Shown here in pieces: positions 1 to 64,000 of a stretch of DNA of 64,000 bases; position 1 is the first letter of the stretch, and every line of letters begins with the position of its first letter. The notes below the pieces were generated by a model, which searched no databases, was not told the origin of the DNA, and saw nothing but the letters and a program-made list of their open reading frames with translations. Origin of the DNA: Bacilli bacterium (GTDB lineage Bacteria; Bacillota_I; Bacilli_A; RFN20; CAG-826); the NCBI GenBank assembly GCA_024695105.1, contig JAILIV010000076.1, forward strand, positions 5,156-69,155. Direction: 5' to 3'. The translations under genes were made by a program, and so were the position numbers.

Positions 1-3000
1 CCCTTGACGTCACCTACTCGAACCTTCTCTCGGCCGAAGACTGGGCCAAGGAAGGCGAGACGATGCAAGACATCTTGACCCTTGCCACGCGTGGTTTGGA
101 CATTTCCAATTTGGATTTCTTCTCACCCAGCGTCATCGATTTGATGCGTTCCATTTCGCAGTCGATGATGTTCTTTTCGCCCGGATATGACGAACAGGGC
201 GCGGTCGCGTTGGACGAAGGAGGAGAAGTCGTCCGCGACTATACCTTCCCCGTCTTCGTCCGCGACAAACTCTTGCTGTCGTTGACGACGAAAGACAGCC
301 TCTCCTTGTTTACGGATTACCCGGATTTGGTGGTGGAGATCGGCGGGACGAGCGATACCGTGGCAAACCATCTCGCCACGATTACCAATTGGGATAAGAA
401 AGAATCCCTCGACGCGAAACTTGCCTTATGCTCCACGTTTGCGGAGTCCTTGACGTTAATGAAAACCCCCGCGGAATGGGATACTGAGTTCACGAAGCTC
501 GGCAGGGCCCTCGCCGCCGTCCAATCCATCGGTGGTTTGGATGGGTTCGCGACGTTCAACCCCGAGACCATTCCTTCCTTGTCAATGGCCATCACCGCGA
601 TTTGTCAGACCCAAGCCTTCGGTCCGGTGCTGATCGGAAACATCTTCAACCGTGCCTTTAGTTCCGCCTCTTTGCCGGAGGAAATCCGTGGATCGGGTGA
701 CGTCAAGCCGAACTTCGGTTGGTATTTCCGCAACGCGAACGATTTCCTCGCGGCGAAGAAAGCCGGCGCGACCCAGACGGAACTCGATGCCATCGTGGCG
801 CAGCGTCTCGATGAGGTCTCCGGCTTGATGAACCTCGTCTCCGCGACCCTTGGCAACGACAAGATCAAAGACGGGGATGGCAACTTCAACCTGAGCTTTG
901 GCACGTTGGACGTGGATGGCTTCCTCCGCCCCGTTTTGACCGCCGCGGTGGATTCGAAGGTGTTCAATCCGAACTCTCCTTCCGATATGTATTCCGATTC
1001 CACTCCCGTCCCGGAAACCACCTTATTCCATAACCTCCTGCTCACCTTCATGAAGCGCTCGGGCGTCTTCGTGGATGGCAGTGGGGCGCCCATCGCCGAT
1101 TACATGACCCCGCTGATGGGCACGACCAAATCCCTTAGCGCCATCGTCAAAGGCGTCGGCGATTGGTATGCCGAAATCGAGAACATCTGCGAAGTGGTGG
1201 GCATGCTTCAGGCCTCCTCCTTCTTGAACGATGAGGGGCAATTCGACCTCTCTGGCTTAGAGGACCTTGGCGCCTTCTTCGCCAAGCCGGGCGCCAGCGA
1301 GGAGCTTTGCTTCCTAATCAATGGCATTCAGGAAAGCGAGCTGTTCTTCCGCTGCCTCCCGCCGAAACTCGACCAAGCCCTCAATAACGGCCTAAGCGCC
1401 CTTTCCGTCGCCAACATCGCCGACGACTTAAAGTGCGCCGACTTCTTCTATTCGAAAAAGGATGGCGATTTGGCGCCGTATACCGAAGAAGAGGTGGCGA
1501 CGTTGATCCACGTCTTCGCCGACATTTCCCAGTGCATGAATCTGGATTTGACCGATTTGACCAAACTCGACGTCGAGCCTCTTGTGTCCGCCTTGCGCGA
1601 GATGGGTGCGTCCAACGTCTTTAACTCCAACAAAGAGAAGTCCGCGACGGTCTTCGGGAGCAAAGGCGACCCGCTTTCCAAACGCTCGGGCTTAACCGCC
1701 TACCAGTCGCTCCTTTGTGACATCGTCTTGGTGGATTCCCTCGAGGATTATTATTACTTCAACCTTTCCCCGAAGGATTTGGCCGCGACCGCGAACTACA
1801 CCAACGCCAAGGGCAAAATCGCCTACTATGTGCCGCGCCTATTGCCCGCGCTTTCCGACGAAGGCATGACGCGCACGAAGTTCCTAGAGGCCGCGGACCG
1901 CTACATCGTGAACGAACTCGGTGGCATCTTCGACGTCTTGAAGCAGAAACAGTTCGTGGATTTCATCAACGGAACCGCCGCCTTCGAGGACCTCACCGAG
2001 GCGAGCTTCACCACGTTGTTGCATTCCTTGAACGATTGCACGTTCTACCGCGATTGCGTTCCCAATGCCTTCTATGACGCGTTGATCGTGAAGAACACCA
2101 TTGGCATCGCCGGGGTCGACTTCACCACCGCGGACGTCTTCTTCTCCTATTACTACTATGAGGGGAACGTCTTCTCCTCCACGCGCAAGGCCACCCCGAA
2201 CTTCGAGATGCCTTTCTATGGCCCGGAGATCGACCACATCGGCATGCTTTACTCCTTGTTGAAGGAGAACAAGGATTCCATGTCCGACCTTCACATGGAC
2301 TCCGTCGACCCGATCATCTTCCGCAACGTCTTGCTGGAACTCCACGACTCTTACGTCTTCCATGAAGCCGCGAAGGATGCCCGCCACGATCCGGCCTATA
2401 GCCCGATGGCGAAGCAATTCCATGACCTGACCGTCTTCGAGCAGTTCATCTATAAGGTTTTCGTCGACACGACCCTCTTCCAATCCAACTTCAACGCCCG
2501 CAAAGACTATGCTTACGTCCTGGCTTATGGCGATGAAGGCGCCTATTACAAGATGCATGACCGCATCGTGGGTTATACCTCCGCCGGCACGGGCTGGATC
2601 CATCAGATCGAGGCCCTTACGACGGATGGTCGTTCCCACGCGGGCACTGACGATGATCCTTGGGTGGGCGTCGTCGAGGCCGGCAAGAGGTCGGGCATCT
2701 TCAACTCCAGTTCGGAAGTCGGCGTCGACTACGAAGTGTTGAACAAAGTCTCGCCGAAGCAGGTCAAAACCTTGCTTTACGCGATTAACCAATGCACGTT
2801 GCTCTCGGATTTGCTTCCTAACGCCGTGGGTGATCTGCTTGGCGTCAACGACGAAGGCAAAGGTATTGGCCTCGACCAGTACTCCAACTTGGAACGTACG
2901 TACACCACCTATGTGGGGAAGAGCGTGTTCGACGTGACCGCCCTCGCCGAGTTCTTCCTTGACGGCGACACGAGCAAGGCGTTCCAAGACATTTCCACGG

Positions 3001-4574
3001 TCACTTTCCCCGTCGCAAGCAATCCTTCCGGCCATTACACGGTCACTTTGAAGGACGATTCCGACGTCACCTCTTGCATCCCCATGACTTATGAGGGCGG
3101 GAAAGCCACCTTCGTGACCGAAGGGCTGCCTCAGGCGTTTAAGATCACGCTTGGCACGGGCTATGTGATCGGTGGCGACGTCGTCACCTTGACCAATCTC
3201 GCCTCCTTCGATATCGGCGCGGATGGCTTCGCGACCAAGAGCATCAAGGCCATCGGTTACCTGCTCTCCTCCGTATATCGTGGCGAAAGGCCGGGAAGCT
3301 GTTACTTCTCTTTCACCAACACCGACGGCAGCTTGGCCAACTTCTTCAGCGACGATAGCGACTACACGCACTCCACGTATGGCTTGCTTGGCCTATTTGG
3401 CCTATCGGGTTTCTATGACCGCGAACTTAATTCCTCCAATGTCTTCGTTACCGCGGGGGACGGGGACTATAGCGCCGCTTCCTACACGTTCTATAACGCC
3501 CTCAACTTCAAAGTCGCCGTTCCGGTCAACATCTCGTTGGACCTTTCCGCCATCTATCCGGGCGTGAAGATCACCCTTCCGAACGAGACCACGATCTCCA
3601 TCAGCGACCACGTGGGTTCCGGCTCCACCGCCGAATCCCACATGGAGACGATCCACGGTATCTTCTCCAGTCTCAACGGCATCGAGGACTATGTGCGCGA
3701 GGCACGTTGGTTCGACTTGCATGCCGCCGACGTCGGCACCTTCGACGTCTATAATGGCTACCAGGGGACCGCGCTAAACGCCACCAGCGTCGGTGGTGTG
3801 GATATCACCAACCCGGCCTACCGCTACCTGCTTGCGATGTGGATCGATAACGCCTTCACTTTGGCGAGCGAGGACGCCGCCATCAAATCCATCCAAGGCG
3901 CGCTCGCCGCGAAGGAAATCACCTATTCGATCACCGTCGCCGACGACGCCACCCATACCACGACTTACGAAGGAACGAACGTTTCTCCGAAGTTCGCGAC
4001 GGAAATCTTGGCCAACCTGGTCACGCACTGCGAGCAGAACAAGGCCGACATGGTCGACCTCGCTTATGCGACGGCTACCGCCACTTCGCCGATGGTCACT
4101 TCCTATAAATACACGCGCATTGGCGACAAGACCAACAAGGTCTCGACGCAAGCTGGTCTGCATGACGATCTCTACGCCAGCGATTGCGCCAAGCTCACCC
4201 CGGCCTATTTGACCGAGGTCTCCAACGCGTTCGACGCGATGCGCATCGTATGCAAAGACTCGCCCTCTTCCGCGGAGAAGGCCGCCCTTAAGGCCGACTT
4301 CGAGTCGTTTGGAGTCGAGGCCACGAAGTTCATCGACATGTTCTACCTCGCCTCGCTTTATGACCACATGGTCTACTATGGCGACCGTCCGCTGAATCCC
4401 TTGCTCGTGTCCGTTCCTTGGATCATCAACGACCAACTCGGGCTAAAGGACCAAGGCTTCTTCAAGATCGCGACGTTAAAAGTCACCGACTTCCCAATCG
4501 TGGGCCAGGACGGCATGATCGAAAATGTCGCCACCGCGTGGAGCTACGCGAACATCGCGTCGACCATCGCATGA
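1..4574 (+). CDS. giant acidic protein of unknown function, 5'-truncated by the window edge (at least 1,523 residues visible)
   Basis: The frame with codons starting at nt 3 is open to TGA 4572-4574. There is no stop upstream of the first ATG at 63 (LDVTYSNLLSAEDWAKEGET precedes M). Composition is protein-like throughout (D/E/S/T/F/Y/A-rich, few K/R/C). I recognise no motif, TM segment or repeat. The stop overlaps the next start (ATGA). Confidence 0.8.
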   Translation, partial: LDVTYSNLLSAEDWAKEGETMQDILTLATRGLDISNLDFFSPSVIDLMRSISQSMMFFSPGYDEQGAVALDEGGEVVRDYTFPVFVRDKLLLSLTTKDSLSLFTDYPDLVVEIGGTSDTVANHLATITNWDKKESLDAKLALCSTFAESLTLMKTPAEWDTEFTKLGRALAAVQSIGGLDGFATFNPETIPSLSMAITAICQTQAFGPVLIGNIFNRAFSSASLPEEIRGSGDVKPNFGWYFRNANDFLAAKKAGATQTELDAIVAQRLDEVSGLMNLVSATLGNDKIKDGDGNFNLSFGTLDVDGFLRPVLTAAVDSKVFNPNSPSDMYSDSTPVPETTLFHNLLLTFMKRSGVFVDGSGAPIADYMTPLMGTTKSLSAIVKGVGDWYAEIENICEVVGMLQASSFLNDEGQFDLSGLEDLGAFFAKPGASEELCFLINGIQESELFFRCLPPKLDQALNNGLSALSVANIADDLKCADFFYSKKDGDLAPYTEEEVATLIHVFADISQCMNLDLTDLTKLDVEPLVSALREMGASNVFNSNKEKSATVFGSKGDPLSKRSGLTAYQSLLCDIVLVDSLEDYYYFNLSPKDLAATANYTNAKGKIAYYVPRLLPALSDEGMTRTKFLEAADRYIVNELGGIFDVLKQKQFVDFINGTAAFEDLTEASFTTLLHSLNDCTFYRDCVPNAFYDALIVKNTIGIAGVDFTTADVFFSYYYYEGNVFSSTRKATPNFEMPFYGPEIDHIGMLYSLLKENKDSMSDLHMDSVDPIIFRNVLLELHDSYVFHEAAKDARHDPAYSPMAKQFHDLTVFEQFIYKVFVDTTLFQSNFNARKDYAYVLAYGDEGAYYKMHDRIVGYTSAGTGWIHQIEALTTDGRSHAGTDDDPWVGVVEAGKRSGIFNSSSEVGVDYEVLNKVSPKQVKTLLYAINQCTLLSDLLPNAVGDLLGVNDEGKGIGLDQYSNLERTYTTYVGKSVFDVTALAEFFLDGDTSKAFQDISTVTFPVASNPSGHYTVTLKDDSDVTSCIPMTYEGGKATFVTEGLPQAFKITLGTGYVIGGDVVTLTNLASFDIGADGFATKSIKAIGYLLSSVYRGERPGSCYFSFTNTDGSLANFFSDDSDYTHSTYGLLGLFGLSGFYDRELNSSNVFVTAGDGDYSAASYTFYNALNFKVAVPVNISLDLSAIYPGVKITLPNETTISISDHVGSGSTAESHMETIHGIFSSLNGIEDYVREARWFDLHAADVGTFDVYNGYQGTALNATSVGGVDITNPAYRYLLAMWIDNAFTLASEDAAIKSIQGALAAKEITYSITVADDATHTTTYEGTNVSPKFATEILANLVTHCEQNKADMVDLAYATATATSPMVTSYKYTRIGDKTNKVSTQAGLHDDLYASDCAKLTPAYLTEVSNAFDAMRIVCKDSPSSAEKAALKADFESFGVEATKFIDMFYLASLYDHMVYYGDRPLNPLLVSVPWIINDQLGLKDQGFFKIATLKVTDFPIVGQDGMIENVATAWSYANIASTIA

Positions 4575-5176
4575 GGAAATTGCCCCTAGAAGGCTCAATG
4601 GGGGAGGAAAAGGACCTTTCCTCCCTTTTCCTTGCGGGGCTCTTCCCCTTGTCTGACCCCAATGGCTTTAAGACGCTTTATGATCAGTTTAGGAAGGATC
4701 ATCCCGGGGCGGACCATTATCCCTACGCTTTGTGCTTGGGCGAGCTAAACCGTTCCAGCGATGATGGTGAGCCCGGTGGCACCGCGGGCCGACCGATGCT
4801 TTCGTTGCTATTGGAAAAAGAAATCGACGGGGTTTTGATCGTGGCCCGGCATTTTGGGGGTACGAAACTTGGCGTCCCCCGTCTTCGCCGTGCCTTCCTT
4901 TCCAGCGCTGAGCAAGCCATCGCCCACGCCCGATTTGGCGTGTACCAAGAAATGCTTCGTTATGACGTCGAAGTCGATTATCCAACTTATGAAATCCTAA
5001 GAAATGGCGCAAATCGCGGATTGTTTTCGCTGCAAAATCCCGTTTTCGACATAAAAGTGCATGCGGAAATCCGCAGTGGTGATAGACTAGACGGGCTGCT
5101 CCAAAGGCTCGGTCTTTATGGCTTGGAACTTGGGGAGCCACGAATCGAAAGAGTCTTAGAGGAGGTAACCGTATGA
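4571..5176 (+). CDS. yigZ: YigZ/IMPACT-family protein (UPF0029)
   Basis: Family signature SDDGEPGGTAGRPML...VLIVARHFGGTKLG. The internal ATG at 4571 was chosen because it overlaps the upstream TGA (ATGA) and removes an Arg-rich out-of-context N-terminus in the ORF-track version. Confidence 0.75.
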   Translation: MRKLPLEGSMGEEKDLSSLFLAGLFPLSDPNGFKTLYDQFRKDHPGADHYPYALCLGELNRSSDDGEPGGTAGRPMLSLLLEKEIDGVLIVARHFGGTKLGVPRLRRAFLSSAEQAIAHARFGVYQEMLRYDVEVDYPTYEILRNGANRGLFSLQNPVFDIKVHAEIRSGDRLDGLLQRLGLYGLELGEPRIERVLEEVTV

Positions 5177-6447
5177 TTTCACCCGAAGAATTCCAAAAAC
5201 GTCGGGCATCCTTCCTTTCCCTGATGGACGACAATTCCTTTGCCGTCATCTTCTCCGGCGTCGCCAAAAAGTGCTCCGCCGATGAAACCTATCCGTTTGA
5301 GGTGAACCGCAATTTCCATTATCTAACCGGCATCACCCAAGAGGATTCCGTGCTCCTTTTGATCAAGTCCGATGGCGAAGAGCGCGAGTACCTTTTGATC
5401 TCTCCATTCGATCCCGTGAAGGAGAAGTGGTATGGCAAACGGTTGACTCCCGAAGAGGCAACGGCCGTCTCTGGCGTGCGCAACGTCTTGCTACGCACCG
5501 CCCTCACTTCCCGCATCGAGACCATCCTCACTGGAACGTATTCGGATTTCCCGCCCATCGCCAAAGTCTATTTGGACTTGGAGAAAGAACAAAAAGTGGC
5601 CGAGGAGACCTACGTTGAGGACTATAGGAAATCCTTGGAAGTCCTGTGCCCGCATCTTTGCACGATGGACGCCTACCCGCTGATCGTTTCGCTGCGCATG
5701 GTGAAGTCCCCCGCGGAAATCGAAGAGCTTCGCGCGGCGATCGAGGTCACCAAAGTGGGCATCACTTCCGCGATGGCCCGTATCCGTCCTGGCGTTTACG
5801 AGTATGAGATCGCCAATGAGTTCCATAAGGTCATCAACGATTGCTCCGGGTACCAAGGCACCGCCTTCCCGACCATCTTGGCTTCGGGCGTGCACGCGGC
5901 GTGCTTGCATTATCCCACCCCCGTCGGGACGGTTGGGGCAGGGGAGTTGGTCTTGATGGACCTTGGTTCACGGAACAACCTCTATTGCGCGGACGTCAGC
6001 CGTACCGTTCCCGCTGACGGCGTGTTCTCCGAGTTGCAGAAGACCATTTATTCCATCGTTTTGGCGGCCAATAAGGCCGTGGCCAACTTTGCCCGTCCCG
6101 GCCGCACTTTGGCCGAGCTTCAGTCTTTCACCGTGGAGTATTTGGCTTCAGAATGCTTGAGCAAACGGCTCATTCAAAACAAGGAAGACATCAAGAACTA
6201 TTATTTCCATGGGGTTTCCCACCATATTGGATTAGACACTCATGACCCAGGCGACCCAAACAAAAAGAAACCCTTGGTCGCGGGCAACGTCATCTCCGAT
6301 GAGCCGGGTCTTTATTTCAAGGAACTAGGCATTGGCGTGCGCATCGAAGACGACCTCCTCATTACCGAGGATGGCTGCGAAGTGCTCACCAAAGACATCA
6401 TCAAGGAAGTCAACGAGATCGAGGCCTTCTATCGGAAAAGCCATTAA
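5173..6447 (+). CDS. pepP: Xaa-Pro aminopeptidase, M24B family
   Basis: M24B metal-ligand motifs are present: DLGSRNNLYCADVSRT, HGVSHHIGLDTHD, EPGLY, GVRIEDD. The ATG overlaps the yigZ TGA (ATGA at 5173-5176). Confidence 0.85.
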   Translation: MISPEEFQKRRASFLSLMDDNSFAVIFSGVAKKCSADETYPFEVNRNFHYLTGITQEDSVLLLIKSDGEEREYLLISPFDPVKEKWYGKRLTPEEATAVSGVRNVLLRTALTSRIETILTGTYSDFPPIAKVYLDLEKEQKVAEETYVEDYRKSLEVLCPHLCTMDAYPLIVSLRMVKSPAEIEELRAAIEVTKVGITSAMARIRPGVYEYEIANEFHKVINDCSGYQGTAFPTILASGVHAACLHYPTPVGTVGAGELVLMDLGSRNNLYCADVSRTVPADGVFSELQKTIYSIVLAANKAVANFARPGRTLAELQSFTVEYLASECLSKRLIQNKEDIKNYYFHGVSHHIGLDTHDPGDPNKKKPLVAGNVISDEPGLYFKELGIGVRIEDDLLITEDGCEVLTKDIIKEVNEIEAFYRKSH

Positions 6448-6467
6448 CCAAAGGCTAAAATAAGCGT

Positions 6468-6489
6468 AGGCGGGGCAACCCGCCTTTTG
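6468..6489 (+). terminator. rho-independent terminator after pepP
   Basis: AGGCGGG-GCAA-CCCGCCT hairpin followed by TTTTG. Confidence 0.7.
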
Positions 6490-6528
6490 CCTATACCATT
6501 TTGGAACGAAAGTCGGGATAATTTCTTT

Positions 6529-8022
6529 ATGAAGAAATATATCTTGGCCATAGACCAAGGCACGACTTCGACGCGTGCCATTTTCATCGACAAAAACGGG
6601 GACGCCCTTTTCAAGGCCCAGCGTCCCGTCGACGTGTTATTCCCTAAGCCCGGTTGGGTGGAGGTGGACGCCGACCGCGTTTGGATTTCCGTCATCGACG
6701 TCATCAACGAGTTGCTCGTCGTTTCCGGCGCGTCGATGGACGAGGTGGCCGCGATTGGCATTACCAATCAGCGTGAGACCGCCGTCGTTTGGGATAAGAA
6801 AACCGGGAAGGCGGTGCATAACGGCATCGTGTGGCAGTCCAAGCAAACCCAACAGCTTTGCGATGAGCGTGAGGACAAAACGGACTTCATCCAAAGCCGC
6901 ACTGGCTTGCGCATGAATCCCTATTTCTCCGCCTCGAAGATCCGTTATATCCTCGACCACATCGAAAACGGGCAAGCTCGGGCAGAAGCGGGGGAACTCC
7001 TTTTCGGGACGATCGACAGTTGGATCATTTATAAACTCACCAAGGGCAAATCCCATCTCACGGATGTCTCCAACGCCTCCCGCACGATGCTCTTCAACAT
7101 CTTCACGATGAAGTATGACCCCAAATTAGCCGCGATCTGGGACATTCCTCTTTGCATGCTGCCCGAAGTCAAAGACAATACCGACTTCTACGGGACCGCC
7201 TCCTTTTTCGCGGGCGAAGTCCCCATCTGTGGCGTGGCGGGTGACCAACAAGCCGCGTTGTTCGGGCAATGCTGTTTCCACAAAGGCGAATCGAAGAACA
7301 CCTATGGGACGGGTTGCTTCATGCTGATGAACATCGGCGACAAACCCATTTTGTCCAAAGCCGGTTTGCTTACGACCGTCGCGTGGAGGGAAAACGGTGT
7401 CACCACCTATGCGTTGGAAGGCTCCGTTTTCATCGGTGGCGCGATCGTCCAGTGGCTCCGCGACCAGATGCGGTGGTTTGAGGATTCCGCCGACTCCGAA
7501 TATTATTCTTCCAAGGTGCCGGACACCGCGGGAACCTATTTCGTGCCCGCTTTCGTAGGACTAGGAACTCCATGGTGGGATGACGAATGCCGTGGCGCGA
7601 TCTTCGGTTTGACCCGTGGCGCGGACCGTCATCACCTAAGCCGCGCGGGGCTAGAGTCCATCGCCTACCAATCCAAAGACGTGATCGAGGCGATGAAGCG
7701 CGAAGCGGGACTCGAGCTTACTTCGCTGCGCGTCGATGGCGGAGCCTCGGGCAACGCCCTTTTGATGCAATTCCAGGCGGACATCCTCCAATGTGAGGTC
7801 GCGATCCCCGCCTGCTTGGAAACGACCGCCCTTGGGGCCGGGTATTTCGCTGGGCTATCGTGTGGTTTCTGGAAAAGCAAAGAAGAGATCCTCGATAAGT
7901 GTCGGACCGTCGCGCGCGTCTATGTTCCGCATATGGACCCGGAACGCTGTGCCGAGCTTTACGACGGATGGCTATGCGCCGTGGAGGCGGCACGGGCGTT
8001 CAAACCCAAACACGGAGCATGA
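6529..8022 (+). CDS. glpK: glycerol kinase
   Basis: N-terminus MKKYILAIDQGTTSTRAIFIDKNG and FGGY-family motifs run throughout (GITNQRETAVVWDK, GVAGDQQAALFGQ, VDGGAS). The start was moved to ATG 6529 to match the canonical N-terminus. Confidence 0.95.
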   Translation: MKKYILAIDQGTTSTRAIFIDKNGDALFKAQRPVDVLFPKPGWVEVDADRVWISVIDVINELLVVSGASMDEVAAIGITNQRETAVVWDKKTGKAVHNGIVWQSKQTQQLCDEREDKTDFIQSRTGLRMNPYFSASKIRYILDHIENGQARAEAGELLFGTIDSWIIYKLTKGKSHLTDVSNASRTMLFNIFTMKYDPKLAAIWDIPLCMLPEVKDNTDFYGTASFFAGEVPICGVAGDQQAALFGQCCFHKGESKNTYGTGCFMLMNIGDKPILSKAGLLTTVAWRENGVTTYALEGSVFIGGAIVQWLRDQMRWFEDSADSEYYSSKVPDTAGTYFVPAFVGLGTPWWDDECRGAIFGLTRGADRHHLSRAGLESIAYQSKDVIEAMKREAGLELTSLRVDGGASGNALLMQFQADILQCEVAIPACLETTALGAGYFAGLSCGFWKSKEEILDKCRTVARVYVPHMDPERCAELYDGWLCAVEAARAFKPKHGA

Positions 8023-8825
8023 ATTCCCATCATTATGGCGGGACGGTCGTCATCGCCCCGTATAACGAAGAATCTTATTTACGCGCCTATCGCGAAGCCT
8101 TCCCTGAGGAGAGGTTTCGTTCGTTGACCTTAGAGGAAGTGGTCGGATGCTTTGGCTTTGACGTATTGGGCGAATTGGACGTCGAGGAACGTTTGATACG
8201 GTATGTGCGTCAGATGACCGCGCCTTCGTATAAAAGCCCAGAGCTTACGCCTTATCTGCCCTTGGTCCAAAAATGGGAAAAGGAAGGCAAATTGCGCCGT
8301 AAAGAAGACCCAAAATCAATTTTCTGCGGAAAAACGATCCTGATTCGTGGCTATTATTCGGGCAAACCGATCGCCGAGGCGCTTCAGGATTTGCCGAACA
8401 TTTCATTGAATTGGGATCTGGGGCGGCCGGTCTTAAAGGAAGAAGAGCTGCCACGGCAGGAGTGCCGCGATATCTATGAGGCTTTGCATAAGGCGGAGTA
8501 TGAGATGTTCGAGCTTTTTTACCAAGGCTTCTCCCCAGACAACGTCTACCTTAATTCCGACGTGAACCTTCCCCGCGATTACAGCGGAAAGTTAGGGAGG
8601 CTAAAACGTATTTGGGGCCCATTCGTCCCAAGCGATGGCGTGGCGATCCGCTTGGAGACCGATCATTCCTTTTCATGGTGGAAGGATCCGTTTAGCGAAA
8701 AGGCTTTGGCCGAACTCCATATGGTTTCGGCGGAAACCTTGAAGAAACGGGAGGAAGAGGATGAGCGTTGCTTCTTGCGCCACCCGAATCTTCGCGCGCG
8801 CTTCTATTTTCCGAAGGAAGAGTAG
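8019..8825 (+). CDS. hypothetical protein (268 aa)
   Basis: The ATG overlaps the glpK TGA (ATGA 8019-8022). Composition is coding-like. I recognise no family. Confidence 0.6.
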   Translation: MNSHHYGGTVVIAPYNEESYLRAYREAFPEERFRSLTLEEVVGCFGFDVLGELDVEERLIRYVRQMTAPSYKSPELTPYLPLVQKWEKEGKLRRKEDPKSIFCGKTILIRGYYSGKPIAEALQDLPNISLNWDLGRPVLKEEELPRQECRDIYEALHKAEYEMFELFYQGFSPDNVYLNSDVNLPRDYSGKLGRLKRIWGPFVPSDGVAIRLETDHSFSWWKDPFSEKALAELHMVSAETLKKREEEDERCFLRHPNLRARFYFPKEE

Positions 8826-8842
8826 GGTATAGTAGGAAAGCC

Positions 8843-9973
8843 ATGGACGAGAAGACCGCGTTTCTACAATTGCTGGGGTCCTTCCCAGGGGCAGAACGCC
8901 TGGACAAGGAATTCCTTTACCGCGCCTATCAAGTCGCAAAAGACGGCGTGAAGGACATGCAGGCCATGGCGCCAGGCATTCGGCCCATCGCGGTCAACCC
9001 TTTGGCGCTTACCCTTTATCTAATCAACGAACATTCCTTTTACCTTTCCGCCCATCCCGAGAACACGGAAGCGGAACTGGTGGAAAAAGACGACTACCTG
9101 GCCTTTTTGGCTTCGATCGCGCTCGATAAATACACCACCAACGAGCACTTGGCGTACCGCAACGACAAACTTACGTCCCGCTTCTCGCCCTTCATGTCGA
9201 CGATCGAGCTCTATCTGAACTTCATTTTGGGCATGCTTTCCCGTTATAAGAAAAACGACCCCAAGGAAACGCTTGTGGTCGACATCATGAACAAGGGCTT
9301 TTCCATCGCCAAATGCGTGGCGATGCTTTTGGAAGGCGGTTTCGAGACCGAGGCATTCTCCACCTGGAGGACGCTTCATGAGAACGAATGCATATTGCAC
9401 GTCCTCACCAAAAACGGCCCCACGGCGATTGAAGCCTACCTTCGCCACATGACGTACGCCGCCGCGTTCCGTGGAGCGATTGAGAGCAAAGAAGCCACGG
9501 ATAAGATCTTCGTGGAAATCAAAGAGAATATGCATGGGCTTGGGCTTAAATCCAAAGACATGAAACGTTATATCGAATACGGATGGCTTTACTCCGTGAA
9601 ACGGGAGGAAGGCGAGGATTTGAAACTCAACTTCCGTGATGGGGTGCAACGCTGCGCCGGGCTTTCCGATTATTCCAAAATCTACGAGATGTCCTCTGAA
9701 ATCGCCCACAGCTCCCCCTTGTTGATCTACTCGCGGAAAAACTACATCTTCCATATCGCTTTGCTGAATCTATACGAATCCTTCTTCCGTTTGGAACGCG
9801 TGTTCACCACGATCTACATGTCCACGATCACGGAAGAGGAACGGCAACGTTACGTCCAAATGCGCAACCTCTATTATTGGGAACTTCAGGCCGCGTACCG
9901 CGCGATTCAGGTTTCCTTCGCGCATATGGCGCAGACGAAACGCGGGGAGGATGAGGACCCCACCATCCATTGA
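8843..9973 (+). CDS. hypothetical protein (376 aa), possibly DUF5677-like C-terminal half
   Basis: SD AGGAAAG at 8834-8840 precedes ATG 8843. The patterns WRTLHENECILHVL and YEMSSEIAHSSP resemble DUF5677 by eye only. Confidence 0.6.
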   Translation: MDEKTAFLQLLGSFPGAERLDKEFLYRAYQVAKDGVKDMQAMAPGIRPIAVNPLALTLYLINEHSFYLSAHPENTEAELVEKDDYLAFLASIALDKYTTNEHLAYRNDKLTSRFSPFMSTIELYLNFILGMLSRYKKNDPKETLVVDIMNKGFSIAKCVAMLLEGGFETEAFSTWRTLHENECILHVLTKNGPTAIEAYLRHMTYAAAFRGAIESKEATDKIFVEIKENMHGLGLKSKDMKRYIEYGWLYSVKREEGEDLKLNFRDGVQRCAGLSDYSKIYEMSSEIAHSSPLLIYSRKNYIFHIALLNLYESFFRLERVFTTIYMSTITEEERQRYVQMRNLYYWELQAAYRAIQVSFAHMAQTKRGEDEDPTIH

Positions 9974-9974
9974 T

Positions 9975-11141
9975 ATGAACGTTACGGGTTCTTTGAATAA
10001 TGGGGTCATGACCCTTTTCCTACAAGGAAAGATTGATTCCGCGAATGCGCAGGAAGCGGAAAAAGCCATCCGTCAGTGTCTGGCGAAGAAAACCTTTGAT
10101 CGCCTGGTCTTGGATTGTTCCGAGCTCTCTTATATCACCAGCGCGGGTTTGCGTTTGGTGTTGGCCCTTTGGAAGGAAAACCCGACCTTAAGCGCGCAAA
10201 ACGTTATCCCCGACGTTTATGAAATTTTCGACATGACTGGCTTCACAAAGATGATGGACGTGCAACGGAGTTTGCGCACGTTGTCCGTGGATGGCCTCCC
10301 GTTGGTGGGGGAAGGATTCACCGCCAATGTGTATCGTCTCGACGCGGAAACCATCGTCAAGGTTTTCAAGAAGCATCGCTCCCTTGAATCGGTCCGCGCG
10401 GAAATCGACGCGGCGAAGAAGGCGTTCATCTACGGCATTCCCACCGCCATTTCCTTCGACGTGGTGAAAGTGGGAGACCATTTGGGGCTGGTGTTTGAGA
10501 TGCTGCACTGCGCCACGCTTCGCGATTTGATTTTGGCCCATCCCGAACGCTTCGAAGAATACAAGAAGATGTACGCCGACCTTTCGTACCGAATCACCCA
10601 CACCAACGCGGAAGGGTCGGGCTTGCAACATTGCAAAGGGCCCCTACTGGAAAAACTCTCCGTCCTTTCGACCGTCTTGTCCCCGGAGGAGTATTCCAAG
10701 CTCATGGGGATGGTCGAGGCCCTGCCCGAGACCGAGACGCTTACGCACGGGGATTTTCACATCAAGAACATCCTTGTGCAAAACAACGAGCCGATCCTCA
10801 TCGATATGGACGCCGTGGCGTTAGGCCACCCCATCTTCGAGTTAGAGGGGATCTATCTTTCGTTCCAGGCCTATAACGAGGCCGACCCCACCAACGCGAC
10901 CCGTTTCTTTGGGGTTCCGCAACAAATCCTCGACGAGCTTTTCGATGCGTTACTAAAACGTTACTTCCCCGATAAGGACGAAAAAGGGCTCGCGGAGGTC
11001 TATGACAAAATCGTGTTGCTCGGCACCGCGCATTTGGCCTATCAGACCATCCATTACCAACGCGACGAGAATGGTCGGTTGGACAAGGCACTTACTCGGT
11101 TACGGAACCTTCTGTCCCGTTACGACACCCTCGAACTATAA
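9975..11141 (+). CDS. STAS domain fused to an aminoglycoside-phosphotransferase/choline-kinase-like (APH-fold) kinase domain
   Basis: The N-terminal ~105 aa look like an anti-sigma antagonist (LDCSELSYITSAGLRLVL). The C-terminal part has a Gly-rich loop plus Lys (GEGFTANVYRL...IVKVFKK), the catalytic loop HGDFHIKNILV, and IDMD. ATG 9975 lies 1 nt after the upstream stop. Confidence 0.75.
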   Translation: MNVTGSLNNGVMTLFLQGKIDSANAQEAEKAIRQCLAKKTFDRLVLDCSELSYITSAGLRLVLALWKENPTLSAQNVIPDVYEIFDMTGFTKMMDVQRSLRTLSVDGLPLVGEGFTANVYRLDAETIVKVFKKHRSLESVRAEIDAAKKAFIYGIPTAISFDVVKVGDHLGLVFEMLHCATLRDLILAHPERFEEYKKMYADLSYRITHTNAEGSGLQHCKGPLLEKLSVLSTVLSPEEYSKLMGMVEALPETETLTHGDFHIKNILVQNNEPILIDMDAVALGHPIFELEGIYLSFQAYNEADPTNATRFFGVPQQILDELFDALLKRYFPDKDEKGLAEVYDKIVLLGTAHLAYQTIHYQRDENGRLDKALTRLRNLLSRYDTLEL

Positions 11142-11150
11142 GCGAAAAAG

Positions 11151-11195
11151 AAAACGTTTTCCGAAAGGGACCTTTTGCGGGAAAACGTTTTTTCT
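11151..11195. terminator. bidirectional terminator between convergent genes
   Basis: A 12-bp perfect stem: AAAACGTTTTCC (11151-11162) pairs with GGAAAACGTTTT (11180-11191). It is flanked by an A-run and a T-run. Confidence 0.75.
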
Positions 11196-11198
11196 TCA

Positions 11199-12848
11199 TC
11201 AAACGTCGGCGTAGCACGATCCGCCGATGAATTCACGCATCAGCGAGTTGCTGGGAACCCATTCGTCGGGCATGTCGACGAAGAATTTCAACATGCGGAT
11301 GAGACGTTGGGCGACGGGGAAGTAGGGAGATTCCACCTCAATCGCCTGAAGCAGTGGCAGGGCGTATTTTTTCATGACCGGTAGCTCGTAGGAGAGCATG
11401 GAGTTATAGACGTAGTCTGACCCTTCTTGGCAGAGGTAGATCCAACGGAATTCGCCGGCGCGGACGCTAGGCCACATGGAGAGGGTCTCTTCCGCGGAGG
11501 CGTTACGGAACTTGTAGTCGCGGACGATGCGGCGAATGAGGCGCAAGTCGGTGAGGGAGAGGGGGTTATGGTCATCGAGGTTCATCTGGGCCTGAGGCGC
11601 GATGAAGATCTTGAACTTGGCCGACTTCGGGATGTCGGTGGTCATGCGGTCGTTGAGGGCGTGGATGCCTTCGATGATGATGGGCTCGTTCTTGCCGATA
11701 TGGATGGTTCTTCCGGGGACGCGTTTGCCACTTTGGAAGTCAAAACGCGGCAGGGTGACGGTTTCGCCATTGATCAAATCGAGCATGTTTTGGTTGAACA
11801 GCGGGATGTCCAGCGCCTCGATGTGCTCTAAGTCGGGTTTGCCATCGGCGTCTAACGGAGCCTCGCTTTTGGGGAGGTAGTAGTCGTCTAAGGAAATGCG
11901 GATGGGGTTGATGCCACGGGAAAGCAACTCGATGCGGAGACGGTTGGCGAAGGTGGTCTTGCCTGAGGAGGAGGGACCCGCGATGCAAATCAAGGAGATG
12001 GAGTCGATGTCTTTCTCAATGATTTCGCCTAGTTCGCACAGCATGCGGTTATGACGGGCTTCGCAGAGGTTGATGAATTCGATCGTGCCCCGGTTTTCAA
12101 TGGAACCGTTGATCCCGGCGACGGTGTCGCTTCCGACGATTTTGGCCCAGTCGTGGGATTCCTTAAGCGTGCGGTGGAAGGTGGGGTCATCTTCGAAGGG
12201 AGGGATCTTTCCGCCTTCTTCGGCGCGAGGGTATTGAAGCATGAAACCAGGGGTATAGAGACGAAGCTCGTAGTCATGGAGATAACCCGTGGACGGGACC
12301 ATGTGGGTGTACATGTAGTCCAAATACTCGGCGCAGGAGTAGAGGTGGACGTTGATTTCGGGACGGTATTTGAGAATGGCCTTCTTGTCCTCAAAACCGC
12401 ATTCGTCGTAGACGCGGGTGGCTTCCTCTAAGGAAACTTTCATACGCTTCAACGGAAGGTCGGCGGCGATGATTTTGTCGATTTCCGCGATGATGCGGTC
12501 ACGCATGGAAGAAGTGGCAAAGGTTTTGCCATCGATGAACGTGATGTTGATGGAACGGGAGACGTTATAGGAGAAGCGAATCTTAAGGTTGGGGTAGCAA
12601 CGGGCGAAGGCCATGGCGACCACATAACGGAGAGAGGCTTCATACACTTTGATCGCATCGTAGTCTTTGACGGTGAGAATCTCGACTTTGCAGTCGCGGT
12701 TGATTTCGTAGGTGAGCTCGCGGACGCGGTTATTCACTCGGGCGGCGACGGCGCGTTTTTCCGGGTCATAGTCCTTGATGATGCTCAAAATAGGGGTCTT
12801 TTTGTCCAATTTGATGGTGCGGTTGTCAATCTCGACGGTAAACGACAT
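11199..12848 (-). CDS. uridine-kinase/phosphoribulokinase-family nucleoside kinase with N-terminal TGS/ThrRS-like domains
   Basis: P-loop ICIAGPSSSGKTTFANRL, followed by LDDYY and EGIHALN as in Udk. The N-terminal ~250 aa resemble the TGS plus second additional domain of ThrRS. SD AGGAGG precedes the ATG. Confidence 0.8.
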   Translation of the reverse strand: MSFTVEIDNRTIKLDKKTPILSIIKDYDPEKRAVAARVNNRVRELTYEINRDCKVEILTVKDYDAIKVYEASLRYVVAMAFARCYPNLKIRFSYNVSRSINITFIDGKTFATSSMRDRIIAEIDKIIAADLPLKRMKVSLEEATRVYDECGFEDKKAILKYRPEINVHLYSCAEYLDYMYTHMVPSTGYLHDYELRLYTPGFMLQYPRAEEGGKIPPFEDDPTFHRTLKESHDWAKIVGSDTVAGINGSIENRGTIEFINLCEARHNRMLCELGEIIEKDIDSISLICIAGPSSSGKTTFANRLRIELLSRGINPIRISLDDYYLPKSEAPLDADGKPDLEHIEALDIPLFNQNMLDLINGETVTLPRFDFQSGKRVPGRTIHIGKNEPIIIEGIHALNDRMTTDIPKSAKFKIFIAPQAQMNLDDHNPLSLTDLRLIRRIVRDYKFRNASAEETLSMWPSVRAGEFRWIYLCQEGSDYVYNSMLSYELPVMKKYALPLLQAIEVESPYFPVAQRLIRMLKFFVDMPDEWVPSNSLMREFIGGSCYADV

Positions 12849-12958
12849 AGGTGGCCTCCTTTGGCGAATCGGGAAATGATAAATGTAAGCGGTTTCAAAA
12901 TCAATGATATGTTTTGGGGAAAGGAAGCAAAAGAGCGAATCCCGTCGGACTTATCGCG

Positions 12959-12973
12959 TTTGCTAAAGCAAAG
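12959..12973. promoter_or_regulatory. palindromic motif TTTGCT-AA-AGCAAA(G) in the divergent udk-like/pfk promoter region; exact second copy at 29517-29530
   Basis: The 14-mer TTGCTAAAGCAAAG (12960-12973) recurs exactly, in reverse complement, at 29517-29530. The flanks are conserved as CGY...YCG. Confidence 0.45.
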
Positions 12974-13067
12974 CCGATTTGAAGCGTGCGGACGCGGTGG
13001 CGTATTTTGTGTACCCTTCCTCGCGCGGTTGTGATTAAATAAGTCGGCTTTTTAGGAGGCTCACATT

Positions 13068-14270
13068 ATGCACAACATGGTATATATCCAATCTGGCGGC
13101 CCGACTTCGGTCATCAACTCGTCGCTTTACGGCGCGTACAAAGAAGCGATCCGCCACCCGGAGGAGATCGACCACATCTATGGTTCGATCAACGGCATCG
13201 AAGGTTTGATCGATGGCAAACTCTTCGATCTCCGCGAAGAAGACCCCGAGCAAATCGAATTGCTCATCCAGACCCCGGGTGCTGCCCTTGGCACCACCCG
13301 TCGGAAACTCCCGAAGGAAATCGACGACCCCGTCTATCAGCAGATTCTCGCCAACCTTCAGAAGTTCTCCATCAAATACGTGTTCGTCAACGGCGGAAAC
13401 GACTCGATGGATACCTGCGCGAAGATTTCCAAACTTTGCCAGGACAAGAACCTCGACATCCGCGTCATCGGCGTCCCCAAGACCATCGACAACGACTTGG
13501 CTTGCACTGACCACACCCTAGGCTATGCCTCGGCCGCGAAAGTCGTCATCAACTCCATCTATTCGATTTCCAAAGACGCCCTTTGCTACAAGAAGGGCAA
13601 AATCCATATCGTCGAAGTCATGGGCCGCAACGCCGGTTGGCTCACCGCCGCCGCGGACTTGGTCCCCGACGATGGCCGCCCCGACCTCATTTACCTTCCC
13701 GAGAATCCCTTCGACGTCGAGGAGTTCCTCAAGGACGTCAAAGAGGTCCATGACCGCAAAGGCATGGGCATCGTCGTCATCTCCGAAGGCTTGAAGTTCG
13801 ACCGTGGCGAAGCCACCGAGGTCGATTCCTTCGGCCATGCGCAGCTTTCTGGCGCCGGTCAGCAACTCGCCAACATCATTGAGCAGCGCCTTGGCCTGAA
13901 GTCCCGCGTCGTCGAACTCTCCTTGGTCCAGCGCGCCAACCCATTCTTGCTTTCCCGCAACGACCGCGACGAAGCGATCGAAGTCGGTGAGCTTGCCGTC
14001 TCCAGCGCCCTCCGTGGCGAAACCGGCAAGATGATCGTCATGAAGCGCGTCTGCAACAAACCCTATATCGGACGTTTCGAACTCGTTCCGCTGGATTTGG
14101 TCGCCAACGCCGAGCAGACCATTCCGCCCGAGTACATGTACGACAAGACCCGTATGTCCGATAAGTTCCGCGAGTACCTCCACCCGCTGATTGAGGGCAA
14201 CATCCATCTGAAGTACCGTGGTGGCATCGTCTTGCTGACCAACTTCAAGAAGATCCCCGTCGAGCCCTAA
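13068..14270 (+). CDS. pfkA: 6-phosphofructokinase (PFK family A), with residues suggesting PPi dependence
   Basis: Motifs SGGPTSVINSS, NGGNDSMD, GVPKTIDNDL, MGRNAGWL. SD AGGAGG lies 8 nt upstream of the ATG. Confidence 0.9.
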   Translation: MHNMVYIQSGGPTSVINSSLYGAYKEAIRHPEEIDHIYGSINGIEGLIDGKLFDLREEDPEQIELLIQTPGAALGTTRRKLPKEIDDPVYQQILANLQKFSIKYVFVNGGNDSMDTCAKISKLCQDKNLDIRVIGVPKTIDNDLACTDHTLGYASAAKVVINSIYSISKDALCYKKGKIHIVEVMGRNAGWLTAAADLVPDDGRPDLIYLPENPFDVEEFLKDVKEVHDRKGMGIVVISEGLKFDRGEATEVDSFGHAQLSGAGQQLANIIEQRLGLKSRVVELSLVQRANPFLLSRNDRDEAIEVGELAVSSALRGETGKMIVMKRVCNKPYIGRFELVPLDLVANAEQTIPPEYMYDKTRMSDKFREYLHPLIEGNIHLKYRGGIVLLTNFKKIPVEP

Positions 14271-14312
14271 GCTCCATTAGTGGTTGTCAAAAAAAACCAA
14301 TCAATCATCGAA

Positions 14313-14336
14313 AGCCGCCTTGGGGCGGTTTTCTTT
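14313..14336 (+). terminator. rho-independent terminator after pfk
   Basis: AGCCGCC-TTGG-GGCGGTT hairpin (one G-U pair) followed by TTCTTT. Confidence 0.65.
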
Positions 14337-14386
14337 ATGGCGCATGGGCGCATACAACGTATAAAATATCGTGAAGGAGGATTCTT

Positions 14387-14617
14387 ATGGCGAAAAGCAA
14401 GAAAGCGCGGACCCTTTCCAAACAAGCCCATCGTGGCATTCCGGAGGCGCAATACGCCCTCGGGCTTTGCTATTACGAAGGCAAAGGGGTAGCCAAAGAC
14501 GAGAGGAAGGGCGTCGAGTGGATTCGCGAAGCCGCCCTGCAAGGCTATAAGCCCGCCAAGGATTGGATGGAAGACTACGCGTTCGACGACGATCCAGGCG
14601 TCCAAGCGGAGAGTTGA
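14387..14617 (+). CDS. small Sel1-like repeat (SLR/TPR) protein, 76 aa
   Basis: Sel1 signature AQYALGLCYYEGKGVAKDERKGVEWIREAALQGY. SD GAAGGAGG is at 14373-14380, and a TATAAA/TAAAAT -10 candidate is at 14360-14367. Confidence 0.7.
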   Translation: MAKSKKARTLSKQAHRGIPEAQYALGLCYYEGKGVAKDERKGVEWIREAALQGYKPAKDWMEDYAFDDDPGVQAES

Positions 14618-14621
14618 GTTC

Positions 14622-14864
14622 ATGCTTCCAGATAAGCATCTTCTTTGCCCCAAATGTGGGAATTTCACCATGGAGCTTCAGTTTCCTGAGAACCAGCCCA
14701 TGGGCGTCTATGTGTGCTCCGTCTGCGGACATGTCGAAGAGGATTTGGGCGCGTTGCTCCCCAATGAAGACCAAATGCAAAAATTCCCCGGAGGTCAGCC
14801 TTCCGTTTCCAGCCCCACGGGGGATTTCGTTGCCAAAAAAGGCATGAAGAAAGGACAACCATGA
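14622..14864 (+). CDS. small zinc-ribbon protein, 80 aa
   Basis: CPKCG...(18 aa)...CSVCG pattern. It starts 4 nt after the previous stop. Confidence 0.6.
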   Translation: MLPDKHLLCPKCGNFTMELQFPENQPMGVYVCSVCGHVEEDLGALLPNEDQMQKFPGGQPSVSSPTGDFVAKKGMKKGQP

Positions 14865-15436
14865 GCCAAGCCATCGGATTGAAAGTCGCCCCGTTTGAGG
14901 GGTATGGATCTCGGAAGAGTTATTTCTTCGGGGATCCCATCTTACCCATTTCCCTCGTGGATAAGTTTGATGACGAGACATTCTTTTTCGGAATGATCAA
15001 CCTTAAGGAAATCGCTTCCCTTGACACGGAAGGCAAATTGCCCCACGAAGGTTTCCTCTATTTGTTCCTCCATCTTTTGGATAGCTTCGAGGACGAGTGC
15101 CCGAGCCACTTCGCCCCGGTGTTCTTCTATTCCAAAGTGGAGCCCACCCACGTCGTGGACGATTTCAACGAGGTGTTCTTGGAGACGTTCCCCAATATCG
15201 GCACCCCGAAAGGCATGGCGTTTTCGGCCGTCCCCGAGGACGCGATGGGCACCAAACTCTTGGGCGTCCCTTATGATTGGAATTACGAGAACAAGCCCAA
15301 AGAGCTTCTGCTCACGATTTCCCATTTGGACGAAGAGTTGGACTTTTGCGCCTATATCGATGGGCTTAGCTACGTCTTCTTCGGTCCGAAGGAAAACCCC
15401 TTCGGTGGCGCGACTATGTTCTTAGAACGTTCATAA
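14861..15436 (+). CDS. DUF1963 (YwqG-like) protein, 191 aa
   Basis: Family pattern: GDPILP...MINLKEIASLD..GKLPHEGFLYLFL in the N-terminal half and TKLLGVPYDW...LLLTISHLDEE...GLSYVFF in the C-terminal half. ATGA overlap with the upstream gene. Confidence 0.7.
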   Translation: MSQAIGLKVAPFEGYGSRKSYFFGDPILPISLVDKFDDETFFFGMINLKEIASLDTEGKLPHEGFLYLFLHLLDSFEDECPSHFAPVFFYSKVEPTHVVDDFNEVFLETFPNIGTPKGMAFSAVPEDAMGTKLLGVPYDWNYENKPKELLLTISHLDEELDFCAYIDGLSYVFFGPKENPFGGATMFLERS

Positions 15437-15448
15437 AAGGAGAAAAAC

Positions 15449-15739
15449 ATGAAATTGCATTACCAAGGATCCATCCGCCGTTTGCAAGGGTCTGGCATGG
15501 CCTTTGCCAGTTTCGACAATGACGTTGACCCCGCCGTCGTTGGCGTGGGGAAGATGGACCGCATCGCCGTTCCCGACTCCGCCGTCACGATTGACCGCGT
15601 GGGTGAGGAAGACATGGACTTCACGTTCCATTATTTCGATTCCAAGACCCCGTACCATATCACTCGGGGAGAACAGATTCAGGTGAAGAAGGAGGGCAAT
15701 GCCTTTGGTTTCCACCTGACCTTTACGCTGGAGGACTAA
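15449..15739 (+). CDS. small hypothetical protein, 96 aa (paralogue set A)
   Basis: SD AAAGGAG upstream. It shares the motifs IDRVGEEDMDF and GFHLTFTLED with the ORFs at 17279 and 17566. Confidence 0.6.
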   Translation: MKLHYQGSIRRLQGSGMAFASFDNDVDPAVVGVGKMDRIAVPDSAVTIDRVGEEDMDFTFHYFDSKTPYHITRGEQIQVKKEGNAFGFHLTFTLED

Positions 15740-15741
15740 CC

Positions 15742-16323
15742 ATGGCCAATAACTATTTCAAACTTCGTCGTTGCGAAGAGGAGGCCAACGAGGACCTCGA
15801 CCGCAGCAAACTTTTGGGCGCGCCCGTCATGCCTGAGGGTTTCTTCGAGAAACTGGGGCTAAGCGAAAGCGATTACTTCATCGCCCAGATCAACTGCTCC
15901 GAATTGCCCGATCACACTTACGCCCCGGAAAAAGGGTGGGTGTACCTGTTCCTCGACATCGACACGCTGCAACCCAAGGCTTTTTACACCGCAGAAGAGC
16001 CCGCCGAACTCTTAAGCGAGATCAACGCCAACTTCGACGAGGAAAGCTGTGGTGAGACCGTTGCGCATTATTTGGACTTCGTCGAGGAAAGCGAAGCCTT
16101 CGTTTTTGGACCCAAGGACAAGGATTTGGACCTTCAGGCTTACGCTGACACGGAAGGCAAAGTGACCTTGCTTCAAATCGACGCACTTGCCTTGGGGGAT
16201 TCCAAACTCTTCCAGTTCACCGACCTTGCCGTGGGTGATGGCTACCTCATTTTCCTCATCGACAAGAAGAAGCTCGCCAAAGGCGACTTTAGCGAAGTTT
16301 CGTTCATCGACTACGGCTATTGA
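15742..16323 (+). CDS. DUF1963 (YwqG-like) protein, 193 aa
   Basis: SKLLGAPVMPEGFF...AQINCSELPD...EKGWVYLFLD, plus a C-terminal LLQIDALA...GDGYLIFLIDKKKL. It starts 2 nt after the previous stop. Confidence 0.7.
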   Translation: MANNYFKLRRCEEEANEDLDRSKLLGAPVMPEGFFEKLGLSESDYFIAQINCSELPDHTYAPEKGWVYLFLDIDTLQPKAFYTAEEPAELLSEINANFDEESCGETVAHYLDFVEESEAFVFGPKDKDLDLQAYADTEGKVTLLQIDALALGDSKLFQFTDLAVGDGYLIFLIDKKKLAKGDFSEVSFIDYGY

Positions 16324-16326
16324 TCC

Positions 16327-17262
16327 ATGGACATCGCCGGAATCGCTAAGTTGGAATCGGATATCCTCGCCAAGCGCAAGGAGCTACCTTTCCTTTCGCC
16401 TTACGCCAAAAAGCAAGGGTTGAAGAACGAACTCGGTCTGCGACTGCGCCAAGGCAAGGACGCTATTTCGTGCAACGCCTTGATCGCGATGATCGAGGAA
16501 TACCAAAACCTATGTGAGGCCGCTCTGGCGGAGCAGTCCGAAGAATTGACCCCTGACGCCAGGGAAGCGGTGCCTTTCCTTCTTCGTTATCTCGAAGACC
16601 GGGCCAGCGATCCGAACGCGGATCCATCCCCAACGCTTAAAACCTATGCGTGTTACGTCGTTCAAGGCATCGACGCCCAGCTTTTCCTTCCCGCAGAGCA
16701 GGCCGTTTTGCTTACTGACTTGCTTCTGGAGTATCAAAAGGCGGGATTCCCTTGGAGAGCCAAAGAATACGCGTGCATGCTTCGCGAGCTTCTTTCCCAC
16801 ACCGATTCGGTATCGGTGATTTATACACGTCTTTGCGGTTTTTACCGTGAAGTGTGCGACCTTCGTTCCGCGATGGATGTGTGTCACATGGGGGCCAATG
16901 CGTTAAAACGCACCGGTAATCTAAAGGAGGCTGCGACCTTGGAGTCTTCCGCCCTTGGCAACGCCCTTGACGTTCTGGGCGTGATATTGCCAAGCGAGGA
17001 AGAAATCAAGGCGGAATACGGAGAGTACGCCGAAATCGTTTTGGGCTATCCGAAACGGTATTTATTGCGGCACGACCCACGCGAATCGGCCCCAGAATTC
17101 CAAGACGCCTATGACGAGGTCATGGAAGAAGTGCTGGAACGCTTGGGCACGGAGCCGGCGCATGGGCTCGTTCTATGGCACGCCATGACCGACGCTTTTT
17201 CTAGGCGTGGCATCTCCTGGCGGGATCCCCATCTTACCAATCCGGGCATTCGATTCGATTAA
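16327..17262 (+). CDS. hypothetical helical protein, 311 aa
   Basis: Coding-like composition, tightly packed between neighbours. I recognise no family. Confidence 0.6.
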   Translation: MDIAGIAKLESDILAKRKELPFLSPYAKKQGLKNELGLRLRQGKDAISCNALIAMIEEYQNLCEAALAEQSEELTPDAREAVPFLLRYLEDRASDPNADPSPTLKTYACYVVQGIDAQLFLPAEQAVLLTDLLLEYQKAGFPWRAKEYACMLRELLSHTDSVSVIYTRLCGFYREVCDLRSAMDVCHMGANALKRTGNLKEAATLESSALGNALDVLGVILPSEEEIKAEYGEYAEIVLGYPKRYLLRHDPRESAPEFQDAYDEVMEEVLERLGTEPAHGLVLWHAMTDAFSRRGISWRDPHLTNPGIRFD

Positions 17263-17278
17263 ATAAGGAGGTATCACT

Positions 17279-17566
17279 ATGACCCTTACCATTACCACTA
17301 TCTCTTGGGGTATCGACCGGCGGACCGGGGAACGTTCCGAAAACGTCGTCGGAAAAGATTCCTTTGAAGCCAAAGTCGGTCCTGTCGGTCCTGTCGGCGC
17401 AGGCCCGAGGAAAGCGACGTTTCAAATCCTCTCCGTCGAGGAAGATGGCATTTTGATCCACCTTTCGGACAAATTGAAAGACCTTCCACTTAAAGTTGGG
17501 CAGACCTACACACATCGTCCGTTCTCGATGGACGCTGGCTTCATTTACCATTTTGAGCTGAACTAA
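17279..17566 (+). CDS. small hypothetical protein, 95 aa (paralogue set A)
   Basis: SD AAGGAGG upstream. Motifs ILSVEEDGILI and GFIYHFELN. Confidence 0.6.
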   Translation: MTLTITTISWGIDRRTGERSENVVGKDSFEAKVGPVGPVGAGPRKATFQILSVEEDGILIHLSDKLKDLPLKVGQTYTHRPFSMDAGFIYHFELN

Positions 17567-17862
17567 TGGCCGCTAAGAAATTGTTTATCGTTGCCCGTTA
17601 TACCAAAGACGGTCTGCGGAAAAACGTGGAGGTTTCCGTTCCGTTTCGGGTAGGGACGCACCCGTTACCCCAAATAGAGCCCTTTAATGTGCGTGTCGAC
17701 GTCGTTCCAGGCGTTTGGCATGGATTCACTGAGATTAAGATAACCGAGGAAGGAAAACTTTGGTTCCCTGGCTGCGGTCCCTCTTATTTGAGAGACGGGA
17801 AAGCGATGTTTGAAATCCGTGCCCACGGAGTCGAGTATCATTTCGACTTCCGCGTTGAATAA
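17566..17862 (+). CDS. small hypothetical protein, 98 aa (paralogue set A)
   Basis: TAATG stop/start overlap with the previous gene. Motifs IKITEEGKLWF and VEYHFDFRVE. Confidence 0.6.
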   Translation: MAAKKLFIVARYTKDGLRKNVEVSVPFRVGTHPLPQIEPFNVRVDVVPGVWHGFTEIKITEEGKLWFPGCGPSYLRDGKAMFEIRAHGVEYHFDFRVE

Positions 17863-17915
17863 TGCGTTTTCCGCAGGACGTGCACTCGTTTTTCGCATTT
17901 TGAGTTATTAAAAGG

Positions 17916-17943
17916 AAGCGCTCTTTACAGGGCGTTTTCTTTA
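17916..17943 (+). terminator. probable terminator closing the 8-gene island
   Basis: AAGCGCTC-TTTACA-GGGCGTTT hairpin (with G-U pairs) followed by TCTTT. Confidence 0.5.
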
Positions 17944-18011
17944 TCCGCTAATGCGCTTACATTCATGCCCGCGTTGTTTTGGCGCGCGCCGCGTGGCAAA
18001 ATAACGCTGAT

Positions 18012-18503
18012 ATGAAATCGCTGGTGGAACGTTATGAATCGTGGGACGAATTGAGGAAGAACCTTTTTATTCTCCTCGTCGTGGCCGCCTTTGGTGCCCT
18101 TATCAGCGTCATCTTCATTTTTTTGGATAACATCGGCGTGCTCTTCGGCTGGCTTTTGGGCTCTGCCGTGAACATCTTTGCCTATTGGTCCATCCATCAG
18201 GGCTCCGCTTATATCCTTTCCAATTCCGAAAAACGGTCCCAGGGATATTTGGCCATCCTTTGGGGTTTGCTTCGCTTCGTGCTGTACGCGGGCTGCTTGG
18301 TTCTATCGGGCTTGGCATCGTTCCGTTGGGGCAGTTTAAGCCATGGGTATTGCAATCTCATCGCCTGCGCCTTAGCACTTATGCCTACGTGGATTATGCT
18401 CGTGCTCGTCACGCTCATCCGTAACAACAAAAGTTCCCAAAAAACTAAGGAAATTCCGCCCGAGGAAGAGAAAAAAGAAGACGTCACGGAGGAAGAGGAA
18501 TGA
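18012..18503 (+). CDS. atpI: ATP synthase protein I-like small membrane protein
   Basis: It sits immediately upstream of atpB with an ATGA overlap and has four hydrophobic segments. The ORF-track start at 17979 is TTG, so ATG 18012 is preferred. Confidence 0.65.
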   Translation: MKSLVERYESWDELRKNLFILLVVAAFGALISVIFIFLDNIGVLFGWLLGSAVNIFAYWSIHQGSAYILSNSEKRSQGYLAILWGLLRFVLYAGCLVLSGLASFRWGSLSHGYCNLIACALALMPTWIMLVLVTLIRNNKSSQKTKEIPPEEEKKEDVTEEEE

Positions 18504-19351
18504 GACTCTTCCCTTTGTTTCTTTCCGACCCCCTAGGCGACATGATCGCGTCTTTTGGGGATCCGACGTTCCGTATTTCCGGTCCGCTTCTTTCTTCCCT
18601 CGCCGTCATGCTGATCGTGGCCGTTTTGGCCATCATCGTCGGTATCCAAGCCCGCCGCCATGACCCAATGAAACCTTCGAAGGGCCTTTTGGCTTTGGCG
18701 GAAGGCTTTGTGGCCTGGCTTCAGGATTGGACACGGCAAATCATGGGTCGCGACCCGGGAAATTGGCCCGGTTATTTCCTCGCCCTGTTCAGCTATTTGT
18801 TTCTTGCTTTCATTTGGTCCATCACGGGATTCCCTTCGGTCATCGATACCTTGGTGATGCCCTTGGCCCTTTCCTTGGTGATGTTCGTTTTGATTCAATT
18901 CACCGCGCTTCGTTATAAGAAATGGGGCTATTTCCATCGCTACATCGAGCCTGTCCCCCTGTTTTTGCCCATCAACCTCGTGACGATGTGGACGCCGATC
19001 ATTTCCACGACGCTTCGTATGTTCGGTAACTGCATCGCCGGATCGGTCGTCATCGGGTTGCTCAATTGGGCTACCAAGAATTTATCCGTATCCGTCTTCT
19101 CCGCTTGGGCGGAAAGCTATGCCTCTAGCGGCGCGAGCATGCTCAATAGCCTCGACACGCCCGCCGCGATCGTCTTTGGACCCGTCATCATCGGGATCCT
19201 CAATCTCTACTTCGCCTTGTTTTCCGGGTATATCCAAACCCTGGTCTTTGCTTCCCTTAACGGGGTGTGGATCGGGGCCGAGATGCCTGAGGACCGCGCG
19301 ATGGGCCTGTCCAGCCAAGCGACGCGGAGCATGGAAAGCAAGTTGAGCTAA
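18500..19351 (+). CDS. atpB: F-type ATP synthase subunit a
   Basis: Conserved stator arginine in TTLRMFGNCIAG, multiple TM helices, and the expected operon position. Confidence 0.9.
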   Translation: MRLFPLFLSDPLGDMIASFGDPTFRISGPLLSSLAVMLIVAVLAIIVGIQARRHDPMKPSKGLLALAEGFVAWLQDWTRQIMGRDPGNWPGYFLALFSYLFLAFIWSITGFPSVIDTLVMPLALSLVMFVLIQFTALRYKKWGYFHRYIEPVPLFLPINLVTMWTPIISTTLRMFGNCIAGSVVIGLLNWATKNLSVSVFSAWAESYASSGASMLNSLDTPAAIVFGPVIIGILNLYFALFSGYIQTLVFASLNGVWIGAEMPEDRAMGLSSQATRSMESKLS

Positions 19352-19374
19352 AAGTCCATATAGGAGGTATTCAT

Positions 19375-19668
19375 ATGGCATTTCTACACAGCTTGGTGAC
19401 GTTGGCCGATGCCACCGTCGCCGACAATAACCTGGGGCTAATCGCCATCGCGGCCGCCATCGCGGTCTTCACCGGTGGGTTCAGCTCTTTGGGCGAATCC
19501 TGGATCGCCTGCCACGCGATTGATGGCATGTCCCGCAATCCCGAGCAGCAGGGCAAGCTCCAATCCACGATGATCTTGGCGGTCGCCTTGGACGAGTCCT
19601 GCGCCATTTATGCGTTGATCGTCGCGATTTTGATCATCTTCATCCTCGGCGGAAAGATCGCCGCCTAA
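19375..19668 (+). CDS. atpE: F-type ATP synthase subunit c
   Basis: Helical hairpin with the loop SRNPEQQ and the carboxylate in ALDESCAIY. Confidence 0.9.
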   Translation: MAFLHSLVTLADATVADNNLGLIAIAAAIAVFTGGFSSLGESWIACHAIDGMSRNPEQQGKLQSTMILAVALDESCAIYALIVAILIIFILGGKIAA

Positions 19669-19682
19669 GGAAAGGGCGGGCC

Positions 19683-20291
19683 ATGAGAAGGAGAAGAGGT
19701 TTCCTCGTTTGCTTCCTTTTGCCCATCGCCGGGCTTCTTTGCGCATGTGAAGGAAGCCCTTTTACCGACGCGGATTTCGTCGCCAAGATCTTCCCTAATG
19801 GCTATTGGGATTTCCTGATTCAGCTTCTGGCGTTCATCGTCTTGCTGGTCGTGGTGTTCTTCGTTGGGTATAAGCCGGTTTCCAAAATGCTCCAAAAGCG
19901 GAAGGAAGGCGTGGAGAAGATGATTCAAGACGCCGAGGAAAACGCTGCCGTGGCGAAAAAAGCCGCCTTGGAGAAGGATCAGACCATCCAAGAAGGCAAG
20001 GACGAAGCCGAGCGCATCATCGCTTCCGCGCGTAAAAGCGCCGAAGTTCAAGCGCAGGAGATCCTCAACGTCGCAGAAGCCCAAGCCGCCGCCAAGCGGA
20101 AGAAGGTCGACGAGGATATCGAAGCCGCGAAGGCCGCTTCGGTCGAGGCGGTGCGCAAGGAAATCGTCGACGTTGCCTTGTTGGCGTCGGAGACCTTGCT
20201 TGGCCGTGAGGTGAGCAGCGAGGACAACAAGCGGTTGGTCCGCGAATTCGTGGACGGATTAAAGGATGACGGGGAGGGCACGCCGAAGTGA
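19683..20291 (+). CDS. atpF: F-type ATP synthase subunit b, with a lipoprotein-like signal peptide
   Basis: The N-terminus MRRRRGFLVCFLLPIAGLLCAC-EGS is lipobox-like. It is followed by one TM helix and a long charged coiled coil typical of subunit b. Confidence 0.85.
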   Translation: MRRRRGFLVCFLLPIAGLLCACEGSPFTDADFVAKIFPNGYWDFLIQLLAFIVLLVVVFFVGYKPVSKMLQKRKEGVEKMIQDAEENAAVAKKAALEKDQTIQEGKDEAERIIASARKSAEVQAQEILNVAEAQAAAKRKKVDEDIEAAKAASVEAVRKEIVDVALLASETLLGREVSSEDNKRLVREFVDGLKDDGEGTPK

Positions 20292-20836
20292 CCGACGTGG
20301 TGAGCCAAAACTACGCCACCGCGCTTTTTGGGCTGTTAGCCCCGAGCGACCGCGAGGAGGCAATGGGGGCCATGGCATCCATTTTGGAGGACATGCGGGA
20401 AGAACCCGATTTCGCCCGGCTTTTGACTTCCCGCGGCATTTCCCTTGCCGAAAGAAGAGACGTTTTGGACAACGTCTACGGGAAACGTTATGGGAATATC
20501 CCGCATTTCCTGCCCTTTTTGAAAGTCGTCAGCGACCATCACCGTTTGGGACGCCTGCAAACCATCTATGACGCGTTCCGTTCTTTGCACCACGCCGAAC
20601 TTGGCGTGAAGGAAGGCATCGCCTATAGCGCGGAACGCCTTTCCCAAGAAGAACTCGACGCGATTTCCCAAAGCGTATCCACGCGCATTGGGACTCCCGT
20701 CAGTCTCCATAACGTCATCGACCATCGCCTTCTTGGCGGGGTGAAAGTGGCAGTGGATGGCAAAGTGTTCGACGGCACCCTCGTCAGCAAACTCCGTTCC
20801 ATGGCGAGCACCTTAAAAGGAGGAATTCCCTCATGA
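20288..20836 (+). CDS. atpH: F-type ATP synthase subunit delta (OSCP)
   Basis: GTG start overlapping the atpF TGA (GTGA). The N-terminus [10 protein letters not shown] and the operon position fit subunit delta. Confidence 0.85.
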
Positions 20837-22335
20837 AAATCGATTCCAGCGAAATCTCCGCCCTCATCAAGGCGCAGATCAAAGGATATGAATCCCATCT
20901 GGAGGCCGATGACGTCGGAACCGTCATCTCGGTCGGGGATGGTATCGCTTTGTGCTACGGCCTAGAGAAGGCGATGCTTGGCGAGCTGCTTGTTTTTCCT
21001 AACGATGTCACAGGCATGGTCATGAACCTCGACGCCGAAGACGTCGGCGCGGTGCTTCTTGGCTCGGATACCCAAATCGAGGAAGGGGATACCGTCAAGC
21101 GCACCCACCGCGTCGTGGAAGTCCCCGTCGGGGATGGGCTACTAGGCCGCGTGGTGAACGCCCTTGGCCTTCCCATCGATCAAAAAGGACCCATCGAGTA
21201 CAAGAAAACCCGCCCCATCGAGCGTATCGCCCCCGGCGTCATGACCCGTAAATCCGTCGACACTCCTTTGGAGACGGGTATCAAGGCCATCGACGCGATG
21301 ATTCCCATCGGGCGCGGACAACGCGAATTGATCATCGGCGATCGCCAAACGGGCAAGACCTCCATTGCCATGGACGCGATCATCAACCAAAAGGGAAAGG
21401 GCGTGAAGTGCATTTACGTCGCGATCGGCCAAAAGAATTCCTCCGTCGCCTCTTTGGTGGACAAATTGAGGGAACTTGGCTGCATGGATTACGTGACGGT
21501 CGTTTCCTCTTCCGCCTCCGAGGCCGCGCCAAACCAATACATCGCCCCTTTCGCGGGCATGGCCATGGCCGAAGAATGGCTCGAATCGGGGCAAGACGTG
21601 CTGATCGTCTTTGACGATTTGTCCAAGCATGCCGTGGCATACCGCACCTTGTCGCTTTTGCTTAAGCGCGCCCCAGGACGTGAAGCCTATCCGGGCGATA
21701 TCTTCTATTTGCATTCCCGCCTTTTGGAACGCGCCTGCCGCTTGGCGCCGGAATTTGGCGGAGGATCGATCACCGCGCTTCCGATCGTGGAGACGCAGGC
21801 GGGCGACATCTCCGCTTATATTCCCACCAACGTCATCTCTATCACCGATGGGCAGATTTTCTTGGTGACCGACTATTTTGCCGCGGGCCAACGTCCTGCC
21901 GTCGATAGCGGTTTCTCCGTGTCCCGCGTTGGCTCTAGCGCCCAAACCAAAGCCATGAAATCCGTCGCGGCCTCACTAAAAATTGAGCTTGCCTCCTACC
22001 GCGAGATGCTCGCCTTCTCGCAGTTTGGCAGCGACTTAGACGCCTCCACGAAGAAAATCCTCGCCCACGGCGCGGTGCTCATGGAGACGCTAAAGCAAAA
22101 GCAATACGCCCCTTATCCGATGTGGAAGCAGGTGGTGGAGCTTTTCGCCGTGAAGGCCAAATACCTGGATGACCTTCCCAAAGAGGAGGTCGGGCCTTAT
22201 CTGAAAGGCCTGACGGCCCATGTGGAAAGCAACCATGGCGACATCGTCACCGAATTGACGGAGAAGAAAAACTTCGATAGCGCGCTTACCGATAAGCTGC
22301 GCTACGCGATTGAGGAGTACGCAAGGAGCCGTTAA
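20833..22335 (+). CDS. atpA: F-type ATP synthase subunit alpha
   Basis: Walker [12 protein letters not shown]. The similarity to subunit alpha runs the full length. Confidence 0.97.
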
Positions 22336-22338
22336 GGA

Positions 22339-24635
<2,297 letters not shown>

Positions 24636-24637
24636 TC

Positions 24638-25066
24638 GTGGCCACCTTCCCTTTGCGCTTGCTTTCGATGAACGGACCCGTGTTTGAGGGCGATGTCGCT
24701 TTCGTGACGGTTCCTACGGAAAAAGGGCCGTTGACGATTGAACCGGGATACACCAATTTCATCGGTGCGCTTTCGCCGGCCGGGGTTTTAATCATCGGTA
24801 CGGGAAGAGGGAAAGAGTATTACGCCGTTTTTGGCGGAGCGGTGGACGTCAAGCGCAACCAAGGCGTTTCCATCTATTCGGAAGATGTCAATTATGGCTA
24901 TGAGATCGACATGGCGCGGGCCATGGCGTCACGTGACCGTAACCTTGACCGCATCGCCAAGCACGAGGATGGCGTGGACATCCAACGTGCCCGGATCAAA
25001 CTGGCCAAGGCGCTGGTGCGCATCAACGTTAAAACGCTTTCAGAAGGAGGAAATGGCGCTTTTTAA
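24638..25066 (+). CDS. atpC: F-type ATP synthase subunit epsilon
   Basis: GTG start 2 nt after the atpD stop. The size, beta-sandwich plus helical tail pattern, and operon position fit subunit epsilon. Confidence 0.85.
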   Translation: MATFPLRLLSMNGPVFEGDVAFVTVPTEKGPLTIEPGYTNFIGALSPAGVLIIGTGRGKEYYAVFGGAVDVKRNQGVSIYSEDVNYGYEIDMARAMASRDRNLDRIAKHEDGVDIQRARIKLAKALVRINVKTLSEGGNGAF

Positions 25067-25087
25067 GACAGGCGCTATGCTAAGGCC

Positions 25088-26347
25088 ATGAATTTTATCT
25101 TTGTTTCACCGAATTTCCCTGTCCGTTACTTCAAATGGGTGGAATCTTTGCGTGCCCGAGGCATCAATGTCCTTGGAATTGGCGATTCTCCCCACTATGA
25201 CCTCCATCCGCGGCTGCTTGCGGCGCTGAATGAGTATTACTACGTATGGGACATGACCTCGAAGGAGGAAATGGACAAGGCGGTCGCCTATTACCAAAAC
25301 AAATACGGGAAGATTGATTTCATCGAGTCCAATAATGAATGGTGGCTAGAAGAAGATGCTCGGCTTCGGGCGAAGTTCGGTGTTGATACTGGCTTCCATC
25401 CCGAGGACATGGCGCACATTAAAGCCAAGTCCCAAATGAAAGAGTTTTTCCGAAAAGGCGGCGCGAAGACGATGCGCTACTTGGTCGTTTCGGGTCCCGA
25501 AGACAAAGAGAAGGCCCTCCAGTTCATTGGAGAAGTAGGGTATCCCGTTTTCGTCAAACCCGACATTGGTGTAGGGGCTGGCGACTCCTATTCCTTAAAA
25601 ACAAAAGAGGACGTGGATCGGTTTTTTGAGAAAAAGCTTCCCGAACCGTACATCATGGAAGAATTCATCGATGGGCGTATCGTGTCCTTCGACGGTATCT
25701 GTGACTCCAAGGGTGACGTGGTGTTTTGCTGCACCGACCATTTCCCCGTCCCCATAGACCAGGTGGTCAACGAAGGCTTGGACCATGTGTATTTCAACAT
25801 CCCCTTCTCCAAGCCGATGATCGACGTGGACCCTGTGAAGTTCGAAAAGGTCGGTCGTTCCGTGGTGAAGGCCTTTGGCATCAAACGCCGTTTCTTCCAT
25901 ATCGAGTTCTTCGTCTTAAATTCGGACAAGCCGGGCTTTGCCAAAAAAGACGAGTTTGTCGCGCTTGAATGCAACATGCGTGCACCGGGAGGCTATACCC
26001 CAGACCTTATCGACTATGGTAGCTCGGTTTCCGTCTATGACATTTACGCTGATGTCATCGCCTATGACCGCTGCAACGTCGATTTGACTCTTCCCAAGTA
26101 CATCGCCGTTGCTTCCCACAGGAAAGATTCCTTGAAATACCGTTACAGCCTCGACGAGGTTCGCGCGAAATACGGCTACGCCATTCGCATGGAAGGGCGT
26201 TACCCCGCCCATATCGCGGCTGTCATGAACGACTATTACGTTTTCGCGGTGTTCGATACGATTGAGCAAGCCAAAGAGTTCGACGCCTTCGTGCGAGAAA
26301 AGCAGACGCGTCTCCAAGAAAGCGTCCTTATGCCAAATCCGGATTAG
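25088..26347 (+). CDS. ATP-grasp domain protein (carboxylate-amine ligase-like)
   Basis: ATP-grasp-like core: YPVFVKPDIGVGAGDSY...MEEFIDGRIVSFDG...ECNMRAPGG. Confidence 0.7.
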   Translation: MNFIFVSPNFPVRYFKWVESLRARGINVLGIGDSPHYDLHPRLLAALNEYYYVWDMTSKEEMDKAVAYYQNKYGKIDFIESNNEWWLEEDARLRAKFGVDTGFHPEDMAHIKAKSQMKEFFRKGGAKTMRYLVVSGPEDKEKALQFIGEVGYPVFVKPDIGVGAGDSYSLKTKEDVDRFFEKKLPEPYIMEEFIDGRIVSFDGICDSKGDVVFCCTDHFPVPIDQVVNEGLDHVYFNIPFSKPMIDVDPVKFEKVGRSVVKAFGIKRRFFHIEFFVLNSDKPGFAKKDEFVALECNMRAPGGYTPDLIDYGSSVSVYDIYADVIAYDRCNVDLTLPKYIAVASHRKDSLKYRYSLDEVRAKYGYAIRMEGRYPAHIAAVMNDYYVFAVFDTIEQAKEFDAFVREKQTRLQESVLMPNPD

Positions 26348-27213
26348 GCGAAATAACGGGTAACCAACTGTGATGCGGCGTCGGGGGAACTCGCGCCGCT
26401 TCCTTTTTCTTTCGCCTTACCTTCTTGGAACCAAAGCACGTCGGAGTCCCCATATTCCTTTGCATAGGCATCGCGGTCTTCTTGGGAAAGATAAGACGCC
26501 TCTAGGCGCGCCACGGCTTTGCCAACGTGGATGGCACGGCTATAAACGTTATCCATATAGAAGGTGCTTTGGCCTGCGTCATAGTAGGCAAGGCAATTGT
26601 TTTTCGAAACGTATTTTTGGAATGCGGAAAGCGTCCTGAAATTGAAAATGAGGGGGAAATTGAGGAGATTTTTGAAATAATTCTCCAAGTTTTGCAAGGA
26701 AGTTCGCTCGGGAAGGAAATTGAGGAAACAAGCTTTTTCGGGATCTTTTAGGAGGTAGAAGGATGGGGTGACGTAGTCGTGCATGACGGAGGTGTAGGAC
26801 GGAAAGGTCGAGGTAATTTTAGATATGTGGGCATAACTTTGGGTCCTAGTTGTTTCAGAGAAATCTAGGGCGTGGACCTCGATGCCAGAGTCCAAGAAAA
26901 AGGAGACCAAATCATCGTGGGCCCTCTCGCAGGAAGAACAGTTTTCTTGATGCAAGAAGAGCACAGCGCTGCGCCCTTGGTTTATTTCGCGGATGATGGC
27001 GTCCGCGTCATCGTTTCGGGACACTTCACCATAGGCATAGGCAATGCCTTCTTTGCCAAAGTTCTCCCCATTGCGGGTGACGTAAGCTAGGCCGTCTCCG
27101 TCGCTGAAAGGGAAAATGGAGAAATCTGGATGGCTTCGCGAAGAAGAGCCAGTGCAAGAAAAAGAAAGCCCCGCGATCAAAGGCAAAACGAGGAAGAGGA
27201 CAGGCTTTTTCAT
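26344..27213 (-). CDS. lipoprotein with a thioredoxin-like CxxC motif
   Basis: Signal peptide and lipobox-like MKKPVLFLVLPLIAGLSFSC. The motif VLFLHQENCSSCERAHDDL is present. The ATG overlaps the upstream stop (ATGA). Confidence 0.7.
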   Translation of the reverse strand: MKKPVLFLVLPLIAGLSFSCTGSSSRSHPDFSIFPFSDGDGLAYVTRNGENFGKEGIAYAYGEVSRNDDADAIIREINQGRSAVLFLHQENCSSCERAHDDLVSFFLDSGIEVHALDFSETTRTQSYAHISKITSTFPSYTSVMHDYVTPSFYLLKDPEKACFLNFLPERTSLQNLENYFKNLLNFPLIFNFRTLSAFQKYVSKNNCLAYYDAGQSTFYMDNVYSRAIHVGKAVARLEASYLSQEDRDAYAKEYGDSDVLWFQEGKAKEKGSGASSPDAASQLVTRYFA

Positions 27214-28079
27214 TCGTTGTCCTCCATTAGTTTTCCATTAAAGGCAAAAAGAAAGCGTTTCTTCTTTTCTTCGGCGGCTTTGCTGTATTTATCCTGACCG
27301 GTTTCGTTATAGCGGGCCATGTTCCAATAGTACCAAAAGGCGTCTAGGAAAATGATGACGCTATTTAGTTCCTCAAACGTGTAGGCGTTTTCTAAGGTTA
27401 GCGTGGAATACCGAGTGAGGCATTGGCGGGAAAGGGCGGAGGGAAAACCGTTTTCTTCCGCAAGGGAAGCGATGTCAAAGATCGAGGCGTTCATTCCGAC
27501 GAATTCGAGATCCAAGAGAATCGCCTTCTGATTGGAAAGGATGATGTTATCCGCGGCGAGTTGATGATGGCAGCAGACGGGCTTTCGCGAGTCGATGATC
27601 CGCTCTACGTTTGCGATGATCTGCCGTTCAAAGGAAACGGGAAGTTTTTTGCCACTGGCCTTTTTATATAGGTTAAAGCGGGAGAAGGTATTGAAGGAGG
27701 GGAGGTCCACTTCCAGAGAATGCATTTGCGCGATGGAGTCGACGACCAAAAAAGCGTCCTCGGTCAGGCGATCCTTCTTGGTAAAGGGCTCCTCCCCGTC
27801 CATATAGAGTTCCCATTTATCACGGTCCGCCGGAGCGTAAAGCATTAGCGGTGGGAAAGGCGCGTCAAGCCGTTTCTCAATGATTTGCTTGTATAGATGG
27901 TATTCGCAATAATCGGCCAAAAAAGGGGCGTCTATGTTGTTCAAAACGCCGAGGCGGACGATGTATTTTAGGTTCACGAAGAACAAGTCATTGGCATGGC
28001 CTTCGATAGGCCGGATCGAAAAGACCTTTTCTCCTTTTTCCGTTTCCACGAACTGGATCGCTTTTTGGAGGCGGTTCAT
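27210..28079 (-). CDS. choline/ethanolamine-kinase-like (LicA/APH fold) protein with a substituted catalytic Asp
   Basis: CCHHQLAADNIIL aligns to the CHNDLVPEN Brenner motif, and LLDLEFVGMNASIFDIA aligns to IDWEY..fD. The internal ATG at 28079 overlaps the rqcH stop (ATGA) and removes an Arg-rich N-terminal extension. Confidence 0.65.
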   Translation of the reverse strand: MNRLQKAIQFVETEKGEKVFSIRPIEGHANDLFFVNLKYIVRLGVLNNIDAPFLADYCEYHLYKQIIEKRLDAPFPPLMLYAPADRDKWELYMDGEEPFTKKDRLTEDAFLVVDSIAQMHSLEVDLPSFNTFSRFNLYKKASGKKLPVSFERQIIANVERIIDSRKPVCCHHQLAADNIILSNQKAILLDLEFVGMNASIFDIASLAEENGFPSALSRQCLTRYSTLTLENAYTFEELNSVIIFLDAFWYYWNMARYNETGQDKYSKAAEEKKKRFLFAFNGKLMEDNE

Positions 28080-29476
28080 GCTTTGCCCTCCGATCCAACG
28101 GCCAAGGAAAACGCCCTTTTTACTTTTTCGGAAACGCTTCGGATGAAGGTGGATTGGTAATTCGAAAGGATGACTTGTCCGGGCACGGACCCTTTTCGGA
28201 TGTTTTTGTGTGGGGCGTATTGGACTTCCCCGTCTTCTAGTCCGCTTGCCACTAAGGCGAGTTCGCAAGCGTATTGGATAAAGGCGTTATCAGGGTTTTC
28301 CATGGGCAGGATAACGTGGGCTCCCACGCGATCCTTGGGGTGGAACCACAGGTAATTTGGCTTGGTGGCGTAAAGAAAGGTTAGGGCATCATTTTGCTTC
28401 GCGGATTTGCCAAAATAAATGGGACGTCCATCGATTTTCGCGATGAACGGAAGTGCGTGCCGTTCCATTTTTTGAGACTTTGCCTTTCCTTTTTGGCGTT
28501 CAGGCAAATGCTCTTGCGCCAATTGGCGGAGTGCTTCTTCGTCGCAACAGATGGCGAATTCCAAAAGGCGCTCGGTCTCCGAGAGTTCTTTGAGGGCGTT
28601 TTGTCTGTTTTCTTGCCCCAAGGAAATGGCGGTTTTGGCTTTCTTGGCCCGCTTAAAGAAAGCGGAGGCGTTTTCGCTTGGGTTTTTTAAAGGGTCGATT
28701 GGGACGGCCAGACCGTAGTAGTCCATCGAGGAATCCCCAAGGGAAATCGAGTCGGGGAAAGTGAAGATATAGTTTCCATAATCGGCGTCGGCAAGGTGTT
28801 TTTTTCCTTCTTCGATGTCACGGTCAATTTGGGTGATTTTGCGTTTCAGGGATTTGATTTTTGCGCGAAGCTCGCGGAAGAAATCGGCGTATAGGGCGCT
28901 CTTTCTTCGCTGGACGATTTCTTCTCCCCGCCGTTCGCATTCCCGAAAATAGCCTTCAATATCAAGGGCTTCCGAATCCGAGGAATAAGCTCCTTTTTTC
29001 TCTGGGGGTTCGTAAACGATTCCCGGAAACAAGGGACGAGGATCGGTAAGGCCTTTAGGCCGATGGGCGAAAAGGATTTTTCCTCCCTCATCGAGAAAGA
29101 GCAAATTGGCCTTGGTAGGGATAAGCTCGACGATGAGCGAAACACGCTCTTCTTGGAAGATATCGTTGATTGCAATAAAGCGAAGGGCAAGGAGCCGGTC
29201 CTCGTTTAGCGCTTCCGCCTTTTCGAATTCCGCCCCGGAAAGCCTCTTGCGCAAAATGGCGCTTCCAGTAGAGGAAAGAGAGGGGCCAGATTCCTCCTTT
29301 TCACTGACGAAGACGGCAGGGGACTGGTTGTCTAAGTCGATGGTAAGGCGGCCTCCTCGCTGAAACCGAAAAGAATACACGTCCTTGCTATATTGGATGA
29401 TTTTGCCAACCCGTTGGCCTTTGTAACAACAAAGGTAGGTGGCAAGGGAAGGTATTTGGCATGCCTTTAACGCCAT
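28076..29476 (-). CDS. rqcH: RqcH/FbpA (NFACT-family ribosome quality control protein)
   Basis: NFACT-N-like N-terminus, a central coiled coil, and the NFACT-R/DUF814 motif WFHPKDRVGAHVIL. The start was set at ATG 29476 (MALKAC...) to match the canonical N-terminus. The ORF-track start at 29530 is TTG. Confidence 0.8.
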   Translation of the reverse strand: MALKACQIPSLATYLCCYKGQRVGKIIQYSKDVYSFRFQRGGRLTIDLDNQSPAVFVSEKEESGPSLSSTGSAILRKRLSGAEFEKAEALNEDRLLALRFIAINDIFQEERVSLIVELIPTKANLLFLDEGGKILFAHRPKGLTDPRPLFPGIVYEPPEKKGAYSSDSEALDIEGYFRECERRGEEIVQRRKSALYADFFRELRAKIKSLKRKITQIDRDIEEGKKHLADADYGNYIFTFPDSISLGDSSMDYYGLAVPIDPLKNPSENASAFFKRAKKAKTAISLGQENRQNALKELSETERLLEFAICCDEEALRQLAQEHLPERQKGKAKSQKMERHALPFIAKIDGRPIYFGKSAKQNDALTFLYATKPNYLWFHPKDRVGAHVILPMENPDNAFIQYACELALVASGLEDGEVQYAPHKNIRKGSVPGQVILSNYQSTFIRSVSEKVKRAFSLAVGSEGKA

Positions 29477-29565
29477 AGGTGAATTATACATGGGGGCGTT
29501 GGGGCTGGCGGTCCGACTTTGCTTTAGCAAGCGAAATGGTTTCCCGCGCGTTTTGCGCTTGCACG

Positions 29566-29594
29566 TTGCAAACGAAAAGGCGACTCACTATCAT
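29566..29594 (+). promoter_or_regulatory. sigma-70-type promoter of gmk (TTGCAA-17-TATCAT), 6 nt upstream of the ATG
   Basis: -35 TTGCAA at 29566-29571, a 17-nt spacer, and -10 TATCAT at 29589-29594. ATG is at 29601 and no SD lies in between. Confidence 0.55.
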
Positions 29595-29600
29595 TCCCAT

Positions 29601-30164
29601 ATGGGAAAAGGTTCGCTCATCATTCTCTCTGGCCCTTCTGGAGTCGGCAAAGGCACCGTCCGTAAGGCGTTGGCTGAGCTTCCGGGATTGGATTTTTATT
29701 ATTCGATTTCCATGACGACCCGCAAAGGCAGGCCTGGGGAGGTCGATGGGCGCGATTATTTCTTCGTGACGCCGGAACAATTTCAAAAGAAGATCGACGA
29801 AGGTGGTTTTTTGGAATGGGCCGAGTTCGTCGGGAACCGTTATGGAACCCCGGCCGATGTGGTCGAATCCTACCGACAAAAGGGAACCGACGTCTTATTG
29901 GAAATCGAGACCAACGGTGCGAAACAGGTCATTGAGAAATGTCCCGACGCCGTCACCATTTTCATCGTTCCGCCGAGCATGGAGGCGTTAGAACAACGCA
30001 TCCGCGGCCGTTCCACCGAAGACGAAGAGACCATTCAGGGTCGTCTCCGCAAAGCGAAAGCAGAGTTGGAACTCGCTTCGCAGTATCAACACGTCGTATT
30101 GAACGACGACTATCGTCGCGCCGCGGAAGAAATCCGCGACATCATCCTCGCCGCGAGAGGCTAG
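29601..30164 (+). CDS. gmk: guanylate kinase
   Basis: LSGPSGVGKGT P-loop, then TTRKGRPGEVDGRDYFF and LEIETNGA. Confidence 0.95.
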   Translation: MGKGSLIILSGPSGVGKGTVRKALAELPGLDFYYSISMTTRKGRPGEVDGRDYFFVTPEQFQKKIDEGGFLEWAEFVGNRYGTPADVVESYRQKGTDVLLEIETNGAKQVIEKCPDAVTIFIVPPSMEALEQRIRGRSTEDEETIQGRLRKAKAELELASQYQHVVLNDDYRRAAEEIRDIILAARG

Positions 30165-30184
30165 ATTCCGTTTTCCTCATTTGG

Positions 30185-32383
30185 ATGCAGGTACTATCGG
30201 TTCTTATCCAGCACGCTAAGACATCCTTGGATCGCCCTTTTTCTTATCTCTACGATGGCCCGATTCAGGTTCAGCCCGGATTCCGCGTCATGGTGGATTT
30301 CCATGGGCAAAAACTCATGGGCTTCGTGGAAGCGGTGGATACGACTTCCCTTTCCAAACCCGAGTTCGACCAGCTGAACGGGTTCGATACTTCTTTTGTT
30401 TCGTCCGTCGTGGATGAGGTGCCTTTGCTGAACGATGAATTGAACCAGTTATGCCAAGAAGTTTCAGAGTACTACATTGCCCCAAAGATTTCCGTTCTTC
30501 AGGCGATGCTTCCTTCTTCGCTCCGCCCTGCCGTTTCCGCGCTTAAAGGGCCTAAGATTGCCTACGAGTGGTGGGTGGAGGCCATTGATTCCAATGACGA
30601 AGGCCTGACCGATAAACAAAAGGAAGCACTTCGGCTCATTGTTCCCAATGGGGCGGTTTTGAAAAAAGAAGCGGGTAGCCCAGCCGTGCTGGAAAACCTG
30701 AAGAAAGCGGGACGCATCCGTTTCTTCAAGAAGGAGAAAGAGCGTTTCCTTGTTCCCGAATACGAAAAAGAACAGAAGCCCCGTGAATTAACCATTGGCC
30801 AAAAGGAAGCGATGAAGGCCATTCAGGAAGCCCCACAAGACGTCGTGCTTCTCCAAGGGGTTACGGGGTCTGGGAAAACCGAGGTCTACCTGCACCTAAG
30901 CGAAATCTACCTCAGCCAAGGGAAAAACATTTTAATGTTGGTCCCAGAAATCTCTTTGACACCCATTATGGTGGAGTATTTCTCTCGTCGTTTCGGAGAC
31001 AAGATCGCAATCCTCCATAGCGAACTAACGCCCGCGGAGAAATACGACGAATACCGCCGCATCGCCCGAGGCGACGCCCGCATTGTGGTCGGCGCCCGTT
31101 CGGCCGTGTTCGCCCCGTTAGAGAACATCGGTCTCATCATCTTGGACGAGGAGCACGTTGAGTCTTATAAGCAAGATAATCTTCCGTATTATCACGCCAG
31201 GGAAGTCGCCATCATGCGCGCCAAACATTTCGGCGCAAAGGTCATTTTGGGTTCGGCGACGCCATCGCTAGAAACGAAAATCCGCGCCTACAAAGGCCGT
31301 TATGGATACGCTTCTCTACCTCAGCGAATCAACGCCAAGGCTTTGCCTACGACGCGAATCATCGATTTGCGCGATCGGCGCATCATGATGCCCCGAGATA
31401 CCGTCTTTTCCCGCATCCTCCACGACGCCATCGCCTTACGTCTGCAGCGGAAGGAACAAGTGATCTTGTTGATTAACCGACGTGGGTATAGCTCGTTTGT
31501 GACCTGCGCCAGCTGCGGCCACATTTTCACCTGCCCTTCTTGCCATAGCAATTTGACATATCACCGTAACGACGAACTCCTTAAGTGCCATCATTGCGGT
31601 TTCGTCACTGCTTACCCGGAAACCTGCCCGCAATGTGGCTCCACGAAGATCCAACGTGTCGGATTCGGGACCGAGCGCATCGTGAAGGTTTTGGGTGAAT
31701 ATTTCCCGGAAGCACGCATTGGAAGACTAGACAGCGATGTGGGGAAAGTACGCAAAAACGTCCCAAAAATCTTGCAGGAATTCCGTGAATTTAAGTACGA
31801 CATCCTTGTTGGAACCCAGATGATCGCCAAAGGGCACGACTTTCCGAACGTGACCTTGGTGGGCATGGTTTTGGCGGACATCGGGCTTTCCTCGCCGACC
31901 TACCGAGCCAGCGAACGCACCTTCCAACTGATCACTCAAGCGGTGGGGAGGAGCGGACGCGGAGACAAGGTGGGGGAGGCGTTCATTCAGTCCTACAACC
32001 CGTTCCATTACGCGGTGACGCTAGGGGCCAAACAGGATTATGAGACCTTCTTTGCCCGGGAGATGCAGCAAAGGAAAATCGCTTTGATGCCCCCGTATAT
32101 GTTCTTGTTCGCCTTGAAGTTTTCCTGCAAGTCCGAGGAGCGGTGCGTGAAGGCGGCGGTGGAGTTCAAAGAGGCGATCGAAGGGGAATTCGCCCAAGAC
32201 GTCGTCTGTGTGGGACCGGTCGTGCCCTACCTTGCCATCGTCGGGGATTACCATAAGCGTTCTTTGCTGGTGAAAACGCGGAAGCATGAGCTCATTCGGC
32301 CCCGTCTTTTCGAATTGACCCGAGCCCTTTCCGGCAAAGGGGGCGTGGACATCGAATGTGATGTGGACCCTCTCGATTGTTGA
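30185..32383 (+). CDS. priA: primosomal protein N' (replication restart helicase PriA)
   Basis: Walker A GVTGSGKTEVY, DEEH box, and the zinc-finger insert CASCGHIFTCPSCHSNLTYH...CHHCG...CPQCGS. The start was moved to ATG 30185. Confidence 0.95.
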   Translation: MQVLSVLIQHAKTSLDRPFSYLYDGPIQVQPGFRVMVDFHGQKLMGFVEAVDTTSLSKPEFDQLNGFDTSFVSSVVDEVPLLNDELNQLCQEVSEYYIAPKISVLQAMLPSSLRPAVSALKGPKIAYEWWVEAIDSNDEGLTDKQKEALRLIVPNGAVLKKEAGSPAVLENLKKAGRIRFFKKEKERFLVPEYEKEQKPRELTIGQKEAMKAIQEAPQDVVLLQGVTGSGKTEVYLHLSEIYLSQGKNILMLVPEISLTPIMVEYFSRRFGDKIAILHSELTPAEKYDEYRRIARGDARIVVGARSAVFAPLENIGLIILDEEHVESYKQDNLPYYHAREVAIMRAKHFGAKVILGSATPSLETKIRAYKGRYGYASLPQRINAKALPTTRIIDLRDRRIMMPRDTVFSRILHDAIALRLQRKEQVILLINRRGYSSFVTCASCGHIFTCPSCHSNLTYHRNDELLKCHHCGFVTAYPETCPQCGSTKIQRVGFGTERIVKVLGEYFPEARIGRLDSDVGKVRKNVPKILQEFREFKYDILVGTQMIAKGHDFPNVTLVGMVLADIGLSSPTYRASERTFQLITQAVGRSGRGDKVGEAFIQSYNPFHYAVTLGAKQDYETFFAREMQQRKIALMPPYMFLFALKFSCKSEERCVKAAVEFKEAIEGEFAQDVVCVGPVVPYLAIVGDYHKRSLLVKTRKHELIRPRLFELTRALSGKGGVDIECDVDPLDC

Positions 32384-32424
32384 TGGGAGTTGTGATAAAC
32401 TATCACAGTTTTAGGAAAACCAGC

Positions 32425-32949
32425 ATGATCACAATCCAAATCCTCGGCCTCGATCAGTTCGTCGTGGGCCGCTATTCACGAGAGAATTCCGAAGGCTTGG
32501 CCTTGGCTTTTGGCCGTCCGGAGTCCGACATCTCCTTCTTCGCCCCCAACGCCATGATGTTTCATAACGGCGTGGAGCAGACGAGTTGGAACACGCTCGT
32601 CGTCGTCTTGGCGCCTTCCGGGCTCAAGGGCAAAGAAAAGGGAGTCGCGGAATACCTGACCAAGACGTTGAGCCTTTTCTCGATCAACGTCGAGGTGGTT
32701 TTCCAATATTTTGACGAATCTTCCCACTATGCTTCCGTGAATGAGGCGTATCCTCGCTTTATCACCACCGAGGAAATCCACCAGGATGAGGCCTCCCTTG
32801 AATTTGGCGACGTCCCTGAGCAGATGGATGGGGAGGAAGAAGACGAGATGGATTCCATCGAGTCGAAAGAAACCGGCGAGGTTTACCTCGGCGACGCCTT
32901 CGAAGGTTTCGAAGAGCGGTACGAGAAACTCACCAAAAAGAAAAACTGA
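32425..32949 (+). CDS. small protein with an acidic C-terminal tail, possibly DUF1904-like
   Basis: The N-terminal ~100 aa (MITIQILGLDQFVV...VEVVFQYFDE) resemble DUF1904 by eye. The C-terminal 70 aa are strongly acidic. Confidence 0.55.
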   Translation: MITIQILGLDQFVVGRYSRENSEGLALAFGRPESDISFFAPNAMMFHNGVEQTSWNTLVVVLAPSGLKGKEKGVAEYLTKTLSLFSINVEVVFQYFDESSHYASVNEAYPRFITTEEIHQDEASLEFGDVPEQMDGEEEDEMDSIESKETGEVYLGDAFEGFEERYEKLTKKKN

Positions 32950-32968
32950 CATTCGGAGGTACGATCCT

Positions 32969-34312
32969 ATGTTAAAAGAGTTTGAATTGAGCCTTGAGAT
33001 CCTCAATGACGTCTTGGATGAAAAGACGCCTTTCGCCGAGGCGCTTCGCAAACAGTTCCAAACCCATGCCGACATCCGTCCGTTGCGTGGACAAGTCGCC
33101 GGCCTCGTTGGCTGTGAGCTTCGCCATCAGATCTATTTCGACTACATGACCCGGAAACTCGAGGATTTCACGTTGTCGGAACGTCGTTTGCTGTGCCTAG
33201 TATTGGCCAATGCCTTTTATTACCGGCGCTTCGACGTGGACCAAACCCGTCATGAATTGCTCGCCGTGGTCGGCGAAGAGAAGATGGGCCGCTGCCAAGA
33301 GTTGATCGATTTGGCCTCCACCCCCGAGAACTACATCCCCGCCGACGTGGACCGCAAGAGCCCGTTATATCTTTCGCTTCGGTTCAACGTTCCCGAGTGG
33401 ACCGTCAAAATCATCGCCCATTTCGGTGGATCGGCCACGTATAACTCGCTGCGCAAATTGTCCCGTCAATTGACGACTACCTTGCGTGTCCGTACCTCGG
33501 AAGTGGCTTTGGCTCGGGTGTTCGAGAATCCTGATTACACCTCCACCCCGGTCAATGGCATCGTCTTCTACAAAGGAAACGTCCCCCTTCGCAAGATCCC
33601 CGAGTTCCAAAAGGGCCAATATTTCCCCGAGAAGATGCTCACGAAGCACATCATCGACGAAAACCTCGTCGCCGATCCGGGCGAAGTGCTGTTGTATAAC
33701 GGTAACAAGGATTCTTCCTTGGAACGCGAATTGATCGAGACCTATGGGGCTAACGTTGGGTTAAACATTGCCACCAGTGGTTCCGTCGACGAGAAGATCG
33801 AAGTCAGCAAGCTCATCAAGGCCAAGGGGTTGAAGAACGTGAACTTCTTCTCCGCCCCCGACCCTTTGAACATGGAGGCTTCCGTTTCCCGCATGGCCAA
33901 GTTGGTCCTCGTATCGCCTGAATCCACCAACTTCGACCTCATCCCGACCTCCCCGGATTACCTGCTTCATTTCGATACCCAAAAGATGGACGAGATCATC
34001 GACGGGGAAAAGAAGGCTTTGGAGGGTTGCTCCAAATACGTCGAGGAGGGCGGCAAACTCGTGTATGTCGTCTATACCATCTCCAAAAAGGAGGGCCGTC
34101 AGAACGTTTCCGAGTTCTTGAAAGCCCACCCCGAGTTCACCTTGGTCAATGACCATCAATACTTCCCTCATGAGGAACTGGAGACCGCGGCCTACGTCGC
34201 CGTCTTGCTTAAAGGGGAGAAGGAGTTGACCATTTCTACCCCGTTTGCGGAAATCTCCGCGCCCCTTCCGACCACCAGCGCCGTAACCACCCCAACCGCC
34301 ACCTCCAAATGA
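32969..34312 (+). CDS. RsmB/Sun (NOL1/NOP2)-like protein with degenerate active site
   Basis: NusB-like N-terminal domain plus an m5C-methyltransferase fold that aligns colinearly to RsmB (GGKLVYVVYTISKKEG versus GGxLVYaTCSxxxEEN). SD GGAGGT at 32955-32960. It sits in the syntenic position between priA and rlmN. Confidence 0.75.
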   Translation: MLKEFELSLEILNDVLDEKTPFAEALRKQFQTHADIRPLRGQVAGLVGCELRHQIYFDYMTRKLEDFTLSERRLLCLVLANAFYYRRFDVDQTRHELLAVVGEEKMGRCQELIDLASTPENYIPADVDRKSPLYLSLRFNVPEWTVKIIAHFGGSATYNSLRKLSRQLTTTLRVRTSEVALARVFENPDYTSTPVNGIVFYKGNVPLRKIPEFQKGQYFPEKMLTKHIIDENLVADPGEVLLYNGNKDSSLERELIETYGANVGLNIATSGSVDEKIEVSKLIKAKGLKNVNFFSAPDPLNMEASVSRMAKLVLVSPESTNFDLIPTSPDYLLHFDTQKMDEIIDGEKKALEGCSKYVEEGGKLVYVVYTISKKEGRQNVSEFLKAHPEFTLVNDHQYFPHEELETAAYVAVLLKGEKELTISTPFAEISAPLPTTSAVTTPTATSK

Positions 34313-35364
34313 AAAAGAATCTCCTAGGTTATACGTTACAGCGGATGACCGACGAGTTCGTTGCCCTCGGACAAACCAAATACAGGGCGAAGCAAGTCTT
34401 CGGTTGGCTCTACCAAAAGCGCGTCATGGATTTCTCCGCGATGACGGACGTCTCCAAAGACTTCCGTGCGGTTTTGGAACGCGACTATTCCTTGGATTTG
34501 CCTAAAATCCATACCCGCCAAGACGCCAGCGACGGAACAATCAAGCTGTTACTCGAGATGGAAGACGGGGCGAAGGTCGAGACGGTTTTGATGCCTTATA
34601 ACTATGGCGACGTAATCTGCGTCTCCAGCCAAGTCGGCTGCAACATGGGCTGCGCTTTTTGCGCTTCGGGCTTGCACCGGAAGACCCGCAACCTCACTAG
34701 CGCCGAGATGATGGGCGAATTGCTCACCATGAACGGCATCCTCGATCAGTGGGGGAGAAGGGTGACCCATATCGTCGTCATGGGGACGGGGGAACCGTTT
34801 GACAATTATGACAACGTCATGGATTTTATCCGAATCGCCAACGAGCAATTGGGTTTGGCCATCGGCGCGCGCCATATCACCGTTTCCACTTGTGGTTTGG
34901 TGGATGGGATCCGCAAATACGGCCACGAAGGCATTCAAATCAACCTGGCTATTTCCCTTCATGCGCCGAACGATGAAATCCGTAACCAAATCATGCCGAT
35001 TTCCCGTGCCTATCCGATGGATGCGTTAATGGACGCCATCAAAGATTACGAGAGCAATGCGGGACGCAGGGTGACGTTTGAATATATCCTTTTGGCGGGC
35101 TTAAACGATTCGCTCGCCCAAGCCGATGAACTCGCGGATTTGATTCACCATTATGGCGTTTTCGCCTACGTCAACCTCATTCCGTACAACGAAGTGGTGG
35201 AGAAGCCGTTCAAACGCTCTTCTCCTTCCGCCGTCAAGGCGTTCGCCGACCGCTTGATGCGTCGGGGAATTAACGCCACGGTCCGCAAGGAATTCGGGGG
35301 CGACATCGACGCTGCCTGCGGGCAGCTCCGCAGCAAAGTCGTCACGGGGGACGAAGGAAAATGA
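34309..35364 (+). CDS. rlmN: 23S rRNA/tRNA A2503/A37 C2-methyltransferase, radical SAM
   Basis: CNMGCAFCASG radical SAM motif, GTGEPF, and the C-terminal DIDAACGQL. Confidence 0.95.
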   Translation: MKKNLLGYTLQRMTDEFVALGQTKYRAKQVFGWLYQKRVMDFSAMTDVSKDFRAVLERDYSLDLPKIHTRQDASDGTIKLLLEMEDGAKVETVLMPYNYGDVICVSSQVGCNMGCAFCASGLHRKTRNLTSAEMMGELLTMNGILDQWGRRVTHIVVMGTGEPFDNYDNVMDFIRIANEQLGLAIGARHITVSTCGLVDGIRKYGHEGIQINLAISLHAPNDEIRNQIMPISRAYPMDALMDAIKDYESNAGRRVTFEYILLAGLNDSLAQADELADLIHHYGVFAYVNLIPYNEVVEKPFKRSSPSAVKAFADRLMRRGINATVRKEFGGDIDAACGQLRSKVVTGDEGK

Positions 35365-36107
35365 ACTACAAAGGGCATTTCGCTTCGAAAACCGACCGGG
35401 GACGGGTCCGCATCACCAACGAGGATCAAGCGTTCGTCGTCACCAATTTCCATGGGGAGGTTTTGATGGTCGTATGCGATGGCATGGGTGGCCAAAACAA
35501 AGGCGACTACGCTTCCAAAATGGCGTTGGATTACATCGTGGAACGGTTCCAAACCAAACGCAGGGGTCCCGTGTTTCTTTCCAAATCGTGGCTGCGTCGC
35601 ACCATTCGCGAAGCCAACGCGATGATTTACGACGAAGCCCAAAGCAAACCGATTTACGCCGATATGGGCACCACGTGCGTCGCCGTTTTGATTCAAGGTA
35701 ATCATCTCATCGTGGCCAATAGCGGGGACTCCCGTGCCTATACCTACGACGAACGGGGTTTGGTTCGTCTCACCCAAGACCAGACTTACGTCGATTTCCT
35801 TTATCGTTCGGGGCAAATCGCCGAGCGGGAACGGGATTCTTCCCCCGACCGTCACATCCTCATGAATGCCTTGGGCATTTATCCTTCCGCCAATCTGGAT
35901 ATTAAGGTGCATCCCTACTGCGGGGAAACTGTTTTGCTATGCTCGGATGGCTTGTACAACAACGTATCCGAACCGGAGATCCGCGCCGTGCTTTCTACCG
36001 ATGAACGCGTGGATTTGAAAGTGTCCTCGCTTATCGCGGAAGCCAATGCCAACGGTGGATCCGACAATGTGGGCATCGCGTTATGGGAGGCGTCGCGCAA
36101 TGATTAA
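35361..36107 (+). CDS. prpC: PP2C-family Ser/Thr protein phosphatase
   Basis: Motifs NEDQAFV, VCDGMGGQ, NSGDSRAY, LLCSDGL, GGSDN. Confidence 0.9.
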   Translation: MNYKGHFASKTDRGRVRITNEDQAFVVTNFHGEVLMVVCDGMGGQNKGDYASKMALDYIVERFQTKRRGPVFLSKSWLRRTIREANAMIYDEAQSKPIYADMGTTCVAVLIQGNHLIVANSGDSRAYTYDERGLVRLTQDQTYVDFLYRSGQIAERERDSSPDRHILMNALGIYPSANLDIKVHPYCGETVLLCSDGLYNNVSEPEIRAVLSTDERVDLKVSSLIAEANANGGSDNVGIALWEASRND

Positions 36108-36972
36108 AATCGGCGATAAGATCGACGACCGTTATCGCATTGTCTCCCGCATCGCCACTGGGGGCATGGCGGACGTTTACGAGGCCAATGACCTCATTTC
36201 GAAGCGCATCGTTTCCTTAAAGGTAATGAAGGAAGAATTGATGGCCAATCCCGACAACGTGGCGCGCTTTAACAACGAAACCGCCGCCGCGGCCAGCTTG
36301 AACCATCCGAATGTCGTCCGCGTTTATGGCAAAGGCGTGGTGGAAGGCCGTCCTTATATGGCCAATGAGTTCATCCGTGGTCAGACCTTGCGCGACAAAT
36401 TGAATTTCTCCGGCGCGTTGCCTTTGTTTGAAACCTGCGAAGTCATGCTTCAATTGACCGCTGGTGTGGATTATATCCATCGGCATGGCATCGTCCATCG
36501 CGACTTAAAGCCCGACAACCTCTTTTATATGTCCGATGGGACGTTGAAGATTTCCGACTTTGGCATCGCCGCCCCCATTGGGACGGGGAACGAAGGGGAT
36601 TCGATTCAGGGGACGATTTACTATTGCGCCCCGGAGATGATCATGGGCGCGCCCGTGGCTATTGCCAACGACATCTATTCCATGGGCGTCATCTTTTTTG
36701 AACTATTGACCGGAAACGTTCCGTTTGATGGGCAAAGCGTGGAGGACGTGGCCATGAAAGTCATGCGCAAACGGTTCCCCGAAGCCTCGAAAGTCGTGCC
36801 TTCGGTACCTCGATCCATCGACCGCATCATCATCCAAGCCTGCCGCAAGCGTCCTGAAGAGCGTTACCTCACCGCGATGGAAATGAACCAAGCCATCGTG
36901 AAGACGACTTCGGACACGGGTTCGTTCAAGGAGAGAAAGGGGCTGCTCCGCCGCCTCTTTGGGTTCAAATGA
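36100..36972 (+). CDS. prkC: Hanks-type Ser/Thr protein kinase, catalytic domain only (no TM or PASTA)
   Basis: Motifs GGMADVYEA, VSLKV, HRDLKPDN, DFG, APE. The protein ends about 20 aa after the kinase domain. Confidence 0.9.
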   Translation: MIKIGDKIDDRYRIVSRIATGGMADVYEANDLISKRIVSLKVMKEELMANPDNVARFNNETAAAASLNHPNVVRVYGKGVVEGRPYMANEFIRGQTLRDKLNFSGALPLFETCEVMLQLTAGVDYIHRHGIVHRDLKPDNLFYMSDGTLKISDFGIAAPIGTGNEGDSIQGTIYYCAPEMIMGAPVAIANDIYSMGVIFFELLTGNVPFDGQSVEDVAMKVMRKRFPEASKVVPSVPRSIDRIIIQACRKRPEERYLTAMEMNQAIVKTTSDTGSFKERKGLLRRLFGFK

Positions 36973-37643
36973 GGGAATTGATCGTCGCCCCATCCATCCT
37001 CTCCGCCGACTTTTCGTGCATCGAAGCGGAAGTCGAAAAGATTTCAAGGACGCCTTCTCGGTTTATCCATTTGGACGTCATGGATGGCAAATTCGTCCCG
37101 AATACGACGTTTGGGCCCGAGCTTGTGAAACGTATTGCCCCATATTGCGGGAGTATGGTGAAAGATACGCATTTGATGGTGGCGAATCCCCATGAGATGG
37201 TAGAGGATTTCATCGCCGCCGGCAGCGACCTGATTACGTTCCACTACGAGAGTTATAACGACGATGAAGCTCGGCTTTCTTGCATCCGCCATATCAAAAA
37301 GGCGGGCGCGAAAGTGGGGATGTCGATCAAACCGAATACCGCTCCCGAAGTCCTTTTGCCTTTTTTCAAAGAGCTGGACTTGGTGCTTATTATGTCGGTT
37401 GAGCCAGGGAAAGGCGGACAGAAATTCATGGAGAATTCCCTGCAAAAAATCGCTTTTTGCAGAAAAAACATCGATGAACTAGGCAAAGATATTTACCTCG
37501 AAGTCGATGGGGGAATCAACCAAGAAACCGCGAAGCTCGTCGTTGAGGCGGGTGCCGACGTCTTGGTCGCGGGCAGTTATATCTTTGGCCACGGTGACTA
37601 TCAGCTGCGCATTCAGGGGATGCTGGACCTATGGGCGGCATGA
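36969..37643 (+). CDS. rpe: ribulose-phosphate 3-epimerase
   Basis: Motifs PSILSADF, HLDVMDGKFVPN, MSVEPGKGGQKF, VDGGIN. Confidence 0.95.
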   Translation: MRELIVAPSILSADFSCIEAEVEKISRTPSRFIHLDVMDGKFVPNTTFGPELVKRIAPYCGSMVKDTHLMVANPHEMVEDFIAAGSDLITFHYESYNDDEARLSCIRHIKKAGAKVGMSIKPNTAPEVLLPFFKELDLVLIMSVEPGKGGQKFMENSLQKIAFCRKNIDELGKDIYLEVDGGINQETAKLVVEAGADVLVAGSYIFGHGDYQLRIQGMLDLWAA

Positions 37644-38305
37644 TCTGGGCGTGGCTTTTGTCTTTGGGGATTCCGTTAATCGTTTTCTTTGTCTCTTCGC
37701 TGATCGTCTCGCTGCGCCAGATTCCCCATTATTCCTTCCTCACCGATTTCCCGTTTGAGCTTTTCGAGCGTCGGGCGAATTCGGGGAAGATCTTGTTTTA
37801 CGTCGCGTGTGGCTTCGATGCGCTAGGCGGGGCGTTCCTTTTGGTCTCCCATGAACTCCATCCGCAGCTTTTGGCTTTCGAGATCCTTTATCTGGTGTCG
37901 ATGGTTTTGAAAGACGTCGCTTTGGCCATCGTCGTTTCCGTTCCCGCGTATGAATTCAAAAGCCACATCCCGACGTTTACCGTCTTCGGTGCGATGACTG
38001 CGTTATCCTGCGCGTTGGCCACGATTTTATTCGCGAACCTTCTTTACGCAAATGGCGCGCTCGCGATTACCTTTGCGATCATCGTGGGCCTATTGGGGCT
38101 AGTGGCGGTTGGACTGCTCGTCAATCCCAAGTTGGCCCATTGGACGCAACTGAATTCTAAAGTGGAAGAGGATGGGACCATCACGACTTCGCGGCCTCGT
38201 CCTTTTGTACTGGCGTTCACCGAGTGGCTATTGGCCTTCATTTCCTTTGGCGCGGGCCTATTGGCGTTAATTGGCTTCGCTTTGGTCTCACTTTCCCAGA
38301 TATAA
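37640..38305 (+). CDS. integral membrane protein, unknown function
   Basis: Six or seven hydrophobic helices. ATG 37640 overlaps the rpe TGA (ATGA). An alternative ATG is at 37631. Confidence 0.6.
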   Translation: MIWAWLLSLGIPLIVFFVSSLIVSLRQIPHYSFLTDFPFELFERRANSGKILFYVACGFDALGGAFLLVSHELHPQLLAFEILYLVSMVLKDVALAIVVSVPAYEFKSHIPTFTVFGAMTALSCALATILFANLLYANGALAITFAIIVGLLGLVAVGLLVNPKLAHWTQLNSKVEEDGTITTSRPRPFVLAFTEWLLAFISFGAGLLALIGFALVSLSQI

Positions 38306-38310
38306 AAGAA

Positions 38311-38340
38311 AACCACCCGATGGGTGGGTTTGGTTTCCTT
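38311..38340. terminator. bidirectional terminator between the membrane protein gene and rpmB
   Basis: CCACCC-GAT-GGGTGG hairpin with an A-rich 5' flank and a T-rich 3' flank. Confidence 0.65.
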
Positions 38341-38352
38341 TGATATCGTCGA

Positions 38353-38550
38353 TTACTTACCGGCTTTGGTGGACTTCTTCAACGTGCGATAGGCGCGGTT
38401 GGACATGCGTACGACCACGACTTGGCCATCGATTTCGACTTTGCGCTTTTGAAGATTGACGTTCCAGCGGCGACGGGTAGCCCTGAGAGAGTGGCTACGG
38501 TTGTTGCCGGTGACGGGTCCTTTTCCGGTGACTTGGCAGTATCTGGACAT
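38353..38550 (-). CDS. rpmB: 50S ribosomal protein L28
   Basis: [34 protein letters not shown]. Confidence 0.95.
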
Positions 38551-38581
38551 ATTCTCACCTCCCGCGTTTAACGCGGTGAGT

Positions 38582-38610
38582 AATATAGCACGAGCCTATC
38601 TAGGTGGCAA
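38582..38610 (-). promoter_or_regulatory. sigma-70-type promoter of rpmB (TTGCCA-17-TATATT)
   Basis: On the minus strand: -35 TTGCCA (38610-38605), an exact 17-nt spacer, and -10 TATATT (38587-38582). Confidence 0.6.
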
Positions 38611-38750
38611 ACACTTTTATTGTGGGAAGCGCATGCGCCCATACGCCTAAGAGCATAATGCGCGCATAGGAAGCGCGCCGATCGCGTGCTTGCTCCCTCT
38701 TGGGCGCGCATTTGGGGTTGGGGTATAATAACGAAAACGGAGGACGCACT

Positions 38751-39887
38751 ATGGCCGTTAAGATCGCCGCGATGATCCTCGCAGGTGGGAAAGGCACGCG
38801 ACTGGGCGCTTTGACGCGCAAGCTTGCCAAACCCGCCGTGAGCTATGGCGGAAAGTACCGCATCATCGATTTCCCTTTATCCAATTGCGCCAATTCAGGT
38901 ATCACCCACGTCGGTGTGTTGACCCAATACGAAAGCAGTGGCTTGAATTCCTATGTCGGCAATGGCCGTAACTGGGGGCTTAACGGGGTCAATTGCCTCA
39001 CCAGCGTCCTTTCTCCGAAGCAAACCGAACAGGGTTCCAACTGGTACCGCGGAACCGCCGATGCCATCTATCAGAACCTGGATTGGCTGGACGCGCTCTC
39101 CCCGGAATATGTGTTGATCCTTTCTGGCGACCACATTTACGCGACGACCTATGACGCGATGTTGCAACAGCACATCGGCAATAAGGCGGACTGCACCGTG
39201 GCCGTGCGCAACGTCCCCTTATCGGAAGCAAGCCGCTTTGGCATTTGCGAAACTAATGAATCCGGCTTCATCGTAGGATTCAAGGAGAAGCCAAAGAACC
39301 CCAAAGGGACCCTGGCGTCGATGGGTATCTACATATTCACTTATCAGACCCTGCGCAAATACTTGAAGGCCGATTACGGGAAAGAACTTTCCGAACATGA
39401 TTTCGGGAAGGACATCATTCCCGCGATGATCGCGCGAAAGAAACGTCTACTGGCTTATCGCTATGACGGTTATTGGAAAGACGTGGGGACCATCGTTTCC
39501 TTGCATCAGGCGAATATGGACCTTCTGCTCTCGGGCGACCCCGCGATTAACCTCTATTCCATCCAAAATAGTGCCCACATTTATTCCGAGGATAACCATT
39601 GCGCCCCGCAATACATTGGGGCATCGGCGGTTGTTCGGGATTGTTTGATCAACCAAGGTGCGATGGTGAAAGGGCTCGTCGACCATTGCGTAATCTCCGC
39701 TGAAGTCGTGGTGGAGGAAGGGGCAGAGTGCCATAACGCCGTTTTGATGAATGGCTGCCATATCCATTCGGGCGCGAAAGTCTATGACTGCTTGGTAGCC
39801 CCCAATGAAGTGGTACGTCGCGGCGAAACCATCAATGCCGCCAGAGACGGCATCGTCCTTTATGCAGGTGGGAGGGAAACCAAATGA
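38751..39887 (+). CDS. glgC: glucose-1-phosphate adenylyltransferase
   Basis: ILAGGKGTRLGALT, GTADA, and a left-handed beta-helix C-terminus. SD GGAGGA at 38739-38744 and TATAAT at 38724-38729. Confidence 0.95.
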   Translation: MAVKIAAMILAGGKGTRLGALTRKLAKPAVSYGGKYRIIDFPLSNCANSGITHVGVLTQYESSGLNSYVGNGRNWGLNGVNCLTSVLSPKQTEQGSNWYRGTADAIYQNLDWLDALSPEYVLILSGDHIYATTYDAMLQQHIGNKADCTVAVRNVPLSEASRFGICETNESGFIVGFKEKPKNPKGTLASMGIYIFTYQTLRKYLKADYGKELSEHDFGKDIIPAMIARKKRLLAYRYDGYWKDVGTIVSLHQANMDLLLSGDPAINLYSIQNSAHIYSEDNHCAPQYIGASAVVRDCLINQGAMVKGLVDHCVISAEVVVEEGAECHNAVLMNGCHIHSGAKVYDCLVAPNEVVRRGETINAARDGIVLYAGGRETK

Positions 39888-41005
39888 AAAAAGTCGCCGG
39901 AATCGTCAATTTCCATTCCTCTCCGGAAATCTCTCCCATCACGGATTCCCGTCCGCTTGGATCCACCTCCTATTTAGGGCGTTATGCCTTCTGCGACTTC
40001 GCCTTGTCCAATCTTTGCAACTCGGGGATTTCCTCGGTGGGCCTTATGGTCAAGAACCATCAGCGCTCCATTTTGAAACACTTGGGTTCCATGGATTCGT
40101 GGGTCATTAACACCAAGATCAGCCAAACCCGGATTCTTTACAACGAACCCGCCCAACGCGATCCCAGATTGAACACCGACGTGAACAACCTTCTCGAAAA
40201 CGATTGGCTCCTATATGACGCCTCCTACCAGATGTTTGCCATCGTCCCGTCCCATATCGTGATGCCGATCGACCTCCGTCCGTTCATTGAGCGCCACGTC
40301 GAAGCCAATCAGGACATTACGTTGATTGCCGCTAAGCAAGACAACCTCAAACAGCATTGGATCGGCAGCAAAGTCTTCAAGGTCAACGACAAAGGAGAGT
40401 TGATTGGCTGGGATGTCAATAAAGGCCAATTCAGTGGCAAAAACCTCGTAAATCTTGACGTAATCTTGATTAACCGCCCGACTTTGGTGAGCGTTTTGCG
40501 CCAATATGCGCCTACGCATCCCAGCATGGATCTTGTTTCGCTTTTGCTGGCCGCGCACGATGAAGGCAGGCATAAGATCGCCTTGGATTATTACGACGGC
40601 TACGCGCGTTGCATCGATTCGTTCCAGCATTACATGGACTACTCATTTGAGATTCTCGACAGGAAAAACGCCGAGCGCCTTTTCCTGAAATCCTGGCCCA
40701 TCTACACCCTCACCCACGACACTCCGCCCGCACTTTATGGCGGAGCTTCCGAGGTGCGGAATTCCTATATCTCCAACGGTTCCCGTATCGAAGGAAAAGT
40801 CATCAACTCCATCATCGCCCGTAACGTCCACGTAGGGAAAGGGGCGGTAGTGCGCAACTCCATTATCTTCTCCACCGTGCGGATCAACGACAACGCCTCC
40901 GTGGAAAACGCCCTGGTCGACAAGTATTCGATCATTGAGCGCGGCCACGTGCTTAAAGGCAAGGCAAAAGATCCCCTTTACGTCCATCAAGGAGCCATCC
41001 TATGA
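39884..41005 (+). CDS. glgD: glucose-1-phosphate adenylyltransferase regulatory subunit GlgD
   Basis: A GlgC paralogue lacking the GGxGxRL motif (GIVNFHSSPEISPIT), with an ATGA overlap with glgC. This subunit is typical of Firmicutes. Confidence 0.85.
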   Translation: MKKVAGIVNFHSSPEISPITDSRPLGSTSYLGRYAFCDFALSNLCNSGISSVGLMVKNHQRSILKHLGSMDSWVINTKISQTRILYNEPAQRDPRLNTDVNNLLENDWLLYDASYQMFAIVPSHIVMPIDLRPFIERHVEANQDITLIAAKQDNLKQHWIGSKVFKVNDKGELIGWDVNKGQFSGKNLVNLDVILINRPTLVSVLRQYAPTHPSMDLVSLLLAAHDEGRHKIALDYYDGYARCIDSFQHYMDYSFEILDRKNAERLFLKSWPIYTLTHDTPPALYGGASEVRNSYISNGSRIEGKVINSIIARNVHVGKGAVVRNSIIFSTVRINDNASVENALVDKYSIIERGHVLKGKAKDPLYVHQGAIL

Positions 41006-42429
41006 CCATCGCCATGATCGCTTCCGAGGCCAATCCCCTATGCAAAACCGGGGGTCTCGCTGACGTCGTTTGGTCTTTGACTAAGGAACTAAAGAACCTA
41101 GGGCAGGATTGCTTCGTCGTTTTGCCTTTTTATAAGTGCATTAAAGAAACTCCTACGCTGCTTTTCAAAAAGCTGAAAAGCTATGACGTCTATCTTTCTT
41201 GGCGGTGCCAAACCGCGGACGTGTTCTCCTGCGAAGTGCGGGGTGTGACGTTTTACCTGATCGGCAACGACTATTATTTCAACCGGGAAGACCTTTATGG
41301 CTATGCCGATGATGGCGAACGCTTTGCGTTCTACTGTTTGGCCGTTCGGGCGCTTTTCGGGCAGTTGGATTTGCCTTGCGACATCATCCACGTCCACGAT
41401 TGGCAAACCGGCATGATCCCCGTTTTGATCAAGGAACAATCTAAAGACGATCCGAGATTCCAACACACCAAATTCGTGATGACGCTTCATAACGAGGCGT
41501 TCAAAGGATTCTTGGACCGCTACTTCGTGAACCACTTCTTCGGATTGGACGATTCGCTTTTTGATTCCGGCGCGATCCGTTTCGACGGCATGCTTTCCAC
41601 CTTGAAAGCCGGAATCGTCTACGCGGACAAAGTGGTGGCGGTTTCCCCTAACCACGCGAACGAATTGCTGCAACCCGGGGATTCGATGCGCCTTGATGGC
41701 GTGCTTGCTTTGCGCGAGGGCGATTTCCTGGGAATCGTCAACGGGGTAGACGACGATGAGTTCGACCCCGAAAACGACATGTTCATCGCGAAAAACTATG
41801 GGCATAGGGATTTTACTGAGGGCAAGGCTCAATGCAAGGCGCGTCTTTTGAGCGTGTGCGAACTGAAAGGGGATGGACCTACGTTTGGCCTTGTCTCCCG
41901 TTTGACGTATCAAAAAGGCGTGGAAATGGTCCTTCGTATCGGAGACGAATTGGTTTCCAAAGGGGCACGTTTGGTGATCCTCGGCCATGGGGAATGCGAA
42001 ATCGAGCAGGGGTTTGAGGAATTGCATCTGCGTCATCCGGACCGTTGTTTGTACTACCGTGGCTATAACAATCAGTTGGCCCACGACATCTATTCCGGGT
42101 CGGATTTCTTCCTCATGCCCTCCTTGTTTGAACCATGCGGCATCGGGCAGATGATCGCCCAACGTTACGGCACGCTTCCTATCGTTCGCGAGGTGGGTGG
42201 CTTAAAGGATACCGTAATCGGATATGACGGGAAAAACGAAGACACGGCCACCGGATTTTCCTTCACCGACTATGATTTCGGGAGGTTCCGCGACAGCTGC
42301 TTGCAAGCCCTGTCCCTTTATTCTGAAACGAAAACGTTCGCCAAATTGGTCCACAACGCGATGACCGTCGACCATTCCTGGGCGCGCTCGGCGATGGCTT
42401 ACCTTGGTTTATACCAAAGCATCCTTTAA
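41002..42429 (+). CDS. glgA: glycogen synthase (ADP-glucose type)
   Basis: [22 protein letters not shown], and a C-terminal [12 protein letters not shown]. Confidence 0.95.
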
Positions 42430-42473
42430 TGTCTCATATTCCCTTTTTAGGGAAAAATCCTATAATGCGACCT

Positions 42474-44882
42474 ATGAGTTACGATTTTAAGCACATTGAA
42501 AAGAAGTGGGCGGACGTCTGGGAGAAGAATCAGACGTTTTATTGCGACACCCACGACTTCACCAAACCCAAGTATTACGCCTTGGACATGTTCCCTTATC
42601 CCTCTGGCCAGGGATTGCACGTGGGCCATCCGGAAGGCTACACCGCCTCCGACATCGTCTCGCGCATGAAGCGAATGCAGGGTTACAACGTCCTTCACCC
42701 CATGGGTTGGGACGCCTTTGGCTTGCCCGCGGAACAATTCGCGATCAAAAACAACGTCCACCCCGAGGGGTTCACGCGAAAGAACATCGCCCATTTCAAA
42801 GAGCAGATCCGCGTTTTGGGCCTAAGCTACGATTGGACAAAGGAAGTCGCGACCATCGATGAGGATTACTTCAAGTGGACGCAATGGATCTTCCTTCAGC
42901 TCTATGCGAATGATTTGGCCTACGTCGCGGACATCCCGGTGAATTATTGCCCGGAATTAGGCACGGTTTTGGCCAATGAGGAAGTGGTGGATGGCAAATC
43001 CGAGGTCGGGGGTTTCCCGGTTATTCGCATGCCGATGCGCCAATGGGTTTTGAAAATCACGAAATACGCCGATCGCCTAGCATCGGATTTGGAACAACTG
43101 GATTGGCCAAAGTCCACTTTGGAAATGCAAAAGAACTGGATCGGCCGCTCGGAAGGCGTGTCCATCCGTTTCCAAATCGAAGGGTCGGAAGAATCCTTTA
43201 ACGTGTTCACGACCCGCGTGGATACCCTCTTTGGATGCACGTATTGCTGCCTTGCTCCCGAACACCCTTTGGTGTCCAAACTCGTAAGCGAAGAGCAGAA
43301 ACAAGCGGTGGAGGAATACGTACGCGCCGCCGCGGGGAAATCCGATTTGGCACGCACGGGTACCGAAAAAGAAAAGACCGGCGTCTATTTGGGCGTTCAT
43401 GCGATCAACCCCATCAATGGTGCCTCGATTCCCGTCTTCGTGGCAGATTATGTGCTGGGCTCTTATGGCTCGGGCGCGGTGATGGCCGTCCCCGCCCACG
43501 ATGAACGTGATTACGCTTTCGCCAAGAAGCATGGTTTGCCCATGATTCAGGTTTTGGAAGGGGACATTTCCGAAAACGCGTTCACGGGTGACGCAAAACA
43601 CATCAATTCTTCCTTCGCCGACGGTTTGAACATCGCCGAAGCCAAAGTCGCGATCACCAAGAAACTCGTGGAACTTGGCGCGGGAGAGCGCATCGTGAAC
43701 TACAAACTCCGCGACTGGATCTTCTCCCGGCAGCGTTATTGGGGCGAACCCATCCCAATGGTGACGCTAGAAGACGGGACCGAATTCCCCATCCCCGAGG
43801 ATCAATTGCCTGTCACGCTTCCCCAAATGGAAAAGTACCAGCCTTCTTCCGGTGGCAAACCTCCGCTTGCGATGGCACCGGCCGAATGGTTGGAATACGT
43901 GACCCCCGACGGACGCAAAGGGAAAAGGGAAACCAACACCATGCCGCAGTGGGCGGGTTCGTGTTGGTATTACATCCGCTACATCGATCCGCATAACCCC
44001 GACGTGCTTTGTGACGAGAAGTTGCTGAAGCACTGGCTTCCTGTGGACCTTTACATCGGTGGGGCCGAGCACGCCGTTTTGCATTTGCTCTATGCCCGTT
44101 TCTGGCATAAGTTCCTTTTCGATATTGGCGTCGTCTCTTGCCCCGAGCCGTTCCAACGTCTTTATCACCAAGGCATGATTTTGGGTGAAAACGGCGAGAA
44201 GATGTCCAAGAGCCGTGGCAACGTCGTCAATCCCGACGACATCGTCGCTTCCCATGGCGCCGACTCGCTGCGTCTATTTGAGATGTTCGCTGGCCCGTTA
44301 AACGAGGTGAAGCCTTGGTCCACCAAAGGTTTGGATGGCGCTCATCGTTTCATTGAGCGTGTTTATCGACTGTTAGAGGAACCAGAATTCGCCCAGCGCA
44401 TCTCCAACGAGAATTCGGGCGAGTTGGACTATTCCTACAATTTCCTCGTGAAAAAGGTGACTCAGGATTTTGAAGATCTTGCCTTTAATACCGCTATCGC
44501 CCAGATGATGATTTTCATCAACGACTGCTACAAAGCCAAATCCCTGTACCGGCCTTATGTCGAAGGGTTCGTGCAGATGTTCGCCTGCATTTGTCCTTTC
44601 GTTGGAGAGGAGATGTGGGAAATGCTTGGCCACAAAGATTTGATCGACTATGCCCCTTGGCCGAAGTGCGACGAATCTAAGCTCGTCAAAGATGAGGTCA
44701 AATTGGCCGTCTCCGTCAACGGCAAAACCCGTGACGTTATGGCTTTCCCTGCTGACGCTGGCGAAGAGGAAGTAAAAGCCGCTGCCTTGGCGAATCCCCG
44801 CATCGCTTCCTTCTTGGAAGGCAAGAGGGTGGTGAAGGTCATTTACGTCAAAGGGCGCATCCTCAACATCGTCGTCGCCTAA
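42474..44882 (+). CDS. leuS: leucyl-tRNA synthetase
   Basis: HIGH motif (HVGHPEGY) and KMSKS motif. The start was set at ATG 42474 ([12 protein letters not shown]) to match the canonical N-terminus. An alternative ATG at 42429 overlaps the glgA TAA. Confidence 0.95.
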
Positions 44883-44965
44883 TTTTCTCCCTTGGAGAAA
44901 GAAACAAAACGCATTATATTTATGCCGTTTGGTACCCATCGCGGACCAAAACGGAGGCAGACCTT

Positions 44966-45730
44966 ATGCTATTAGCCATCGACGTGGGCAACACCATGAC
45001 GGATTTCGGGTTTTTCGGATCCGAGGGCGACCCGCTCTTCTACCGAACTCGTTCCCGTAGGGATATAACCCTACAAGAAGCGAAAGCTTCCCTTACCATA
45101 TTTATTAAAAGCATCGGCGAAAAGACGCTCCCTGTAGAAGGGGCGATCATCGCTTCTGTCGTGCCCTCTCTTACGCTTATTTACGTTGCCTTGTGCAAAG
45201 AGCTTTTCGGCGTGGAGGCCAAGGTGCTTGGCCCTGGGTTAAAAAGCGGTATCCGCATCGTCACGGACAACCCCAAGGAAGTAGGGGCGGACATGATTGC
45301 CGCAGCGGTAGGGGCGAAAGAAGAGTATGGCGATGCCTGCATCATCTGCGATTTTGGCACCGCGACGAAAGTAATCCTTTTGGACGAAACGGGCGCATTC
45401 GCCGGTTGCACGATCGGGGCGGGCGTTGGGCTTCAGGCGGAATCTTTGTCTTCTTCTGCTGCGCTTTTGCCTGAGGTTTCTTTGCAAATCCCTGCTAAAA
45501 TCCTTGGGAAAAACACCAACGACTGCATGAATAGCGCCTTGACCTATGGCAACGCCTTTGCCGCGTCTGCTTTAGCGGATGGGATCGAAAAGGAGGCGGG
45601 GTATCCGTGCAAGCGCGTTTTGACGGGCGGGTTTTCCTCGACCGTCGCCCCTTTGCTTCCTGGCTATGCCCATGACCCTTATTTGGTTTTGAAAGGCTTA
45701 GCTTCCATCTATCGGAGGAACGCCCGATGA
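44966..45730 (+). CDS. coaX: type III pantothenate kinase
   Basis: MLLAIDVGNTMTDFG, an ASKHA fold, and GGFS near the C-terminus. SD GGAGG upstream. Confidence 0.9.
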   Translation: MLLAIDVGNTMTDFGFFGSEGDPLFYRTRSRRDITLQEAKASLTIFIKSIGEKTLPVEGAIIASVVPSLTLIYVALCKELFGVEAKVLGPGLKSGIRIVTDNPKEVGADMIAAAVGAKEEYGDACIICDFGTATKVILLDETGAFAGCTIGAGVGLQAESLSSSAALLPEVSLQIPAKILGKNTNDCMNSALTYGNAFAASALADGIEKEAGYPCKRVLTGGFSSTVAPLLPGYAHDPYLVLKGLASIYRRNAR

Positions 45731-46446
45731 GCGACTACATTTCCATTCTTTCCGTTATTCTTTTCGCGGTTTTGCTCGTGGCGACGTTTTTGCTTTCCTC
45801 CGCGATGAACCGCAAGGAAAAAGACGTCCATGAGATTATCGAAGGGATGACCCTCGACGCCATTTTCATCGCCATCATTTTGCTGATGACGTTCGTCCCG
45901 AACCTCGGCTTCATCGCGGTGACGCCGTTTGTTTCCTTTACTTTGATGCATTTGCCCGTCTTGCTCGGCGCGGCTTTGGGTGGATGGAAGAAGGGGCTGA
46001 TGCTTGGGTTTGTTTTCGGGCTCGCCTCCTACATGCAGGCTCTTTCCAGCGCGGGCTTCAACGCATTGTTTGCCTATCCGTGGGTGGCCATTCCGCCCCG
46101 TATGTTGTTTGGTCTTGCCGCGGGTTTGGTTTTTTCCTTAATAGGAAAGATTTCCCAACGAAAGGCAATCGGCCTATACTATGGCGTGGCTTGTGCGGGG
46201 CTTACGATGCTGCATACCGGCCTGGTGTTCTTGGACTTGTTCGTGTTCTATCCGGACACCATCATCGGCCTATTCTCATCGACCAGCCCTGTCGCCACGG
46301 GCACCGCCTTGACCTTCACGATCATCATATTGCTCGGCATGGCGGGGGAAATGGCCCTCGCCGCGGTTCTCATCCCCACGTTATATTCCGTGGCCAATGC
46401 GGTGTTGCCCAGCGCACGAAGAAAGAAAAAAGCGCGTTCACATTAA
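45727..46446 (+). CDS. ECF-transporter substrate-specific (S) component-like membrane protein, candidate pantothenate PanT
   Basis: Six hydrophobic helices and S-component-like size. The start overlaps the coaX stop (ATGA). Confidence 0.55.
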   Translation: MSDYISILSVILFAVLLVATFLLSSAMNRKEKDVHEIIEGMTLDAIFIAIILLMTFVPNLGFIAVTPFVSFTLMHLPVLLGAALGGWKKGLMLGFVFGLASYMQALSSAGFNALFAYPWVAIPPRMLFGLAAGLVFSLIGKISQRKAIGLYYGVACAGLTMLHTGLVFLDLFVFYPDTIIGLFSSTSPVATGTALTFTIIILLGMAGEMALAAVLIPTLYSVANAVLPSARRKKKARSH

Positions 46447-46455
46447 GGAGTTCCC

Positions 46456-47838
46456 ATGCGTCCCAATTTCAAGAAGCTATCCAAAAACTACGAAGAGATC
46501 GGTTTGAAGGCTCTTCGCACCCTCATCGGGAAACAATCGGTCTACGACGAGAAGACCATCGCCCCCAACGCCCCCTATGGCGCTGGCGTCAAATCCGCCC
46601 TGGATTATGTAGCCTCCTTAGGCGAGGACTACGGCTTCCACGTGGATACTTGCCATGGGCACTGCACCGAATTGACGTTCGGGGAAGAAGGCCCGCTCAT
46701 TGGCGTCTATGCCCATTCTGACGTCGTTCCCGTCTCTGGGAAATGGAGCGAAAAGCCCTTTGCCGCCAAGATCGTGGGCGAAGGGAAGGAAGCTAAGATC
46801 ATCGGCCGTGGATCGACCGATGACAAAGGTCCTCTCATCGCGAGTTTGATGGCGATAAAACTATTGAAGGACAATGGCCTTATCAAGGGTTTCCGCGTTC
46901 GGTTGGTCGCTGGCGGCGATGAGGAGCGTGGAAGCTCCTGCCTTCGTTATTTCTTTGAAAAGCTAAACAAGAAGCCTTCCGACTATGGCTTTACCCCCGA
47001 CGCCGAATTCCCCCTTATCTATGCCGAGAAAGGGATCCATCACGCCACCGCGAAAGGTAAATTGGACCTGAAGCCCATCATCGCGATGGATGGCGGAGTC
47101 GTCACCAATGCGGTTTGCGATCGCTTGGTCGTCACTCTTCACACCGATAAGCGTTTGGACGAAAAGCTAAAAGCCTTTGGCGTCAAATACGACTTGGTGG
47201 AGTCGGGTCCGATCCAAATCGTGACTTTCTTTGGCAAATCCGCGCATGGTTCCACGCCGGAACTTGGCGAAAACGCCGCGCTTACCGCCTTCCGCGTCCT
47301 TGGGTCGATCTTTGGCATCGTCCCGCTTTTCAATCTTTCCAAAGTCCTTGCGGATCCTTTCGGAACCGGCTTTGGAGGAGATTGCTATTCCGAGGGATTT
47401 GGAGAATCGGGCAAGAGCACCTTCAATTACGGCATCATCCGTTACAAAGATGGCGTCCTCTCCGTCACCGTGGACTACCGTTATGGCGAAAAAGCCAAAC
47501 CCGAGGTGGCCTTAGCCGCGTTTGAAAAAGCCACTGGCCTAACTGTCGAGGTCGGAAGCGTTGCCCCGATCCTTTATTTTGACAAGAAGAGCCCTTTGGT
47601 CTCCACGTTGATGAAATCCTATCGCCACATGACGCTTCATCTCTTTGACAAGCCCATGGCCATCGGTGGGGGCACTTACGCCAAGGAAGTGAAAAATTGC
47701 GTCGCCTATGGCGGTGCGTTCCCCGAACATCAAGGGAATATCCATTCTCCTGACGAGTATTTGTATTTGGACGACTTTAGGAAATCGATCGCGATCTACG
47801 CCGACGCGATCTACGCCTTGGGACAGCTTCGCAAGTGA
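46456..47838 (+). CDS. pepV: M20-family dipeptidase (PepV/Sapep-like)
   Basis: HSDVVP, GRGSTDDKGP and GDEERGS metal-ligand motifs. SD AAGGAG upstream. Confidence 0.85.
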   Translation: MRPNFKKLSKNYEEIGLKALRTLIGKQSVYDEKTIAPNAPYGAGVKSALDYVASLGEDYGFHVDTCHGHCTELTFGEEGPLIGVYAHSDVVPVSGKWSEKPFAAKIVGEGKEAKIIGRGSTDDKGPLIASLMAIKLLKDNGLIKGFRVRLVAGGDEERGSSCLRYFFEKLNKKPSDYGFTPDAEFPLIYAEKGIHHATAKGKLDLKPIIAMDGGVVTNAVCDRLVVTLHTDKRLDEKLKAFGVKYDLVESGPIQIVTFFGKSAHGSTPELGENAALTAFRVLGSIFGIVPLFNLSKVLADPFGTGFGGDCYSEGFGESGKSTFNYGIIRYKDGVLSVTVDYRYGEKAKPEVALAAFEKATGLTVEVGSVAPILYFDKKSPLVSTLMKSYRHMTLHLFDKPMAIGGGTYAKEVKNCVAYGGAFPEHQGNIHSPDEYLYLDDFRKSIAIYADAIYALGQLRK

Positions 47839-48449
47839 GAGGCCGCAGCAAGCCTTGGGCGGTCCCTTACCTCCAGGCGCATCCCGAACTGATTTACCCT
47901 GAGCTCCCAGAAAGCGACGAATTCCTTTCCTATTCCCCTCTATATCTGGAAATTGGGATGGGGAAGGGCGATTTCCTTCTTGGCTTAAGCCAAAAGAAGC
48001 CCGGACATTACCTAGGGTTAGAGCGTGACCTTTCCATCTTAGCTACCGCAGCGAAGAAGATCGAAATGCTCGGAAGTCCGAACATCCGTTTGCTTGGCGG
48101 CGATTTCGACGACCTATTTGAACAGCTTAACCGTTATCGGTTCGATGCCATTTATCTGAATTTCTCCGATCCATGGCCGAAGAAACGCCACGCGAAGAGA
48201 AGGCTGACGGAACATAACCGCCTTGCCCGGATCGCTAGCTTATTGAAACCCGGCGCGCATATCGTCATGAAAACCGATAACCCGATTCTTTACGCCTTCA
48301 CGTTGGAAGAGGTTCCTTTGGCGGGATTAAAACTCCTTTCCTCCACCGACCATTACGAATTCGACGAAGCGGGAGACGCCATGTCGGAATACGAGGCCCG
48401 TTTCCGCGCCCTAGGCCAGCCCATTCACCGTCTGATCATCGGCAAATAG
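47835..48449 (+). CDS. trmB: tRNA (guanine46-N7)-methyltransferase
   Basis: LEIGMGKGDF, NFSDPWPKKRHAKRRL. The GTG start overlaps the pepV TGA. Confidence 0.9.
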   Translation: MRGRSKPWAVPYLQAHPELIYPELPESDEFLSYSPLYLEIGMGKGDFLLGLSQKKPGHYLGLERDLSILATAAKKIEMLGSPNIRLLGGDFDDLFEQLNRYRFDAIYLNFSDPWPKKRHAKRRLTEHNRLARIASLLKPGAHIVMKTDNPILYAFTLEEVPLAGLKLLSSTDHYEFDEAGDAMSEYEARFRALGQPIHRLIIGK

Positions 48450-48753
48450 TTTTCTGAAAAAGTATCCCGGATTTTCACCTGGGATGAAAACAACGCCAAT
48501 AAGGAAAAGGGAAAACGCCAAAAAGAAAAGCATGTTTTCATTCCGTTTCATTATTTGATGATAACCGATATTTCGTTTCGTTTCCTTCTCGATATACGCG
48601 AGGATTCAATAAAAAGGACAATGAGAATAATCTAGTAATCATCGGAATTTTATTGGTAATAACCCGACTTAAACTGACAAAAATGGAATCTTTTTTATTT
48701 TGTCAATCAACCATTGACTTTTCGCTGATTCGCATCAAATTTTCAGAAATTTC

Positions 48754-48769
48754 ATGAAAATCTTTTCAT
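48754..48769. promoter_or_regulatory. 16-bp perfect palindrome ATGAAAA-TC-TTTTCAT upstream of the LacI-family gene (candidate operator)
   Basis: A perfect inverted repeat. Its half-site TGAAAA matches LacI/CcpA-type operators (TGAAAnCGnTTTCA). It lies 52-67 nt upstream of ATG 48821 and overlaps the -35 area of a TATGAT -10 candidate at 48786-48791. Confidence 0.5.
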
Positions 48770-48820
48770 TTTCTTTCCGTGCGTCTATGATGTGCGCGCC
48801 ACCGATAAAGGAGGTACGTT

Positions 48821-49828
48821 ATGCAAAACCTAAAAGACAGAGTCACCATCTACCAAGTCGCCCAGGCCGCCGGGGTCTCCCTCGCCACGGTCTCCCGTGT
48901 CATTAACAAATCGGAATCGGTTACTCCCGCCACGCGGAAGAAAGTCCAAGACACCATCGACGCACTTGGCTATAAACCGAGCGGTCTTGCGCAGGCCTTA
49001 GCCACGAACCGTTCGACCAACATCGGCGTCATCATCCCCTCCGCGAACTATGTGTATATCGCCAACATGCTCTCGGGCATCACCGAAGTGGCGAAGGAGA
49101 AGAACTACCAGTTGACCTTGTTCACCACGTCCCATTCCCGCGACGAGGCCATCTCCACCATCGAGAAGGTCATCACGGCCCATGTGGATGGCACCATCAT
49201 CTTTGATGACCAGCTTTCCCAGGACGACGTTACCAAAATCGCTTCCTATAACGTTCCCTCGGTCGTCATCGACAACAAGATCCAAGGCGATCGCGTCGCG
49301 GATATCCGTTTCTCCTATGACTCCGCGTTAGAGGCCATTATCAAGGAGTACTATAGCAACGGCGGGGAAAATCCCATGGCTTTCCTCCACGTCCATGACG
49401 CCGGTCGTTTGCTTGGCCGCTGCGAGAAGATCTTCCTGAAGACCCATGAGGAACTTGGGAAGGACTACCGCATCGTCAATTGCCGCGATTCCTACACCCA
49501 GACGTACCAACAGTTCTTGGATTACTTCAAGGATCCGAGCAACCAGCGTGGGTTCTACGTTTGCTATCGCGATTCCATCGCCGCCGCTGTGCTTAACGCC
49601 GCGACCGATTCGGGAATCAAGGTTCCGGAGCAAGTCGAAGTGCTTTCCTTGGTCGCGACCAAATACGCTTACATCGTCCGTCCGACGCTTACCGCCATGC
49701 ACATCGACATGATCGACGTAGGCAAACGGGCCATGTACATGCTCACCGACCTGATGAACCAAGACCTCGTGGTGAAAACCGCGCGCGTTGAGGCCAAATT
49801 GGTCCCGGGTCAGTCCACCAAGAAGTAG
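48821..49828 (+). CDS. LacI-family transcriptional regulator
   Basis: The HTH VTIYQVAQAAGVSLATVSRVINKSESVTPATRKKV is followed by a periplasmic-binding-protein-like sugar-binding domain. SD AAAGGAGG upstream. Confidence 0.9.
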   Translation: MQNLKDRVTIYQVAQAAGVSLATVSRVINKSESVTPATRKKVQDTIDALGYKPSGLAQALATNRSTNIGVIIPSANYVYIANMLSGITEVAKEKNYQLTLFTTSHSRDEAISTIEKVITAHVDGTIIFDDQLSQDDVTKIASYNVPSVVIDNKIQGDRVADIRFSYDSALEAIIKEYYSNGGENPMAFLHVHDAGRLLGRCEKIFLKTHEELGKDYRIVNCRDSYTQTYQQFLDYFKDPSNQRGFYVCYRDSIAAAVLNAATDSGIKVPEQVEVLSLVATKYAYIVRPTLTAMHIDMIDVGKRAMYMLTDLMNQDLVVKTARVEAKLVPGQSTKK

Positions 49829-49846
49829 GGGATTCAATTACAACGG

Positions 49847-49876
49847 AAGCCGCAACAAGCGGCTTTTCTTTTTTTC
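49847..49876 (+). terminator. rho-independent terminator after the LacI-family gene
   Basis: AAGCCGC-AACAA-GCGGCTT followed by TTCTTTTTTT. Confidence 0.8.
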
Positions 49877-49966
49877 GAGGTTAGTTGCCTTCCTTGTGTC
49901 TTATAGAAGGTGTAACGGAGTGCAATAGGGCAAAGCGAGCATAGCTCGGATCATGCCGAAAACAAA

Positions 49967-49993
49967 TTAGCAGTCTAAACTTGACAGTGCTAA
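49967..49993 (+). promoter_or_regulatory. CIRCE (HrcA operator) overlapping the groESL promoter
   Basis: TTAGCAGTC-N9-CAGTGCTAA compared with the consensus TTAGCACTC-N9-GAGTGCTAA, one mismatch per arm. A TTGACA -35 hexamer (49981-49986) sits across the spacer and right arm. Confidence 0.85.
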
Positions 49994-50037
49994 AAATCTT
50001 CCTAAGATATATAGGCAGAACAAGGAGCGTCACAACC

Positions 50038-50316
50038 ATGATCAAACCATTGAACGACATTGTCCTTTTGGAAAAAGTACCTTCGGAAAAGAAGGTGGGT
50101 TCCATCATCCTCACCAAAGAGGAGAAAGCCGCTAACGTCGGCACCATAGTCGCCGTCGGCCCTGGCCTCAAGGATGAGGAAGGCAAACTGATTCCCACCA
50201 CCGTGAAGGTTGGACAAAAGGCGATTTACCGCGAATATAGCGGCACCGAATATGAGGACGAAGGACATAAATACATTCTTCTTAAAGAAGAGGACATCCT
50301 CGCCATCGTCGAATAA
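50038..50316 (+). CDS. groES: co-chaperonin GroES
   Basis: MIKPLNDIVLLEKV...GTIVAVGPG. SD AAGGAG at 50022-50027. Confidence 0.95.
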   Translation: MIKPLNDIVLLEKVPSEKKVGSIILTKEEKAANVGTIVAVGPGLKDEEGKLIPTTVKVGQKAIYREYSGTEYEDEGHKYILLKEEDILAIVE

Positions 50317-51951
<1,635 letters not shown>

Positions 51952-51968
51952 TCCTTAACGGAATCGCT

Positions 51969-52003
51969 AAACCGCCTCCTTTAATAATGTGGGGCGGTTT
52001 TTC
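51969..52003 (+). terminator. terminator after groEL
   Basis: AAACCGCC (51969-51976) pairs with GGCGGTTT (51993-52000), followed by a T-run. The loop is long (16 nt). Confidence 0.6.
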
Positions 52004-52019
52004 ATGCCACGCATTGAAA

Positions 52020-52829
52020 ATTATCGGTTGTTCGGTAGGCTTTCCTGTGAGCGTCTATCACACATTCGAGAAGTTTTATGCTTTCTTCGCGGGCAAGAAG
52101 CCGCGCAGGAAGCGTTTTAACTTTGAGGTTCATTTGACCGATTCCTGCAATTTGAATTGCAAAGGGTACTTCCATTTCGCCCCTTTGGCGCGGCAAGGCC
52201 AAGATTATCCTCTTGATGAGTTCGAGCAAGAGATGGAGCGTCTTGGGCAATTGTTCGGAGGTAAGTTCGGTTGGGTTCGTCTTATGGGCGGAGAGCCCTT
52301 GCTCAATCCAAAAATCCAAGATTATCTTCGGGCGTGCCGTCGGCATATTCAAGATGGGCAAGTCGATTTGGTCACCAATGGCACGCTTCTAATGAAGATG
52401 AGCGACAGTTTCTTCGAATGCTGCAAGGAAAACCATATTTGCATCACGGTCACCCGTTTCCCATTTTTCTGGACTAAGAAGAACTAGGACGGTTCGTCCG
52501 TGGAAAGGGATGCGACTTCGCATCGTATGGCGACCGCCGCGGGGAGAAGGGCTTTTGTCATCCGCATTTTCACGAAGAACCAGTTTTCCCTTATAAAAAG
52601 GCGTTTATCCAATGCGATATCGCCTATGCTTGCGTGACGCTTCACCATGGACGTCTATTCCCATGTTCCGCATCCGCGTATTCTTTTTTTGCTTAAAGAG
52701 TACTTCCATGTGGATGGTTTCAACGGACTGCATGACTCCATATCCATCTACGAGCATTCCGCGGAGGAAATCGTGGATTTCTTACGCACGCCCCATCCCT
52801 TTTGCGCCCATTGCAACGTTAAGGGATGA
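52020..52829 (+). pseudogene. decayed radical SAM (SPASM/4Fe4S-type) enzyme gene
   Basis: The N-terminal piece is in frame 0 (HLTDSCNLNCKGY.., with the third Cys of CxxxCxxC now TAC Tyr at 52167-52169). The middle piece is in another frame (PIFLD-TAA-EELGRFVRGKGCDF...CVTLHHGRLFPC). The C-terminal piece is back in frame 0 (..FLRTPHPFCAHCNVKG). That makes at least 2 frameshifts and 1 nonsense codon. Confidence 0.7.
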
Positions 52830-52922
52830 AACCATAAGCGGATTCCTTGGGAAAGAAGCAAGAAGGAAAAGGGCGAATGGGTTGTTTTGAATCGGGAGGA
52901 AAAGCGCGATGAGACATAAGAT

Positions 52923-52943
52923 CTTCGACCCGAAGCTTTTTTT
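52923..52943 (+). terminator. terminator-like hairpin downstream of the pseudogene
   Basis: CTTCG-ACC-CGAAG followed by C and then TTTTTTT. Confidence 0.5.
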
Positions 52944-53113
52944 CCGTGATCACCAGCGGTCTGATGGCCGTTATGAGTCAATATATCGGGCTGAAGAAGA
53001 AGGCATTGGTTTCCAAAGAAGAAGTCGCGACGAAAGAGGTCCAATAAGCCGTTACGCACGCAGTGTGCGCGTTTGCAGTGGCGCGCGCTTATTTACGCGT
53101 CTACAATATGCGC

Positions 53114-54370
53114 ATGGCAAACATCATTGACGAATTGAATTACCGGGGGCTGATCGAACAGTACTCCGACGAAAAGAAAGTCCGCGAAATGCTGGAGAAG
53201 AAACAGGCCATTTATTGTGGCTTCGATCCTTCTGCCTCCTCGATGCACTTAGGCAACTACGTGATGATCTCGTTGCTCAAGCGTTTCCAATTGGCTGGCC
53301 ACAAAGTGGTTGCCGTTGTTGGCGGTGCGACGGGCATGATTGGCGACCCTTCGGGGAAATCCAGTGAGCGTAACCTTCTTACCAAGGAACGTTTGGCGGA
53401 AAACACGGCTTCCATCAAAGCCCAACTTGAGAAGTACATCGATTTGGAAGACCCCGAGAAAGGCGCGATTGTCTCGAACCTTGATTGGCTAGGCGAACTA
53501 TCGATGATCGACTTCCTTCGCGACTATGGGAAGTACTTCTCGGTGAATTACATGCTTTCGAAAGAAATCGTGAAGTCGCGTCTTGAAGCGGGCATTTCCT
53601 TTACGGAGTTTGCCTATCAAATCCTTCAATCCATCGACTTCTACCATTTGCACCACGCCTTGGGCGTCACGATGCAAATCGGGGGCAACGACCAGTGGGG
53701 CAACCTTACTTCCGGCCTAGAGCTCATCCGCAAGATCGATGGGGAAGGCGAAGAAGTGGCTGTCATGACTGGCAAGCTCATCCTTCGCAGCGATGGCAAG
53801 AAGTTCGGCAAGTCAGAGAAGGGCGCGCTTTTCCTCGATCCGAAGCTCACCTCTCCCTATGAGATTTACCAGTGGTTCTATAACGTCACCGACGAGGACG
53901 CGATCCGCTTCTTGAAGATCTTCTCCTTCCTCGCTCCGGAACAAATCACCGAAGTGGAGAAGGAACATGTGGCGAACCCTGGATCCCGCATCGGCCAAAA
54001 GAAACTGGCCTATGAAATCACCAAAGACCTCCATGGGGTCGCCGAGGCAGACCATGCGGTCGAACTAAGCGAAGCGCTTTTCCAAGGAAAGGTTGGGTCG
54101 CTTAGCGAAGAAGACATCGAGTTGGTGTTCGGCTCGTTCAAGAAAGAGGTCGCCGAAGAGAAACCCATCGAAGACCTTTTGGTGGAAATCGGTGCCGCTT
54201 CCAGCAAGCGTGAAGCCCGCACGTTCGTTCAGGGGAATTCCGTTTTGGTCAATGGCGAAAAGGTCACCGAACTTGGGACGATCATTGGCAAAAGCAATGC
54301 CTTATTCGGCAAATACGCGTTGATTCGCCGTGGCAAAAAGAACTACTATCTCGTTCATTTCGTCGGTTAA
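53114..54370 (+). CDS. tyrS: tyrosyl-tRNA synthetase
   Basis: HIGH-type motif (SSMHLGNY), KFGKS motif, and a C-terminal S4 domain. The start was set at ATG 53114 (MANIIDELNYRGL). Confidence 0.95.
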   Translation: MANIIDELNYRGLIEQYSDEKKVREMLEKKQAIYCGFDPSASSMHLGNYVMISLLKRFQLAGHKVVAVVGGATGMIGDPSGKSSERNLLTKERLAENTASIKAQLEKYIDLEDPEKGAIVSNLDWLGELSMIDFLRDYGKYFSVNYMLSKEIVKSRLEAGISFTEFAYQILQSIDFYHLHHALGVTMQIGGNDQWGNLTSGLELIRKIDGEGEEVAVMTGKLILRSDGKKFGKSEKGALFLDPKLTSPYEIYQWFYNVTDEDAIRFLKIFSFLAPEQITEVEKEHVANPGSRIGQKKLAYEITKDLHGVAEADHAVELSEALFQGKVGSLSEEDIELVFGSFKKEVAEEKPIEDLLVEIGAASSKREARTFVQGNSVLVNGEKVTELGTIIGKSNALFGKYALIRRGKKNYYLVHFVG

Positions 54371-54391
54371 TTGCAACGTTTTACGCTATAT

Positions 54392-54417
54392 AGCCTTCCC
54401 GCAAGGGGAGGCTTTTT
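54392..54417. terminator. bidirectional terminator between tyrS and the DUF362 gene
   Basis: AGCCTTCCC-GCAA-GGGGAGGCT (9 bp, one G-U pair) followed by TTTT. Confidence 0.8.
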
Positions 54418-55300
54418 AGTCTAAGGCGACCAGTTCGTATTCTTGACTGCCTAGCCCGTGTTGCGCGGCGGCTTCCACGGTGTGGATACCATGGCGGGAG
54501 TCCATGCGTTCGATAAGGGCGGCCTTGCCTGGATCATCGCCGTTTTTGACCGCGTCATAGCAAGCTTGGTCGATGGCGACGGGGTCTAAGGAAGCGAAGA
54601 TGCCCAGGTCGGCCATTTCCGGTTCGTGGGGGTTGGGGTCGCAGTCACAATCCACGGAGAGGCGGTTGGCGACGTTGATGTAGGCCATGTTTTCAGGGCC
54701 TACGTGATGGATGACGGCTTCGCAGGCATCTGCCATCGATTCGAGGAAATGGTCTTGCTCTGGGAGTTTGGACCAGCATTCTTCCGCTTTGTCCGTGACC
54801 CCGGCGGAATGGATGTAAGCTTTGCCCGCGGTGGAAGCGATGCCAATGGCGATATTCTTTAAGGCGCCCCCAAAGCCGCCCATCATGTGTCCTTTGAAAT
54901 GGGAAAGGATAAGGATGGAGTCATAAAGGTCGAGGTCTTTGCCCACGATGTCTTTGTCGAGGTGGAATCCATTATGCACAGGGATGTCGATTTGTCCGTG
55001 CTCGTCCATAAGGTTTACTTTGAAACGGGGAACGAAACCATGGCTCTTAATGGTATCCCAGTGCTTTTCCGGGTCTTGGCGGGATCCACCATAGGCGGTG
55101 CAACACTCGATGATGGTGCCGTCTAGGGAATCGACAAGGCCACCGATGAGCTCGGGCTTGAGGTAGTTATGGCCGCCCATCTCGCCGGTGGAGATTTTCA
55201 CGCCGACGTTGCCTTTTAGCTCAAGGCCTAAAGCCTTATAGATACGAATTAGGCTTTCTGGGGTGATTTCACGGATGAAGTAGACTTTGGATTTTCCCAT
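54416..55300 (-). CDS. DUF362-domain protein
   Basis: MGKSKVYFI...VGVKISTGE...IIECCTAYGG...HFKGHMMGGFGGALKN is typical of DUF362. SD AAGGAAA precedes ATG 55300. Confidence 0.7.
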   Translation of the reverse strand: MGKSKVYFIREITPESLIRIYKALGLELKGNVGVKISTGEMGGHNYLKPELIGGLVDSLDGTIIECCTAYGGSRQDPEKHWDTIKSHGFVPRFKVNLMDEHGQIDIPVHNGFHLDKDIVGKDLDLYDSILILSHFKGHMMGGFGGALKNIAIGIASTAGKAYIHSAGVTDKAEECWSKLPEQDHFLESMADACEAVIHHVGPENMAYINVANRLSVDCDCDPNPHEPEMADLGIFASLDPVAIDQACYDAVKNGDDPGKAALIERMDSRHGIHTVEAAAQHGLGSQEYELVALD

Positions 55301-55384
55301 GGTTGTTTCCTTTTTCTTATCATACGGAAGTGCGCGCATCTTTTCATGTGTTTTGCATTATGGTTGTTACGTCAATGAGCAACG

Positions 55385-55409
55385 AAAAAGCCACCGTGTG
55401 ACCGATGGC
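55385..55409 (-). terminator. rho-independent terminator after rpsD
   Basis: On the minus strand: GCCATCG-GTCACA-CGGTGGC (one G-U pair) followed by TTTTT. Confidence 0.75.
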
Positions 55410-55434
55410 TTTGCTACTGTTGGGGTTTCCCGGA

Positions 55435-56031
55435 TTAGAGCTTACGGTTGTAGTACTCGATGATCTGGGATTCGTTGATTTCCTGCGGCAGCTCGTTGCG
55501 TTCGGGCTGACGGAGGTAGGTGCCTTCGAACTTGGCGTCATCGACTTTGACGAAGCCGCAGGTGGAGGGCTTGGACTCGAGGGCCTCTTTCACGACCTTG
55601 AGCGGGCTGTCTTCCTTGAAGGAGATGACGTCGTTGACGTTGCAGAGGTAGGAGGGGATGTCCACCTTCTTGCCGTTGACGAGGACGTGACCGTGGTTCA
55701 CGAGTTGACGGGCACCGGCGCGGGTGCGGGAGAAGCCCATGCGGTAGACGAGGTTGTCGAGGCGGGATTCCAAGATGCGGAAGAAGGCCAAGCCGGTGAC
55801 GGTGGGGTCTTTCTTCGCGATGAGGAAGAGGCGGCGGAACTGACGTTCAGAGACGCCATAGAGGCTCCGGAGTTTCTGCTTCTCGAGGAGCTGGAGGCCG
55901 TATTCGGAGGGTTTCCGTTTACGATCTTGGCCGTGTTGGCCCGGGCCATAGGGGCGCTTTTTGAGCTCATCACCGGTCTCGAGGGTCGAGAATCCAAGGT
56001 GACGGCTCCGTTTCCATGCGGATTTGGACAT
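55435..56031 (-). CDS. rpsD: 30S ribosomal protein S4
   Basis: WKRSRHLG, LESRLDNLVYRMGF, and the S4 RNA-binding domain VLVNGKKVDIPSY. Confidence 0.95.
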   Translation of the reverse strand: MSKSAWKRSRHLGFSTLETGDELKKRPYGPGQHGQDRKRKPSEYGLQLLEKQKLRSLYGVSERQFRRLFLIAKKDPTVTGLAFFRILESRLDNLVYRMGFSRTRAGARQLVNHGHVLVNGKKVDIPSYLCNVNDVISFKEDSPLKVVKEALESKPSTCGFVKVDDAKFEGTYLRQPERNELPQEINESQIIEYYNRKL

Positions 56032-56221
56032 GTTTCATGTCTCCTTTCTTTGTGCGTTTACAAAGTCCAGAGGGTATCTTCTGCCTTCCGGGTGTCGGAG
56101 CTTCCGTTCGGCCCGAGTAGCGCGGGCTTACTTGTTTTCATTTACCGACGTCGGGCGAAGGCATAGATGCCTGCTGCTTTCACGCGAGGAGGATTATACG
56201 TATATGCACGTGGGAAAGCAA
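56032..56221 (-). promoter_or_regulatory. rpsD promoter (TTGCTT-17-TATAAT) plus a ~155-nt structured 5' leader
   Basis: On the minus strand: -35 TTGCTT (56221-56216), a 17-nt spacer, and -10 TATAAT (56198-56193). A long GC-rich leader with hairpins (for example GCCCG-CGCTACT-CGGGC) runs before SD AAAGGAG. Confidence 0.55.
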
Positions 56222-56284
56222 ACACATTTTTCGGAGTGGGGATAAACCGCTTTGTTCTCGGTGGTTTTCGAGTAAAATACGACC

Positions 56285-57163
56285 ATGCGGAAACTAACGG
56301 GTGTGTGCACGATCATCGGCGTCTACATGATGATTTTCGGCGCCGTGTCCCTTCCCGGATCCCTTTTCCACACGAAGCTAGGGTGGCCTTTGCTCCCCAA
56401 CCTATTGCTCCTAGATGTCATCGCCACCGTTTTGGTGTTCATCGTGGGATATTTCGTGAAGTCCCCTTCGTTTTACGACCCGTATTGGTCGGTGCAGACG
56501 TGGATATTCTATTTGTTCGTGCTGATTGAATATGGCAACTGGAACGTGGGCAGCGTTTTGGTGTTCGCCGTATTGACCTTCTATTCCGTTCGCTTGACGG
56601 TCCATTTCTTCATCGGCTTTGACGATTTGCAATACGTGGATTGGCGGTACCGGATGTTGCGACAGAAGGCGGGCAAAAACTTTCAGCTTGTCAGTTTCTT
56701 CGGTATCCACATGATGCCTACCCTGTTGGTGTATTTGGCGTCGGTCCCGTTTTTCCTTTATGCGGAAAACTGGGCGTTCCACCCACTGGATATCATCGGT
56801 CTGTCCGTCATGGTTGCCGCGGTGACGGTGGAAATGGTCGCCGACCTCCAAATGAAGAAGTGGCGCGCCACGCGTTCCAGCCGCGAAGAAGTGGGGGAAG
56901 TGGGTTTGTGGAAATATTCCCGCCATCCGAATTACCTCGGGGAGATATCTTTCTGGTTCGGTGGGGCGTTATTGCTGCTCGCCCATCTAGACCATTGGTA
57001 TTGGATGGCTGGCGCCATAGCGATACTGGTCTTGTTCTTGGTCGTATCCATCCCCATGATCGAGAAGAACTTCCTGACGTACAAACCAGATTATCCGGAA
57101 TACCAAAGACGGACTCATATGCTGCTGATCCTTCCACTAAAAGGCGGCAAAAAGAATCCGTAA
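56285..57163 (+). CDS. DUF1295 / steroid-5-alpha-reductase-like membrane protein
   Basis: Signature GLWKYSRHPNYLGEISFWFG, in a multi-TM protein. Confidence 0.75.
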   Translation: MRKLTGVCTIIGVYMMIFGAVSLPGSLFHTKLGWPLLPNLLLLDVIATVLVFIVGYFVKSPSFYDPYWSVQTWIFYLFVLIEYGNWNVGSVLVFAVLTFYSVRLTVHFFIGFDDLQYVDWRYRMLRQKAGKNFQLVSFFGIHMMPTLLVYLASVPFFLYAENWAFHPLDIIGLSVMVAAVTVEMVADLQMKKWRATRSSREEVGEVGLWKYSRHPNYLGEISFWFGGALLLLAHLDHWYWMAGAIAILVLFLVVSIPMIEKNFLTYKPDYPEYQRRTHMLLILPLKGGKKNP

Positions 57164-57314
57164 AACCCGCAAAAAGCGTTTGGATTGCGAAAAAATAGTC
57201 GTCAAAAAGACGGTGTTTTCTTTGGGAATAAGGCAAGGGACCCAGAAGAATCTTTGCGGAAGATGTACGTTTGTGCGTGCGAGGGCGTGGGGGCGATGGT
57301 AAACTAGTGGCGTT

Positions 57315-59027
57315 ATGAGACCGACCTTCCTTTTGTCACCTCTGCAAACCGGGCTGATCATCGGCGTCGCCGTCGTGCTGGCCATCGGGATTTACCTATT
57401 GCTCCATTTCACGTTGCTTTCCTCGATCCGTTATAAAAAGTCCGTTCGCGAACTTTCCCGTAGGTTCGAGTACCTTCATGCCTTGCTCACCGGCCAGGAT
57501 TCGCAATACCTCCACCGCATCGAGACCATCTCTCTCACCAATTTGCTTTATGCGGATAAGTTCGCTACGCTGACGAAGCGCTTCAAAGACATCCGCGACA
57601 AATCCGACGCGACCGCCCAAGCCGCGATCAACAACCTCAAAGACCTTCTTTCCGAGCGCAGCTACAAAGCGTTGAAAGCGGAACTTCCCAGAACCCGCGC
57701 CATCATCGACAACTACGACGAAGAGGTTAACGCGTTAAACAACGACTTCCTCGTCCTTATTAAGCCCGAAGAGGAGTGCCGTCAGCTTTCCCTTCGCCTT
57801 AAAGAGGAGTTGCGCAAGATTAAGCAGAGCTATTTCGTGAAGCAAGCCGATCTTTCGTTGGTGGCCTCTTCCTTCGAGACCGTTTTCCAAAACCTCGATG
57901 ACAAATTCCTTGAGTTCGAGCGTTTGGTCGAGAAGGCCCATTACGAGGAAGCCAAGCAATTGCTCCCCGAGATTTCGGGGGTCATCAAGGAATTGGCCCG
58001 TTGCCTACAAGAACTCCCCAACATCTGCGTGACGATCACCTCTATCATTCCCGACAAGCTCGCTTCCCTTCAAGACCGTTATGAAGAAATGGTCCGCGCT
58101 GATTTCCCGCTGCACCACCTCATCGTGAAGGGGAATATCGAGGACATGAACAACATGCTCGCGGAGATTACTGCCCGAGTGACCAACTTCGATTTACGTC
58201 GGGTCAATGAGGAACTCGACGCCATCATCGCCCGCATCGATGAGTACTTCGATCTGTTCGACAAAGAGAAAGAAGCGCGGTTGGTTTTTGAAAATGAGTG
58301 CGACGCGATCTACTTGGAAGAATCTTCCATCGAGAAGAAATACATCCGTCTTTCCAACGGGCTGCCTGACGTTAAGGCCATCTACGTCATTTCCGCGAAG
58401 GCACAAAGCCAAATCGACGGGATAAAGAACCTCATCAACAAAGCCGGCGCGACCAAGCGTTCTTTGGACACGTTGATCCATTCGGGGACCAAACAACCGT
58501 ATTCGTTGCTCGTGGAGCGCATGCACGTGCTGCGTGATGAGGCGGAGCAGGCATCTTCCGCGATTGATGAATTCGAACGTTACCTCTTCTCCTTGAAGAC
58601 CGATGCCGAAACCGCCCTTGCGACGGTGGAGGAATACAGTGGCAAACTCCATCTCTGCGAAGTCGCCTTGGATAAGATCGGCTTGGATTGCGTGAAGGAA
58701 AAATACGAGGCGACCATCGACGAATGCTACGGCTACATCGACCAGATCTTCGGCTTGGTCCACACGCTTCCGATCGACATCGACGCGGTTAACGAAGTCG
58801 TCAGCCGTCTAAACGAAGTGGGCAATGCCTGTTCTTCCGCGATCATGGGCGACTACGAGCAATGCATGCTCGCGGATTCGGCGATCGTCTACGCCAATCG
58901 CGACCGACGCCACCTTGGGGAAGTCAACGACGCCTTGAAACAAACCGAGAGCTATTATTTCTCCGGCGATTTCCACCGTGCCTATTCCGAGACAAGCGCG
59001 TGTCTGAAAAGGCTTCGTGGAGACTAA
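57315..59027 (+). CDS. ezrA: septation ring formation regulator EzrA
   Basis: A single N-terminal TM helix followed by ~540 aa of coiled coil. The EzrA-like size and pattern fit (IDNYDEEVN, QDRYEEMV). Confidence 0.8.
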   Translation: MRPTFLLSPLQTGLIIGVAVVLAIGIYLLLHFTLLSSIRYKKSVRELSRRFEYLHALLTGQDSQYLHRIETISLTNLLYADKFATLTKRFKDIRDKSDATAQAAINNLKDLLSERSYKALKAELPRTRAIIDNYDEEVNALNNDFLVLIKPEEECRQLSLRLKEELRKIKQSYFVKQADLSLVASSFETVFQNLDDKFLEFERLVEKAHYEEAKQLLPEISGVIKELARCLQELPNICVTITSIIPDKLASLQDRYEEMVRADFPLHHLIVKGNIEDMNNMLAEITARVTNFDLRRVNEELDAIIARIDEYFDLFDKEKEARLVFENECDAIYLEESSIEKKYIRLSNGLPDVKAIYVISAKAQSQIDGIKNLINKAGATKRSLDTLIHSGTKQPYSLLVERMHVLRDEAEQASSAIDEFERYLFSLKTDAETALATVEEYSGKLHLCEVALDKIGLDCVKEKYEATIDECYGYIDQIFGLVHTLPIDIDAVNEVVSRLNEVGNACSSAIMGDYEQCMLADSAIVYANRDRRHLGEVNDALKQTESYYFSGDFHRAYSETSACLKRLRGD

Positions 59028-59030
59028 AGG

Positions 59031-60161
59031 ATGACTTATTTGGACTTTGCTTCCTCGACTCCTCCCCGAAGCGAGGTTTTGGACCGTTTCGCGGAGCTGA
59101 ACCGGGAAAGTTTTGCCAATCCTTCTTCCACCCACGCATTAGGGCGCGAAGCGGAACGGAAGCTCGAGCAGGAACGGAAAACTTTGTTGGATCTTTTTGG
59201 CGTAGGGGCAAGCCACCGCGCCGTCTTTCTTTCTTCCGCGACGGAAGGAAACAACCTCGCCTTGAAAGGCGTGGCGCTTCAATACAGCAATCGCGGGAAG
59301 AAAATCTTGGTTTCCTCCACCGAGCATCCCTCTGTTATAGAACCACTCGATTACCTTGCGAATACCTATGGTTTTGAGGTGATCCGAATTCCCGTGGACT
59401 CCCTTGGGCGCGTTCTTCCTGAGACGTTGCAGGGGCTTATGGATAAGGACGTAATCCTCGTATCCGTGATGGGCGTGAACAACGAAACGGGCGCGGTGAA
59501 CGACCTTGCAGCCCTAAGCAAAATCGTCCACGCCTATCCTAAAGCCTTTTTTCATAGCGACCTCACGCAAGCCATCGGGAAGACGGATGTCCCTTATAAG
59601 GATTTGGACCTTTTCACGTTTTCGGCCCATAAGATCCATGGACTAAAAGGGGTAGGGGCTTTGGTGCTTCGCTCTTCCATCCGTTTGGTCCCATCCTTCC
59701 ATGGCGGAGGCCAGGAATATGGGTTCCGTTCCTCCACCGTCTCCCTTCCTTTGGCGGGTAGTCTGGTCAAGGCCGTCGCACTGTCCTTAAAAGAGCAAAA
59801 GAAGAGCATCGCCCACGTTTCCGCCTTGCGGGACGTCTTATTGGAAGGACTTCAAGAGAAAGGAATGGTTTTGAATTCCTATCCCGAAGGGTGTCCTTTC
59901 GTCGTGAACTTTTCTTTGCCTCTCCACAAGGCTTCCGTCATCGTCGAAGGGCTCTCCCAACGGGGCATATACGTCTCAAGCCTCTCTGCTTGTTCCTCAA
60001 AGACGGACCAAGTGTCCTACGTGCTGCTTGCCATGGGCAAGAGCAAAGAAGAGGCGGGCAACTCCATCCGTGTTTCCTTGGATGGAAGCACTTCGCTTGA
60101 AGAGGTGGAGTCGTTCCTGAATAATCTTTCCGCTTTGCTACTGGAGGTGCGCCCGCGATGA
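59031..60161 (+). CDS. cysteine desulfurase (class V aminotransferase, NifS/IscS-like)
   Basis: PLP-lysine motif FSAHKIHGLKGVGAL and the active-site loop SSLSACSS. It is coupled to thiI. Confidence 0.9.
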   Translation: MTYLDFASSTPPRSEVLDRFAELNRESFANPSSTHALGREAERKLEQERKTLLDLFGVGASHRAVFLSSATEGNNLALKGVALQYSNRGKKILVSSTEHPSVIEPLDYLANTYGFEVIRIPVDSLGRVLPETLQGLMDKDVILVSVMGVNNETGAVNDLAALSKIVHAYPKAFFHSDLTQAIGKTDVPYKDLDLFTFSAHKIHGLKGVGALVLRSSIRLVPSFHGGGQEYGFRSSTVSLPLAGSLVKAVALSLKEQKKSIAHVSALRDVLLEGLQEKGMVLNSYPEGCPFVVNFSLPLHKASVIVEGLSQRGIYVSSLSACSSKTDQVSYVLLAMGKSKEEAGNSIRVSLDGSTSLEEVESFLNNLSALLLEVRPR

Positions 60162-61336
60162 AAGCCGATACCTTGATGATTCATTATGGCGAATTGTCCA
60201 CGAAAGGGGACAATCGCAAGGCCTTCATTACCTGCCTTTTGCACAACGTGCGGGTCGCCTTGAAGAAGTTCGGGCTTCCTTGCCACGCCGACCGTGACCA
60301 CATCTATGTACAACTAGGGGAGGAAGACCCGCGGCCCATCATCGCCAGGCTGAAGGAGGTTTCGGGAATCCAACGTATTTCCGTAGTCATGAAGACCGCC
60401 CCCCAATTAGAGGAAATGAGGGAGGGCGTGCTTCAACTTTTAAAGGAAGAAAACAAAGAAACGTTTAAGATCGACGTCAAGCGCGTCGACAAGCGCTTTC
60501 CTTTGGATTCCTATGGGATTACCTGCGATTTGGCGGATTACGTGTTGGACCATTCTGACTATGCCGTGGACCTTCATCAGCCCGGCGCGAAGGTCAAAGT
60601 GACCCTTCGGTCTGACGCGGCCTATCTTTCCTGCCACGAGGAATTGGGGCTAGGCGGATATCCGTTAGGGATGATTGGGAAGGTCACGATGATGCTTTCC
60701 GGCGGCATCGATTCCCCCGTGGCGGCCTACGCCCTTATCCGCCGCGGCATCAAGGTGGAGTGCCTGCACTTTGCCTCTCCTCCTTATACCTCTTATGCGG
60801 TCGTGGACAAGCTCAAGGACATCTTGGTTTGTCTAAACGATTATCAACCCGACATCAAGCTTCAAATCGTTCCCTTCACGAAGATTCAGGAAGCGATTTA
60901 TGAAAGCGTTCCAGAACCATATTGCATCACGGTTATGCGCCGCATGATGATTCGTATCGCCGTGGCGATGGCAAAGAAAAACAAGGCTTTGGCGGTCGCG
61001 ACGGGCGAATCCATCGGGCAGGTGGCGTCGCAGACGCTAGAATCCATTGGGGTCATCGAGGAAGTGACCAACTTCCCCATCCTCCGCCCTTTGTGCGTGG
61101 AGGATAAACTTTCCATCATCGAGCAGGCAAAGCGCTTAGGGACCTATGAGATCTCCATCCGTCCGTACGAAGATTGCTGCACGATCTTTAAACCGAAGCG
61201 GCCCAAGACCAAACCAAAGTTAGAAGACGCCAAGTTCTATGAATCGAAGTTTGACTACGAAACCCTGATTCAGGAATGCTTGCAAAACATTGAGACGATC
61301 TACATTTCCGAAGGCAAGGAAGTGGAGGGAAAGTGA
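60158..61336 (+). CDS. thiI: tRNA 4-thiouridine synthase ThiI (no rhodanese domain)
   Basis: THUMP-type N-terminus and the PP-loop MLSGGIDSPVAAY. ATGA overlap with the desulfurase gene. Confidence 0.9.
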   Translation: MKADTLMIHYGELSTKGDNRKAFITCLLHNVRVALKKFGLPCHADRDHIYVQLGEEDPRPIIARLKEVSGIQRISVVMKTAPQLEEMREGVLQLLKEENKETFKIDVKRVDKRFPLDSYGITCDLADYVLDHSDYAVDLHQPGAKVKVTLRSDAAYLSCHEELGLGGYPLGMIGKVTMMLSGGIDSPVAAYALIRRGIKVECLHFASPPYTSYAVVDKLKDILVCLNDYQPDIKLQIVPFTKIQEAIYESVPEPYCITVMRRMMIRIAVAMAKKNKALAVATGESIGQVASQTLESIGVIEEVTNFPILRPLCVEDKLSIIEQAKRLGTYEISIRPYEDCCTIFKPKRPKTKPKLEDAKFYESKFDYETLIQECLQNIETIYISEGKEVEGK

Positions 61337-61343
61337 GGGATCC

Positions 61344-62189
61344 ATGGCAACGTATCTAAACGAGACTTTTGTGGGCGAACGCGCATTGTTTAAAACGCGT
61401 GACGCCTATGTGGAGGAATGCACCTTTGAGGATGGAGAATCTCCACTAAAAGAAGCCAAAGACGTGGACGTGGTCCATTGCGATTTCGGGTACAAATACC
61501 CGTTATGGTATGGGAAAGACATCAATGTCATCGAAAGTTTGTTCCGCCCCATGGCCCGCGCGGGGGTTTGGTATACAAAGGATGCCCATTTTGTACATTG
61601 CACCTTCGAGGCCCCGAAACTGTTCCGTAAATGCAAAGGGCTATCGATTGAGGATGCCGAGTTCTCCGATGCGCAGGAGACCTTGTGGTGGAACTCCGAC
61701 GTGACCCTTACCGATGCCATTGCGAAAAACGGCGACTATTTCGGAATGGGCAGTAAAAACATGGAAGTGGACCATTTGGATATCCAAGGAAACTACGCCT
61801 TTGACGGGTGTTCCGATCTGGTCGTTCGAAATAGCGTCTTGCGCACCAAGGACGCCTTCTGGAACTGCAAGCGCGTTACCGTGGAAAATTGCTATATCGA
61901 GGGGGAATACTTTGGATGGAATAGCGAGGACGTGACGCTGATTCATTGTGAAATCCGTTCGCACCAAGGATTCTGCTATATGAAGAATGTCAAACTCGTG
62001 GATTGCCGAGTGGTGGATACGGATTTGGCCTTTGAATATTGCTCGGACATCGACGCCGACATCGTCACTACGGTCGATTCCATCAAAAACCCTATCTCCG
62101 GCGTCATTCGTTGCGCAGGGGTAGGGGAGCTTATCTTCGACGATCCCAAGATAAAAAGAGAGAACACGCGCATCGAATATGGCGAATAA
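61344..62189 (+). CDS. DUF3737-family protein (beta-helix repeats)
   Basis: The N-terminus NETFVGERALFKTRDAYVEECTFEDGESPLKEAKDV...YKYPLWY matches the DUF3737 pattern. SD GAGGGA upstream. Confidence 0.7.
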   Translation: MATYLNETFVGERALFKTRDAYVEECTFEDGESPLKEAKDVDVVHCDFGYKYPLWYGKDINVIESLFRPMARAGVWYTKDAHFVHCTFEAPKLFRKCKGLSIEDAEFSDAQETLWWNSDVTLTDAIAKNGDYFGMGSKNMEVDHLDIQGNYAFDGCSDLVVRNSVLRTKDAFWNCKRVTVENCYIEGEYFGWNSEDVTLIHCEIRSHQGFCYMKNVKLVDCRVVDTDLAFEYCSDIDADIVTTVDSIKNPISGVIRCAGVGELIFDDPKIKRENTRIEYGE

Positions 62190-63348
62190 AGAATTCGACG
62201 AAATCGTGAACCGTCGCCATAGCGGATCCATTAAATGGAACGTGAAAGACGGTGAGCTGCCCATGTGGGTGGCGGACATGGATTTCAAAACGGCCCCCGC
62301 GGTGGTCGAAGCACTGCGAAAACGCGTGGAGCATGGCGTGTTTGGCTATTGCGCCCCGGACCAGGAATGGGCGGACGCCTACGTATCGTTTTACGGTGAC
62401 CGTTATGGGTGGAACATCAATCCAAAGGATTTGGTGTTTTGTTTGGGCGTGGTGCCAGTGTTGTCTTCTTCCGTCCGCGCCTTGACCAGCGTGGGCGATA
62501 ACGTCGTCCTGTTCACCCCCGTTTACAACATCTTCTTTAATTCGATTGTGAACAATAAGCGCGTTCCTTTGCCTGTTCCTCTTTTAGAGGAAAACGGGGC
62601 TTTCCATTTGAATTATCCGGCGATTGAAAAGGCGTTCGCGGATGAGAAGACTACCTTGTGCTTTTTCTGTAACCCGCATAACCCTGTGGGCAAAATCTTC
62701 GCGAAAGAAGAAATGGGCCGTTTAGCGGATTTGGCACGGAAACACGGGGTGAGGATTCTTTCCGATGAAATCCATGGGCCCGTTTCCCGCCCTGGGCACC
62801 CTTACGTTCCTTTCTTGTCTCTTGATGGCGTGGAGGACGTTGTCTATAGCGCGATTTCCCCCACAAAGGCTTTTAACCTCGCGGGCATCCATACGGCCGC
62901 GATCGTCATGCCAAACGAAGAAATCCGCAAGAAGGTGGAACGGCAGATCAATACGGATGAGGTCGCGGAGCCTAACGTCTTCTCCTGCGTCGCCTCTACG
63001 GCCGCCTTTAATGAGGGCAGGGAATGGCTAGATAACCTTAACGAATACGTTTTCGCCAATCGCGATTATGCGGAGACCTATATCCAGGAAAACATCCCCG
63101 AACTGATCCCCATTCATGGGGATGCGACGTATTTGCTGTGGGTGGATTGCCGCAAGATTTGCGCCGATTCTCGTCCTTTTTTGGAATTCTTGCGCGAAAA
63201 AACGGGTTTATTTGTTTCCGCGGGGGAAATCTATGGCCCTGGCGGGGAAGGGTTTGTCCGTATCAATTTGGCCGCTCCGCGAAGTCTCGTCGAAGATGGC
63301 TTAAGGCGATTAAAAGAAGGCGTCGTCTCTTTCCGAAACAAGCGATAG
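62179..63348 (+). CDS. patB: PatB/MalY-type cystathionine beta-lyase (class I/II aminotransferase)
   Basis: The N-terminus FDEIVNRRHSGSIKW, then FCNPHNPVGK and SPTKAFNLAG (PLP lysine). Confidence 0.85.
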   Translation: MANKEFDEIVNRRHSGSIKWNVKDGELPMWVADMDFKTAPAVVEALRKRVEHGVFGYCAPDQEWADAYVSFYGDRYGWNINPKDLVFCLGVVPVLSSSVRALTSVGDNVVLFTPVYNIFFNSIVNNKRVPLPVPLLEENGAFHLNYPAIEKAFADEKTTLCFFCNPHNPVGKIFAKEEMGRLADLARKHGVRILSDEIHGPVSRPGHPYVPFLSLDGVEDVVYSAISPTKAFNLAGIHTAAIVMPNEEIRKKVERQINTDEVAEPNVFSCVASTAAFNEGREWLDNLNEYVFANRDYAETYIQENIPELIPIHGDATYLLWVDCRKICADSRPFLEFLREKTGLFVSAGEIYGPGGEGFVRINLAAPRSLVEDGLRRLKEGVVSFRNKR

Positions 63349-63350
63349 AA

Positions 63351-63376
63351 AAAGCGACCCGAGGGTCGCTTTTGCT
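63351..63376. terminator. bidirectional terminator between patB and rplT
   Basis: AAAGCGACCC-GA-GGGTCGCTTT, a 10-bp perfect stem followed by TGCTTT. Confidence 0.85.
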
Positions 63377-63387
63377 TTGGGTTTGCC

Positions 63388-63747
63388 TTACTTCGCGAGG
63401 GCTTTCTTTGCGGTCTCGACCAAGCCGGTGAAGGCTTTGGGGTCGGCGATGGCGATCTCAGAGAGCATCTTGCGGTTGATGGCGATCTCGGACTTCTTCA
63501 AGCCATCCATGAACTTGGAGTAGGAGATGTCGTTGAGACGGCAAGCGGCGTTGATGCGCTTGATCCACAACTTGCGGTAGTCACGCTTGACGAGACGACG
63601 GGAGTTGTACGCGTAACGAAGGGAGTGGCAGACTTGCTCCTTCGCGGTCTTGAACAGGAGGTGTTTGGACCCGAAGTAGCCTTCCGCGGCCTTCAGGATC
63701 TTTTTACGACGGGCACGGGTAACGGTGCCACCTTTGACTCTAGCCAT
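63388..63747 (-). CDS. rplT: 50S ribosomal protein L20
   Basis: [26 protein letters not shown]. Confidence 0.97.
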
Positions 63748-63765
63748 TGTTTCTTATCTCCTTTC

Positions 63766-63960
63766 TTATTTCACGATCATGAACTTGATGCGACGGTAGT
63801 CCGTGCGGTCAAGCATGCCCGAGCGGCGCAGCTGGCGGGATTGCTTCGGGGTTTTGTAGGGGGCGTGATGCCCTTTGTAGGCGTGGATGTACTTGATTTT
63901 ACCGGTGCCGGTAACTTTGATCCGCTTCATCAAGGAGCGGTTGGATTTCATCTTTGGCAT
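63766..63960 (-). CDS. rpmI: 50S ribosomal protein L35
   Basis: MPKMKSNRSLMKRIKVTGTGKI. Confidence 0.95.
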   Translation of the reverse strand: MPKMKSNRSLMKRIKVTGTGKIKYIHAYKGHHAPYKTPKQSRQLRRSGMLDRTDYRRIKFMIVK

Positions 63961-63972
63961 GATTCTCTCCTT

Positions 63973-64000
63973 TTACTTTTTGCTTTTCGATGCGAGGATG
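63973..64000 (-). CDS. infC: probable 3' end of translation initiation factor IF-3 (truncated by the window edge)
   Basis: Only 8 codons plus the stop are visible (..ILASKSKK-TAA). The call rests on the conserved infC-rpmI-rplT synteny. Confidence 0.45.

What the first reader, a model, noticed from the sequence alone, without database searches (positions are those of the whole stretch)
1..4574. Orphan giant acidic protein (over 1,520 aa, still open at the window edge) translationally coupled to yigZ and pepP
**What the sequence shows**
- The reading frame is open from nt 3, so the true gene is longer than the 1,503-aa ORF listed in the track.
- Across about 4.6 kb I can find none of the following:
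  - a Walker or other catalytic motif
  - a signal peptide
  - a TM helix
  - a cell-wall anchor
  - tandem repeats or Ig/cadherin-like periodicity
  - NRPS/PKS motifs
- The usual explanations for a giant bacterial gene therefore do not obviously apply.
- Composition is strongly acidic and aromatic-rich (D, E, F, Y, S, T), with few K, R or C.
- Its TGA overlaps the yigZ ATG (ATGA at 4571-4574), and the yigZ TGA overlaps the pepP ATG (5173-5176).

**Inference**
- The overlaps imply co-translation with an IMPACT-family protein and an Xaa-Pro aminopeptidase.
Basis: seen in the sequence. Interest (0 to 1): 0.7.

Follow-up and report, generated by a model that had tools for sequence, protein, structure and literature searches.

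The report
Membrane-anchored giant helical-repeat protein
The open frame is the last 1,523 residues of a 2,424-residue, very acidic protein found only in uncultured gut bacteria predicted to lack a cell wall; it has four membrane helices just upstream of the window, then hidden ~240-residue helical repeats, and most likely forms a long rod on the cell surface.

Summary
The coordinates, the two ATGA overlaps, the acidic composition and the lack of catalytic motifs are all confirmed.

- **Anchor.** The full protein is 2,424 aa. It starts with four transmembrane helices upstream of the window. Loop charges across the family place the large C-terminal part outside the cell.
- **Repeats.** Residues ~848-1892 are a cryptic tandem array of a ~240-aa helical module (profile-profile E down to 8e-18). 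This protein has 4 full copies and 1 partial copy. Relatives have 2-10, which explains homologues of up to 3,921 aa.
- **Fold.** AlphaFold models are confident (pLDDT 85.5 and 78.7). They show a helical-repeat body with β-rich parts in a variable C-terminal region. No specific match appeared in PDB, BFVD, Pfam, NCBIfam, PHROGs or PADLOC.
- **Distribution.** About 147 clusters among 1.84 billion representatives. Every named genome record is an uncultured gut or rumen Bacilli MAG, including Candidatus Enteromonas (order RFN20).
- **Operon.** The giant-yigZ-pepP order is conserved. yigZ has no Shine-Dalgarno sequence in 13 of 13 loci, so coupling is plausible. The yigZ/Xaa-Pro-peptidase pairing itself also occurs in E. 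coli.

Verdict: a real, uncharacterised family, best read as a surface rod. It is a new variant of giant repeat surface proteins; its function is inferred, not shown.

The parts
3..4574 (+). C-terminal 1,523 codons plus the stop of a 2,424-aa giant acidic protein (residues 902-2424). The first 901 residues, including the four-helix membrane anchor, lie upstream of the window.
   Evidence: Open frame. 100% identity to P0001 residues 902-2424.
3..554 (+). Repeat unit 1, residues 848-1085; only residues 902-1085 are in the window.
   Evidence: The unit HMM tiles P0001. Profile-profile self-matches.
543..1259 (+). Repeat unit 2, residues 1082-1320.
   Evidence: For example, 1084-1250 matches 1558-1720 with E 2.4e-17.
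1254..1985 (+). Repeat unit 3, residues 1319-1562.
   Evidence: For example, 1306-1489 matches 1553-1734 with E 4e-14.
1950..2741 (+). Repeat unit 4, residues 1551-1814.
   Evidence: For example, 1208-1364 matches 1673-1850 with E 8.4e-18.
2370..2411 (+). Residues 1691-1704 inside unit 4. The alignment places the extra ~480-1,450 residues of longer relatives here (P0003, P0007, P0008, P0009).
   Evidence: Insert positions. In those relatives the unit HMM tiles the whole expanded region without gaps, giving 6 or 10 full copies.
2733..2975 (+). Partial fifth repeat, residues 1812-1892; only model positions 16-62 of the unit are matched.
   Evidence: A short direct similarity, 1572-1607 vs 1824-1859, E 1e-4.
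2976..4571 (+). Non-repeat C-terminal region, residues 1893-2424. Mixed α/β, with strands at about residues 1863-1966, 2069-2100 and 2207-2228. This is the least conserved part of the protein.
   Evidence: Secondary structure from the AlphaFold model. Conservation profile. No self-match with probability above 41%. A profile search found only a fragment of a family member.
4571..5176 (+). yigZ-like IMPACT/UPF0029 gene. Its ATG overlaps the giant gene's TGA, and it has no Shine-Dalgarno sequence.
   Evidence: PF01205, E 1.2e-22. The N-terminus aligns with orthologues; junction survey.
5173..6447 (+). pepP-like Xaa-Pro aminopeptidase (AMP_N + Peptidase_M24). It has its own GGAGG site upstream and overlaps the yigZ stop.

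Best explanation
The frame encodes the distal two-thirds of a single-copy, lineage-specific giant envelope protein of Enteromonas-like uncultured gut Bacilli.

**Architecture**
- The protein is inserted in the membrane by a conserved N-terminal four-helix domain that lies outside the window.
- The fourth helix follows a strongly basic loop and acts as an N-in/C-out signal anchor. The remaining ~2,200 very acidic residues are therefore exported.
- The exported part is a helical-repeat rod built from a juxtamembrane helical region and a tandem array of a ~240-aa helical module.
- The array grows and shrinks during evolution (2-10 copies), which sets the rod's length.
- The rod ends in a fast-evolving mixed α/β region that is the likely contact surface.

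**Proposed role**
- Hosts of this group are predicted to lack peptidoglycan, and their order lacks sortases. The protein would give the cell an anionic, protruding surface structure for adhesion, spacing or protection.

**Expression**
- The gene is transcribed with yigZ and pepP.
- yigZ has no ribosome-binding site and is probably translated by ribosomes that reinitiate after finishing the giant frame.

**Shown versus inferred**
- Shown: gene length, TM helices, repeats and their copy-number variation, helical fold, restricted distribution, operon junction pattern.
- Inferred: outside location, rod shape, surface function, reinitiation.
For: - **Full length and anchor:**
- **Topology:** across about 20 members, loop 1 carries +1 to +3 and 0 negative charges, and loop 3 carries +6 to +14. 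The N-terminus, loop 2 and the segment after TM4 are net acidic or neutral.
- **Repeats:** 94 profile-profile matches with probability of at least 90%. Offsets cluster at ~240, ~475 and ~710 aa over residues ~740-1860.
- **Copy number:** the unit HMM tiles 4, 6 or 10 full copies back to back in proteins of 2,424, 2,953 and 3,907-3,921 aa. Among 101 long members the range is mostly 2-10.
- **Fold:** AlphaFold2 gives pLDDT 85.5 and pTM 0.73 for residues 1201-2400, and 78.7 and 0.57 for residues 1-1200. Both are mostly helical. The only Foldseek neighbours are generic α-solenoids (BIRC6 arch, karyopherins, CAND1, β-catenin) at TM about 0.1.
- **Architecture conserved:** 98 of 101 long members carry the TM domain.
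- **Hosts:** the named relatives are uncultured gut and rumen Bacilli MAGs, including Candidatus Enteromonas and Alloenteromonas. Enteromonas is placed in order RFN20, family CAG-826 (PMC8035907). That family is predicted to be peptidoglycan-deficient, and the order lacks sortases (PMC10868615).
- **Fast evolution, weakest at the distal end:** the window's EzrA is 75% identical to that of rumen MAG RGIG8459, whose giant homologue is only 44% identical. Mean column conservation is 0.56 in the TM domain and 0.23-0.37 over the last 300 residues.
- **Precedent:** extracellular rods of parallel α-helical repeats are described for Giant1-3 of Apilactobacillus kunkeei (PMC12863079).
- **Operon and coupling:**
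Against: - Location rests only on the positive-inside rule and composition. No topology predictor or experiment was available.
- I could not inspect model coordinates or PAE, so 'rod' is inferred from the helical-repeat content and the solenoid-type Foldseek neighbours.
- α-solenoid giants are typically intracellular scaffolds in eukaryotes.
- A single-copy, syntenic, lineage-wide gene whose most conserved part is the membrane domain looks more like a housekeeping envelope component than a classical variable adhesin.
- The window also encodes EzrA, so a wall-less state for this particular organism is not proven.
- The window organism's placement in family CAG-826 rests on record names and protein similarity, not on a phylogeny.
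- No binding domain, lectin fold or enzyme was recognised in the C-terminal region.
Confidence: 0.55

Rival explanations
1. Housekeeping 'protein wall'. The protein is not an adhesin. It is an essential anionic exoskeleton or envelope scaffold that replaces teichoic acids and peptidoglycan in these wall-less cells. Its conserved membrane domain works with the neighbouring Rce1-like protease, TraX and thioredoxin.
For: - The gene is found once per context, sits at a fixed position in every lineage examined, and has no second copy in the window.
- The membrane domain is the most conserved part, with invariant polar residues (G33, G37, W38, W156, H157, R169, N201).
- Net charge is -81 to -287 across members.
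- The divergent Trx-TraX-Rce1-like cluster is kept even in a 31% GC lineage.
- The host family is predicted to lack wall and teichoic-acid synthesis (PMC10868615).
Against: - The ectodomain evolves fast, and repeat number varies freely. That is unusual for an essential scaffold.
- Gene order around the locus is conserved for clearly unrelated genes too, so neighbourhood is weak evidence.
- Nothing was tested about essentiality or abundance.
Confidence: 0.2
2. Cytoplasmic, membrane-tethered helical-repeat scaffold that acts together with YigZ. This would be a bacterial analogue of the eukaryotic pair GCN1 (a giant HEAT-repeat protein) and IMPACT.
For: - yigZ is fused to the end of the giant frame in all 13 loci and depends on it for initiation signals.
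- The fold resembles HEAT/ARM solenoids.
- From general knowledge: IMPACT binds the ~2,670-aa solenoid GCN1.
Against: - This topology would put loops carrying up to +14 charge outside the cell, against the positive-inside rule in every member.
- K+R is only about 7%.
- IMPACT binds GCN1 through its RWD domain. None was detected in this YigZ, where Pfam found only PF01205.
- E. coli couples yigZ to pepQ in the same way without any giant protein.
- Foldseek similarity is generic (TM about 0.1).
Confidence: 0.08
3. One reading: an orphan, non-repetitive, soluble novel-fold protein with no anchor.
For: Inside the window there is no TM segment, no simple sequence repeat and no database hit.
Against: - The TM anchor lies in the upstream 901 residues.
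- Repeats are detected at E down to 8e-18, with copy-number variation.
- 147 related clusters exist.
Confidence: 0.02
4. Not a real gene: a chance open frame or a pseudogene in GC-rich DNA.
For: Long antisense ORFs also occur inside it, for example 1884-3371 on the minus strand. This shows that long open frames arise easily in this DNA.
Against: - The frame is conserved at the protein level down to 22% identity in lineages from 31 to 57% GC.
- Structure prediction from a shallow alignment is confident.
Confidence: 0.01

Closest known systems
Giant1-3 of Apilactobacillus kunkeei (very large extracellular proteins of fructophilic lactic acid bacteria; PMC12863079)
   Same: - Giant proteins of small-genome Bacilli.
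- The bulk is made of tandem α-helical repeats, modelled there as stiff extracellular rods.
- β-rich terminal domains.
- Repeat regions that vary between strains.
   Different: - Those proteins are 3,000-8,000 aa.
- They have an N-terminal β-solenoid binding domain and C-terminal DUF5776 domains, in a walled host.
- Here the N-terminus is a four-helix membrane domain, and no Pfam domain is present.
- The repeat here is ~240 aa.
- Homology was not tested because their sequences were not at hand. None appeared among the 147 hits of the exhaustive profile search.
Repeat-stalk surface adhesins of Gram-positive bacteria (serine-rich repeat proteins, LPXTG-anchored proteins)
   Same: - The overall logic of anchor, repetitive stalk of variable length, and variable distal region.
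- Acidic composition with few cysteines.
   Different: - No signal peptide of the usual kind, no LPXTG motif and no serine-rich or Ig-like repeats.
- The anchor is at the N-terminus in the membrane, which fits hosts predicted to lack wall and sortase.
ARM/HEAT α-solenoids (karyopherins, CAND1, β-catenin, BIRC6 helical arch)
   Same: The only structural neighbours found. Both kinds are stacked helical repeats.
   Different: - TM-scores are about 0.1 and the best E-value is 3.8e-4.
- No ARM or HEAT Pfam match.
- The repeat unit here is ~240 aa, against about 40-50 aa in ARM/HEAT proteins (general knowledge).
- Those proteins are cytosolic or nuclear.
Four-helix membrane domains fused to exported domains: CvpA / Colicin_V family (PF02674) and DedA/VTT (PF09335)
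   Same: - Four TM helices with a basic 'RG..RG' first loop.
- Weak sub-threshold Pfam matches at fixed positions: VTT_dom in 4 of the 11 members scanned, Colicin_V in 1.
   Different: - All scores are far below the gathering thresholds.
- Comparison with E. coli CvpA and DedA is not significant.
E. coli pepQ-yigZ gene pair
   Same: An IMPACT-family gene joined to an M24 Xaa-Pro peptidase gene, with overlapping stop and start codons.
   Different: - The order is reversed: pepQ then yigZ in E. coli, yigZ then pepP here.
- There is no giant gene upstream in E. coli.

Membership tests
LPXTG / sortase-anchored surface proteins | C-terminal LPXTG sorting motif followed by a hydrophobic segment and a basic tail | tested here: not met
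   There is no LP.TG anywhere in residues 902-2424, and no hydrophobic C-terminal segment. The RFN20 order is reported to lack sortases (PMC10868615).
LPXTG / sortase-anchored surface proteins | Cleavable N-terminal Sec signal peptide | tested here: not met
   The N-terminus is a conserved four-helix membrane domain. No signal-peptide predictor was available. The residues after TM4 do not keep an AXA cleavage site across members.
ARM/HEAT repeat proteins | Sequence match to ARM/HEAT repeat profiles | tested here: not met
   No Pfam family was found at E up to 1 in the 11 members scanned, apart from unrelated weak hits.
ARM/HEAT repeat proteins | Superposable solenoid structure | tested here: inconclusive
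   Foldseek best hit is BIRC6 at E 3.8e-4 and TM 0.13; karyopherins score E of at least 0.02. This is a generic helical-repeat resemblance only.
CvpA / Colicin_V (PF02674) | Profile match above the gathering score | tested here: not met
   One member scores 10.5 bits against a cutoff of 29.3. hhalign against E. coli CvpA gives probability 0.3%.
DedA / VTT domain (PF09335) | Profile match above the gathering score | tested here: not met
   Scores are 15.5-21 bits against a cutoff of 33.9 in 4 members, always over TM3-TM4. hhalign against E. coli DedA gives probability 0.1%.
A. kunkeei Giant1-3 family | N-terminal β-solenoid domain and C-terminal DUF5776 domains | tested here: not met
   No DUF5776 or any other Pfam hit. 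The N-terminal 1,200 residues are helical and begin with TM helices.
A. kunkeei Giant1-3 family | Sequence homology of the helical repeats | not tested
All 147 hits of the exhaustive profile search have the architecture described here.
NRPS/PKS, toxins, phage or defence proteins | Any catalytic, phage or defence profile match | tested here: not met
   Pfam, NCBIfam, PHROGs and PADLOC return nothing. There is no Walker A or HExxH motif.
IMPACT / YigZ family (downstream gene) | UPF0029 (PF01205) domain above the gathering score | tested here: met
   80.4 bits against a cutoff of 27. The equivalog model TIGR00257 scores 91 bits against a cutoff of 168, so this is a family member, not a proven YigZ equivalog.
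Xaa-Pro aminopeptidase PepP (downstream gene) | AMP_N plus Peptidase_M24 domains | tested here: met
   AMP_N scores 94.1 bits and Peptidase_M24 169.7 bits, both above threshold. The equivalog model NF008131 scores 244 bits against a cutoff of 465.

The most novel reading that the evidence does not exclude
The protein is the main building block of a proteinaceous, strongly anionic outer coat that stands in for the lost peptidoglycan and teichoic-acid wall in these gut Bacilli. Its coat thickness would be set by the number of 240-aa helical modules. Its conserved membrane domain would be serviced by the neighbouring Rce1-like protease, TraX and thioredoxin. YigZ would be produced in fixed proportion to it through reinitiation. 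That would be a new kind of bacterial cell envelope.
Probability: 0.15. Interest if true: 0.75.

Novelty: new variant of a known kind. Interest (0 to 1): 0.45.

Why it matters
**Why it matters**
- These reduced-genome bacteria (Enteromonas-like, order RFN20) occur in human, ruminant and poultry guts but are uncultured. How cells predicted to lack a wall and sortases present a surface is unknown.
- This gene takes up about 0.6% of a ~1.2 Mb genome, is kept at a fixed place across the lineages examined, and has no annotated domain.
- Knowing that it is a membrane-anchored array of helical modules gives a concrete candidate for their surface architecture.
- It adds a second, apparently independent, example of α-helical-repeat rods in giant proteins of Bacilli.
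- It offers a clean natural case of a gene (yigZ) that seems to rely entirely on termination-reinitiation after a 7.3-kb frame.

**Limit**
- Function remains inferred. The general design (anchor, repeat stalk, variable end) is familiar.

Tried and rejected
**Database searches that returned nothing useful**
- Pfam, NCBIfam, PHROGs and PADLOC scans of the window part and of full-length members gave nothing above threshold.
- PDB sequence searches found nothing, whether with the single protein or with profiles of both halves.
- Foldseek of both AlphaFold models against PDB, and of the C-terminal model against BFVD, gave only generic solenoid hits.
- A profile search with the C-terminal region alone, to see whether it occurs in other proteins, found only a fragment of a family member.

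**Ideas tested and dropped**
- CvpA-like or DedA-like identity for the anchor: not significant.
- Plain BLAST self-comparison found only one weak internal match. The repeats became clear only with family profiles.
- The promoter and terminator scan around the operon was no better than shuffled sequence.

**Technical dead ends**
- Placing the most distant members taxonomically largely failed: there were no names in their clusters, the alignment was too divergent for a locus scan, and P0159 had no GTDB match. Only P0136 could be placed, in rabbit-gut Bacilli MAGs.
- The window's own protein is not in the contig index, so the upstream 2.7 kb of DNA of this exact organism was not seen. Upstream context comes from relatives.

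Full report
**1. The observation**

The frame starting at nt 3 runs for 1,523 codons without a stop to the TGA at 4572-4574. The mechanical ORF list shows 63-4574 only because it starts at the first ATG. The sequence reads cATGA at 4570-4574 and tATGA at 5172-5176, so both four-base overlaps are real.

The two downstream genes are an IMPACT/UPF0029 protein (PF01205, E 1.2e-22) and an AMP_N + Peptidase_M24 aminopeptidase. They match the YigZ and PepP models of NCBIfam below equivalog level.

The window part is acidic (net -93, pI 4.47) and poor in K, R and C. It is slightly rich in aromatics (11.3%). It has no Walker A, LPXTG, HExxH or GDSL motif and no hydrophobic segment. It has no hit in Pfam, NCBIfam or PDB sequences. 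As far as a reader of the window alone could see, the description is accurate.

**2. The whole gene**

A search of 5.8 billion proteins returned the window's own product as a 2,424-aa protein (P0001). The window holds residues 902-2424 exactly.

The missing 901 residues begin with four hydrophobic helices. AlphaFold2 models them as helices 4-36, 38-67, 117-163 and 174-206.

Across about 20 relatives the loop after helix 1 carries +1 to +3 and no acidic residue. The loop after helix 3 carries +6 to +14. The N-terminus, the 49-residue second loop and the stretch after helix 4 are acidic or neutral. By the positive-inside rule this gives N-out, both basic loops in the cytoplasm, and the ~2,200-residue acidic remainder outside. 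Helix 4 then behaves like an uncleaved signal anchor. This is an inference; no topology predictor was available.

**3. Hidden repeats**

Plain self-BLAST shows only one short echo, 1572-1607 against 1824-1859, at E 1e-4. I then cut the 38-sequence family alignment into 200-residue windows and compared them pairwise with hhalign.
- 94 pairs reached a probability of at least 90%.
- The best E-values were 8.4e-18 and 2.4e-17.
- Offsets clustered at ~240, ~475 and ~710 residues.
- Coverage ran over residues ~740-1860, with nothing significant in 201-650 or beyond 1900.

An HMM of the unit (250 positions) tiles P0001 back to back at 848-1085, 1082-1320, 1319-1562 and 1551-1814, with a partial copy at 1812-1892.

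The same model finds 6 full copies in P0008 (2,953 aa), in two incomplete relatives (L015 and L006), and at least 5 in the fragment P0003. It finds 10 full copies in P0007 and L005 (3,907-3,921 aa). The alignment places their extra residues at P0001 residues 1691-1704. These extra copies were not used to build the model, so they are independent detections.

Among 101 family members of at least 1,900 aa, all but one have between 2 and 10 copies, most often 4. The size of the gene is therefore explained by tandem duplication of a module.

**4. Fold**

With 23 rows, AlphaFold2 modelled residues 1201-2400 at mean pLDDT 85.5 and pTM 0.73. With 19 rows, it modelled residues 1-1200 at 78.7 and 0.57. 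Both models are mainly helical. Strands concentrate at about residues 1863-1966, 2069-2100 and 2207-2228.

Foldseek against PDB gave only generic α-solenoids.
- The BIRC6 helical arch scored E 3.8e-4 with TM 0.13.
- Karyopherins, CAND1, Nup188 and β-catenin scored E of at least 0.02.
- BFVD gave nothing significant.
- Profile searches of PDB sequences were empty.

The fold class is thus a helical-repeat array without a specific known relative.

The weak, sub-threshold Pfam matches of the membrane domain did not survive direct comparison with E. coli CvpA and DedA. These were VTT_dom in four members and Colicin_V in one.

**5. Distribution and host**

An exhaustive HMMER search of 1.84 billion cluster representatives, using a profile of residues 902-2100, found 147 proteins at E up to 1e-3. 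Most are 1,900-3,000 aa and match at the same relative position. Of the 101 that are at least 1,900 aa, 98 carry the N-terminal membrane domain. None has a name or a Pfam domain.

Genome hits are uncultured gut or rumen MAGs. They are labelled Bacilli, Candidatus Enteromonas, Candidatus Alloenteromonas, 'Mollicutes' or Erysipelotrichaceae. The window's EzrA is 71-77% identical to those of rumen Bacilli and Enteromonas MAGs.

Candidatus Enteromonas belongs to order RFN20, family CAG-826, with ~1.2 Mb genomes of 57% GC (PMC8035907). That family is predicted to be peptidoglycan-deficient, and the order lacks sortases (PMC10868615). The rest of the window is ordinary chromosome: PriA, LeuRS, TyrRS, GroEL, EzrA, ThiI and glycogen synthesis genes. 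No second copy of the repeat or the membrane domain occurs in the window.

**6. Rate of evolution**

Pairwise identity within the family is 22-66%. The window's EzrA is 75% identical to that of rumen MAG RGIG8459, whose giant homologue is 44% identical. The figures are 64% against 38-40% for RGIG3485, and 50% against 25-27% for Alloenteromonas pullistercoris.

Mean column conservation is highest in the membrane domain (0.56) and lowest over the last 300 residues (0.23-0.37). A conserved anchor with a fast-changing distal end is what one expects of an exposed protein.

**7. Gene neighbourhood and coupling**

In all 12 contexts read from relatives at 22-52% identity, the order is thioredoxin, TraX and Rce1-like on the opposite strand, then the giant gene, then Impact_N, then AMP_N/M24. 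A glycerol kinase usually follows, and AddB/AddA or DUF5677 follow in several.

A 31% GC rabbit-gut MAG keeps the same arrangement, with one Mrp/NUBPL gene inserted before pepP.

The yigZ ATG lies between -17 and +4 nt of the giant stop in 13 of 13 loci. It never has a purine-rich Shine-Dalgarno sequence upstream, and the encoded N-terminus is conserved in most loci (for example MKRIPL), so the start is correct. pepP has a GGAGG-like site in 12 of 12. This supports termination-reinitiation for yigZ.

It does not show a functional tie. E. coli joins pepQ and yigZ in the same way with a 1-nt overlap, and unrelated genes are equally syntenic here.

**8. Interpretation**

The best reading is a membrane-anchored, exported, helical-repeat protein whose length is tuned by module number and whose variable C-terminal α/β region faces the environment. 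The closest described analogues are the α-helical-repeat rods of Giant1-3 in Apilactobacillus kunkeei (PMC12863079). They differ in anchor, end domains and host envelope, and no homology is shown.

Whether it acts as an adhesin, a spacer or a structural coat cannot be decided. The fixed single-copy position and the conserved polar membrane domain lean towards a housekeeping envelope role. A cytoplasmic GCN1/IMPACT-like reading is attractive because of yigZ, but it conflicts with the charge pattern in every member.

**9. Verdict**

This is a real gene and a previously undescribed family. It is neither anchorless nor repeat-free. I rate it a new variant of a known kind (giant repeat surface proteins) and of moderate interest.

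Noticed in passing
window 4546-4600, and junctions in L001, L002, L023-L031, L033: yigZ never has a Shine-Dalgarno sequence and always abuts or overlaps the stop of the 7-kb upstream frame (13 of 13 loci). pepP always has GGAGG. E. coli yigZ likewise overlaps the stop of pepQ by 1 nt. YigZ-family genes may generally depend on reinitiation.
   Followed up: partly
upstream of the window; seen in L001 135-2065, L002 7853-9939, L023-L031 and L033 5869-7909: A divergent thioredoxin / TraX / Rce1-like (CPBP intramembrane protease) cluster sits directly upstream of the giant gene in every lineage where the upstream flank was available, including a 31% GC one. A role in processing or modifying the giant protein is possible but untested.
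   Followed up: partly
window 1884-3371 (minus strand): A 495-codon antisense ORF lies inside the giant gene, together with several shorter ones. It is most likely a by-product of the codon bias of this ~56% GC gene and not a gene.
   Followed up: no
window 7899-8825 and 8768-9973: A ~270-300-aa protein with no Pfam match is followed by a DUF5677 protein. The pair recurs downstream of glpK in five relatives (L001, L026, L029, L030, L031).
   Followed up: no
window 9951-11141: A fused STAS + aminoglycoside-phosphotransferase-like (APH) protein. The same fusion is present in L030.
   Followed up: no
window 25088-26347, 26344-27213 (minus strand) and 32741-34312: Three sizeable ORFs (419, 289 and 523 aa) have no Pfam match at E up to 1e-5.
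   Followed up: no
window 57315-59027: A clear EzrA homologue (E 5e-66) is present in an organism whose closest named relatives (RFN20 family CAG-826) are predicted to lack peptidoglycan. This bears on how these cells divide.
   Followed up: no
L012 and L015 (contigs JAFVCC010000036 and JAFVCC010000122 of MAG RGIG5035): The giant gene of one MAG is split across two contigs that break inside or next to the repeat array. The repeats evidently fragment short-read assemblies, so copy numbers in MAGs may be underestimated.
   Followed up: no

Follow-up and report, generated by a model that had tools for sequence, protein, structure and literature searches.

In an uncultured bacterium of the rumen, what is encoded by eight short genes that lie on one strand between a phosphofructokinase gene and the operon for ATP synthase? 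The window analyzed here is a stretch of 64,000 nucleotides of this genome, in which eight tightly packed plus strand genes (g1–g8, Table 1) occupy positions 14387–17862, bracketed by two terminator hairpins. The coordinates that the first-pass annotation gave for the eight reading frames were all confirmed, with intergenic distances from g1 to g8 of 4, -4, 12, 2, 3, 16, and -1 nt, and the housekeeping flanks were likewise recovered, the upstream gene encoding a PPi-dependent phosphofructokinase (PPi-PFK; NF010675, 440 bits) and the downstream genes being atpB/E/F/H/A/G/D. Both boundary hairpins fold strongly and are followed by a U-run, in agreement with the terminators proposed for the two sides of the block; RNA folding gave -16.9 kcal/mol (z -2.6) for the left hairpin and -17.5 kcal/mol (z -3.7) for the right, which precedes a gene in the atpI position at 17979, and a simple terminator scan listed neither. 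The -10/Shine-Dalgarno pair proposed for the start of the block held up in part, in that a -10-like box reading TATAAA/TAAAAT and the AAGGAGG element are visible, whereas a consensus scan found no sigma-70 promoter on the plus strand upstream of g1; there is also no good -35 element ahead of g1, and the promoter is putative. No transmembrane segment or signal peptide was detected in the eight proteins (maximum 19-residue Kyte-Doolittle mean ≤1.25), consistent with the cytoplasmic location predicted for all of them, and, as had been noted, none is a recognizable enzyme, the domains being of interaction type only (Sel1, DUF1963, zinc ribbon, and TPR-like).

Table 1. Features of the cassette and its boundaries in the window
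Feature	Position	Strand	Length (aa)	Remarks
Intrinsic terminator of the upstream PPi-phosphofructokinase gene	14310..14339	+		Stem 14310-14333, then U-run; left cassette boundary
Putative promoter, -10-like box TATAAAAT (14360-14367), and Shine-Dalgarno AAGGAGG (14374-14380)	14360..14380	+		5' of g1; sequence inspection
g1, single-Sel1-repeat protein	14387..14617	+	76	Pfam Sel1 2.3e-11, 44.2 bits (threshold 30.7)
g2, zinc-ribbon protein (CPxC…CxxC)	14622..14864	+	80	Weak zinc-ribbon matches only
g3, TYPP-a, divergent TYPP/DUF1963	14861..15436	+	191	Pfam DUF1963 21 bits (cut-off 23)
g4, beta-rich protein	15449..15739	+	96	Remote homologue of g7
g5, TYPP-b, canonical compact TYPP/DUF1963 (YwqG-like)	15742..16323	+	193	Pfam DUF1963 1.4e-12, 48.9 bits
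g6, TPR-like repeat body and C-terminal domain g6C	16327..17262	+	311	Predicted all-helical
g7, eight-stranded all-beta protein (AF2 model)	17279..17566	+	95	Signature gene of the system
g8, beta-rich protein	17566..17862	+	98	Orthologues in 9 loci, always immediately 3' of g7
Terminator-like hairpin closing the cassette	17911..17945	+		14-bp stem 17911-17940 running into U-run

At least seven loci of rumen and gut Bacilli besides the window carry these genes in unchanged order, when the near-identical pairs L017/L018 and L026/L027 are each counted once. The order g1-g2-g3-g4 (one or two copies)-g5-g6-g7-g8 is found in L017/L018, L029, L028, L026/L027, L016, L010, and L011, where the proteins have 27–66% amino acid identity to the window versions, and partial cassettes are present in L007–L009, L013, and L014; all carriers are uncultured MAGs. 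Every gap within the cassettes of the eight loci is 21 nt or less, and the 4-nt overlap (ATGA in the window) of the g2 stop and g3 start is kept in all eight, so that divergent genomes agree in gene set, order, and translational coupling. The neighboring genes, in contrast, differ at every distinct cassette locus; near individual loci we noted TIR_2 and AAA_15 (L028), a Mu transposase (L026), an integrase (L021), and RhuM (L016). Close relatives lack the cassette, which is thus dispensable, and in one of them, L004, whose pfk is 81% identical, an atpI-like gene and then atpB come immediately after pfk. Because pfk there directly adjoins atpI, the block behaves as an accessory module, and the earlier view of it as an accessory insertion is upheld both by this empty interval and by the differing contexts of the seven other loci. 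Comparison of L009 with L013 gave dN/dS values of 0.09 for g6 and 0.05 for g7, both of which are under purifying selection.

In gut Clostridia, larger and more variable islands are assembled from the same families, with duplicated g7 copies and MORN and Sel1 proteins, and one related island adjoins a phage-type integrase. There g7 is followed by a TYPP gene in at least 13 loci and adjoins g6C in at least seven. The pairing of a DUF1963 protein with one of about 95 residues, which the first-pass annotation singled out, does recur, the two being adjacent in more than 20 loci and fused in P0161; g7 is also fused to g6C (P0131), to g8 (P0170), and to MORN (P0168). In L011 a beta domain is fused to Sel1, and a zinc-ribbon protein of L021 continues into a beta-rich C-terminal region. 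Fusions and same-strand packing are also seen among unrelated immunity domains (“polyimmunity proteins”).

Arrays of this kind had been taken as typical of the immunity genes of polymorphic-toxin systems. Each protein would then confer immunity independently against a different polymorphic toxin (e.g. LXG/T7SS) of competitors, and the genes would be kept as an inherited or transferred block. Small, cytoplasmic genes packed tightly on one strand without a nearby toxin do have the appearance of a polyimmunity locus, and ankyrin, HEAT, and LRR repeat scaffolds serve as immunity proteins in the survey of such loci (PMC3482391); the size and variability of the Clostridia islands, the adjoining integrase, and the resemblance of the fusions to polyimmunity proteins point the same way. 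Polyimmunity loci are, however, defined as varying in gene number and type even between strains (PMC3482391), and because composition and order are here fixed across at least eight loci despite the divergence of their proteins, this explanation is disfavored. None of the 75 cassette proteins from eight loci matched a Pfam Imm family, and the Pfam search of cassette proteins returned no immunity, toxin, or enzyme family. Moreover, the conserved g2/g3 overlap argues for stoichiometric partners, and the strong purifying selection on g6 and g7 does not indicate diversifying evolution. The roughly 25 loci examined have neither a toxin nor a secretion gene within 10 kb, and the window has no recombinase, in keeping with the absence of such genes noted at the outset. 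The position of B. subtilis ywqG beside the ywqH-K toxin locus, which had been offered as a hint of immunity, is judged anecdotal because DUF1963/YwqG is not among the immunity families of PMC3482391 (0 occurrences in the portion of its text available). We therefore regard an orphan polyimmunity cassette as unlikely; the first-pass annotation had allowed for either an orphan immunity-type island or a multi-component system not yet described, and it is the latter that the evidence favors.

The proteins themselves were compared by sequence and predicted structure. The two DUF1963/YwqG-like proteins were correctly recognized as a diverged pair, g5 scoring above the Pfam DUF1963 threshold of 23 bits and g3 just below it but homologous to g5 (BLASTP 1e-6; hhalign to the g5 family 96.5%). 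In g5 the KLLGxPV motif is invariant and the AQI(N) glutamine is present, and in a profile search its family matched B. subtilis YwqG (1PV5) across N- and C-terminal segments with an E value of 0.0015; g3 carries FFGxPxLP and KLLGVPxDWNY motifs, lacks the glutamine of the AQIN motif, and has no sequence match in the PDB. The Sel1 assignment of g1 stands well above its Pfam threshold, and the g1 alignment, with orthologues in L017 (66% identity), L016, L019, and L021, reveals a conserved basic N terminus (xKSKKxR) and acidic C terminus (FDDxAxVQxE). For g2 the proposed CxxC…CxxC ribbon needs qualifying, since the four cysteines are kept in six of eight orthologues, but in two the second CxxC reads CxxH; a proline/glycine-rich tail ending in an FP…S…F…KK motif is conserved in eight orthologues.

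The largest protein, g6, described as helical, is predicted to be all-helical in its AF2 model (mean pLDDT 65; 89–98 for residues 250–311). It has no Pfam match and a weak sequence match to TPR, and its top Foldseek matches are all TPR proteins, none of them significant. Approximately residues 247–311 are strongly conserved (HDPxE…FQxxYDEVMEE…W…W..P…NPxxxFD-COOH) and constitute a new conserved domain, g6C, whose family also occurs as 219-residue proteins in Clostridia. Of the three all-beta proteins of about 95 residues annotated as paralogues, g4 and g7 are homologous at family level (hhalign probability 92%, E about 6e-7 (5.8e-7)), but g8 gave no significant hhalign match to either family, and pairwise BLASTP found no similarity among the three. 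No family match was obtained for g4 in domain and database searches, and it is present as two tandem copies in five of eight loci. The g7 family has 77 representatives among 1.84e9 proteins; the 75 homologues analyzed are all 85–104 residues long, nearly all 91–99, and have no relevant Pfam domain. The AF2 model of g7 is confident (pLDDT 92, pTM 0.81), with no structural neighbor in the PDB or BFVD, and its invariant residues G11, R14, P81, D85, and G87 lie in loops. The g7 stop overlaps the start of g8 (TAATG), whose orthologues share a Y(V/L)GPDxGY motif.

TYPP has been described as a peptide-binding, chaperone-like domain, which was noted to occur in operons with several copies and in fusion with Zn modules (PMC4275035). 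In an accessory set for translation or protein biogenesis, the TYPP proteins might serve a host client as its chaperones, in the way PDCD2/Tsr4 serves the ribosomal protein uS5, and the other products would be co-factors. Dedicated uS5 chaperoning is the only experimentally known TYPP function in the literature consulted, and the Clostridia islands regularly encode a protein resembling the bL12 C-terminal domain (Pfam Ribosomal_L12, 5.4e-13). Against this, Burroughs and Aravind found no evidence of a ribosome-biogenesis role for the bacterial versions (PMC4275035), a bL12-like gene is missing from the window cassette, and a cassette absent from close relatives is dispensable; we consider such a role very improbable.

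Human-gut Clostridia (L030, L035–L041) have a sister architecture in which a kinase/vWA/PP2C/transglutaminase-like set separates TYPP from g6C and which represents a single lineage (loci 80–98% identical). Its STK-vWA-PP2C triad has the domain composition of TerY-P modules, reported as signaling switches and stand-alone defense systems (PMC11090510), and raises the prospect of a new defense against phages or mobile elements, in which scaffold and TYPP would sense a phage protein and the effector would be g6C or g7/g8, which might, for instance, sequester a host or phage factor that is essential. The patchy accessory distribution in unrelated contexts, the defense-type or mobile genes near some loci (L028, L026, L021, and L016), and one relative on an IMG/VR contig would suit this proposal. 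However, no PADLOC model was found for any cassette protein, and the window's eight proteins gave no convincing PADLOC or PHROGs match apart from similarity of the generic Sel1 and zinc-ribbon kind; the L030 core proteins matched no defense model, only generic kinase models being hit by the kinase, and the vWA and PP2C proteins had no PADLOC match. Nuclease, NADase, pore, and other effector-type domains are all absent, the window locus lies between housekeeping operons outside any defense island, and tblastn against phage and plasmid records found no match. We rate a dedicated defense system as quite improbable.

The multi-component reading, to which we give roughly even chances, is that the eight genes would form a single self-contained operon encoding one undescribed, co-functioning, cytoplasmic, and non-enzymatic protein–protein interaction assembly. 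Its architecture may comprise two sub-modules, each with a TYPP protein and a small g4/g7-family beta protein: the zinc ribbon g2, TYPP-a g3, and g4 in the first, and TYPP-b g5, the scaffold g6, and g7 and g8 in the second. By analogy with PDCD2/Tsr4, an adaptor or chaperone role is probable for the TYPP proteins, which would grip an extended partner peptide. Candidates for this peptide are the conserved g2 tail and, in g6, the invariant C terminus NPxxxFD, and scaffolds would be provided by g1 together with the TPR-like g6 body. The module has no recognizable effector. Its role most likely belongs to the class of stress or inter-genomic conflict, given the sporadic, context-independent distribution and the make-up of the related islands.

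Among known systems, the polyimmunity loci of Zhang et al. (2012; PMC3482391) and Bacteroidales AID islands likewise encode small cytoplasmic proteins in a row on one strand with no toxin gene next to them, and have repeat scaffolds and occasional domain fusions, but the cassette differs in its membership and order, fixed across distant genomes, in its translational coupling and purifying selection, and in lacking both known Imm families and, in the window, a recombinase. The likeness to TerY-P (vWA, PP2C, and Ser/Thr kinase) is one of domain composition only and belongs to the sister architecture, the window cassette having no such genes. With eukaryotic PDCD2/Tsr4-uS5 the cassette shares the TYPP superfamily and, it is suggested, the principle of an all-beta module holding an extended partner segment, although it is an accessory bacterial system whose operon supplies seven partner genes, has no MYND insert and no indicated ribosomal client, and is not expected to include members of the PDCD2 or PDCD2L families. 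The YwqG-family TYPP operons of Burroughs and Aravind (2014; PMC4275035) were described without this gene set or the g4/g7, g8, and g6C partner families, and the cassette TYPPs are more compact (~190 versus 264 residues in YwqG), g3 also departing in its missing glutamine. The cassette nevertheless resembles them in its bona fide DUF1963 protein g5 and divergent g3, in having two TYPP paralogues per operon, as reported there for “several organisms,” and in the association with a Zn-chelating module, which here takes the form of a separate, translationally coupled zinc-ribbon gene.

The eight open reading frames of the cassette (g1–g8) are closely packed, with successive intergenic gaps from g1 to g8 of 4, −4, 12, 2, 3, 16 and −1 nt, and neither a hydrophobic segment nor a signal peptide was found in any of the eight products. 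The upstream neighbor encodes a 400-aa diphosphate-fructose-6-phosphate 1-phosphotransferase (pfk; NF010675, 440 bits), and downstream a membrane ORF at the atpI position is followed by atpB, E, F, H, A, G, and D. RNA folding places a hairpin at each boundary of the block; neither was in the output of a simple terminator scan, and an Rfam search of 13000–19000 revealed no RNA element. A promoter scan found no σ70 consensus ahead of g1, where only a TATAAAAT box (a candidate promoter element) and AAGGAGG were seen. The boundary hairpins (14310–14345 and 17911–17950) have a common 3′ half, GGGCG(G)TTTTCTTTAT, followed by GC-rich GCGCAT/GCTAATGCGC, and this common half could be a duplicated terminator left by insertion or could be due to chance. 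Insertion scars at the block ends were rejected, with no convincing flanking direct repeat or att-like site detected despite the GGGCG(G)TTTTCTTTAT that the hairpins share.

The first-pass annotation had described the block as an accessory insertion between pfk and the atp genes, and this is borne out by locus L004, in which pfk abuts an atpI-like gene without the block. Here the uridine-kinase-like gene, pfk, the atpI-like gene, and atpB lie in an unbroken row, pfk and atpI being only a few bases apart. The nearest relatives of pfk come from rumen metagenome-assembled genomes (MAGs) labeled Erysipelotrichaceae or Bacilli (80–91% identity); around the other pfk relatives no island genes were present within the DNA examined, and the neighbors of pfk differ. 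We conclude that the block is an accessory module. Recent horizontal acquisition, as judged by base composition, was rejected, there being no clear foreign signal because the GC3 of the island (0.54–0.70) overlaps that of host genes (0.62–0.82). The uridine-kinase-like protein kept beside pfk in L004 (62% identity) has its kinase-like domain confined to residues ~283–460, with a long N-terminal region besides. The atpI-position ORF matched no NCBIfam model, and its L004 counterpart is 132 aa long.

Features of the cassette, its boundaries and related loci (window positions unless a locus is given)
Feature	Position or locus	Size	Remarks
Uridine-kinase-like protein	11199–12848 (− strand)	549 aa	
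pfk 3′ hairpin	14310–14333		−16.9 kcal/mol, z −2.6 (RNA fold); then U-run
Cassette g1–g8	14387–17862		eight + strand ORFs
g1		76 aa	single Sel1 repeat, residues 19–54; Pfam PF08238, 44.2 bits (cut-off 30.7)
g2		80 aa	CPxC…CxxC zinc ribbon; conserved tail FP…S…F…KK
g3 (TYPP-a)		191 aa	divergent TYPP/DUF1963, 21 bits (cut-off 23; sub-threshold); hhalign to g5 96.5%
g4		96 aa	beta-rich; no Pfam match
g5 (TYPP-b)		193 aa	DUF1963 (PF09234), 48.9 bits (cut-off 23)
g6		311 aa	all-helical; TPR-like body and new C-terminal domain (g6C)
g7		95 aa	eight-stranded, all-beta
g8		98 aa	beta-rich; no Pfam match
Direct repeat, copy in g3	15014–15043	30 nt	LDTEGKLP, residue ~52
Direct repeat, copy in g5	16138–16167	30 nt	ADTEGKVT, residue ~133
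Block-closing hairpin	17911–17940	14-bp stem	−17.5 kcal/mol, z −3.7 (RNA fold)
atpI-position ORF	17979–18503	174 aa	membrane; TTG start; 4-nt overlap with atpB
Cassette	L017/L018	76-71-187-96-194-310-94-94 aa	products in order
Cassette	L029		same eight genes and a 161-aa gene
Cassette	L028, L026/L027, L016, L010, L011		same genes in order, g4 doubled
Cassette fragments	L007–L009, L013, L014		
g9	L009:1830–2306		
g9	L010:9285–9773		
g9	L016:10582–11076		
g9	L028:10608–11099		
g9	L029:9081–9566		
g9	L021:11262–11729		
bL12-like	L021:14384–15187		
bL12-like	L023:13903–14133		
bL12-like	L031:14319–14936		
bL12-like	L032:10336–10818		
bL12-like	L019:15118–15618		
TIR_2-domain gene and partner	L028:909–4059	partner 749 aa	defense-type
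AAA_15/AAA_21 ATPase	L028:16405–18084		defense-type
Stand-alone g6-like protein	L012:9491–10285	264 aa	also in L015
HSP70–DnaJ gene group	L021:1–6685		upstream of island
Kinase variant	L030:1620–8767		also L035–L041

An NCBIfam search of the cassette proteins was uninformative. The g5 profile aligned at both ends to Bacillus subtilis YwqG (1PV5), and the LLGxPV motif and the glutamine of AQI(N), both of which align to YwqG, are invariant in the g5 family. The g3 family has F(F/L)GxP and LLG(V/T)P and lacks the glutamine at the corresponding place (GMI/TISH). Across eight loci, DUF1963 was matched at E ≤ 1e-3 by 11 of the 16 proteins in TYPP (DUF1963/YwqG domain) positions. The 30-nt direct repeat between g3 and g5 (83% identity) falls at non-equivalent positions of the two paralogues and may stem from internal duplication in the TYPP domain or from gene conversion. 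The g2 knuckles are kept in six of eight orthologues, the other two having CxxH as the second knuckle, and no specific zinc-ribbon family of Pfam or NCBIfam scored above cut-off.

The sequence similarity of g6 to TPR proteins is weak, and its Foldseek TPR matches are non-significant. Its AF2 model (mean pLDDT 65) is poor outside residues 160–311 and confident just for the C-terminal domain (pLDDT 89–98 over 250–311). Strong conservation marks this domain (HDPxE…YDEVMEE…W…W..P…NPxxxFD), and in all homologues its end coincides with the C terminus of the protein. For g7, a 73-sequence alignment gave a confident model (pLDDT 92, pTM 0.81) with no significant Foldseek neighbor in PDB or BFVD (best E 0.16–0.3, TM ≤ 0.40); PDB sequence searches with the g3, g4, g7, and g8 profiles matched nothing. 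Three paralogues of ~95 aa had been proposed from the sequence alone. That claim is two-thirds supported, since hhalign links g4 and g7 as remote homologues (92%, E 6e-7) but detects no relation of g8 to either.

A single-sequence search with g6 found one homologue only, and an exact-protein look-up found none; cassettes elsewhere were recovered by a degenerate-pattern genome scan with g6 and later a g7 profile, and a scan of metagenome contigs yielded only three loci. Compared with their window counterparts, the proteins are between 27% (g8) and 66% (g1) identical. In all eight complete loci, g2 and g3 overlap by 4 nt and the largest gap is at most 21 nt, and variation among the eight is limited to duplication of g4 and to optional trailing genes, namely g9 and one for a 413-aa Sel1 protein. 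No two distinct loci have the same cassette flanks; these are shared only within the near-identical pairs L017/L018 and L026/L027. The only Pfam domains in the 75 cassette proteins of eight loci are DUF1963, Sel1, zinc ribbon, HTH_26, and TPR. Spurious ORFs are excluded by conservation and by dN/dS values of 0.05 for g7 and 0.09 for g6 in the close pair L009 and L013; overlapping minus-strand ORFs (e.g. 14385–14981) are not conserved features. The g9 product, a ~160-aa HTH-like protein of which one member matches HTH_26 (Pfam), is 40–55% identical between Bacilli and Clostridia and so exceeds the core proteins in conservation. The window lacks g9, whose product matches phrog_4031 over the C-terminal part of the latter (1.7e-8). 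In L028 a TIR_2-domain gene and its partner are found 3 kb upstream of the cassette, and an AAA_15/AAA_21 ATPase gene 6 kb downstream of it.

The g7 family is rare, with 77 representatives among 1.84 billion proteins and 75 clusters in a 5.8-billion set, and a single pattern found it in 20 of 185,579 species genomes, all 20 of them rumen or gut MAGs. Its members occur fused to g6C (P0131), to TYPP (P0161), to g8 (P0170), and behind MORN repeats (P0168); elsewhere a Sel1 unit is fused with a beta domain (L011) and a zinc ribbon with a beta-rich C-terminal region (L021). P0169 (132 aa) combines the N-terminal half of g7 with a dsRNA-binding motif (dsrm, 1.1e-23); it could have arisen by chimeric assembly or be a gene call cut short. 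A short, 219-aa form of g6 comprising g6C is common in gut Clostridia, in same-strand islands of 15–20 genes that contain g7 copies, g9 with HTH_26, DUF1963 proteins, zinc ribbons, MORN proteins, large Sel1 proteins, a bL12-C-terminal-like protein, and a 76-aa Sel1 protein ~50% identical to g1. Recurrent adjacencies in Clostridia, g7 followed by TYPP and g7 beside g6C, mirror g3–g4 and g6–g7 of the window. The bL12-like proteins (Pfam Ribosomal_L12, 5.4e-13 in L021) are regular island members, some stand-alone (76 aa) and some fused. The gene group upstream of the L021 island (HSP70-DnaJ-hexapeptide-…-GGGtGRT) is accompanied by a phage-type integrase. The stand-alone g6-like gene of L012, from a Clostridiaceae MAG, carries g6C and lies between a lipase-like gene and uvrA, with no further cassette gene nearby.

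The cassette proteins appear to act together, probably as a complex, because membership and order are fixed across deep divergence, translational coupling is conserved, selection is purifying, and components are found fused. Their domains are all interaction modules. DUF1963/YwqG occurs widely in bacteria and has had a solved structure for two decades, and its eukaryotic relatives are essential ribosomal-protein chaperones (PDCD2/Tsr4–uS5); we know of no function or partner for the bacterial proteins. Burroughs and Aravind described TYPP as an all-beta domain made of two repeats and having a channel, proposed for it a chaperone-like binding of extended peptides, and found no evidence for bacterial TYPP in ribosome biogenesis (PMC4275035). 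The cassette may comprise two sub-modules, each pairing a TYPP protein with a beta-domain protein, with the Sel1 and TPR-like proteins as putative scaffolds. By analogy with the published view of TYPP and with PDCD2/Tsr4–uS5, the TYPP proteins would grip stretches of their partners in extended form, the conserved tail of g2 and the invariant C terminus of g6 being candidates. The case for a translation-associated role comes down to the TYPP precedent and to bL12-like genes, which the Clostridia islands have and the window cassette lacks.

We tentatively propose, as a reading that we consider possible rather than probable, that the cassette is the minimal form of an unrecognized class of multi-protein system in gut and rumen Firmicutes. 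Such a system would combine TYPP chaperone-like proteins, a beta domain without a detectable structural neighbor (g4/g7), and the new helical g6C domain with no conventional enzyme, for example as a sequestration-type conflict or defense machine or a novel cytoplasmic assembly. Patchy distribution, varied contexts, occasional mobile or defense neighbors, and the kinase/phosphatase-bearing variant are weak indications of a role in stress or conflict. The variant, found in one lineage of human-gut Clostridia, has the order Sel1 (568 aa), g7, TYPP (181), Ser/Thr kinase (431), vWA (243), PP2C (282), transglutaminase-like (321), and g6C (218), and its loci are 80–98% identical among MAGs assigned to different species. 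A bona fide defense system is possible, although the cassette has no effector and no known PADLOC model was matched: PADLOC-DB 2.0 gave two chance-level matches only for the cassette proteins (E 0.074 and 0.0039, the latter spanning the zinc-ribbon knuckles) and in L030 recognized the kinase alone, generically. No match to g6 or g7 was found by tblastn in 50,697 phage and 72,556 plasmid records, and PHROGs gave no specific match beyond generic Sel1 and zinc-ribbon similarity; one relative lies on an IMG/VR contig (putatively viral).

With the cassette, TYPP gains a defined set of candidate partners that has stayed stable in evolution (the zinc ribbon, the g4/g7 beta proteins, the g6 scaffold, and the Sel1 adaptor), so that the question of bacterial TYPP partners becomes directly testable. 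If our proposal is true, it would give bacterial DUF1963/YwqG proteins their first functional context. Two families without Pfam models, g4/g7 and g6C, are added, and related islands of 8 to 20 genes prove common in uncultured gut Clostridia, one form being tied to a kinase–phosphatase switch. Should the cassette turn out to be a conflict module that lacks a classical effector, it would extend the range of such systems known so far, and even as a merely unusual immunity block it would define new immunity families.

By composition the cassette matches no known kind of system, and for this reason we rate it as new. In the searchable literature we found no description of this gene set, the nearest being a generic remark by Burroughs and Aravind on operons with several YwqG-like copies (PMC4275035). 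The TerY-P triad (vWA, PP2C, and Ser/Thr kinase) is, by domain composition, absent from the window cassette and present only in L030 and L035–L041. The first-pass annotation had left a choice between an orphan immunity-type island and an undescribed multi-component system, and the fixed gene set favors the latter. Polyimmunity loci are same-strand tandem arrays, usually without a toxin gene and often beside a recombinase, that encode recognized immunity families (SUKH, SuFu, Imm1–74, and others) and vary in gene number and type even between strains (Zhang et al. 2012; PMC3482391). That the cassette is an unusual orphan block of this kind fits the look of the locus, which is likewise same-strand and toxin-free, but we consider it unlikely. 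No Imm, SUKH, or SuFu Pfam family was matched by the eight window proteins at E ≤ 1 or by the 75 cassette proteins at E ≤ 1e-3, YwqG/DUF1963 is not among the immunity families of that survey (PMC3482391), and no link between YwqG and immunity was found in the searchable literature. No recombinase occurs in the window or the Bacilli loci, an integrase being found near a related island in L021 only. In contrast to the strain-level variability of polyimmunity loci (PMC3482391), the cassette retains the same eight families in the same order across eight loci at 27–66% identity.
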